Of a stretch of 34,780 nucleotides of DNA, positions 1-34,780 are shown piece by piece. Positions within the stretch are counted from its first letter, which is position 1; each line of letters opens with the position of its first letter. The DNA comes from an uncultured Candidatus Saccharibacteria bacterium (GTDB lineage: Bacteria; Patescibacteriota; Minisyncoccia; Phycocordibacterales; SBAW01): positions 1 through 34,780 of the forward strand of contig CAYHLQ010000002.1 of NCBI GenBank assembly GCA_964357485.1. The letters run 5' to 3'. Made by a program: the position numbers and the translations under genes. Under the pieces are notes generated by a model. The model was not told where the DNA came from, did not search any database, and saw only the letters and a program-made list of their open reading frames with translations.

Positions 1-61
1 ACTTGCACCTTCGACCTTGGCTTTATGAATGCCATGCTCTAACTACCTGAGCTACACCGAC
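1..61 (-). tRNA. tRNA with CAT anticodon (Met or Ile2), 3' part cut off by window edge
   Basis: Reverse complement reads GTCGGTG-TA-GCTC-(AGGTAGTTA)-GAGC-A-TGGCA-TTCATAA-AGCCA-AGGTC-GAAGG-TGCAAGT. The D arm, the anticodon arm with a CAT loop, and the start of the T arm are visible. The acceptor 3' strand lies outside the window. Confidence 0.7.
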
Positions 62-96
62 GTAACCCGTAAAATAACACTTTTTAACTTGTTGGG

Positions 97-831
97 CTAG
101 TTGTGCCCGTGATGAGCCTTGAGCTTGAGGTACACGTGCGCAAAGGCCAAGAGCGATATCGGGATGGTTACCAAAAGGCCGACCACCAAGGCCAAGAGGC
201 CTAGGATGTTGAGTCCGACAATGGCGAGTGCAAAGAGTGCCAAGCGCGGCTTGGCGTTATGGGTAAGCTTGGTGCTCTTGGAGAGGCTCTTCAAGATGTC
301 GCTATCCTCGAGCACCGCTAGGCGGGCCATCGAGTAGCGGATAGCAAAGTAGATAGCAAACGCAGCGGCTACCGCCATAATGACTAACGCTATAGCAAAG
401 GCCCACTCGTGCCCGGCGACGGGCGCTCCCTCGGAGAAGTTAATAGAGCCTGTGGACGCCAGAAGCGCCAAGGAAGCAAGGCCTCCGGCCATAAGCGGCA
501 GGAATGAGATGAGCCCGGTCAGGAGACTGGTACAAAAATACTTCCATACCAACTTCCAGGGTGGAACGATGTCGGCATACTTTGTGTGCTCGCCCTTAGC
601 GAGCTTGAGGAATATGAGGGTCATTCCTGCACCCACAACAATGCCCACGAGCGCCAGTACAATAGAGGCGACCGCGCCTATGGCCGTATCCTGCAGGCTC
701 TTCTCTACCAGAGACGAAGCAACCTGGAGCGCAAACATGGTAAGTACGACACCAAAGACCAGCTGCGAGTGCGCCTTGAGCTTGTGCCAGCCGAACACGA
801 TAGCCTCCTTAATCGAGAATGAGTGCGTCAT
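97..831 (-). CDS. polytopic membrane protein, unknown function
   Basis: ORF 97..897. The product has multiple hydrophobic helices. Start is placed at the internal ATG (MTHSFSIKEAIVFGW...) because the longer ORF would overlap the upstream small gene ending at 857. Confidence 0.55.
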   Translation of the reverse strand: MTHSFSIKEAIVFGWHKLKAHSQLVFGVVLTMFALQVASSLVEKSLQDTAIGAVASIVLALVGIVVGAGMTLIFLKLAKGEHTKYADIVPPWKLVWKYFCTSLLTGLISFLPLMAGGLASLALLASTGSINFSEGAPVAGHEWAFAIALVIMAVAAAFAIYFAIRYSMARLAVLEDSDILKSLSKSTKLTHNAKPRLALFALAIVGLNILGLLALVVGLLVTIPISLLAFAHVYLKLKAHHGHN

Positions 832-856
832 AAATTTATATATCGTACTTAATAAT

Positions 857-1048
857 CTAGCGTTTAGAGTGTTGTCGTAAAATCTCTCCCAAAGCACTTC
901 CGATTCCTGTGGATAGTGCTACAAGGAAGTAGATGTGGAGAGTTACAGGTTCGTTAAAATCTCCGAATATCTGGATAAGAATCCAGAACAAGATAGGAGC
1001 GCAAACGGCTGTAATGATTGCATTTTTAAATATCTGTGTCCAGTTCAT
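857..1048 (-). CDS. small two-helix membrane protein, hypothetical
   Basis: 63-aa ORF with two hydrophobic segments, co-directional with and adjacent to the next membrane gene. No recognisable motif. Confidence 0.4.
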   Translation of the reverse strand: MNWTQIFKNAIITAVCAPILFWILIQIFGDFNEPVTLHIYFLVALSTGIGSALGEILRQHSKR

Positions 1049-1197
1049 ACGTAAACTGTATCATATCAAGCAGGAATCGGCTTCCGGTCGGATTTGCCCG
1101 TCGGCAAATCCGCCTGCAGCCCCGGCGCGCGGTTTTGCCAGTGCAAAACATCGCTGCACCGTGCAATTCCTGACAGGACGTGCTCAAGCACGTCCCT

Positions 1198-1258
1198 CCC
1201 CCGCAACCACGAAAAAATCCCGCTTACGCGGGACTTTTTCATATCGTGGTTGCGGGGG
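1198..1258. repeat. 14-nt inverted repeat (CCCCCGCAACCACG / CGTGGTTGCGGGGG) whose right arm is the 3' acceptor end of tRNA-fMet; arms enclose a terminator hairpin
   Basis: Arms at 1198-1211 and 1245-1258 are exact reverse complements. 1161-1172 (GTGCAATTCCTG) additionally copies the tRNA T-loop in inverted orientation. Confidence 0.8.
1212..1239. terminator. bidirectional intrinsic terminator
   Basis: AAAAAA-TCCCGC-TTAC-GCGGGA-CTTTTT: a GC stem flanked by an A-run and a T-run, immediately 3' of the minus-strand tRNA. Confidence 0.6.
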
Positions 1259-1321
1259 CAGGAATTGCACCTGCGACCTTCAGGTTATGAGCCTGACGAG
1301 CTACTACTGCTCCACCCCGCT
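1247..1321 (-). tRNA. initiator-like tRNA-fMet (anticodon CAT), CCA encoded
   Basis: Reverse complement is A-GCGGGG-TG-GAGC-AGTAGTA-GCTC-G-TCAGG-CTCATAA-CCTGA-AGGTC-GCAGG-TGCAATT-CCTGC-CCCCGCA-A-CCA. It is near-colinear with E. coli tRNA-fMet as I recall it, with an unpaired 1:72 position. Confidence 0.9.
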
Positions 1322-1357
1322 ATATTAGCGCAAGAAGCCGCTATTGACCCTAGTATA

Positions 1358-1954
1358 TCAAATTGCGCCGAATTCCTCAAATACGCGGCGGTACTGGTCT
1401 ATAGTGGTGCGCGTGTCGCGCTCGGTCAGGTTGTATGCCTCGCCACCATGCGCTACCTGGTTGCGTACTTTGTGTGCCGCCCACGCCAAGTCGAGCGTCG
1501 TCATCTGGAATGGGTTTGCCATCTTAAGCTGCTCACCCACAGAGGAACCCTCGTACCCCGCCTCTGCCAGTACCGCCGAGAGCATGATGTCGGCCTCGAG
1601 TATGGCGCGGCGCCAGTCGCTTGGGCTACCCGACGATGCAAGCTCCATGACCCTTCTCCAGCGCTCCTGTTGCGGCGGGGGCGCATGTGTCTCTTCTTCA
1701 TGCACCTGATGCACCTCTTTGCCATGAAAACCCTCGTGCTCTACGGTAATAAGACGTATCTGCGTGTACACGATGAGTATCACCAAGAGCAGGGTGAGTA
1801 CCATGCCCCATACGGCAATCTGCGTCGTTAAAAACGCAACCCACGACGGCAGGGTGTGCCACCAGTCACCCACATGAAAGCCCCCAAACACGTCAAAGAC
1901 GCGGGTAAGCAAATACTCGAGATTAATAAAATTAAACCCGCTTTCCTCCATCAC
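1358..1954 (-). CDS. hypothetical membrane-anchored protein
   Basis: 198-aa ORF with one or two N-terminal TM helices and a soluble C-terminal domain. It sits 3 nt from the gatA stop. No family recognised. Confidence 0.6.
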   Translation of the reverse strand: MMEESGFNFINLEYLLTRVFDVFGGFHVGDWWHTLPSWVAFLTTQIAVWGMVLTLLLVILIVYTQIRLITVEHEGFHGKEVHQVHEEETHAPPPQQERWRRVMELASSGSPSDWRRAILEADIMLSAVLAEAGYEGSSVGEQLKMANPFQMTTLDLAWAAHKVRNQVAHGGEAYNLTERDTRTTIDQYRRVFEEFGAI

Positions 1955-1957
1955 CCA

Positions 1958-3364
1958 TCATTGTATCTCCTTTCCGAGCATTAGGATTCCTTCCTCATCC
2001 CCATGCGCGCCTGTAAGTTGGAACCCGACGGGCAGCTGCATGCCCTCGCGCTCTACCGTACCCATGGGCACGGACAGTGCCGGGTTGCCGGTAATATTTG
2101 CAGTCACGGTAAATATATCGAGCAGGTACATAGACAGCGGATCCTGCTTCTCCCCTATCTTTATTGCCGGCAAGGGCGCCGTGGGTGTCGCAATAGCGTC
2201 AACACCACCGAGAGCATCTGTATATGCTTTCGTTAAAATATCGCGCGCGGCAAGCGCGCGGCCATAGTAGGCGTCGTAGTAGCCAGAGGAGAGCACATAG
2301 GTACCGAGCATAATGCGCCGGCGGGTCTCCTGGCCAAAGCCCTCGCCGCGGCTCTTTGAGTAATCCTCAAGCAAATTATCACCCTTAAGTGCCAGCCCGT
2401 AGCGCACGCCATCCAGACGCGCGAGGTTTGCCGACACCTCGGCCGGCATAATGACGTAGTAAGCCGCCAAAGCGAGTGAGGGCGACGGCAGCTCGATGTC
2501 CACCAGCTCGTAGCCTTTCGCCTTCAGCTTCTCGAGTGATGCCTCAAACGCGGTAAGCACATCGGCATCAATACCCTCTTTAAGCAAAGCGCGTGGGACG
2601 CCTATCTTTTTTGTCTTGGTGCGCGCCGGGTACAGATTCTCCGGTATCGAGGTGCTGTCCAACTCATCCTGACCCTGTATGCACTCATACATAAGCTGTG
2701 CGTCCTCGACCGTCTTGGCCAGCGGCCCTGCCTGGTCCAGAGACGAGCCCATCGCAATAAGCCCGAAGCGCGACACGCGCCCGTAGGTAGTCTTAAGCCC
2801 CACCAACCCGCAGAAGCTTGCCGGCTCGCGAATTGAGCCGCCAGTGTCGGTGCCAAGTGCGCCCAGGCACATGCCGGCGGCAACTGCCGCGGCCGAGCCG
2901 CCTGAGGAGCCGCCAGGTACGCGGCTTGGGTCAATAGGATTTTTAGTCGGGCCAAAGGCCGAGTTCTCGGTCGAGGAGCCCATGGCAAACTCGTCCATGT
3001 TGGCACGGCCCACAAACACCGCGCCAGCAGCCTTTAGTTTTTTTATAATAGTCGCATCGTACGTCGCAACGTAGTACTCGAGCATCTTCGAGGCTGCCGA
3101 GGCAACGCGACCCTCAATTAAAATATTGTCCTTGATAGCCAGCGGGATGCCGAGCAATGGATGACTCTCCCCAGCCGCGCGGCGTGCATCCGCAGCCTCT
3201 GCCTGTGCCACAACATCGTCAAACACCTCAAGGTACACGTTAAGGTCAGTGTTGCGTGCCTCGATGTTTGCCAGGCAGGCACGCGCCAAATCAACCGCAG
3301 TTATTTCTCCTGCCTGGAGCTTTTCAGATGCTTCGACTATTGTGAGTTTTGTTAAATCTTCCAT
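1958..3364 (-). CDS. gatA: Asp/Glu-tRNA amidotransferase subunit A
   Basis: Amidase signature GGSSGGSAAAVAAG, plus KDNI and DTGGSIR motifs, directly downstream of gatC. The ORF extends to a TTG at 3379; the ATG at 3364 (MEDLTKL) is preferred. Confidence 0.93.
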   Translation of the reverse strand: MEDLTKLTIVEASEKLQAGEITAVDLARACLANIEARNTDLNVYLEVFDDVVAQAEAADARRAAGESHPLLGIPLAIKDNILIEGRVASAASKMLEYYVATYDATIIKKLKAAGAVFVGRANMDEFAMGSSTENSAFGPTKNPIDPSRVPGGSSGGSAAAVAAGMCLGALGTDTGGSIREPASFCGLVGLKTTYGRVSRFGLIAMGSSLDQAGPLAKTVEDAQLMYECIQGQDELDSTSIPENLYPARTKTKKIGVPRALLKEGIDADVLTAFEASLEKLKAKGYELVDIELPSPSLALAAYYVIMPAEVSANLARLDGVRYGLALKGDNLLEDYSKSRGEGFGQETRRRIMLGTYVLSSGYYDAYYGRALAARDILTKAYTDALGGVDAIATPTAPLPAIKIGEKQDPLSMYLLDIFTVTANITGNPALSVPMGTVEREGMQLPVGFQLTGAHGDEEGILMLGKEIQ

Positions 3365-3403
3365 GACTTTACACATCAAGCCACTACGACATATCGTAGT
3401 GGC

Positions 3404-3703
3404 TCATTCATCCTTCTGGATTATCCGACGCACCACGTTGTAGCCGCCTTCGCTCTTAGGGAATGCCTCTATAAGCGCCTGTTCTTTGCCTGCGAGCGTA
3501 TCACTGTCGCGCGGCGTGTCCTCGCGCATCACGTTGTGCCATGGGCCCGCGTCCTCTTTCTTGTCAGGCATCGGCACACTTGAGACCTGCCCGACATAGT
3601 CAAGAATAGAGGAGATATCCTTCTGCAGGCCTTCTTCCTCCTGGGGAGATATTTTAAGCCGTGCCAAGCGGGCCAAGTTGCGTATCTCCTCCAGCGATAT
3701 CAT
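3404..3703 (-). CDS. gatC: Asp/Glu-tRNA amidotransferase subunit C
   Basis: 99 aa. N-terminus MISLEEIRNLARLARLKISPQEEEGLQKDISSILDYV is typical of GatC, and the gene sits upstream of gatA. Confidence 0.88.
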   Translation of the reverse strand: MISLEEIRNLARLARLKISPQEEEGLQKDISSILDYVGQVSSVPMPDKKEDAGPWHNVMREDTPRDSDTLAGKEQALIEAFPKSEGGYNVVRRIIQKDE

Positions 3704-3742
3704 GTAGTCATCCTATCAGATAGATACTTTTCTTCCAGCCTA

Positions 3743-3765
3743 CTGTGAATGGGCACCATTCACAG
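3743..3765. repeat. perfect palindrome CTGTGAATGG-GCA-CCATTCACAG abutting the ligA stop codon; second copy at 13643-13663
   Basis: 10-bp stem and 3-nt loop. The 21-nt core TGTGAATGGGCACCATTCACA is identical at both loci, each starting right after a minus-strand stop codon. Confidence 0.85.
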
Positions 3766-5865
<2,100 letters not shown>

Positions 5866-5879
5866 CTAAACCTCGGCGG

Positions 5880-6413
5880 CTAATAACTGACTCTTAGGGT
5901 ACGCTCAAGCCGGGCGGCACCAGAGGTGCCGCAGTTGTTGTAACCATTTGAAATAATGGTGGTGTAGGACGTGCCGCTTATTGTCGCCTTGCCCACCTCG
6001 ACCTTGGCGCAGTACGGCTGGGCCGGGAGCATAGTGATAGTAAAGCTGGTAGTGGCCGCGCTTGCCGTGGAAACTATTGCCCAGTCAGTCCAGCCGGTCG
6101 GTACCGCCGCAATAGGCGTGGGCGGCGTGCCGCTGACCCGTATGTTCTGCCCGTTGCAATTGGCTGTGCCCGAAAATGCAGTCGAGGCGCTAGAGGTAGC
6201 AAATATGCTCGGCGAGCCCCCGAGCATAGGGGCCTTGGAGTCCCAGTACAGCGCGCACTCTGCACCCGTGTCCGCCGCATAGATTGCGTACTGCGACTGG
6301 CTCGCTGCGGCCGAGAGGTCTATCTCGCGCACCGTCAGGTCGTATATCGCCAGGCCGATAGAGAGCGTTAGCGCACCCACCAGCATCGCAAAAAATATTG
6401 TAAATCCTTTCAT
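5880..6413 (-). CDS. pilin-like protein with short leader (MKG/FTIFFAMLV), lacks Glu5
   Basis: The N-terminal hydrophobic helix is preceded by a KG cleavage-like site. It is the last gene of the minor-pilin run. Position +5 is Phe rather than Glu. Confidence 0.6.
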   Translation of the reverse strand: MKGFTIFFAMLVGALTLSIGLAIYDLTVREIDLSAAASQSQYAIYAADTGAECALYWDSKAPMLGGSPSIFATSSASTAFSGTANCNGQNIRVSGTPPTPIAAVPTGWTDWAIVSTASAATTSFTITMLPAQPYCAKVEVGKATISGTSYTTIISNGYNNCGTSGAARLERTLRVSY

Positions 6414-6425
6414 ACTAATATTATA

Positions 6426-6983
6426 TTACTGCCAGTCCATGAAATTGCTCGACACTGAAATAGAGCGTGTAACGCCCGACTGCGCACGCCACGACACTGA
6501 CACCGTGAGCACCTCTTCAGTCACCTCGCCCGTTGAGGGTGTCGAGAGTAGTATGGTACGCCGGAACTGCTGAGGGGTGACTGTGCCTGCGGTATAGCTA
6601 AAGTAGGTACTGCCCCCTGATGTATGCTTGTTTATAAGAGGACACCCGCTGGCCGAACACACTGTAATAGTTGGCGGCTGGGCTGTAGTGTCAATGTAGC
6701 AGCCGGTTGCAGTTGTGCAGTTATCCAGGCCGGTAAGCCACGAGGCCGTGGCTAGCTTGTTGCTATCGCGCACATAATGCACATACTCCACTGCTTCCTG
6801 CGCGAGGTAAAACGCTATCATCTGGTCGCGGGCAATGAGTGCCGCCGAGAGCCCCTTGGAGGCCAGGGTCAGCGGCCCTGTAATAGAGAGCGTGAGCAGG
6901 AGTACCGCGACAAGGGTCTCGATAAGGGTGAACCCGCGTAGCGCGCTTTTGAGATTTGAGATTTGAGATTTGAGATTTCGCAT
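6426..6983 (-). CDS. type IV minor pilin / pseudopilin (prepilin-type N-terminal methylation domain)
   Basis: The leader MRNLKSQISNLKSALRG is followed by FTLIETLVAVLLL. The ORF is open to 7112, but that would overlap the upstream gene and give an atypically long leader. Confidence 0.7.
   Translation of the reverse strand: MRNLKSQISNLKSALRGFTLIETLVAVLLLTLSITGPLTLASKGLSAALIARDQMIAFYLAQEAVEYVHYVRDSNKLATASWLTGLDNCTTATGCYIDTTAQPPTITVCSASGCPLINKHTSGGSTYFSYTAGTVTPQQFRRTILLSTPSTGEVTEEVLTVSVSWRAQSGVTRSISVSSNFMDWQ
6948..6978. repeat. tandem heptanucleotide repeat (TTTGAGA)x4 plus TTT inside the minor-pilin leader codons
   Basis: Direct reading of 6948-6978. On the coding strand it is (AAATCTC)x4 beginning 5 nt after the ATG at 6983. 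Confidence 0.95.
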
Positions 6984-7068
6984 AGCGTTATCGTCAAACG
7001 AAGCGAGAGAAGAGAAAGGTTTCCTTTCTTTTCCGAGCGAGAGCCGACGATATAAATATTTTATATTT

Positions 7069-7638
7069 CTATTGGTCATAAAGGCGCTGGGTAACGCTCG
7101 TCTGCAGGTCAAAGGTCGAGTTCTGCGAGCCGCTCACCGGCACCCGCCCCGACAGCAGTATGAGCACGTACGGCTGGATAGCCGCGCTCTCTGCGCCTTT
7201 GACATAAAACTGCAAGTTGGTGATGGTGACCTCGGCGGCCGTAAGCGGAGCAAAAGCAGCACCCCCCTTGGAAACTAGCACCGCGGTGCCGGACGAGCTA
7301 CATGTACTGCCATTGCCGCGGCAATACCTGATAGTCTGACCGTCAGCCGAGAGAAACGCCATAGAGGTCGCTGGAGTTACCGCACAATCGCGCACAGCAG
7401 TGACAGTCCCCTGGCCGATGTCGCAGTGGTAATTGACGCCGGTGCGCATCGCTCTAGACATCGCATCAAGCGTAAAGTTGAGATTGTTGACGACAGACTT
7501 GAGGGTCTGGGCCTTGCGGTCGCTCTCCGACATGGAAAGGAGCGCACCCAGCGATATCACCATAACGGTGGCAAATATAGCCACCGACACGAGTATCTCG
7601 ATGAGAGTAAATCCTTTTTGTGTGGGGGTTGTACACAT
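7069..7638 (-). CDS. type IV minor pilin / pseudopilin
   Basis: MCTTPTQKG/FTLIEILVSVAIF is a prepilin cleavage/methylation motif. Confidence 0.75.
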   Translation of the reverse strand: MCTTPTQKGFTLIEILVSVAIFATVMVISLGALLSMSESDRKAQTLKSVVNNLNFTLDAMSRAMRTGVNYHCDIGQGTVTAVRDCAVTPATSMAFLSADGQTIRYCRGNGSTCSSSGTAVLVSKGGAAFAPLTAAEVTITNLQFYVKGAESAAIQPYVLILLSGRVPVSGSQNSTFDLQTSVTQRLYDQ

Positions 7639-7640
7639 AC

Positions 7641-8405
7641 TTAGCAGGCGGCTACTCCGGCGGAGTCAATATTGGGTTTACACACGGAGATCTGCCCCGT
7701 GGCGCTGATCTTGATGGTGCGGTAGTCAGTGCTGTTAAACGGCTTTATCTGCACATAGGCGTAGTCATAGACGGCAGGCGTCGTTGCTGTGATACATGCT
7801 GTTGGGCTTACACTTGTAGAAAAACAAGCGTCGGGGTTAGGCCGGCGGAAATAGATCGTGAGCGAAGCAATTGGGGTAGCTGTACCAGTGCTGCATTGGT
7901 CACCCGAGACAATGGAGTGCGCGCAGAAATTCTTGATGAGATAGTCGGTGCCGCGGCCGTTGCCTATGGTATAGCGCGGCAGCTCCTCGCCGGATAAGTA
8001 TTGGCCGTTGCCGTTGGCGTCGGCAAACAAGAGATAGTGGCTGGAGTCTACAAGACCCGTGTTGCCGAAGTGGGCCCCGTAGCCTTGCGCAAACACGCCT
8101 GTACCTGCGGCGCTCTCGCGGACGGAGACCCCGTACACTTGCGCCTGGCGTATTGAGAGCGCTATGCCGTACGAGAGGCTGCGCAGAAGTGTCGCGCTGT
8201 TAAACCCCTGCTGGCGAAAGAGCACAAACCCGGTTATGAGCACTATTATCAGCGATACCACCAAGAGCTCGATGAGCGTAAAGCCCCTGCTCTGCACGAG
8301 GCTTCGCAGGGCACGCCCGCGCGACAAAGACAGGCGTTTAAAAGAGAAGCGCAAGATTCGGGAAAAGGTCAGCATGAAGGAAATATGCAACCGCACACCC
8401 GGCAA
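7641..8405 (-). CDS. type IV minor pilin / pseudopilin (start uncertain)
   Basis: ...VQSRG/FTLIELLVVSLIIVL motif. The leader is long and basic. The 5' end overlaps the pilD 3' end whichever start is used. Confidence 0.7.
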   Translation of the reverse strand: MPGVRLHISFMLTFSRILRFSFKRLSLSRGRALRSLVQSRGFTLIELLVVSLIIVLITGFVLFRQQGFNSATLLRSLSYGIALSIRQAQVYGVSVRESAAGTGVFAQGYGAHFGNTGLVDSSHYLLFADANGNGQYLSGEELPRYTIGNGRGTDYLIKNFCAHSIVSGDQCSTGTATPIASLTIYFRRPNPDACFSTSVSPTACITATTPAVYDYAYVQIKPFNSTDYRTIKISATGQISVCKPNIDSAGVAAC

Positions 8406-9108
8406 TCAGGAAGGGTGCGAAGGGCACTTCGCTTCTCATTGTATATCTATTTTTTGCCATCAGGAGGAGCACCACTCCCACCACGGCCCCGGCCCAGAAC
8501 GCCAGCAGGAATGCCGTAAGTCCCAGGGTTATGCCCAGGAGCCAACCCAGCGAAAGCTCGAGTATGCCGTCGCCCCAGCCCATCCAAGCCCCCCGCGAGA
8601 CCAGCGATATCAACAGGAGCGGTGCGGCAAGCGCTGGGCCTGACCACCAGCTGCCTATAGCTCCGCCCGGCTGGCCACCTGCAGCAAGTGCTATACCCAG
8701 GAGGGCAAGTGCCATAAGAGCGAGAGAGGCTGACCACGGAATGACAAAGTGGCGCAGATCGTATACAACTATAAACAAGAGCACTAGCCATACGGCAAGC
8801 CAGTAGGCAAACCATACCGTGGGTCCCGTTTGCAGGAATATTAAAACAGCCAAGAGCCCGGCTACCGCCTCGACGGCCGGATACTGCCAGGAAATGCGGG
8901 TATGGCAATAGCGGCAGCGCCCGCGCAGGAATATAAAAGAGAGCACCGGAACCAGGTCGGCTGCCCCAAGTGCGTGGCCGCAGCGCATGCAGGCCGAGCG
9001 GCCATGCAGTACTGACTTGCCGGTGTTGAAGCGGAAGAGCAGCGCATTAAGAAAGCTCCCGAGTATGACGCCGATGCCTGCGGCAAAAATTAGTACAAGC
9101 AGCGCCAT
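8338..9108 (-). CDS. pilD: prepilin peptidase / N-methyltransferase
   Basis: Cys pairs CMRCGH...CRYCH, multiple TM helices and a GWGDG aspartyl-protease motif. The start is taken at the ATG overlapping the pilin TAA (TAATG) at 9108. The upstream ORF extension to 9213 lies inside the pilin gene. Confidence 0.88.
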   Translation of the reverse strand: MALLVLIFAAGIGVILGSFLNALLFRFNTGKSVLHGRSACMRCGHALGAADLVPVLSFIFLRGRCRYCHTRISWQYPAVEAVAGLLAVLIFLQTGPTVWFAYWLAVWLVLLFIVVYDLRHFVIPWSASLALMALALLGIALAAGGQPGGAIGSWWSGPALAAPLLLISLVSRGAWMGWGDGILELSLGWLLGITLGLTAFLLAFWAGAVVGVVLLLMAKNRYTMRSEVPFAPFLIAGCAVAYFLHADLFPNLALLF

Positions 9109-9713
9109 TAAGGTGCAACATCGTAGCACGCATCTGGATTGGCGGCAGTCGCTCCAGTACAAGCCGCAGCATTGCCGTTGAACGCCGCTGCGCCCGAGAC
9201 ACCTACTGTGCACTTGGCAAAGTTGGTATAAACATATGTGCCGCCATTGTCGGCATCCACATCTGTCGAGAGCCCACCACTACCGGTAGTGTCCTCCATC
9301 ACGGCACCTAGATGGTAGGTTGCAGGTGGAAACGAAGTACCATTACAGTTGGCGCTAGCGCCTGTGGTACCCGGCGTGTATGCGACGTATTTGTAACAAC
9401 CGACAGCACCACTATTAGTGCACGCAGTGGTGTTATTAGGATCAGTCGGCACCACCGGCAAGTAGGTAGGCGCCAGACCGCCGTCGGGCGCCGTGCCTGC
9501 GGCAGCATAAATGTTCTCAGGGTACATACTGTTGTCGCTATAGTAGAGCGACAGCGCAAGCTGGATGTTCTTTATATCGGCCTGACGCTTAGCATCGCGC
9601 GACTTGGCCCTAGCACCCGAGAGGGAGACCATGACAATGCTCGCCAAAAGCCCGATGATGGCTATAACGACCAGGAGTTCGATAAGACTGAATCCTTTAG
9701 CAGTGCTACGCAT
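9108..9713 (-). CDS. type IV pilin (second pilin, Cys-rich C-terminal domain)
   Basis: MRSTAKG/FSLIELLVVIAIIGLLASI followed by ...SGARAKSRDAKR, a canonical pilin N-terminus. Confidence 0.85.
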   Translation of the reverse strand: MRSTAKGFSLIELLVVIAIIGLLASIVMVSLSGARAKSRDAKRQADIKNIQLALSLYYSDNSMYPENIYAAAGTAPDGGLAPTYLPVVPTDPNNTTACTNSGAVGCYKYVAYTPGTTGASANCNGTSFPPATYHLGAVMEDTTGSGGLSTDVDADNGGTYVYTNFAKCTVGVSGAAAFNGNAAACTGATAANPDACYDVAP

Positions 9714-9743
9714 ACCTAGCTAGTATACCGTGAGTTTTTGAGG

Positions 9744-11546
9744 CTACTCTATGCCCAGGATTTCCCAGTACGGCTCTTGTAGCGACTCCGAACCGAAGAC
9801 TGCAGCCTCCCACCCAGTGTCATCAATAGTCATAGTGTAGTAGCCGTCCTGTTTGAATGTGCGGTTAAAGGAGGAGAAGTCGGCTGTCCAGTACTTGCCG
9901 CCGCTTGGCACATTAGCATCGTCCACTATCGGCGCCCAGTCGCCACACGAGGTTGTGTGCGATGAGTTGGTAAAGCAGCTTATGGTTATATCCCAAGGGT
10001 TAAAGAATTGATCGCTCTCTTCAGTGGGAGTCTGCGCGTCTTTGGCGATAGTTACGGTCTGCAGTATGCCGGTACCCATATCTGACCCAACTCCAAGGTC
10101 TATGACCGACAAGGGACCAAAGTTTTCAGTAAAGCCCCAGCTAAAGTCTACTTCGTCGCAGTAGCGCCAGGTCCGGTACAGTACTCCGCACGGGTAGGAC
10201 TGGTCAGGCTGCGAGGCCATGGTGTAGAGCGCTGGCGGATCTACAACCTCCTGCTCGACCACAACTGCGAAGGAACTTTCCGCAGGGTTGCCTGCCGCAT
10301 CCTCTGCTTGGCACACGACAGTAGTAGTGCCCAAGGCAAAGGTGGAACCAGACGCAGGCGCGCACGAGACAGCAACGGTTGCATCAACATTGTCGGTGGC
10401 CGCCGGTGATACATAGGAAACCACGGTCGTCGTGCCAGTAGTCGTAGCGTACATGTCTGCGTGCGCCTCTATAACCGGGGCCTGCGTGTCAGTGGGTGGC
10501 ACTACAATGTCCTGCGTTACCACGACTGCAAATGTGCTCGAGGCAGTGTTGCTCGCCGCATCACTGGCTGTGCATAGTACCGTGGTGGTACCGAGGGCAA
10601 AGGTGGAGCCCGATGCGGGTGTGCAGCTAACCGGCACGCTGCCGTTGCGATCATCGGTCGCCAAGGGCAAGACGTAGGATACGACTGCGCCGCTTTGGTC
10701 GGCCGTCTGCACCAAGATGTCAGCATGCGGTGCAATAACAGGCGGCGTCATGTCGGGAGGGAACGCGACCGTCACATTGAAGGAGACCGGCATGGCCATG
10801 TTGCCCGCGCTATCGTGCGCAAAGCAGGACACGACCGTGCTGCCCAGCGGGAAGAACGAGCCCGATGCGGGCGAGCAGGAGACCGGCACATTAGCGTCTA
10901 TATCGTCCGTGACCGTAGGTGGTACATAGGTCACCGTCGAGCCGGTAGCCGCAAGGTCGGTTACGGTCACCAAAACGTCGCTATGGGGCGCAATGACGGG
11001 CGCACTGGTGTCCTGGCCGACCAAAATTGCGTTCGGGAGCGTAAAGAGCGGTCCTACGGGCCAGCCGCAGTTGTTTTTACCGTCTGGCATGAAGTTGGCG
11101 TTGTAGAGCCCTGTGCTGCGCGGCGCAAAAATGCTGAAGGTGATGCTGTAGGTGCTGTTAGTCTCGTGGTCGTCGTCGAAGCCGTGGTCAGAGTGGCGCT
11201 TTATCCACCAGAAGCCGAAGTGGTCGTCGTCCCGGTCATCGCCCCCGTACCATGAGTTGTTGCGGCCAAGGTCCAGCTGGCGGGCATGCCTGTTCTTGGT
11301 GTTGACGCAGGTGGGCGTGGCCGCGGTGGTGTTGATGCCCCAGCCGGTACCCTTCCACTTTGACTTGTTGGTAAGGTCGGCGGTAACGGTGACTGTTATA
11401 GGGTCGCCCGGATTGACCTGCAAGTAGTGGCCGTTGCCGTACGCTCCCCCGTTAAGCGTAACCGAGGTTATGGTAACCGATGCGGATGCGAAGGCAGGGA
11501 CCAAAAACCCAAGGCCTATAAAGAGGCCAACAAATGCTTTATTCAT
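9744..11546 (-). CDS. secreted protein with three tandem HYR (hyalin-repeat, Ig-like) domains; candidate pilus-associated adhesin
   Basis: Signal peptide MNKAFVGLFIGLGFLVPAFASA. Three ~80-aa repeats have the pattern APVI..H.D......tG..V.Y..P.ATD.....V.VSC.PASGS.F.LG.T.V.C.A.D.AGN. The ORF extends to 11582. Confidence 0.8.
   Translation of the reverse strand: MNKAFVGLFIGLGFLVPAFASASVTITSVTLNGGAYGNGHYLQVNPGDPITVTVTADLTNKSKWKGTGWGINTTAATPTCVNTKNRHARQLDLGRNNSWYGGDDRDDDHFGFWWIKRHSDHGFDDDHETNSTYSITFSIFAPRSTGLYNANFMPDGKNNCGWPVGPLFTLPNAILVGQDTSAPVIAPHSDVLVTVTDLAATGSTVTYVPPTVTDDIDANVPVSCSPASGSFFPLGSTVVSCFAHDSAGNMAMPVSFNVTVAFPPDMTPPVIAPHADILVQTADQSGAVVSYVLPLATDDRNGSVPVSCTPASGSTFALGTTTVLCTASDAASNTASSTFAVVVTQDIVVPPTDTQAPVIEAHADMYATTTGTTTVVSYVSPAATDNVDATVAVSCAPASGSTFALGTTTVVCQAEDAAGNPAESSFAVVVEQEVVDPPALYTMASQPDQSYPCGVLYRTWRYCDEVDFSWGFTENFGPLSVIDLGVGSDMGTGILQTVTIAKDAQTPTEESDQFFNPWDITISCFTNSSHTTSCGDWAPIVDDANVPSGGKYWTADFSSFNRTFKQDGYYTMTIDDTGWEAAVFGSESLQEPYWEILGIE
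10254..11012 (-). repeat. three tandem coding repeats (HYR domains)
   Basis: Protein-level periodicity of about 85 aa (roughly aa 191-443 of the ORF), with partial DNA-level similarity between units. Confidence 0.75.
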
Positions 11547-11631
11547 ATATATGTACCGTAGCATAGCCTTTATACAATACAAGCACGGCAGGCTTAATCC
11601 TTAGTAGCACCTACTGGTCCGTACCCGCTCA

Positions 11632-11664
11632 AAACAAAACCCCGGCCGCAGTGGCCGGGGTTTT
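11632..11664 (-). terminator. intrinsic terminator after major pilin gene
   Basis: CCCCGGCC-GCAGT-GGCCGGGG stem-loop followed, on the minus strand, by TTTTGTTTT. It lies 18 nt after the pilin stop. Confidence 0.8.
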
Positions 11665-11681
11665 GAAACACCGCGTGTTTT

Positions 11682-12170
11682 TTAGAGGCAGGAAGCGCCC
11701 TGGTACGGAGTCGAGGTGCCGCTGCCAATGCAGGTGCGTCCTGCTGCCAGCGAGCCGCTACCGGTCTCCAGGGAGGTCATGATGCGCCAGTCGCCCGTAG
11801 TAGCGCCAGCTGCGCCGCCAGCGGTGGCAACAGAGTAGGAACAGACAGCGCCCGAAGAAGCGGTGCAGGCTGCCGGAGTGCCGGACTCAGTAAAGCTGGC
11901 AAGGCCGGATACTATACCGGTGCAGGTAGTAGTAAGCGCATCCTGTGCAGTGCAGCCAGGGAGGGCTACCGCAGTGCCGGTGTCGGCTATAGCGATAACG
12001 CGGGCCATTTGGCTGAGCTCCGCTACGCGCTTAGCGTCGCGGCCCTTAGAGCGGGCGCTGTTAAGGGACACGAGCACAATGGACGCGAGGATGCCAATGA
12101 TGGCGATGACCACGAGGAGCTCGATGAGGGTGAAGCCCTTCGTGAACTTTTTGGAGAACTTTTTATGCAT
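11682..12170 (-). CDS. pilA: type IV major pilin
   Basis: MHKKFSKKFTKG/FTLIELLVVIAIIGILASIVLVSLNSARSKGRDAKR. The gene has its own strong terminator and its own upstream region. Confidence 0.85.
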   Translation of the reverse strand: MHKKFSKKFTKGFTLIELLVVIAIIGILASIVLVSLNSARSKGRDAKRVAELSQMARVIAIADTGTAVALPGCTAQDALTTTCTGIVSGLASFTESGTPAACTASSGAVCSYSVATAGGAAGATTGDWRIMTSLETGSGSLAAGRTCIGSGTSTPYQGASCL

Positions 12171-12291
12171 ATGATTAAGCTAGGTAATAAATCTGCGTTT
12201 TTAAAGGTTAGTCGCAGGTAGCCCTAGTATAGCTGGTCCCCCAGAGAGCTCTCCCCCGTCCCTGTGGATAGCCGACGAAGCCGACGTAAGA

Positions 12292-12357
12292 GTATAAAGG
12301 GATTGGTATAAGGTATAAAGCTCTGAACCCTTATACTTTATACTTGTCCCTTTATAC
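12292..12357. promoter_or_regulatory. 66-bp imperfect palindrome built from six GTATAA(A)G motifs (3 forward, 3 reverse) between pilC and pilA
   Basis: Forward copies are at 12292, 12306 and 12313. Reverse copies end at 12336, 12343 and 12357. They are mirror-symmetric about ~12325, and the outer 11 bp (GTATAAAGGGA / TCCCTTTATAC) are perfect. Confidence 0.6.
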
Positions 12358-12368
12358 CTCCTCGGCGC

Positions 12369-13589
12369 CTAGAGCGCCGAGGCTGTGTTGTAGATAGGCA
12401 GGAGCACGGCAGCCAGGAGGAAGCCAACACCAACAGCAAGCGCCACAATGAGCGCCGGCTCGATAAGAGACACGAGCGTGTCCACAGCGGCGTTAACCTC
12501 GCGGTTGTAGAACTTGGCCAAGCGCTCCAACAGAGTACCCATCTCGCCTGTCTCCTCGCCTATCTGGATCATCTGGGCGAATATCGCGGGTATGTCGCCC
12601 GGGCTGTAGCGCGCCATAGCTTGGGACAAGGGCGCACCGCCTTTTACCTTGTCCACAGAGTCGTGGAGTATTTCCTCATACACATCGTTCTCCACCACCT
12701 CGGCGGTAATCTCAAGCGCGCGCACGACTGAAATGCCCGAGGTAAGCATCACATGCATGTTGTCGGCCATGCGCGCCAAAAAGAGCTTCTGGTAGAGCTG
12801 GCCTATGTAGGGCAAAGAGAGCTGCAAGCGCGACAAAGCCATGTGCCCTACCGGCGTCTGTATGTAGCGCCAGATAAAGTAACCGCCCACTATAATAGCC
12901 ACAAGCAGGAAGATGCCGTAGTCGAGCAGGAAGGTGCTGAAGCCGAGAATTATCTTAGTGTAGACCGGAAGCTCCTGGCCCGAATCGGTGAGGATGCTCC
13001 CTATTTTCGGGATAACAACCGTGAGCATCAGCGTCATAACGCCCACAAACGTGAGCATGATGAACGCCGGATAGATAAGCGCGTTGCGCGCCTTGGCGGT
13101 CAGCTCGTAGCTGCGGTCTATGTAGTCCGCCAAAAAGAGGAAGGTTTGGTCGAGCTTGCCCGACTCCTCGCCAGCACGGACCATGTTGACATAGAAGGAG
13201 GAAAACACCTTAGGGTGCCTGGAGAGCGACTTGGATATCGAGTTGCCGCCCTGCAGGTCGTCGCTTATCTGGGCCAAAACCTGCCGCAAATACGGCTTGT
13301 CAGCCTGCTCGGCCAAAAGGCGGAAGATGCGCAGGGCCGAGACCTGCGCCTCGAACAGGGTCGCTATCTGGCGAGACAACAACACCAGGTTGCGGCTCGA
13401 CACGCCCTCAAAGAACGATATTTTCCCGAACGACTCCAAAAGCCCACCCGCTTCCTCTCCTCCCGCTATCGAGGTGATAGTGATGCCCTTGCGCTGGATG
13501 AGGTCTATAGCTGCATCCTGGGTATTGGCGTTGACCGCGCCGCTCTGCGGCTTGCCTGCCTGGTCGAGTCCTTCGTATTTAAATTCCAT
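12369..13589 (-). CDS. pilC: type IV pilus platform protein
   Basis: 406 aa with two T2SS-F-type repeats and three TM segments (e.g. ALIYPAFIMLTFVGVMTLML). It lies between pilT and pilA. Confidence 0.92.
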   Translation of the reverse strand: MEFKYEGLDQAGKPQSGAVNANTQDAAIDLIQRKGITITSIAGGEEAGGLLESFGKISFFEGVSSRNLVLLSRQIATLFEAQVSALRIFRLLAEQADKPYLRQVLAQISDDLQGGNSISKSLSRHPKVFSSFYVNMVRAGEESGKLDQTFLFLADYIDRSYELTAKARNALIYPAFIMLTFVGVMTLMLTVVIPKIGSILTDSGQELPVYTKIILGFSTFLLDYGIFLLVAIIVGGYFIWRYIQTPVGHMALSRLQLSLPYIGQLYQKLFLARMADNMHVMLTSGISVVRALEITAEVVENDVYEEILHDSVDKVKGGAPLSQAMARYSPGDIPAIFAQMIQIGEETGEMGTLLERLAKFYNREVNAAVDTLVSLIEPALIVALAVGVGFLLAAVLLPIYNTASAL

Positions 13590-13642
13590 GTTTCTCCATT
13601 GTACCCCTCTATTTACCCTACTTATAAAAAATCCTCACATCA

Positions 13643-13663
13643 TGTGAATGGGCACCATTCACA
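13643..13663. repeat. second copy of palindrome TGTGAATGG-GCA-CCATTCACA, abutting the pilT stop codon
   Basis: Identical to 3745-3765. A T-run (on the minus strand) follows about 15 nt later. Confidence 0.85.
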
Positions 13664-14725
13664 CTACATCAAGCGCTGGAGCACATTGGGGTTCAGCGAG
13701 CGGCTGTAGGCGCTTTCCACCGATATTTCGCCCTGGCGCACCAGGTCGGCCAGGCAGCGGTTCATGTCTATCATACCCTCCTGCGCCCCGGTCTCTATAA
13801 CGGTCTGTATCTCGTGACTGCGCTTCTCGCGGATAAGGTTCTGTACTGCCGAGTTGGTAATAAGGAGCTCGTAGGCCGGAATGAGGCCGCCTGAGATGCG
13901 CGGTACCAGCCGCTGGCTGAAGATGCCTGTCAGCGAGCTTGCAAGCTGGATGCGTATCTGGTCCTGCTGATTTGAAGGGAACGAGTCTATAATGCGGTCT
14001 ATAGTTTGGGCTGCGTTGTTAGTATGCAGGGTCGAGAACACGAGGTGGCCCGTCTCGGCAGCCGTAACGGCTGCGGACATGGTCTCCGGGCTGCGCATCT
14101 CCCCTATCATAAGCACGTCAATATCCTGCCTAAACACGCTTGTGAGCGCCTGAGGGAAGTCCGCCGTGTCTACGCGCACCTCGCGCTGCTCTACCAGCGA
14201 CTTTTTATTATCAAACAGGTATTCAATAGGGTCCTCGATGGTCACGATATGCTCCGCGCGCTCCTGATTTATCTTTTCTATCAGCGCAGCAAGTGTGGTG
14301 GTCTTGCCCTGCCCCACCGGTCCCACCACTAGGAAGAACCCCTGTTCCTTGCCTGCAAATGTCTCAAGTACCGGAGGCAAGTTAAGCTCTGCTGTCGTGC
14401 GTATCACGCGCGGGATGAGCCGCAGGGCCACGCCCATGTTGCCGCGCTCGAAGTACGCGTTGCCACGGAACCGCACCGTATCTCCATGCGCGTAGCTAAA
14501 GTCCGCCTCTTGCGTTTTTAAAAATTCTTCCTTTCTAGCAGGAGGCATAAGCTCGCTAATGAGCCCCAGCATGTCTTCGGGACCAAGCTTGCCCTCGGAG
14601 AGTATAGGCGTAAGCGACCCCGACACGCGGATAATAGGCTGTACGCCGGTTGAGAGGTGGAGGTCGGAGGCGCCTTGCGCGATAACCAGATCTACGAGTT
14701 GTGAGAGTTTTTGCTTGTAGTCCAT
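13664..14725 (-). CDS. pilT: twitching-motility retraction ATPase
   Basis: Walker A GPVGQGKTTT, Walker B/Asp box LMIGEMRS and His box GHLVFSTLHTNNA. The 353-aa length is typical of PilT. Confidence 0.92.
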   Translation of the reverse strand: MDYKQKLSQLVDLVIAQGASDLHLSTGVQPIIRVSGSLTPILSEGKLGPEDMLGLISELMPPARKEEFLKTQEADFSYAHGDTVRFRGNAYFERGNMGVALRLIPRVIRTTAELNLPPVLETFAGKEQGFFLVVGPVGQGKTTTLAALIEKINQERAEHIVTIEDPIEYLFDNKKSLVEQREVRVDTADFPQALTSVFRQDIDVLMIGEMRSPETMSAAVTAAETGHLVFSTLHTNNAAQTIDRIIDSFPSNQQDQIRIQLASSLTGIFSQRLVPRISGGLIPAYELLITNSAVQNLIREKRSHEIQTVIETGAQEGMIDMNRCLADLVRQGEISVESAYSRSLNPNVLQRLM

Positions 14726-14775
14726 AGGTACTTGTAGCGATTTATCCTGAGCTCTGTCGAAGGAGACTAGTTAAG

Positions 14776-16647
14776 CTATACTTCGACATCGGCTGTCTTG
14801 TCGGGATTGAGTGGCGCCGTCGTCTCCTCGCCATCCTCGGCAATAGCAGTGGGGCTGGGCGCCGCTGCGGCTGCCGCGTCCTCCGCCAGGTCGAACTCGC
14901 CGCCGAGCGTATTCACTTCCTCGAACGGCACGACGCCCTTGGCTGATTTGATGATAGCATCCTCTTTCATCGTGAGCATGCCCTGCTTACGCACAATACT
15001 GAACATATCCTCCTCCGGCTTGCCTGCAAGAATGGCGCGCTCAAGCTCAACACTCATATCAAACACCTCGAAGCAGGCAATGCGCCCATGGGTGCCCGAC
15101 GGGCACTCGGGCGTGGGGTCGAGCCGGTACACCTGTGAAAGATCGGGGATATCCTTCCTGTGCTCGGGCGGTACATCGGCAAACTCCTTCTCGAGCATCG
15201 CTTTCGTGCTACTGTCTACCTCCACTTTTTTGCCGCCGCCCTCGCACAAGGTCTGCACCAGGCGCTGAGCCACACCCAAGATAAGTACCGGCGGTATCAG
15301 GTACGGCTCCACGCCCATATCCAGCAAGCGCGGGACAATTCCCACGGAGTTATTGGTGTGGATAGTGGAGAGCACGAGGTGGCCGGTGAGCGCCGCTTGC
15401 ACCGCCAAGTTGGCAGTCTCGGAGTCGCGGATCTCTCCCACCATGATGACGTTCGGGTCCTGGCGCAGCGTAGTACGCAGCCCGTTGGCGAACGTGTAGC
15501 CTATCTCAGGCCGCACCTGGCTCTGGCTAACGCCCGGGATGACGTACTCAACCGGATCCTCGAGCGAGAGTACGTTGTAGCGCTCGCGGTCTATCTCGTT
15601 TAGGAGCGTGTAGAGCGTCGTTGATTTTCCGGAGCCGGTCGGACCGGATATGAGTATGAGTCCGTACGGCTTCTTGATAGCTGTCCTTATAAGCTCGAGG
15701 TTGCGCGTGGTCAGCCCGACGCCGTCGAGCTTCCAATCCTTGGTCTGCACGCCCAAGATACGCATAACCACCTTCTCGCCGTAGTAGGTCGGGAACGTCG
15801 AGACGCGGAAGTCTACCTTTCCTCCCGATATGCGCGCCGAGAAACGCCCGTCCTGCGGTTTGCGCTTCTCGTCCAGGCGCATGTTGGACATGACCTTGAT
15901 GCGCGCGACCACGGCGCCGTGCACTTTTGGCGGGAGCGTGATGTTGGTTATCAGGACACCGTCAATGCGAAAGCGCACGCGTGTCTGGTCTACCAAAGGC
16001 TCTATGTGGATGTCTGATGCGCGCTCCTCTGAAGCGTGACGCAGGATAGTGGATACGATCTTGGTAACCGGCGCATCCTCTGTAAGAGCCGAAGACTCGG
16101 TTTCGTTTACCAAGTCCTCGTCAAGGACGTTCTTTGACACCTTGTCGCCCTTCTTAGCCTGTGCATTGTTTGCGGCAACCGTTTCGGTCTCAAACTCTCC
16201 AAGCGCCTTACCTACCTCGCCCGAGAGCCCCTTGTACTGGCTCAAAAGCTTGCCGAAGTCGCTCTCCAATATCAAAAACAGCTTGTAGGGCATGCCCACC
16301 TTGCTTGAAATGAACGTCAATGCATCGCGCGCCTCGAGGTTGTCGGGGTCTACAATACCAACCTCCAGCACGCCGTCCTTTATGCCGATGGGCGCCAGCT
16401 GATAGTGGCGCGCCGATTCCTCTGGCACGTATGCCAAAATCTCAAATGGTATTGCCGTGTCTCCTATAGTGCGTGTGGGCACACCGTAAAACTCGCCCTT
16501 GGCCTTCAGGAGGTCGGCGAGCTTGACGCCGGCTTTCTCCAGCTCGAACTCCGGTTTAGCATCGGGCTTATTCAAAAGCACTTCAAGCTCAGGTATCTGT
16601 CCCCTCTCTATCAAGTGTGCATTCGCAAGAAGCTCGAGAAGATTCAT
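14776..16647 (-). CDS. pilB: type IV pilus assembly ATPase
   Basis: N-terminal GSPII-like region, Walker A GPTGSGKSTT, IMVGEIRD and GHLVLSTIHTNN. The ATG at 16647 (MNLLELL) is preferred over the ORF start at 16671. Confidence 0.92.
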   Translation of the reverse strand: MNLLELLANAHLIERGQIPELEVLLNKPDAKPEFELEKAGVKLADLLKAKGEFYGVPTRTIGDTAIPFEILAYVPEESARHYQLAPIGIKDGVLEVGIVDPDNLEARDALTFISSKVGMPYKLFLILESDFGKLLSQYKGLSGEVGKALGEFETETVAANNAQAKKGDKVSKNVLDEDLVNETESSALTEDAPVTKIVSTILRHASEERASDIHIEPLVDQTRVRFRIDGVLITNITLPPKVHGAVVARIKVMSNMRLDEKRKPQDGRFSARISGGKVDFRVSTFPTYYGEKVVMRILGVQTKDWKLDGVGLTTRNLELIRTAIKKPYGLILISGPTGSGKSTTLYTLLNEIDRERYNVLSLEDPVEYVIPGVSQSQVRPEIGYTFANGLRTTLRQDPNVIMVGEIRDSETANLAVQAALTGHLVLSTIHTNNSVGIVPRLLDMGVEPYLIPPVLILGVAQRLVQTLCEGGGKKVEVDSSTKAMLEKEFADVPPEHRKDIPDLSQVYRLDPTPECPSGTHGRIACFEVFDMSVELERAILAGKPEEDMFSIVRKQGMLTMKEDAIIKSAKGVVPFEEVNTLGGEFDLAEDAAAAAAPSPTAIAEDGEETTAPLNPDKTADVEV

Positions 16648-16705
16648 ATATACAGTATACGCCCCAAGCAAACGCGATGAGCCGCGATGTCAACAAACGG
16701 CGGCT

Positions 16706-17059
16706 CTATTGGCGCGTAGTAGTGCCGGTTGGAGGTGTCGTGGTTGCGCTTCTGGCCGGCGCATTACCTTGTCCGACCGGTGCGAACGGATTGCGGCGGC
16801 CGGCGGCTGCGGGCGGTATAGTTACACCGAAGTCCGAGAGCGAGAGAAACAGCGGCTCGGCGAATATCGAGTTGTCGAGCTTGATGGTGCGCAGGTTACC
16901 CAACGTCGCCAGTATCTCCTGCGATACGGGAGACTCCACCTCGGCCGAACTCGTGAGCGTGGCCCCGCCACCACTTGAGGAGTAGAAGTAGTATAGGACC
17001 GCTACTGCGGCAACTATCACTCCGATAACAACCATATTTTTCTTGAGAAGGGCTAGCAT
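16706..17059 (-). CDS. small single-pass membrane protein of the pilMNO cluster (occupies the position where PilP would sit), hypothetical
   Basis: N-terminal TM helix VVIGVIVAAVAVLYYF and a Pro/Thr-rich tail. It lies between pilO-like and pilB. Confidence 0.5.
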   Translation of the reverse strand: MLALLKKNMVVIGVIVAAVAVLYYFYSSSGGGATLTSSAEVESPVSQEILATLGNLRTIKLDNSIFAEPLFLSLSDFGVTIPPAAAGRRNPFAPVGQGNAPARSATTTPPTGTTTRQ

Positions 17060-17065
17060 AGCGGG

Positions 17066-17614
17066 TTAGTGGAGCCAGTAGGTGCGGATAATAAAGTCGA
17101 AGGAATAATTGCCGTCCTGTGTAGCGTTAAAGGATATTTTCTCCACGTCGAGTATACGCAGGCTGTGCTCGAGATCCTGCAGGAATGCCAAGAAATCCTC
17201 GTATGTGGCGGATACCGAGAAGCCCAAGGATACTGAACCAATAGGGTCCGAAGAGGGCCCGAGCGCTAAGTTGGCTGCGGCCGAAGAGGACTGCGACACC
17301 TCTCCCAGGGCCACGTTGGAGAGCACGAGGCCGCGGCGCGAGGCAATATTGTTGATGTCTATGATAAGACGTATGTTGTCTACCTGGTCTGGCAAGAGTC
17401 GCAGGAGCTTCTGCTCGTCCTGCGGCGAGAATGCGTTGCGCGCCGACTGCAACTTGTCGCGCAGGGCCTTGAGCTCCTGCGACTTGTCGAGCGCATCGTC
17501 GTACGCGGCCACCTTGGCCTGCGCTCCTTTTAGCCCCTGATACGTCGGGTTGGTAAATATGGCAAAGAGCCCGATGGCTGCGATGAAGAGGATTATAGGA
17601 AATAGGAATCGCAT
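17066..17614 (-). CDS. pilO: PilO-like pilus assembly protein
   Basis: N-terminal TM helix, a coiled-coil segment (KVAAYDDALDKSQELKALRDKLQ), then an alpha/beta domain. Gene order is pilM-N-O. Confidence 0.65.
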   Translation of the reverse strand: MRFLFPIILFIAAIGLFAIFTNPTYQGLKGAQAKVAAYDDALDKSQELKALRDKLQSARNAFSPQDEQKLLRLLPDQVDNIRLIIDINNIASRRGLVLSNVALGEVSQSSSAAANLALGPSSDPIGSVSLGFSVSATYEDFLAFLQDLEHSLRILDVEKISFNATQDGNYSFDFIIRTYWLH

Positions 17615-17619
17615 ATATG

Positions 17620-18237
17620 TTACGGAGTCTGCGTGCCCGGCTCTGCCATGGCGGCAGAGTCGCTGTTCTGCTTGGCATAGCTCAATATTGACGGGTCTAC
17701 CTTGGCCGACACCGAGAACTGCACGCGACCTCCCGCGTCAGTCGAGATACCCGAGAAGACGACATCGCGCAGGACCTTGGCGCCACTGAACTGGTCGGAC
17801 TGTAAGGCAAGACTGGAGAATGAGTCGGCAACGCCGCTAAGGTTGATCTTTGCCGACCCGTCAGGAGATATCTCGAGTGCAAGCGAGTTAAACTGCACGC
17901 GCTCAAGCGTGGTCGCCGACAGGAAGGTAAACACGCCCGTGGGCGCCACGTGCGACCCCAAGAGGACATGGGCCTGCTCCAGGCGTATGTCTAGACGGCT
18001 GAGGTCTATTATCGAGGCGGTATCAAAGGCACCCTCGGCCTTCTTGAGCGACTCATCCTTGTCGGCGAGCGCACGGTCGAGGTACTTGCCGTAGGCAAAC
18101 ACGCCGCCAGCTGCCAGCACAGACGCGACAAACATGAGTATGGCTAGCAGGGTTACAAGGCTGCGCACGCCGCCGCGGCTGGGCTCGCCGACCAGCGACT
18201 TCTTCGGTATGAACGATGTCGGGACCTGTGGATCCAT
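17620..18237 (-). CDS. pilN: PilN-like pilus assembly protein
   Basis: Short cytoplasmic N-terminus, one TM helix (LVTLLAILMFVASVLAAGGVF) and a periplasmic-type domain, directly after pilM. Confidence 0.6.
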   Translation of the reverse strand: MDPQVPTSFIPKKSLVGEPSRGGVRSLVTLLAILMFVASVLAAGGVFAYGKYLDRALADKDESLKKAEGAFDTASIIDLSRLDIRLEQAHVLLGSHVAPTGVFTFLSATTLERVQFNSLALEISPDGSAKINLSGVADSFSSLALQSDQFSGAKVLRDVVFSGISTDAGGRVQFSVSAKVDPSILSYAKQNSDSAAMAEPGTQTP

Positions 18238-18311
18238 TTATATAAATAGTATACCCCGTGAGATGTCTAGGATGACTCGCTGTGTGTATAAGAACCTTTT
18301 ATTTAATGAAA

Positions 18312-19400
18312 CTAGCCCAAGTCCTGCAATCTCCTAAGCGCCAGGCCAACCGCCACGCTGAACTCCGGACCCGCTTCCTTGAGGATCGCCTCGAGAAACG
18401 CAGGCGCCTGCGTTTTGGCGAACGGGTCTGCAAGCCGGAGCTCGTTCTGCACCTTGCCCTGCATAAACTCCTTAAGGCCCTTGAGCGTCGCTCCCCCGCC
18501 GGTCAAGACCAGGGCGCTCAGGCTCTGGTTGTGCGCCTGCTCCCAGGCAGCCGCAGTGCGCGCGATCTCGGAGACTATTGGACCGAGCGATAGCTCGAGC
18601 GACTGCTTTATACTGTTCTCGGGCGTGCTTACAAGCCCAAACTTGCGCTTGCGTTCCTCGGCCTGCGCCACCGTAATGCCGAGCGCGCGTGAGGCCGCGA
18701 GCGTCAGGTCCTGGCTGCCGTGGTTGATGATGTGGCTCTCGCGTATAAGGCCGCGTTCGACGACATAAAATTTGGTGGTTGCCGCGCCCATGTCTACAAC
18801 CGCTACCGATGCCAGCCCGTGGTCAAGAGCGGCGCGCACCGAGGAAAACACCTCAATCTCAAAAAACGAGACGTTGAGCTGTGCATCGGCCGCCATCGAG
18901 CGGAACTTGGCTATTGTGTCGTTGTGTATGGCCACCAAGAGCACTTCTATCTTGCCGTCCTGGGTTGCGGCCGCCTTCCCGCCCGTGACAACAAACCAGT
19001 CCAGCAGCACCTCGTTTATAGGTACGGGGATGTATTTGCGCGCCTCTATAGGCATCACCTGCGCGAGCTGACTCTCAAGCGAGGCTTGCAGCTTGACCAG
19101 CGATATGAGCGACGACGCGTAGGGTATTGATATGGACGCGTCGTGAGTGGTGACATTTGCCTCACGGATGACATCCTTGAGCGCTTCTGATATCTTCTCA
19201 GCGGGCAGGGCTGTGGCACGACCTATCTCTTGGCCGGCATACGGGCCGAGCGCAATGGCGCCGTACGTCTCGAGTATCACGCGGCCGTGTTCGCGCCGGA
19301 GCTGCACCACCTTTATAGATGAGGTGCCTATGTCTATACCAAGCACGCTCTGCGTGGGTTTGGAGAATAGCGAAGAGAGAGACGAGAGAGAAAACGCCAT
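18312..19400 (-). CDS. pilM: actin-like ATPase PilM
   Basis: VLGIDIGTSSIKVVQL and AVVDMGAATTKF phosphate-binding motifs of the actin/FtsA-like fold. 362 aa. Confidence 0.9.
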   Translation of the reverse strand: MAFSLSSLSSLFSKPTQSVLGIDIGTSSIKVVQLRREHGRVILETYGAIALGPYAGQEIGRATALPAEKISEALKDVIREANVTTHDASISIPYASSLISLVKLQASLESQLAQVMPIEARKYIPVPINEVLLDWFVVTGGKAAATQDGKIEVLLVAIHNDTIAKFRSMAADAQLNVSFFEIEVFSSVRAALDHGLASVAVVDMGAATTKFYVVERGLIRESHIINHGSQDLTLAASRALGITVAQAEERKRKFGLVSTPENSIKQSLELSLGPIVSEIARTAAAWEQAHNQSLSALVLTGGGATLKGLKEFMQGKVQNELRLADPFAKTQAPAFLEAILKEAGPEFSVAVGLALRRLQDLG

Positions 19401-19421
19401 ACCTTCAAGTATATAGTATAT

Positions 19422-20024
19422 ATGTCATTCAAGTTTTTAATAAAACTCCTCGAGCTTATACTCCCGCCTCGGCGCACGCAAAGTCTAATCGAGCAGCTTT
19501 CGCTCACAGATTTGTTAGCCTTGCAGACAGATGAAGGCCTCCCCTACCAAGACGAGAGCGTGCGAGCGCTGGTGTGGGAGCTGAAATACTACGCAAACAG
19601 GTACGCCGCCGTGCTTGCCGGCGAGATTTTGGCCGAGGAGTTGCTGGCATTAGCCTCAGAGGAGCTGGGCCGGCTGCTTTTGGTACCGGTGCCCATGCAC
19701 AAAACTCGCCATAGCTTGCGCGGTCATAACCAGACCGAGCTGTTGTGCAAGGCGACGCTCAAGCGCCTGGGTGGCGCACTAGACTACGCCCCTGAGGCAC
19801 TCGCCCGCATACGCGCAACGCCCGAACAGCAGAAACTGTCGCGAGAGCAGAGGCTTGTAAACCTTACAAATTCGATGCGAGCCGACCCGGAAGTTGTACG
19901 CGGTCGCGCATGTATTGTAGTTGATGATGTAAAAACCACCGGCGCCACCTTGGCCGAGGCCAAGCGTGCGCTTTTAGCCGCTGGAGCATTTCGCGTACAC
20001 ACTATCGCACTAGCGCAGTCTTAG
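19422..20024 (+). CDS. comF: ComF-family phosphoribosyltransferase-fold competence protein (no N-terminal Cys zinc finger visible)
   Basis: PRTase motif IVVDDVKTTGATLAEA at the C-terminus. Size and context, divergent from pilM, also fit. Confidence 0.8.
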   Translation: MSFKFLIKLLELILPPRRTQSLIEQLSLTDLLALQTDEGLPYQDESVRALVWELKYYANRYAAVLAGEILAEELLALASEELGRLLLVPVPMHKTRHSLRGHNQTELLCKATLKRLGGALDYAPEALARIRATPEQQKLSREQRLVNLTNSMRADPEVVRGRACIVVDDVKTTGATLAEAKRALLAAGAFRVHTIALAQS

Positions 20025-20137
20025 TCTTTTCTAACAAATACGCCGCACTAGATACGGCAACTATAACTGCGCCATAGCAGACAATACTCGGAGGTGCATA
20101 GACAGCCTTTTTGGTGTAAATTGGTGGAGTAAGTAAA

Positions 20138-20228
20138 GGAGAGGTGGCTGAGCGGCTGAAAGCAGGGGATTGCTAATCCCCCATACGGGGTAATATCCGT
20201 ATCGAGGGTTCGAATCCCTCCCTCTCCG
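20138..20228 (+). tRNA. tRNA-Ser (anticodon GCT), class II long variable arm
   Basis: GGAGAGG-TG-GCT..AGC-A-GGGGA-TTGCTAA-TCCCC, long arm ATACGG..CCGTAT, then GAGGG-TTCGAAT-CCCTC-CCTCTCC-G. Confidence 0.93.
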
Positions 20229-20258
20229 CAACGATAGTTTTAGAATCTACAGTGCAGG

Positions 20259-21374
20259 CTAAGCCTTTTTCGTTTCCTGCTCCATCGCCTCGCTCCACTG
20301 GTTGCCCACCGGTTGCCCAAAAGCGGTATGCATCGCCGTTTTTGGGTTCAACATGTCGATGGCCATTCGTAGTGCTGATGGCGCAACATGCGCGTATCGC
20401 ATGGTCGTAGAGATGCTGGAATGCCCGAGTAAAGCTTGTACTGCATGGAGCGGCGCACCCTTCATGGCCAACTGGGATGCGAATGTGTGCCGCAGGCTGT
20501 GCCAAGTAAACTTGCGCAGCCCCGCTTTGGAGCGTACCTCGTCTAACCGCCGGATGATGTACTGACTGTCGAAAGGGTTCCCCTTAGAGTCTGAGAACAC
20601 GTATCCGGTATCCTGCTTTCGCCTAAAGAGCACGCCATACACATCAATATCTATCGGAATGTGCCTTTCGCGGTTGCTCTTGGGCGACTCTAGTTTGTGA
20701 GTACGGTCGTTTAGTGAGTGCCGTACCGTGATTGTCCGGTTCTCCCAGTGGATAGATGACCACTGAAGGCCCCTGAGCTCGCCTTGGCGCATCCCCGTGC
20801 GCAGTGCGGTCAATATCATGTCCTGTATCACACCCCCTGCTTTTAAGGAGAGGAGTGCGCACTCATCGGGCGATAGGAAGCCCGTTGTGGGTGGCGGACA
20901 CTTTAATAGCGTAATCTTCGGTGGTAGTCCCTTAACCTCTAGCCATTCGTAGGCAGTCCTTATGCACTTACCCAGGACTGCAAGGCGGTTGTTTACTGTT
21001 TTCGGCTTTGTGCCTTGCTTAAGCGTGTAAGCTTTGTACTGCTCGACATGTTGGGTTGTAACCTTATCTAGCGACATCTTGCCGAAGAATGGTACTAGCG
21101 ACGAGTCGAGTATGTACCTCTTCATCCGTTGCTCTTGATGCTTGTTATTTGGCACCACGTAGTCGTCAAACCACTTTTCGGCGAATTGCGCGAAGGTGTA
21201 CTCTTGCACGGCCTCTATGGGCTCTATACGCTCGCCACGCGCGAGTTTCTGCCGCAGTGTGGCTTCGTAGGCTTTTGCTCCGGCTTGCGAGTTCTCTGGG
21301 CTACGCCTGCGATAGCGCACGTACTCGTGCCGGAAGTCTACCCACCATGATTTTTTTAGTCTTCTTGCTGTCAT
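20259..21374 (-). CDS. int: tyrosine recombinase / phage-type integrase
   Basis: Catalytic motifs TGMRQGELRGLQW (Arg I), WHSLRHTFAS (H-x-x-R) and LGHSSISTTMRYAH (His, Tyr). The N-terminal SAM-like domain is basic. Confidence 0.93.
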   Translation of the reverse strand: MTARRLKKSWWVDFRHEYVRYRRRSPENSQAGAKAYEATLRQKLARGERIEPIEAVQEYTFAQFAEKWFDDYVVPNNKHQEQRMKRYILDSSLVPFFGKMSLDKVTTQHVEQYKAYTLKQGTKPKTVNNRLAVLGKCIRTAYEWLEVKGLPPKITLLKCPPPTTGFLSPDECALLSLKAGGVIQDMILTALRTGMRQGELRGLQWSSIHWENRTITVRHSLNDRTHKLESPKSNRERHIPIDIDVYGVLFRRKQDTGYVFSDSKGNPFDSQYIIRRLDEVRSKAGLRKFTWHSLRHTFASQLAMKGAPLHAVQALLGHSSISTTMRYAHVAPSALRMAIDMLNPKTAMHTAFGQPVGNQWSEAMEQETKKA

Positions 21375-21380
21375 GTTTTA

Positions 21381-21644
21381 TTAATCGATCGGCTCCACGC
21401 GTCTCTTTTGCAGGTATGCCAGTAGATCGCTTTTTGCAAAACGCAGGCTGCCGCCCACTTTGAAGAATGGGAGATGCCGCGCCTGTTGTAAGCGCCTAAC
21501 TCCTGTCATAGAGATTCTCAAGTACTTAGCTGCCTCATGGGCAGTTAAGAGCTCGATGTCGGTAGAACCGGTCGAACTATTGTCAAAGAGCGGTACAGGT
21601 TCGCTCCCTATATTGGCATATTTTTGTGGTTCCGGTTTAGGCAT
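21381..21644 (-). CDS. xis: excisionase-family / MerR-like helix-turn-helix DNA-binding protein
   Basis: LLTAHEAAKYLRISMTGVRRLQQARHLPFFKVGGSLRFAKSDLLAYL is the classic excisionase HTH pattern. It lies directly upstream of int. Confidence 0.78.
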   Translation of the reverse strand: MPKPEPQKYANIGSEPVPLFDNSSTGSTDIELLTAHEAAKYLRISMTGVRRLQQARHLPFFKVGGSLRFAKSDLLAYLQKRRVEPID

Positions 21645-21648
21645 ACTT

Positions 21649-22407
21649 TTACTGGTTCGCCGATCTCCACCGATTTATATGGGGAGCATGTATGAGGCGG
21701 CCTAAATGCGGTAAGTTTTCATAGGATATAGAGCCGTTTTCAAACCAATCCTCGAGCAACTGTTCGAGCTCTTCTTCTGAGCAATGTTTTCTGATGCCTA
21801 CTACGCGGTAATATTCTTTTTCACCAAGGACGGGCCGCTCCTTCAGCTGCTCTTGGCAGCGATCAGAAAAGGTTTCAAGAAACCCCAGCACAAAGCTACT
21901 GGGGTGTTTCACTTTCAAAGGGTCGAGAATTATGTTTTTCTCCTTCAAAGAAGAGAAAAGTTTTTCGCCAGAAAAACCCTTATTACTTATCTCTATAAGA
22001 CTATTACTATTAGGTAAATTATCTTTACTAGATCGTGGTAAAGAATTTTTACCACCCTCAACAAGTTTCTTTACCGGATGATCTTTTACTTTTCCAAAGC
22101 GACTTTCCTTGACCTTTACTACTGACTCGTGCCAACGACTCGTTGTCCGCAGCCTGGTTTTGTCTACTGGATGGCGCTCGACGAGACCATCATCTATCAA
22201 CCGTTTAATGATATTTATTACCGTCTGCTTTGTAACGCTTAGCAAAGAGGCCATTGTTACTTTACTCATATAGCACCACCCATCTTCATTCTGAGATAAA
22301 AAATAGATCATATCTGCAATGCAATATGCGGTAATAGATATGCCGAGCCGCTTTCGCGGGCCGTGTAGGAATAAAGTATGGATTTTATCTATAAGTTCAT
22401 CAGACAT
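21649..22407 (-). CDS. winged-helix DNA-binding protein, possible replication/maintenance factor of the island
   Basis: MSKVTMASLLSVTKQTVINIIKRLIDDGLVER is a wHTH-like segment. It is the first gene of the int module. Start is taken at the ATG at 22407 (MSDELIDK); the ORF track begins at a TTG at 22413. Confidence 0.55.
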   Translation of the reverse strand: MSDELIDKIHTLFLHGPRKRLGISITAYCIADMIYFLSQNEDGWCYMSKVTMASLLSVTKQTVINIIKRLIDDGLVERHPVDKTRLRTTSRWHESVVKVKESRFGKVKDHPVKKLVEGGKNSLPRSSKDNLPNSNSLIEISNKGFSGEKLFSSLKEKNIILDPLKVKHPSSFVLGFLETFSDRCQEQLKERPVLGEKEYYRVVGIRKHCSEEELEQLLEDWFENGSISYENLPHLGRLIHAPHINRWRSANQ

Positions 22408-22410
22408 AAA

Positions 22411-22471
22411 CAAGTCCGCTCTCCGCTTGGCTGGTCATAGGTGAGAACCAGCCAAGTAGAAAACGGACTTG
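22411..22471 (-). promoter_or_regulatory. 61-nt leader hairpin ending 4 nt upstream of the rep-like start codon
   Basis: CAAGTCCG...CGGACTTG outer stem and CTTGGCTGGT...ACCAGCCAAG inner stem. A GGAGAG (SD-like) sits in the internal loop. Confidence 0.55.
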
Positions 22472-22493
22472 GGGCGTTCACCTACTAGTTGTC

Positions 22494-22553
22494 GAACAAA
22501 AAACCGCGATCTCTCGCGGTTGTGGCATGGAGTCGGATACTCCATCCCACAAC
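22494..22553 (-). ncRNA. stem-loop (GTTGTGG-G-ATGGAGT..ACTCCAT-G-CCACAAC) immediately followed by an intrinsic terminator (AACCGCGA-GAGA-TCGCGGTT-TTTTT); candidate attenuator or small RNA 3' end
   Basis: Read on the minus strand. The 15-bp composite stem at 22519-22553 shares 3 nt with the terminator stem at 22502-22521. A T7 run follows. No ORF is present. Confidence 0.45.
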
Positions 22554-22711
22554 TGTGAGATTGGAGTCCCGTTTTTGGCAGATATAACCGGGCACTTGCA
22601 CTAGCGCATTGCCACTAGAGCTTTGTCATACCTGTCATGTTAATTTAAGGGTAGCAATTTTTTGAAAGTGGAGTCAATGGGGGTGTGGAATACTCTCAGC
22701 GAGACTTTTGC

Positions 22712-22743
22712 AAAGAAAAACGCGGCCCCGATGAGAGGCCGCG
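22712..22743 (-). terminator. intrinsic terminator of the 139-aa gene
   Basis: On the minus strand, CGCGGCC-TCTCATCGG-GGCCGCG followed by TTTTTCTTT. It lies 25 nt after the TGA at 22769. Confidence 0.7.
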
Positions 22744-22768
22744 CTGTCGTGTCGAAATAAACGGGAAG

Positions 22769-23188
22769 TCAGTCATCCTCGTCCGCGATGTCTTGGACGA
22801 GTAGGCCGGTTTCCTTGTCGACAACGAGGATGTCGCCATTGGCGGCGACGATCGAAGACGCTCGGACACCCAGGGGCGTGTCGAATGTTCCGTCGTCAGC
22901 AAGCCCCGGAGGCTTCTTGCCGACGGCGTAGGCTTCGAGCTTCTTCCTCGCCTCGATCTCCTCGGCGGTCTTCTTCTGCGCCTTCAGGCTCTCGACGACG
23001 CCCAGATCGCTGTTGAGGCCGACCTGGCCGATGCGTTGCTGCCACATGGCGATGATGGCGTCGTGGTTCTTGGGAATCTTCGTTTCCCTGATCAGGTACG
23101 CCAGGGTCTGCATGGAGCCCACTTCGGCCGTGTTGATGGTGGGCACGATGGACTCGTGGAAGGGCTTCAGTACGATCTCGTCGCTCAT
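22769..23188 (-). CDS. hypothetical 139-aa acidic-tailed protein in a GC-rich, GC3-biased block
   Basis: Strong SD (AAGGAG, 7-nt spacing) before the ATG, and its own terminator. Codon third positions are mostly G/C, unlike the neighbours. No motif recognised. Confidence 0.65.
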   Translation of the reverse strand: MSDEIVLKPFHESIVPTINTAEVGSMQTLAYLIRETKIPKNHDAIIAMWQQRIGQVGLNSDLGVVESLKAQKKTAEEIEARKKLEAYAVGKKPPGLADDGTFDTPLGVRASSIVAANGDILVVDKETGLLVQDIADEDD

Positions 23189-23496
23189 GGCCGGGCTCCT
23201 TTGGTTTGGCCTGCGTGATGGGTTCGACCCGCAGGAACTATGCCATACCCAGTTACCCTTAGCCAGTAGTAGAAAACGGGTCTATAATGCCCGTACAATT
23301 GAATATAAGGACCTACCCCGCGCATCCTCCTGAGGCGGCAAGGTCGACAAGTCCTGTGGCGACAAGAGAACCCATCGTGTGGGGTGTCGTCACAGGCCAT
23401 ATCTGGAAACGGGTATGTCCGGCGCAAGCTGGAGCCTCCGCGGTGGGCTTTCTCGTACCCGCCCGGCTATTACAAGCTAGGCGTTTTTATGTGGCT

Positions 23497-23676
23497 ATGA
23501 AAAAAGATGTTTTGATCTGGCAGGCACTGTTCGTAATTTTTATCGCAGTCGTAAGCATATCGTTATATTCCTACAAACATATGCTTGCGTATAAGTTCTA
23601 TACAGATTGTCTACTAAATTCCGAGGCAGTAAAACTCGATATGAGCCTGACATGTCTCGACATTACTAAAAAATAA
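23497..23676 (+). CDS. small single-TM protein, hypothetical
   Basis: MKKDVLIWQALFVIFIAVVSISLY... Start is chosen at the internal ATG of ORF 23287..23676, because the upstream part of the ORF looks non-coding. Confidence 0.4.
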   Translation: MKKDVLIWQALFVIFIAVVSISLYSYKHMLAYKFYTDCLLNSEAVKLDMSLTCLDITKK

Positions 23677-23685
23677 CAATCTACT

Positions 23686-23880
23686 ATGAAAAAGAGTGAA
23701 TTAGAGCCCGCATCAGTGGGAAGTCAGCTGGGACTAATGTTGGCGTTTTGCGTAGTAGGTTACTTTGCCGGTGGAATCTTTGGGGCAGTGGTTGGTGCAG
23801 GTTTTGCTTATGTTTCGTGGTGGCTAAGAGAAATACATTTTGCCCTCCATCAGAAGAATCACGAAAAACGAGATGAGTAA
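23686..23880 (+). CDS. small membrane protein (Gly-zipper-like helix), hypothetical
   Basis: 64 aa, containing LGLMLAFCVVGYFAGGIFGAVVGAGFAYV. It lies 9 nt after the previous stop. Confidence 0.5.
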   Translation: MKKSELEPASVGSQLGLMLAFCVVGYFAGGIFGAVVGAGFAYVSWWLREIHFALHQKNHEKRDE

Positions 23881-24235
23881 GTGGAATTCTATAGCCATAG
23901 TCGCCCTCCTGGGATTTGGTATATTTGCCTACCTACTGAGGCCTGTTTCAATACCGGCTGGAGAGGTATGGGCCTTGGATGAAATAGGAGACTCTGCTTT
24001 CAAGGAATATATGCTCAGTGTTCTCTGGCAGCGATGCCCGTTCTACAAAGATGGCGGGGCCGCCTACCGTGATTGCCTCTGGAAGGCCCGAGACAAAGCT
24101 AAGGCCGCTTATAGGGGCCAGGACAGTGCGGAGATAGAAAGCTACTGCCAAGACCTCGGAGGGCGCTTCGAGGGCCTCCTGGCGGGCGAAATAGCCATCT
24201 CTTGCGAAGCTTTCAGGTTCTCACGAGGTGGTTAG
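23873..24235 (+). CDS. signal-anchored small protein with four Cys, hypothetical
   Basis: MSKWNSIAIVALLGFGIFAYLL. Its ATG overlaps the previous stop (ATGAGTAA). The ORF track starts at 23840. Confidence 0.5.
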   Translation: MSKWNSIAIVALLGFGIFAYLLRPVSIPAGEVWALDEIGDSAFKEYMLSVLWQRCPFYKDGGAAYRDCLWKARDKAKAAYRGQDSAEIESYCQDLGGRFEGLLAGEIAISCEAFRFSRGG

Positions 24236-24918
24236 TCCCATAACTGCTCTTCCGAGTAAGCGATGAGGGTTTGCTCTATCTCTCTTGCGGTAGCCTTTTC
24301 AACGACCAAGTTACGGAGAATGGATGACGGCCGACTGCTCTTGCGGTGATTGCCGAAAATATAGTGCATGCGCGACACTGCCAGCAGCTTGTCCTTCGCG
24401 CTCATTTTGGCCAACTCCTTTTCTGTTATCGAATCCAGCAACATGTTGGTTATGCGAGTCGTTTTCTCCAAGGCCTCTTCCGCCTGTCCCTCTTGGGTCA
24501 CGGGATAGGCGGGTGGTGCGGTGGGTAGTAGGACTGGAGCTTTGACGGGTGTATCGAGGCACCACTTAAAGCGTTCGCTCCCCTCGATCACTTCTCGCAT
24601 GGCCGGAGTAACCTGATCGGGGTTGAGTTTGATATACCCGAGCACTAGTCGCACCATAGTCATCAAGCGGTAATAAAACTTCCTGTCGCCCGTCTCGCCT
24701 TGGGCTAGATGTATTCGCTCCAGAAACTCCCGGTAGTGGAGATTTGTGGCAGCTCGTTTCTCGATCACCTTACGCTTGTCGGGGGTGACGCGCCAGGCCG
24801 TACCGCCGGGTTTGGCATCGATAAACTGCTGGCAAAAGGCCAGGAAGGAAAGGTATTTGCTCTCCTCCCACTCGGACAGCTCCTTTCTGTTGGGCAGCCG
24901 GCCTAGGACATACTTCAT
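24232..24918 (-). CDS. hypothetical 228-aa protein, divergent from the helicase operon
   Basis: Long ORF with coding-like composition. It is convergent with the small-protein genes, overlapping them by 4 nt. No motif recognised. Confidence 0.6.
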   Translation of the reverse strand: MKYVLGRLPNRKELSEWEESKYLSFLAFCQQFIDAKPGGTAWRVTPDKRKVIEKRAATNLHYREFLERIHLAQGETGDRKFYYRLMTMVRLVLGYIKLNPDQVTPAMREVIEGSERFKWCLDTPVKAPVLLPTAPPAYPVTQEGQAEEALEKTTRITNMLLDSITEKELAKMSAKDKLLAVSRMHYIFGNHRKSSRPSSILRNLVVEKATAREIEQTLIAYSEEQLWD

Positions 24919-25180
24919 CTTCTTATCCTACGTTTTTATTGGATCTATTGGAATTATGATGTGGATTAGGCATCATAGTCGCTGAGGATAGTCGAACCGG
25001 CAAAAGGCCTTATTCCATAAGGCTCTCGCTTCCTGCCCTGACCTTCCTAGAAAGGGTTATCCAATACCCAATCGTTAGTATGCTTTTGGATTGGTTATTT
25101 AATTCTATTGGGGATTGGCCGCGCGACGGGCTGGAATGGACTTTCACAGTGAACCTGCACATGCCCTTGAATTGTGAAGA

Positions 25181-25186
25181 TATAAT
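25181..25186 (+). promoter_or_regulatory. possible -10 box TATAAT 32 nt upstream of the helicase ATG
   Basis: Perfect TATAAT. The nearest TTGAAT is only 8 nt upstream, so no canonical -35 is present. Confidence 0.3.
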
Positions 25187-25218
25187 GGTAGAACTAGCCT
25201 GTTCTGCATAAACATGAC

Positions 25219-28200
25219 ATGGAGAAAGATTTAGCCAATTACATTAAATACTGCTTAGGGTATGTAAGACTGACCCGCGAGCGTACGGTTGCTGCCCAGC
25301 AACGATATTCTGTTGAACTACCCAGTAAATTTTTCGAATTGGGTAGTTTGTTAAATGGAGATAGCGACGGCAAACTTGGCGAGCTTATCAAGCTTGAGAC
25401 TTTTTATAAGTACGATCCTAAGGAGGTGCCGGAGGACGAATTGGAACAGTATGAAGAAGAGAAAGCTTTTGCAAATAAAATTGAGGATATTTACAACAAG
25501 CATCGCAACGACCAATTCACAAAACAAGTCGTCTTTAATTTCGGGTATTTTGAGATAGAACTTCCTATCGAGACTAACGACACAATCGACCTTGAAGCCG
25601 AAGAAGACGAGGAATCAGTACCACCTAAGACTAAGATTGACCGCTATCCGCTCTTTGCCCTGCCGATACGCATTGAGAAAGAGATAACAAAAGCTGGTGT
25701 AGGACACTACTACATCTACTCGGTTGATCCTGATGTGCAGGTCAATATTGGCATGTTGGAGCCTATACTCGGAGCAGATTTATACTTTCAGCTTCTTGAG
25801 GAGATGGGCAAGTATGAGATGGACGGCAAGTTTAGTATGCCGATCCTTGACCTTAAACTCTTTACTGAAATATGGCGCAAGATTAAGGCCCAGTTGCGCC
25901 TTAAGGAAGCTTCTTTTGACGAAGATTCTTTTTCTCTAGAGGAAATAAAAATTGCCCTGAGTCCCAGAGCCAACTACTTCTTAGCTGAAGATCTTGCAAA
26001 GCTCTCTAAACTCTCGGAGGAGGAGCTTGGAGAAACTTCTCTTACAAGCTGGATAGACAATACCGACCTGACTATACAGGGAGAAACACCTCATGATAGC
26101 GAGCTATATTTCCCGTTCCCGTACGATAAGTACCAGCTGGCAACGCTATCATTGCTTGGCAATAAGGCAGCCATCATTCAAGGGCCGCCGGGTACCGGCA
26201 AATCGGAAACTATATCGAATATTCTTTGCCACTTGGCCGCCAATGGTAAACGCGTTCTCTTTGTAAGCCAAAAAGCTCAGGCCTTAAAGGTAGTAAAAGA
26301 CAAGCTCAAAAAGCTAGATGTAAAATATCTCTATGGGTACCTGCCAAATCCAAATTCTGCGCAGATTGGGGAGGACGATGAAGCTGATGGTATTGCGCCT
26401 CAGTTAAGTGGCTTGGGTGCCCATTTAGAGAAGTTGGGGTATGGTGCCCAACGAGACGGGTCTATAACGGGTCCGGCCGAACGAAAAGCAAAATACCAGG
26501 ATTCATTCGACAACCTTATCGCGGGCCAGCAAAGATACTACAAGCTACACCAAGAGCTGATAGGGCTTAAGGATTTTGACTTGGGCGTATCAGACCTCGA
26601 GTGCTTCACTTCAGCATTCTCGTCCGTTGCTTGGCGTGAAATTCGAGACACGAAGGCGGAGATTGAAATGCTAGGCAAATCTATAAAGAAGTATGAACGC
26701 ACCGATGAGAGGAAAGCACTTGATAAATTGTTCTCTTCTATAGACTTAAATGGAAAGACATACGCCGAATCTATTGGGTCTGTGAAAGACGATGTGGCAA
26801 AGACGGGTTATGATCGTCATTTCAATCTCTTCAGAAAAGTAAACAATGCAAGGCGTAATGTGCGCCTGGGTGGAGCTAGGGCAAAGCTGCCTCGTGAGAT
26901 AGTCGATTATGTAGACGGTATCCTCTCCGGTGATACCTCTCGCAGTGAAGCGGTAAAGTCGCTTGAATCACTACATACCCACTGTCTGTATTACGAAAAT
27001 AAGGTCAAGCTAAATGGCCTAGAAAAAAACCTAAAGTCTAGGCTATCCACTTGCGGCATCTCTAGTAAGGAGTTTGAGGCAATCGATGTGAAAGTCGAGT
27101 CTACTACTTCAGCGGACATGGATGGCGTTAAAGCCAACATGCTTCGCGTTCAGGAAATTAAGAAGGAGCTTAAAGAATTGACCACGGCCGAGAGTCTTAA
27201 CAAAGTAAGTGCAGCACTTAAGCGTACAGAAGCGGATCGTACGAAACAGATCTCCCTCTACATACAGAATATCGTTAACACCAATCTTCTTAGTAAGTGG
27301 ATGCGTGGGGTGGCAGTAAGACAAATTATCCAAAAACTTGCGCGTGCTTTTGGGAAGTCAAAACGAGCCTTTAAGACTTTCGACAACCTTCGCAAAGACC
27401 CGGATAATTTCAACGCCATCCTGGACCTTATTCCTATTTGGATTATGGAACTTGATGACGCTAGCCGCATAGTCCCACTCGAGGCAGGGATATTCGACTA
27501 TGTAATTCTTGATGAGGCTTCGCAGTGCAATGTAGCCTACACGCTGCCAGTTATGTATCGAGCTCAACGAGCGCTCTTTGTCGGAGATAGCGAGCAGATG
27601 CGCGATAGCACGATTATGTTCAAATCCAATCGCGTGTTCGATGAACTTGCACGACGATATGACATACCAGATGAGCGGCAGATAAAAGCGACTGGGAATG
27701 CCGTGCAGTCAGTCTTGGACATAGCAAAGAATCGCGGGTTTATGTATAAGACGCTTCATTATCACTACCGTTCCCCGATGGAACTTATAAACTTTAGCAA
27801 TAAGTATTTCTATAAGCCGAATGGCAAAGAGCTTATTCCGCTAAACAATAACTACCTTACCTATAAGGACACTAACCGGGTAATGGTTGTACATGAGGTT
27901 CAGTCGGACTGGAGCGAGGAAATATCAGATCATGTCAATGTAGCTGAAGCTAAATCCATATTGCAGCTCTTTGAAGAGTTGCGAGCAGACGAAAGGTACC
28001 AGGACAAGTCCATAGGCATTTTGTCGTTCTTCAACGCTCAAGCCACATTTATCCGCAAGTTATTCAATGATGCCGGCTACAAGGAAGAGGAGAACAACTA
28101 CAAAGTGAGCATTATTGAGGGTATCCAGGGCGACGAAAAAGATATCATTGTCTACTCTTTTGTAATCCGCAATCCGGCACAGAGGAATCGCTACATGCCT

Positions 28201-28743
28201 CTTACAGGCGAAGGTGGTGACATACGCGGAGATATAAACAAAGGCCGCGTCAATGTGGCGTTCTCTCGTGCCCGGCAACAAGTACACTGCTTTACCAGTA
28301 TCCCTCCGCAGGAGATGCCTGAGAAGATTTGGCTTAAGAAGTATCTAGAATATGCCGAGAAGCATGGCGAGGTTGCAATTAACTCAACCGAGCTGAAGCC
28401 TTTCGATTCATATTTCGAAGAGGAGTTTTATAATCTTATGAGTAAGAGTTTTAAGCGTGGTTACAGAATCCAAAATCAAGTAGAGAGCTGCGGGTTCAAA
28501 ATAGACTTTGTCATAAGTAATACAACAACAGGTAAGCGCTTAGCTATAGAGTGCGACGGCCCATGTCACTTCAAAGACGAGATAGACGAGGCCTATGGCA
28601 TCCATGTTGAGAGCGATGAGGAGCGTCAGCGCGTGTTAGAGGCGGCTGGATGGGAGTTCTGCCGTATCAAATATGCGGATTGGATCGACGAAAGTTTCGA
28701 CCGTGACATAGTAACAGAGACTATCGAGGACAAATTGAAATAA
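25219..28743 (+). CDS. Upf1-like SF1 helicase (DUF4011-like N-terminus, AAA_11/AAA_12 core) fused to a C-terminal Vsr/DUF559-type PD-(D/E)xK endonuclease
   Basis: Motif I GPPGTGKS (aa 322-329), motif II ILDEASQ (D765) and motif III VGDSEQM. Also HYHYRSP..INFSNKYFY, IIEGIQGDEKDIIVYS and NVAFSRARQ. The C-terminus reads KIDFVISNTTTGKRLAIECDGPCHF...EAAGWEFCRI. About 435 aa lie between motifs I and II. Confidence 0.9.
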   Translation: MEKDLANYIKYCLGYVRLTRERTVAAQQRYSVELPSKFFELGSLLNGDSDGKLGELIKLETFYKYDPKEVPEDELEQYEEEKAFANKIEDIYNKHRNDQFTKQVVFNFGYFEIELPIETNDTIDLEAEEDEESVPPKTKIDRYPLFALPIRIEKEITKAGVGHYYIYSVDPDVQVNIGMLEPILGADLYFQLLEEMGKYEMDGKFSMPILDLKLFTEIWRKIKAQLRLKEASFDEDSFSLEEIKIALSPRANYFLAEDLAKLSKLSEEELGETSLTSWIDNTDLTIQGETPHDSELYFPFPYDKYQLATLSLLGNKAAIIQGPPGTGKSETISNILCHLAANGKRVLFVSQKAQALKVVKDKLKKLDVKYLYGYLPNPNSAQIGEDDEADGIAPQLSGLGAHLEKLGYGAQRDGSITGPAERKAKYQDSFDNLIAGQQRYYKLHQELIGLKDFDLGVSDLECFTSAFSSVAWREIRDTKAEIEMLGKSIKKYERTDERKALDKLFSSIDLNGKTYAESIGSVKDDVAKTGYDRHFNLFRKVNNARRNVRLGGARAKLPREIVDYVDGILSGDTSRSEAVKSLESLHTHCLYYENKVKLNGLEKNLKSRLSTCGISSKEFEAIDVKVESTTSADMDGVKANMLRVQEIKKELKELTTAESLNKVSAALKRTEADRTKQISLYIQNIVNTNLLSKWMRGVAVRQIIQKLARAFGKSKRAFKTFDNLRKDPDNFNAILDLIPIWIMELDDASRIVPLEAGIFDYVILDEASQCNVAYTLPVMYRAQRALFVGDSEQMRDSTIMFKSNRVFDELARRYDIPDERQIKATGNAVQSVLDIAKNRGFMYKTLHYHYRSPMELINFSNKYFYKPNGKELIPLNNNYLTYKDTNRVMVVHEVQSDWSEEISDHVNVAEAKSILQLFEELRADERYQDKSIGILSFFNAQATFIRKLFNDAGYKEEENNYKVSIIEGIQGDEKDIIVYSFVIRNPAQRNRYMPLTGEGGDIRGDINKGRVNVAFSRARQQVHCFTSIPPQEMPEKIWLKKYLEYAEKHGEVAINSTELKPFDSYFEEEFYNLMSKSFKRGYRIQNQVESCGFKIDFVISNTTTGKRLAIECDGPCHFKDEIDEAYGIHVESDEERQRVLEAAGWEFCRIKYADWIDESFDRDIVTETIEDKLK

Positions 28744-28744
28744 T

Positions 28745-30292
28745 ATGGCCCACATAATCTCCAAAACGAACTTTCTCGGCTTCCTCAGCTGTCCGAAAAA
28801 TGTATGGCTTAAGTTCAACAAACCGGAGGTGCTGGAAAAGTTTCATCTATCTGAATTCGAGAAGCATATCCTTGAGCAGGGCAACGAGGTGGAGTCCTAC
28901 GCCCGTAATCTTTTTCCAGGCGGTGTAGAAGTAGTAGCCACTGGTGATGATGCCCTACAAGAGACGGTGCGTTTTATGGCTAGCAAGGTACCGACTATAT
29001 TCCAGGCAACCTTCTTGGTGGATAACTTTATTGCCAAGAACGACATGCTGTCATATGACACGGAGCAGAACCTATGGAATTTATACGAAGTAAAGGGCAC
29101 TAACTCTCTAAAGGAAGATAGTGGCGAAGGTGGTCGAGACCATATAGACGACCTTGCCTTTCAAGTGGCGGTATTAAATCGTGCCAAGATTCCTCTCGGT
29201 CGCTATTTCGTCATCCACCTAAACAAAGAATATGTTCGTTTAGGCGACTTGGATCTTAACGCACTTTTTACTATTGATGATGTCACAGAAAAAGTCGCAG
29301 CCCGCTTGCCTGAAATAGAAGTGCAAATGGCTTTGGCCCAGGATTACTTAAATAAGGAAAAAGAGCCTGTAGGAGGATGCGAGTGCGTTTACAAGAGCCG
29401 CAAGAAGCACTGCACAAGCTTTCCATATATCCACCCGCATGTACCCGACTACTCAGTGCATGACATAAGCCGAATCCATAAGACTAAGCTCGATTTGCTG
29501 GTCGAGAGGAGCATCTTTGATCTTAATGATGTGCCCGAAGATTTTAAATTGAGTCAAAACCAAAAGAACCAAGTGCTAGCCCATCGGCGACAAAAACCGA
29601 TGATAGATCTTGAAAGTATCAAGCGGGAGATGGAATCTATGAAGTTCCCTCTATACTTCTTTGACTATGAGGCATTTGGGCCAGCTATCCCCGTGTTTAA
29701 CGGCTATGGTCCCTACAAACGCATACCTTTTCAGTTCTCTCTGCACATACTCCACGAGCCCGGTGGCACTTTAGAACATGTCGAGTTCCTGCACGACAGT
29801 CTCTCGGATCCTTCTGAAAAGGTAGGACAACTCCTCAAAAAACATATGGCAACTCCGGGTACCGTAGTGGCCTGGCATAAAAGCTTCGAGGAAGGTGTTA
29901 ATAGAGAGATAGCTGCACGGTTGCCTGAATATGCAACGTCATTCGAGCGAATCAATGGCATGATGTTTGATCTTAAAGACATATTTCAGGATCAACATTA
30001 TGTACATCATGGATTTAAGGGTAGTGCTTCACTTAAGAAGGTCTTACCTACAATTGCTTCTGAACTACGATATGACGGACTTGGGATACAGGATGGAGGT
30101 ACTGCCGCAGACGCTTGGTGGAAAATGGTCTCACCGGCGACCTCTGCAAAAGAAAGTGAGCAAATTGCCAAAGACCTTAAGATTTATTGCGGCCTAGACA
30201 CATTTGCAATGTATGCAATTTGGCACCATTTGCAGGAAACTGTGGGGCACGAAAGTATAGGCCCAAGACTTTCATACCCACCTCTTGTGTGA
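28745..30292 (+). CDS. Cas4/RecB-like PD-(D/E)xK nuclease with 4-Cys cluster fused to a DEDDy 3'-5' exonuclease-like domain (DUF2779-like architecture)
   Basis: C16 plus C212-x-C214-x8-C223; D100...E115-V-K117; Q140. The C-terminal half has FFD307-Y-E309, WHKSFEE and Y481-CGL-D485. The start lies 1 nt after the helicase stop. Confidence 0.82.
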   Translation: MAHIISKTNFLGFLSCPKNVWLKFNKPEVLEKFHLSEFEKHILEQGNEVESYARNLFPGGVEVVATGDDALQETVRFMASKVPTIFQATFLVDNFIAKNDMLSYDTEQNLWNLYEVKGTNSLKEDSGEGGRDHIDDLAFQVAVLNRAKIPLGRYFVIHLNKEYVRLGDLDLNALFTIDDVTEKVAARLPEIEVQMALAQDYLNKEKEPVGGCECVYKSRKKHCTSFPYIHPHVPDYSVHDISRIHKTKLDLLVERSIFDLNDVPEDFKLSQNQKNQVLAHRRQKPMIDLESIKREMESMKFPLYFFDYEAFGPAIPVFNGYGPYKRIPFQFSLHILHEPGGTLEHVEFLHDSLSDPSEKVGQLLKKHMATPGTVVAWHKSFEEGVNREIAARLPEYATSFERINGMMFDLKDIFQDQHYVHHGFKGSASLKKVLPTIASELRYDGLGIQDGGTAADAWWKMVSPATSAKESEQIAKDLKIYCGLDTFAMYAIWHHLQETVGHESIGPRLSYPPLV

Positions 30293-30310
30293 GGATAAAT
30301 TCTACGCGAT

Positions 30311-31102
30311 ATGCCAACTCAAGAAGTACAGATCAATAAATGCATCTATTGTGGCGGGGTTGGACAAACTGACGAACATATAATGCCTTTTGCGCTGGCG
30401 GGCAAAAGTATTTTACGGAAAGCTAGTTGTGAGACGTGTCGGGATATTACCTCGCGATGCGAGGATAATCCTTTGCGGCAAAATTGGGCAGTGGCTCGTG
30501 CGGTATTGGACTATCCCTCTAGAAAGAGAGATTTCGATAAAGAGGTTTTTCCTCTTGAGGTTGTCTTAAAAGACGGCACTAAAACTGTACTTCAATTAAA
30601 ACGAAGTGAGACTGTAGGCTTCGCACCCTTCATGGAATATCCTCTTCCGGCTTTCTTTACTCCGAGTAGTAACTATAAGTCGGGTGTTGTTCTCTCTGGC
30701 CATACGCTGGTAGGATTCGGGCCCGACATAAAAATTCTAATCGAAAAGTACGGGATTAAGGAAATTAAATATAAGGTCACACACAAGAGTAATTACTTCG
30801 AAATAATGGTGGCGAAAATAGCCTATTGCGCTGCGGTCGCGGCTTGGGGCCTCGATGCTCTTCAGGAAAAGTTCGTGCTCCCAGCAATTCTTGGCGCCAA
30901 AGATGACGTAGGTTACTGGATGGGGTGCGACCCCGAAGGCAAAATAATACCGATGATAGGAAAACTAAACGCGGCAAATAGTATTAAACTCGGGGTCTGG
31001 CAGAGAGCAGATGATGAAAATAAATACATAATCGCGAGAATAAAGTTCTTCTCTCCATCCGATGCTCCTGAATATATTGTAGTCGTTGGCACTCTTAAAT
31101 AG
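30311..31102 (+). CDS. HNH-like (beta-beta-alpha-Me, zinc-ribbon) protein with ~200-aa uncharacterised C-terminal domain
   Basis: C11-IY-C14-GG...DEH23-IMPFALAG...C40-ET-C43. It lies 18 nt after the previous stop, on the same strand. Confidence 0.7.
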   Translation: MPTQEVQINKCIYCGGVGQTDEHIMPFALAGKSILRKASCETCRDITSRCEDNPLRQNWAVARAVLDYPSRKRDFDKEVFPLEVVLKDGTKTVLQLKRSETVGFAPFMEYPLPAFFTPSSNYKSGVVLSGHTLVGFGPDIKILIEKYGIKEIKYKVTHKSNYFEIMVAKIAYCAAVAAWGLDALQEKFVLPAILGAKDDVGYWMGCDPEGKIIPMIGKLNAANSIKLGVWQRADDENKYIIARIKFFSPSDAPEYIVVVGTLK

Positions 31103-31209
31103 AATTCTTGTTTCCCCGGTGAAACTTCAGTTTTCCTTACCGTAATTTTTTGGTGTTTAGGTAACTTAAACCGCACAAACCCCAACCGATGGTCGGCTTC
31201 CCGACACGC

Positions 31210-31232
31210 AAAAACCACCCGCTAAGGGTGGT
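31210..31232 (-). terminator. intrinsic terminator of the copper operon
   Basis: On the minus strand, ACCACCC-TTAGC-GGGTGGT followed by TTTTT. It lies 45 nt after the stop at 31277. Confidence 0.75.
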
Positions 31233-31276
31233 TGGTGCGAGGCTCTATCACTTTACCGTTCTGCTCTTTGGTAGAT

Positions 31277-31693
31277 TTAATACGAGATTGCTATTTCATC
31301 TCCATCGCGCATGACGTATTCGCCCAACTCGCTGCTTGCCTTGCCGTTGACGGTCATAGTAGCCCCCGAGGGGAATTCTTTGTTCCAGGCACTGAAGAAG
31401 TTTTCAAGCCGTAAGTCATCCTCGGTTACCTGTCCGCTAAACTCCATGTGGATGAGGCGGTCTTCATGCGTGTGTATTGGATTGTGCACCTTGCCAAGCC
31501 CTACGTCGGTTGGCACTTCCACAACCTTGCCCCCTTCGGTAATGGCAAGCTTTGCGTGCCAATGCAGGCCATTTTGCGCTAGTACGGTGGATGCGGGCAT
31601 TTCACTACCTTGTTGTGTTGCCGCAACCAAAGAGCCGCCGATGAGCAGTATGAGTACGCCGACTACTACGCCAGCAATCGTCAGTTTGTTCAT
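31277..31693 (-). CDS. signal-anchored/secreted protein with HWH and HTHE His motifs, putative metal-binding
   Basis: N-terminal TM/signal segment IAGVVVGVLILLIGGSLVAA, then LHWHAKL and NPIHTHEDRLIHME. It is the last gene of the cop operon. Confidence 0.65.
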   Translation of the reverse strand: MNKLTIAGVVVGVLILLIGGSLVAATQQGSEMPASTVLAQNGLHWHAKLAITEGGKVVEVPTDVGLGKVHNPIHTHEDRLIHMEFSGQVTEDDLRLENFFSAWNKEFPSGATMTVNGKASSELGEYVMRDGDEIAISY

Positions 31694-31698
31694 AGTAG

Positions 31699-32094
31699 TT
31701 AGCGGTTATACCAACTCTTCTGCCACTGCTGCATCTGACTAATCTCGCTTGTCTGGGCCGATATGATGGCCTTAGCCATATCCTTTATTTCTTGATGCTT
31801 GGCGTTCTGTAGGGCTGCCTGTGCCATAGAGACCGCACCCTGGTGGTGCATTATCATCCCCGAGAGAAACGCCTGGTCAAAGGCATCGCCAGTTTTGCCC
31901 TGGAGCCCTGCCATCATGTCGTCCATGGCGCCTCCCATGCCGCCACCCATGTCGTGGTTGCCCATCATCATGCCGCCTTGCATCATATGCTCGCCAGCCT
32001 CTGGCGCTTGGCTGCCACGCACCAGGTAACCGCCGCCAAAGCCGACAATGAGTACCAAGAGTCCGATAATCACCAAATTTGTATTTTTTTCCAT
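31699..32094 (-). CDS. DUF305-family protein with Met/Gly/His-rich linker
   Basis: FDQAFLSGMIMHHQGAVSMAQ...HQEIKDMAKAIISAQTSEISQMQQW is the DUF305 pattern. It is preceded by EHMMQGGMMMGNHDMGGGMGGAMDDMM. Confidence 0.82.
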   Translation of the reverse strand: MEKNTNLVIIGLLVLIVGFGGGYLVRGSQAPEAGEHMMQGGMMMGNHDMGGGMGGAMDDMMAGLQGKTGDAFDQAFLSGMIMHHQGAVSMAQAALQNAKHQEIKDMAKAIISAQTSEISQMQQWQKSWYNR

Positions 32095-32123
32095 TGTTTA
32101 GTTAGAGAACGAGTAATTGCTGC

Positions 32124-32489
32124 CTAAGCTATCTGCGGCTCTTTCCTATGCAATATGCCTTGCGAGAACAGCTCTTGTAAGAGCGTGGGCCGTTTAGGTA
32201 TCCGCTCGCGTTGCCGATATACCCCATACTGCTTGGTACTTGCATCTAAAAGGTTGACGCTGCTCAACACCGCAAGAGCCAGAGCAAAGAGTGCGACAAG
32301 CTCAGCCGCTATGGCTGCAAAAGAGGATTGCCAGTGCGTTAGGTGCTCTAGTGGGGCTATGCATGCCGAGGCCGAGGCTGAGAAGGGGCAGCCCGCGTGC
32401 TCCATAGGGGCGAGAATAACTATGTACAAACCGAATACCGCAGCAACTATAAAGGCAGTCAGTACGATTGATGTGTAGAGTCTAGTCAT
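32124..32489 (-). CDS. two-TM membrane protein with Cys/His motif (MEHAGCPF...ACIAPLEHLTH), hypothetical
   Basis: 121-aa ORF whose ATG overlaps the copB stop (ATGA), so it is translationally coupled. Confidence 0.6.
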   Translation of the reverse strand: MTRLYTSIVLTAFIVAAVFGLYIVILAPMEHAGCPFSASASACIAPLEHLTHWQSSFAAIAAELVALFALALAVLSSVNLLDASTKQYGVYRQRERIPKRPTLLQELFSQGILHRKEPQIA

Positions 32490-34399
32490 AGAGTGTTGCG
32501 GCGCAGCAGAGCTGCATTAAACGCTACTATCACAGTAGAGAGCGACATGAATACTGCGGCCACGGCAGGCTGAAGCATGATGCCCCACGCAGCCAATGCG
32601 CCTGCGGCAACCGGGAGAGCGATGATGTTGTACCCGCTTGCCCAAAAGAGGTTCTGTATCATCTTGGAGTAGGTGAGGCGCGAGAGTTTTATTATCTTGG
32701 GGATGTCGCGTGGGTCATTTTTGACGAGTATAATTCCGGCCGACTCGATTGCGACGTTCGTTCCTGCGCCGATTGCGATTCCTAGGTCAGCTTGAGTAAG
32801 AGCCGGAGCATCATTAACCCCATCGCCGACCATCGCCACCTTCTTGCCCTGAGACTGGAGAAGCTTTACTTTTTGCGACTTTTCTTCCGGGCGCACGCGG
32901 GCAAAGTACTCGTCTATACCAAGCTCCTTTGCTACCTCTTTTGCCACCTCCTCAGAGTCGCCGGTAATCATGGCGATTGAGACACCCATAGTGCGCAGGG
33001 CTTCTACCGCTTCCTTTGCCTCGGGGCGTATCGTGTCGGCCAACTTAATTGCACCGAGCGACTTTCCGTCTACCTCAACCACAATGTCTGTGCCGCCGCG
33101 ATGTCCAACAAAAACCTTTGCGCCATCTACCATCGCTTCAGCACCAATGCCTGCGAGTCGCTTAAACTGCTGGGCAGTCGAAACAGAGAGGCCGCGCTTG
33201 TGCGCTTCGGCCACAATCGCTTTGCCAATCGGATGTTCGGACTGCTTCTCCACGGCTGCAGCTGCCACAATGGCTTCGTCCGAGGCGGAGACTACCGAGA
33301 ACTTGCCCTCAGTCAGCGTTCCTGTCTTATCAAAAAGTACAGTTGTGATGTTGCGTGCCGCCTCAAGCGCGATACGGCGTTTTACGAAAAAGCCGTTCTT
33401 GGAAGCCATAGTGGTCGAGATAGAGGCAACAAGCGGAATAGCGAGTCCCAGAGCATGGGGACAGGTAATTACCAAGACTGCCACAAGACGCTCGATTGCA
33501 AAACCAAAGCTCTCGCCGACAGCGAGCCAGGCAGCCAACGTGAGACCTCCTGCAACTACTGCGAGTATCGTGAGATAGAAAGCGGCCCGGTCAGAAAGCA
33601 ACTGCAGGCGCGATTTAGAACTCTCGGCCTCGGCCACCAAGCGCATAACTCCAGCCAAAAAGGTCTCGGCTCCTAGGCGCTCTATGCGTATATGCAAACT
33701 GCCGTCGCCGTTGATTGACCCAGCTATAACCTCTGCGTCTGTAGTCTTGTGCACCGGCTTTGACTCGCCGGTAATAAGAGACTCGTCGAGCTCGGAGTCG
33801 CCTTCGATGATTATCCCGTCTGCAGGTACTTTGCCTCCGGGGCGTACCAGTACAATGTCGCCCTTTATAAGCTCGGCAATAGAGACCATGACCGACTTGC
33901 CGTCACGGATTACCTCGGCCTTGTCCGGTAAGAGCTTGGCAAGCTCGCTCAGTGCGCCTTTTGCACTTTGCACCGCACGCATCTCGACGTAGTGCCCAAT
34001 GAGCATCACTGCGATAAGCGTAGAGAGCTCCCAGTACAAAGACATGCCTTCGCCGGAGATAGTGACCCAAACGCTATAGAGGTAGGCCGCAGATATGGCC
34101 AGCGCGATAAGCGTCATCATCCCGGGGAGCCTATCTTTTATCTCGCTCCACGCGCCTTTAAGGAACACTAGTCCTCCGTAAAAGAAAACAATGCTCCCAA
34201 GAATTAGCTGGAGGTATGTCGAGCCGGGGAAGGACGGGGCTGTCCATCCAAAAAAAGCTTGCGGAAGGTCGGAGTATAGGATGATAGGCACGGTAAGACC
34301 AAGTGCGACCCAGAACTTCGTTAAAAAGTCCTCGGTGTGGTGTCCCGCGTGCTTGTCATGGCCTTGTTCGCTATGGTTGTGCTCGTGGGAGTGTTCCAT
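32486..34399 (-). CDS. copB: copper-translocating P1B-type ATPase, CopB-like (CPH motif, His-rich N-terminus, no CxxC HMA domain)
   Basis: MEHSHEHNHSEQGHDKHAGHH, TGES, TM motif ITCPHALGLAIP, DKTGTLT, MITGD and GDGVNDAPAL. Confidence 0.93.
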   Translation of the reverse strand: MEHSHEHNHSEQGHDKHAGHHTEDFLTKFWVALGLTVPIILYSDLPQAFFGWTAPSFPGSTYLQLILGSIVFFYGGLVFLKGAWSEIKDRLPGMMTLIALAISAAYLYSVWVTISGEGMSLYWELSTLIAVMLIGHYVEMRAVQSAKGALSELAKLLPDKAEVIRDGKSVMVSIAELIKGDIVLVRPGGKVPADGIIIEGDSELDESLITGESKPVHKTTDAEVIAGSINGDGSLHIRIERLGAETFLAGVMRLVAEAESSKSRLQLLSDRAAFYLTILAVVAGGLTLAAWLAVGESFGFAIERLVAVLVITCPHALGLAIPLVASISTTMASKNGFFVKRRIALEAARNITTVLFDKTGTLTEGKFSVVSASDEAIVAAAAVEKQSEHPIGKAIVAEAHKRGLSVSTAQQFKRLAGIGAEAMVDGAKVFVGHRGGTDIVVEVDGKSLGAIKLADTIRPEAKEAVEALRTMGVSIAMITGDSEEVAKEVAKELGIDEYFARVRPEEKSQKVKLLQSQGKKVAMVGDGVNDAPALTQADLGIAIGAGTNVAIESAGIILVKNDPRDIPKIIKLSRLTYSKMIQNLFWASGYNIIALPVAAGALAAWGIMLQPAVAAVFMSLSTVIVAFNAALLRRNTL

Positions 34400-34400
34400 A

Positions 34401-34673
34401 TTACTTTTTCTTTTGAGCTAGCTTATAGACCTTAAGAATTTCGGCTACGGCTTTTTGCTCTTTGCCGCCTTTTATCTGCTGCAGCACATGGGTAGAGAGG
34501 TGGTTTTCAAGTATCAAGTCCTCAACCCCCGACAGTGCTTCTTTTATTGCGCTCGTCTGGGTAATAATGTCCACGCAATACTTTTCCTCGTCCACCATCT
34601 TTGCCAAACCCTTAAGCTGGCCTTGTACGATGCTCAGCCGTCTCACTGCTTTCTTTTTTAAGTCCGCTCTCAT
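34401..34673 (-). CDS. csoR: CsoR/RcnR-family metal-sensing repressor
   Basis: RRLSIVQGQLKGLAKMVDEEKYCVDIITQTSAIKEAL...ENHLSTH. The start is set at the ATG at 34673 (MRADLKKK), or alternatively 34682. The ORF extension to 34709 runs through the promoter. Confidence 0.85.
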   Translation of the reverse strand: MRADLKKKAVRRLSIVQGQLKGLAKMVDEEKYCVDIITQTSAIKEALSGVEDLILENHLSTHVLQQIKGGKEQKAVAEILKVYKLAQKKK

Positions 34674-34680
34674 TATTTCC

Positions 34681-34709
34681 ATAATACCCCCCGGGGGTAT
34701 TAGTGTCAA
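34681..34709 (-). promoter_or_regulatory. sigma70-type promoter TTGACA-17nt-TATTAT with embedded CsoR-type operator ATACCCCC-C-GGGGGTAT
   Basis: On the minus strand the -35 is at 34704-34709 and the -10 at 34681-34686. The palindrome at 34684-34700 fills the spacer and overlaps the -10. The ATG at 34673 lies 7 nt after the -10. Confidence 0.75.
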
Positions 34710-34780
34710 ATACAGATGTGTGCCACAATGGAGGTATTACTAGCTTTTCGTACACATCTATGGAAAATACTCGTTTGTCT

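Follow-up and report, generated by a model that had tools for sequence, protein, structure and literature searches.

A helicase-nuclease gene and its DUF2779 neighbour form a candidate two-gene module beside an independent HNH-like gene on a Saccharibacteria island

Three helicase-nuclease entries related to the locus reported here stand for single proteins: the defence-system table lists Hhe as one gene, NCBIfam models ProA as one protein, and PDC-S37 carries the single-gene 'S' label of PADLOC and matches as a single-protein model. We analysed a stretch of 34,780 nt from an uncultured Candidatus Saccharibacteria bacterium (the window), in which an original prediction had described three co-directional genes, here g1, g2 and g3, as a candidate three-gene defence system and had likened g1 to the Hhe and Mokosh helicases. 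This likeness was borne out, as g1 matched PDC-S37 (E=1.2e-73), Hhe and MkoA/C in PADLOC and the ProA and Hhe models in NCBIfam, with scores below the curated cut-offs (ProA, 239 bits vs 1500; Hhe, 156 bits vs 2000). The likeness to ProA and Hhe is limited to aa 697-1159, and g1, which is shorter than the ProA, PDC-S37 and Hhe helicase-nucleases and differs from them at its N-terminus, resembles each in the C-terminal half only. The PADLOC check proposed for all three proteins found no model matching g2 or g3. The g1-g2 pair is related to, and not a member of, the single-gene systems (named or candidate) ProA, Hhe and PDC-S37, and we describe the locus as a candidate two-gene defence-type module related to known helicase-nucleases rather than a new three-gene system.

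The features of the locus are given in Table 1, and the open reading frames, spacing, low GC and tRNA-Ser/integrase island that had been described all matched. One nucleotide (28744) separates g1 from g2 and 18 nt (30293-30310) separate g2 from g3. GC content is 0.449 in g1, 0.454 in g2 and 0.443 in g3, compared with 0.562 in the backbone (1-20000) and 0.505-0.524 in flanking island DNA. The wHTH gene is a backbone gene of the island. No attR copy of the tRNA end, which would mark the right edge of the island, was found within the window. Both intergenic gaps were free of terminator-like sites in a terminator scan, making co-transcription of the three genes in this strain plausible; judged from the sequence, g3 is probably co-transcribed with g1-g2 here.

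Table 1. Coordinates of the locus and its island within the window
Feature	Position	Strand	Basis or description
tRNA-Ser(GCT)	20138..20229	+	presumed integration site of island
Tyrosine integrase of island	20259..21374	-	Phage_integrase E=3.7e-32
wHTH protein, O-like/DnaD-like replication-initiator resemblance (phage or plasmid)	21649..22413	-	MarR_2/HTH_36; phrog_428 E=2.2e-10
g1	25219..28743	+	1174 aa, helicase-nuclease; ORF call, Pfam, homologues, alignment
g1 N-terminal region, aa 1-300	25219..26118	+	strongly conserved within family
g1 Upf1-like SF1B helicase core, about aa 301-1040	26119..28338	+	AAA_11, AAA_12, PDB profile, invariant motifs
g1 C-terminal Vsr-fold endonuclease domain, aa 1055-1158	28381..28692	+	MTES_1575/DUF559
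g2	28745..30292	+	515 aa, DUF2779 protein; ORF call, Pfam, family alignment
g2 N-terminal Cas4/EXO5-like PD-(D/E)xK nuclease	28745..29464	+	invariant columns, Foldseek, family-level HHpred
g2 C-terminal DEDDy 3'-5' exonuclease-like domain (Pfam DUF2779 core)	29654..30244	+	Pfam, alignment, Foldseek
g3	30311..31102	+	263 aa, HNH_5-like protein, adjoins g2
g3 N-terminal zinc finger, beta-beta-alpha (HNH-like) layout	30332..30490	+	invariants, predicted secondary structure
g3 C-terminal region, ~200 aa	30491..31102	+	confidently modelled

The description of g1 as an Upf1-like SF1 helicase with a Vsr/DUF559-like nuclease agrees with its Pfam domains (AAA_11 and AAA_12, then MTES_1575 at E=1.3e-16 and DUF559 at E=1.7e-4) and with PDB profile matches to IGHMBP2, Upf1/Nam7, Sen1 and Dna2. 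DUF4011, also in the expected Pfam set, was absent at E<=0.1 and was rejected as the N-terminal domain. Residues 1-300 gave no Pfam, PHROG or PADLOC match and contain many invariant columns in the family alignment (F108, G109, Y110, E112, E114 and Y143-P144-L145-F146). Walker A (GPPGTGKS, aa 322-329, nt 26182-26205) and the Walker B DE (aa 765-766, nt 27511-27516) are separated by an insertion of ~400 aa. Across the family, D765/E766, E1111, D1113 and H1117 are invariant and K328 is nearly so; all except H1117 had been singled out beforehand. The family is well defined (about 1170-1200 aa, 55-82% identity) and was found in Patescibacteria, some archaea and this genome. There were 688 homologues at E<=1e-30, and the best 120 were nearly all full length.

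For g2, the proposed fusion of a Cas4-like four-cysteine nuclease to a DEDDy domain was supported by conserved motifs, fold searches and earlier computational work. The nuclease residues D100, E115 and K117 are invariant in the family alignment, as are C212, C214 and C223, with C16 nearly so; the four cysteines are predicted to hold an Fe-S cluster. Foldseek matched this part to EXO5 (7lw7, E=6.7e-4, prob 1.00), Cas4 (4r5q), MGME1 and AddB, and a family-level HHpred result for DUF2779 also supports a Cas4/EXO5-like nuclease (PMC13621843). Pfam placed DUF2779 at aa 304-429 (E=1e-38), the DEDDy residues D307, E309, D409, Y481 and D485 are invariant, and Foldseek matched the C-terminal part to RNase T and Maelstrom. 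The positions named earlier, E115/K117 and D307/E309, are thus all among the invariant ones. Previous computational papers agree on a DEDDy exonuclease-like domain in DUF2779 proteins (PMC3985635, PMC13621843), and MrfB, matched by HHpred, is the solved structure nearest to the DEDD domain of the family (PMC13621843). One of the quasi-essential genes of the minimal Mycoplasma JCVI-syn3.0 encodes a DUF2779 protein (PMC13621843).

The pairing of g1 with g2 recurs in other genomes. Among 13 g1 contexts, a small and non-random sample favouring long contigs and best matches, four had a DUF2779 gene, two another Cas4-like nuclease, one RmuC, and six no nuclease partner. The DUF2779 gene lies directly 3' and on the same strand of g1 orthologues at 99% (L130/L131), 82% (L136) and 66% (L090) identity, and since g2 in L090 is just 41% identical, the two genes have stayed adjacent while their sequences diverged. 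Behind the orthologues at 68% and 67% identity lie different nucleases of the Cas4 family (PDDEXK_1+RNase_H_2 in L139 and PDDEXK_1 in L141), and in one further case RmuC and an OLD-family ATPase come next. The gene 3' of g1, where present, nearly always encodes a PD-(D/E)xK/Cas4-family nuclease and shares the strand of g1, either overlapping it or starting after a gap of 1-90 nt. Starting from DUF2779, an SF1 helicase resembling g1, with a nuclease region like that of g1 at its C-terminus, was observed in 9 of 43 loci with at least 3 kb upstream, mostly at position -1 and on the same strand, and in 0 of 49 g3 loci used as a control (Fisher p=0.013). The helicases concerned resemble ProA and PDC-S37 and are about 1520-1640 aa long (942 bits to PDC-S37 in L065, 1183 bits to ProA in L087). 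DUF2779 genes also sit at -1 to SNF2 helicases of 1236-1239 aa (L054, L056 and L086; a further copy, in L105, is truncated) and, in L053, to a Type ISP/IIG enzyme. A g1-like neighbour was present in just about 20% of DUF2779 loci, and a PD-(D/E)xK neighbour in just about half of g1 orthologues. The g1-like helicase-nuclease and DUF2779, or another Cas4-like nuclease, are a recurrent but facultative pair, in which g2 is an optional companion of helicases of the g1 type and of other types. With roughly half of its orthologues occurring on their own, g1 forms the autonomous core.

The reading of g1, g2 and g3 as one obligate defence system, in which a single motor serves as many as four nuclease modules, did not withstand the synteny comparison. 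Tight co-directional packing, gaps free of terminator-like sites, equally low GC and the helicase- or nuclease-like sequence of every gene speak for it, yet in 49 g3 loci spanning diverse taxa, among them those of the five nearest g3 relatives in that scan (48-58% identity), no g1 or g2 homologue was found within 10 kb, and none lay near another relative at 65% identity (P0004). Nor was a g3 homologue found in 80 DUF2779 loci or 12 other g1 contexts. The g3 family is very large: its stand-alone proteins, about 260-280 aa long, fall into some 2000 or more representative clusters, and no recurrent neighbour was found for them. In the sister contig L130, with a 99%-identical g1, precisely the g3 segment, positions 30278-31109, is exchanged for an unrelated gene on the opposite strand between flanks 92-96% identical to this locus. 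The slot after g2, which holds the HNH-like gene in this locus, a 419-aa protein with a weak likeness to TIR in L130 and a 260-aa protein in L139, could in principle take interchangeable effectors, but the L130 replacement cannot be an operonic effector because of its opposite strand. Synteny largely refutes an obligate trio, which we regard as highly improbable; g3 is an independent swappable cassette in a variable slot after g2, outside the conserved module.

It is also unlikely, in our judgement, that g1 is complete alone in the manner of Hhe, ProA and PDC-S37, with g2 and g3 as independent defence or selfish nucleases clustered only by shared island slots. The single-gene or single-protein status of those three entries, the g1 contexts lacking a nuclease partner (6 of 13), the variable gene after g1 (DUF2779, PDDEXK_1, RmuC, Fic or nothing) and the absence of a g1-like neighbour from most DUF2779 genes fit such an arrangement. 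Where g1 has a successor, however, this is nearly always a same-strand PD-(D/E)xK/Cas4 gene, a specificity beyond that of general clustering in islands; DUF2779 has partners in no fewer than two distinct SF1 lineages (the g1 family and ProA-like proteins) as well as among SNF2 helicases, usually at -1 on the same strand, and the pair persists at the low g2 identity of L090. A further alternative, to which we assign a low probability, is that g1-g2 serves repair, recombination or the upkeep of the element, as a pair that is either Dna2-like but split or similar to MrfAB or AddAB, and that processes stalled forks or DNA ends on behalf of the host or a mobile element. Dna2, an Fe-S PD-(D/E)xK nuclease with an Upf1-like SF1B helicase, is among the g1 PDB matches, and g2 is closest in fold to two repair nucleases, EXO5 and MGME1, and to AddB. 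MrfB, the relative of the DEDD domain, works with the helicase MrfA. A repair role for DUF2779 fits its quasi-essentiality in Mycoplasma and the housekeeping contexts of many DUF2779 genes in some lineages (sigma-70, DnaG, thioredoxin), and recA lies within a few kb of two g1 orthologues. The high sequence conservation of g1 also speaks for this alternative. Against this stand the position of the pair as low-GC cargo on an integrase island rather than as core genes, the recurrence of g1 orthologues in serine-recombinase elements and beside restriction-modification, OLD-family ATPase, Fic and toxin-antitoxin genes, the defence families as top g1 profile matches, and a patchy, transfer-like spread over bacteria and archaea that is typical of defence or selfish genes.

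We favour, with moderate confidence, two abutting separate units on low-GC cargo, the g1-g2 helicase-nuclease module and g3. For g1-g2, anti-phage or anti-plasmid defence as the cargo of a mobile element appears most likely, given the low GC, the integrase, tRNA site and replication-initiator-like gene, the PADLOC/NCBIfam matches and the neighbours of g1 orthologues (large serine recombinases, HTH_17, restriction-modification genes, Fic, an OLD-family ATPase and a PhdYeFM antitoxin). Counted against defence are the conservation of g1 orthologues, unusually high for defence genes (75% mean column identity), and the finding of no relatives on viral contigs and of only distant ones on plasmids. 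We infer that the two proteins interact physically. In this proposal g1, which joins an Upf1-like SF1B (5'->3') motor and a Vsr-fold endonuclease in one protein, would engage foreign or aberrant DNA, which the Vsr-like domain would nick and the motor unwind. As an accessory that combines a Cas4/EXO5-like Fe-S nuclease (5'->3') with a DEDDy exonuclease (3'->5'), g2 would then degrade the displaced strands from both polarities, in the manner of a Dna2 split in two or of nuclease-helicase machines of the AddAB or Hachiman type.

The neighbouring g3 had been described as an HNH-like CxxC...EH...CxxC finger followed by a domain of ~200 aa without a known match. The finger itself is conserved: C11, C14, E22, H23 (the residue named earlier), C40 and C43 are invariant or nearly so in the family alignment, and E51 is invariant. 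In the structural model (pLDDT 95.4), from which the secondary structure was taken, C11xxC14 is followed by E22-H23 at the end of strand 20-23 and by C40xxC43 opening helix 41-58. The HNH assignment is weakly supported, with HNH_5 at E=1e-3 and 19.4 bits, under the Pfam gathering score of 27.5, and a weak match to IscB-type HNH domains (E=0.044). The C-terminal region had no structural relative in PDB or BFVD (best E 0.1, TM below 0.2). The terminator scan also picked up one terminator-like hairpin within the g3 coding sequence, at 30387-30408.

The three open reading frames, here g1, g2, and g3, were found to be packed exactly as the original prediction had described, co-directional on the + strand, with gaps of 1 nt between g1 and g2 and 18 nt between g2 and g3. 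The AT-richer block was also recovered, with GC contents of 0.449 (g1), 0.454 (g2), and 0.443 (g3) against 0.562 in the backbone (window positions 1-20000) and 0.505-0.524 in the rest of the island, as was the integrase-bearing tRNA-Ser island. A terminator scan found no terminator-like site in the g1/g2 or the g2/g3 intergenic gap, so in this strain transcription could plausibly run on from g2 into g3; the one hairpin flagged in the scan lies within the g3 coding sequence (30387-30408). Nothing convincing was found inside the window as an attR copy of the tRNA-Ser end, and a second tRNA gene, tRNA-Met(CAT), lies close to the left end (1247-1321, minus). A 228-aa ORF (24232-24918, minus) has a counterpart with a very weak Phage_rep_O match in L130, a sister contig whose g1 is 99% identical. 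Given this ORF and the replication-type matches of the wHTH protein, the island element may replicate or be satellite-like.

Coordinates of the features discussed, in the window unless another locus is named (L-numbers are the genomic and metagenomic loci compared)
Feature	Position	Strand	Remarks
tRNA-Ser(GCT)	20138-20229		
Tyrosine integrase	20259-21374	minus	comes after tRNA-Ser(GCT)
wHTH protein, replication-initiator-like	21649-22413	minus	PHROG matches: replication-initiation, O-like, DnaD-like
g1	25219-28743	+	ORF, 1174 aa
g2	28745-30292	+	ORF, 515 aa
g3	30311-31102	+	ORF, 263 aa
Metal genes, window	31699-34709		
Metal genes, L137/L138	14111-14473		
Metal genes, L065	33-2600		
Metal genes, L145	9232-13573		
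Metal genes, L087	18892-20703		
Replacement segment, L130	6956-8267		419-aa ORF (minus); takes the place of window 30278-31109

The original prediction had read the three genes as one defence system and had left it to synteny in other genomes to decide whether their adjacency was chance. The observation was confirmed and its interpretation partly supported, but the trio as a system was not. Homologues of g1 and g2 were absent from 49 g3-centred loci of bacteria and archaea (flank up to 10 kb), a scan built on the closer g3 homologues; the broader first alignment was too diverse. Homologues of g3 were likewise observed in none of the 80 g2-centred metagenomic loci, and g3 in none of 12 further g1-centred contexts. 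The g3 loci had no recurrent neighbour either, the top Pfam family in the neighbour clustering accounting for 3 of 149 neighbours, and neither a helicase nor a DUF2779 gene lies near the closest g3 relative that sits on a long contig (65% identity). Because the three independent sets of loci all agree, the trio is, judged by synteny, not one unit. The case is most direct in L130: two stretches of the window, 23960-30277 (92% identity) and 31110-34780 (96%), have collinear counterparts in this contig, and it lacks g3, since the intervening window segment, which holds g3 and nothing else, is replaced there by 1.3 kb with an unrelated gene on the opposite strand. We rejected the three-gene system on these grounds. 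Three nuclease-like genes tightly packed on an island are not evidence for a single system, as the exchange of the third gene as a cassette in the sister contig illustrates.

The 419-aa product of the L130 gene has a very weak TIR-like match (CAP12-PCTIR_TIR, E=0.039), and its GC content (0.454) is low like that of the module. This prompted the idea of interchangeable third effectors after g2, which was set aside because the gene is encoded on the opposite strand and matched nothing in PADLOC or PHROGs. A 15-nt imperfect direct repeat brackets the cassette (TTTCCCGGTGAAACT, 6966-6980; TTCCCCGGTGGAACT, 8270-8284), of which the window retains the right-hand copy alone (~31111-31125). This repeat could mark a recombination hotspot or be due to chance.

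Turning to the individual proteins, g1 was assigned AAA_11/AAA_12 domains followed by a C-terminal MTES_1575/DUF559 domain of the Vsr fold (Pfam). A profile of 26 g1 orthologues matched IGHMBP2, Upf1/Nam7, Sen1, and Dna2 in the PDB, and g1 is for this reason classed as a Upf1-like SF1B helicase, in agreement with the Upf1-like SF1 helicase and C-terminal Vsr/DUF559-like nuclease originally proposed. In the family alignment, Walker A residues G322-G325, Walker B residues D765/E766, and nuclease residues E1111/D1113/H1117 are invariant, and T326-S329, including K328, are nearly so. DUF4011 (PF13195), which had been expected in g1, gave no match at E<=0.1, and no match was found for its first 300 aa in Pfam, PADLOC, NCBIfam, or PHROGs.

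The g1 orthologues (proteins P0233-P0352) share 55-82% identity over 1174 aa, and their mean column identity of 75% is unusually high. Most come from Patescibacteria and some from archaea, including Pacearchaeota and Promethearchaeota. Such conservation, despite a spread that also takes in the higher-GC genome of the window, implies a probable recent and wide horizontal transfer of the family. The orthologues often lie within elements that carry genes for large serine recombinases, HTH_17, Toprim, or a ParB-methylase, and other neighbours include restriction-modification genes, Fic, an OLD-family ATPase, and a PhdYeFM antitoxin. A scan of viral contigs retrieved no g1 relatives, and those found on plasmids (tblastn) were all below 33% identity and annotated as DUF4011 or DUF3320. 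The closest relatives of g1, g2, and g3 alike come from one kind of low-GC, metagenome-derived genome.

The product of g2 is a DUF2779 protein (Pfam PF11074, E=1e-38, 132.9 bits against a gathering score of 23.3, covering profile positions 1-126 of 126), and the Cas4-like four-cysteine and DEDDy modules anticipated for it were recovered in both conserved residues and fold. In an alignment of 32 homologues, D100/E115/K117, C212, C214, C223, D307/E309/D409, and Y481/D485 are invariant, and C16 is nearly so (at least 90% conserved). The protein has the D...ExK triad and four-cysteine cluster (one N-terminal, three C-terminal) of Cas4/EXO5-type nucleases, for which an Fe-S cluster in the N-terminal half is predicted, as well as the four acidic residues and Yx3D motif III of DEDDy/DnaQ-like exonucleases with an RNase H-like fold. 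A PDB sequence-profile search with the g2 alignment returned nothing, so a fold search was needed. Using an AlphaFold model (pLDDT 87.6), Foldseek matched the N-terminal half to EXO5, Cas4, MGME1, and AddB, with a probability of 1.00 for EXO5 and Cas4, and the C-terminal half to RNase T and Maelstrom, with probabilities of 0.5-0.99. No PADLOC model matched g2, Cas4 models included, and PHROGs gave no match for g2, g3, the g1 N-terminus, or most of the small island ORFs.

The DEDDy exonuclease assignment has been made before for the DUF2779 family (PMC3985635), and its two-nuclease architecture, Cas4-like plus DEDD(y), was already inferred computationally (PMC3985635, PMC13621843), with MrfB as the nearest solved relative of the DEDD domain (PMC13621843). 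g2 is a clear member of this DUF2779/UU173 family, which includes MMSYN1_0389. None of the four Fe-S cysteines has been lost in g2; in the Mycoplasma protein, only two are present (PMC13621843). A pairing of DUF2779 with helicase-nucleases is not mentioned in PMC3985635 or PMC13621843.

The g1-g2 pair, as far as the compared loci indicate, is recurrent but facultative. Thirteen distinct g1 contexts were examined, with limited flanks, and the locus samples are modest and non-random, with mechanical ORF calling. DUF2779 lies directly downstream of g1 on the same strand in four of these: the window, L130/L131 (g1 99% identical), L136 (g1 82% identical, with a 92% identical g2 starting 1 nt after it), and L090 (g1 66% identical, overlapped by a 41% identical g2). 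Two more contexts have another Cas4-family nuclease as the partner (PDDEXK_1 with RNase_H_2 in L139/L140, PDDEXK_1 in L141), and PADLOC Cas4 models match both. In one context, g1 is followed by RmuC and then an OLD-family ATPase, and the remaining six have no nuclease partner within the flank examined. The RmuC locus (L137/L138, 9544-13266) has RmuC in DUF2779's place, then the OLD-family ATPase (PADLOC Old, E=1e-22) and small ORFs, possibly another multi-gene arrangement around g1. It was also observed that recA lies within about 1-5 kb of two partnerless g1 orthologues (L134, 16071-17129, 65% identity; L145, 2991-4073, 58%), which could come from synteny within the lineage or from a hotspot of integration, or could hint at a role in repair.

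Viewed from DUF2779, 43 loci had 3 kb or more of upstream sequence, and in 9 of them this sequence holds an SF1 helicase of the g1-like type whose C-terminal nuclease region also resembles that of g1, mostly at -1 on the same strand, compared with none of the 49 g3 loci used as a control (Fisher p=0.013). Apart from L090, the partners in these loci are ProA/PDC-S37-like proteins of about 1520-1640 aa, related to a named or candidate family of anti-phage helicase-nucleases. The L065 helicase is a bona fide PDC-S37 member (942 bits); against ProA, it scores 894 bits and the L087 helicase 1183 bits, both below the 1500-bit cut-off, and the ~1600-aa neighbours of other DUF2779 genes range from 139 to 1183 bits. 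Two helicases adjoining other DUF2779 genes contain DUF4011. DUF2779 also stands at -1 to SNF2 helicases of 1236-1239 aa (L054, L056, and L086, with a truncated copy in L105) and to a Type ISP/IIG enzyme (L053; within four genes in L092 and L095). Other lineages have DUF2779 in housekeeping neighbourhoods with sigma-70, DnaG, or thioredoxin. A DsbA/thioredoxin-like gene is at +1 or -1 of DUF2779 in nine loci (L057, L059, L089, L094, L096, L109, L110, L118, and L126), most of which have sigma-70, DnaG, or other common neighbours close by, a conserved, housekeeping-type setting unlike the window's island context.

The original prediction likened g1 to the Hhe and Mokosh systems. PADLOC profiles for both and the NCBIfam profile for Hhe did match, but the alignments are partial, and the best matches were to PADLOC PDC-S37 (PDLC05009, E=1.2e-73) and NCBIfam ProA (NF058533, E=9e-71). 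PDC-S37 and ProA have the second RecA-like helicase domain and C-terminal Vsr/MTES_1575 nuclease in common with g1, and proteins of this type, about 1600 aa long, lie directly upstream of DUF2779 in L065 and L087. With 1174 aa against profile lengths of 1550-1903, however, g1 aligns through aa 697-1159, and its N-terminal 300 aa and a long insertion fall outside the alignment. The best stretch covers positions 929-1326 of the 1550 in PDC-S37 and 1245-1692 of the 1903 in ProA, where the score of 238.9 bits is far below the 1500 cut-off. PADLOC labels PDC-S37 with the 'S' of single-gene systems, and the ProA model describes one protein; at this locus, by contrast, DUF2779 is present as a partner. 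A literature search found no source publication for ProA and no text on PDC-S37.

Hhe, a DUF4011 helicase-endonuclease, joins an SF1 helicase to a C-terminal Vsr/DUF559-type endonuclease in one polypeptide, as does g1, with invariant catalytic residues. The Hhe profiles matched g1 (PADLOC PDLC02194, E=7e-36; NCBIfam NF042953, E=1e-45) through its C-terminal 430 aa alone (aa 732-1159 against positions 1255-1669 of 1797 in NF042953), at 155.6 bits against a cut-off of 2000, and the profiles are about 1800-1900 long, compared with about 1174 aa for g1. With scores below the curated cut-offs and DUF4011 missing, g1 was not accepted as an Hhe or a ProA protein. The restricted alignment and these scores argue that g1 is a relative of the PDC-S37/ProA/Hhe families, a member of neither ProA nor Hhe and probably not of PDC-S37. 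The Mokosh matches (PADLOC MkoA/MkoC) are confined to the g1 RecA2 region (aa 754-1027), and no PLD domain, which Mokosh has in a partner nuclease or in its type II fusion, was found in g1, g2, or g3.

Hachiman shares the logic of a helicase (HamB) paired with a Cas4-fold PD-(D/E)xK nuclease (HamA). The protein families are different, HamB belonging to the SF2 helicases and HamA to DUF1837. The locus differs in that g1 is SF1, not SF2, and has its own nuclease, and in the extra DEDDy exonuclease of g2; PADLOC Hachiman models matched none of the three proteins at E<=0.1, and no other PADLOC model matched g2 or g3. The Hachiman nuclease-helicase complex acts on DNA in defence (PMC12278908). CoCoNuT CnuH/CnuE and related operons combine, as g1 does, a Upf1-like SF1 helicase with helical insertion and a fused Vsr-like nuclease, the Vsr fusion being that of type III-B. 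The CoCoNuT study describes nuclease effectors, a fused Vsr domain among them, as the typical companions of Upf1-like helicases, encoded by the next gene or fused to the helicase, and in type III-B, CnuH is in conserved association with a McrB-like GTPase (CnuB) and the McrC-like CnuC (PMC11090510). No McrB/McrC (CnuB/CnuC) genes were found among the ORFs of 20-34.8 kb, and the wHTH-effector (CnuE) architecture is missing, the partner here being DUF2779; the predicted target of CoCoNuTs is, moreover, RNA. In Dna2, a Fe-S Cas4-like nuclease is joined to a Upf1-like SF1B helicase, activities that are here split over two genes. EXO5, MGME1, and AddB resemble the N-terminal half of g2 in fold, and DEDD exonucleases the C-terminal half. 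Compared with Dna2, EXO5, AddAB, and MrfAB, the locus has two additional nuclease domains and is carried on a mobile island, and no sequence-level orthology of g1-g2 with them was found.

We therefore describe the locus as a candidate two-gene module of g1 and DUF2779 with an unrelated HNH-like cassette adjoining it. In the mechanism we propose, g1 would translocate 5'->3' while its Vsr-like domain nicks or cuts DNA, and where g2 is present, its 5'->3' Fe-S nuclease and 3'->5' DEDDy exonuclease would degrade the unwound strands, reminiscent of Dna2 divided over two proteins or of machines such as AddAB and Hachiman. Such a machine could also serve repair or the maintenance of the element, and we consider this a serious rival because the fold relatives of g2 are repair nucleases, the DUF2779 gene of the minimal Mycoplasma is quasi-essential (PMC13621843), and recA is close to two of the g1 orthologues. 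On the other side stand the location on an island and the profile matches to defence families, and on their account a defence role of g1-g2 is favoured. If the pair is a true unit, a widespread domain of unknown function, found even in the minimal Mycoplasma, would gain a role and a partner, and the Hhe/ProA/PDC-S37 group would gain a shorter two-gene branch, abundant in Patescibacteria and DPANN-type genomes, whose defence systems are poorly charted. It would also open a bacterial "split Dna2" analogue to biochemistry.

For g3, the HNH-like finger proposed at the outset held up as a motif, the invariant core CxxC...EH...CxxC...E...R of the family alignment; as a family assignment it is tentative. 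The match to HNH_5 (PF14279) scored 19.4 bits, below the gathering score of 27.5; about half of the g3 homologues have a precomputed PF14279 match, and in the PDB profile search, IscB-type HNH domains matched weakly (E=0.044). The AlphaFold model (pLDDT 95.4, pTM 0.92) has the strand-strand-helix order of a beta-beta-alpha-metal finger, with H23 and the CxxC pairs at the expected places; the usual Asn after the second CxxC is absent, and invariant E51 is the sole candidate ligand. Foldseek searches of the PDB and BFVD found no structural relative for the whole protein and retrieved no HNH proteins, and we regard the HNH assignment as marginal. An exhaustive profile search at the level of 50% identity clusters put the family at 1994 representative clusters (E<=1e-30) or, with the looser limit of E<=1e-3, 5589; among the 150 listed, almost every protein is 250-290 aa long and matched end to end. 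So large a family of stand-alone proteins matched over their length is the likely signature of an autonomous gene, and our preferred reading of g3 is that of a nuclease-like gene which is independent and stands alone. As no methyltransferase adjoins it, our most plausible guess is a putative modification-dependent or otherwise regulated nuclease. The family (P0001-P0112, P0353-P0495; members of about 255-285 aa) occurs in bacteria and archaea and is apparently uncharacterised.

A broader joint reading, which we think rather unlikely to hold in full, is that DUF2779 is a general DNA-translocase accessory in a two-gene defence family and that g3 represents a single-gene restriction or defence class. 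DUF2779 would then be a dual-polarity exonuclease (Cas4/EXO5-like 5'->3', DEDDy 3'->5') that motors of at least three lineages have recruited, namely the 1.2-kaa g1 family, ProA/PDC-S37-like helicase-nucleases of 1.6 kaa, and SNF2 helicases. These two-gene, mobile-element-borne systems, of which the window locus would be one member, would shred unwound foreign DNA, and the g3 family, which counts some 2000 or more clusters at 50% identity, would comprise stand-alone HNH-like nucleases with a new fold. The accessory role would be so far undescribed, and the g3 class could be an unrecognised one.

Finally, we observed that copper/heavy-metal genes (P-type ATPase, CsoR-type repressor, and DUF305) adjoin g1-type or ProA-like helicase modules in several unrelated loci, which suggests that these loci have in common a mobile-element family with metal-resistance and helicase-nuclease cargo and a variable region between them. 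The ATPase fragment of L137/L138 is 82% identical to the ATPase of the window.
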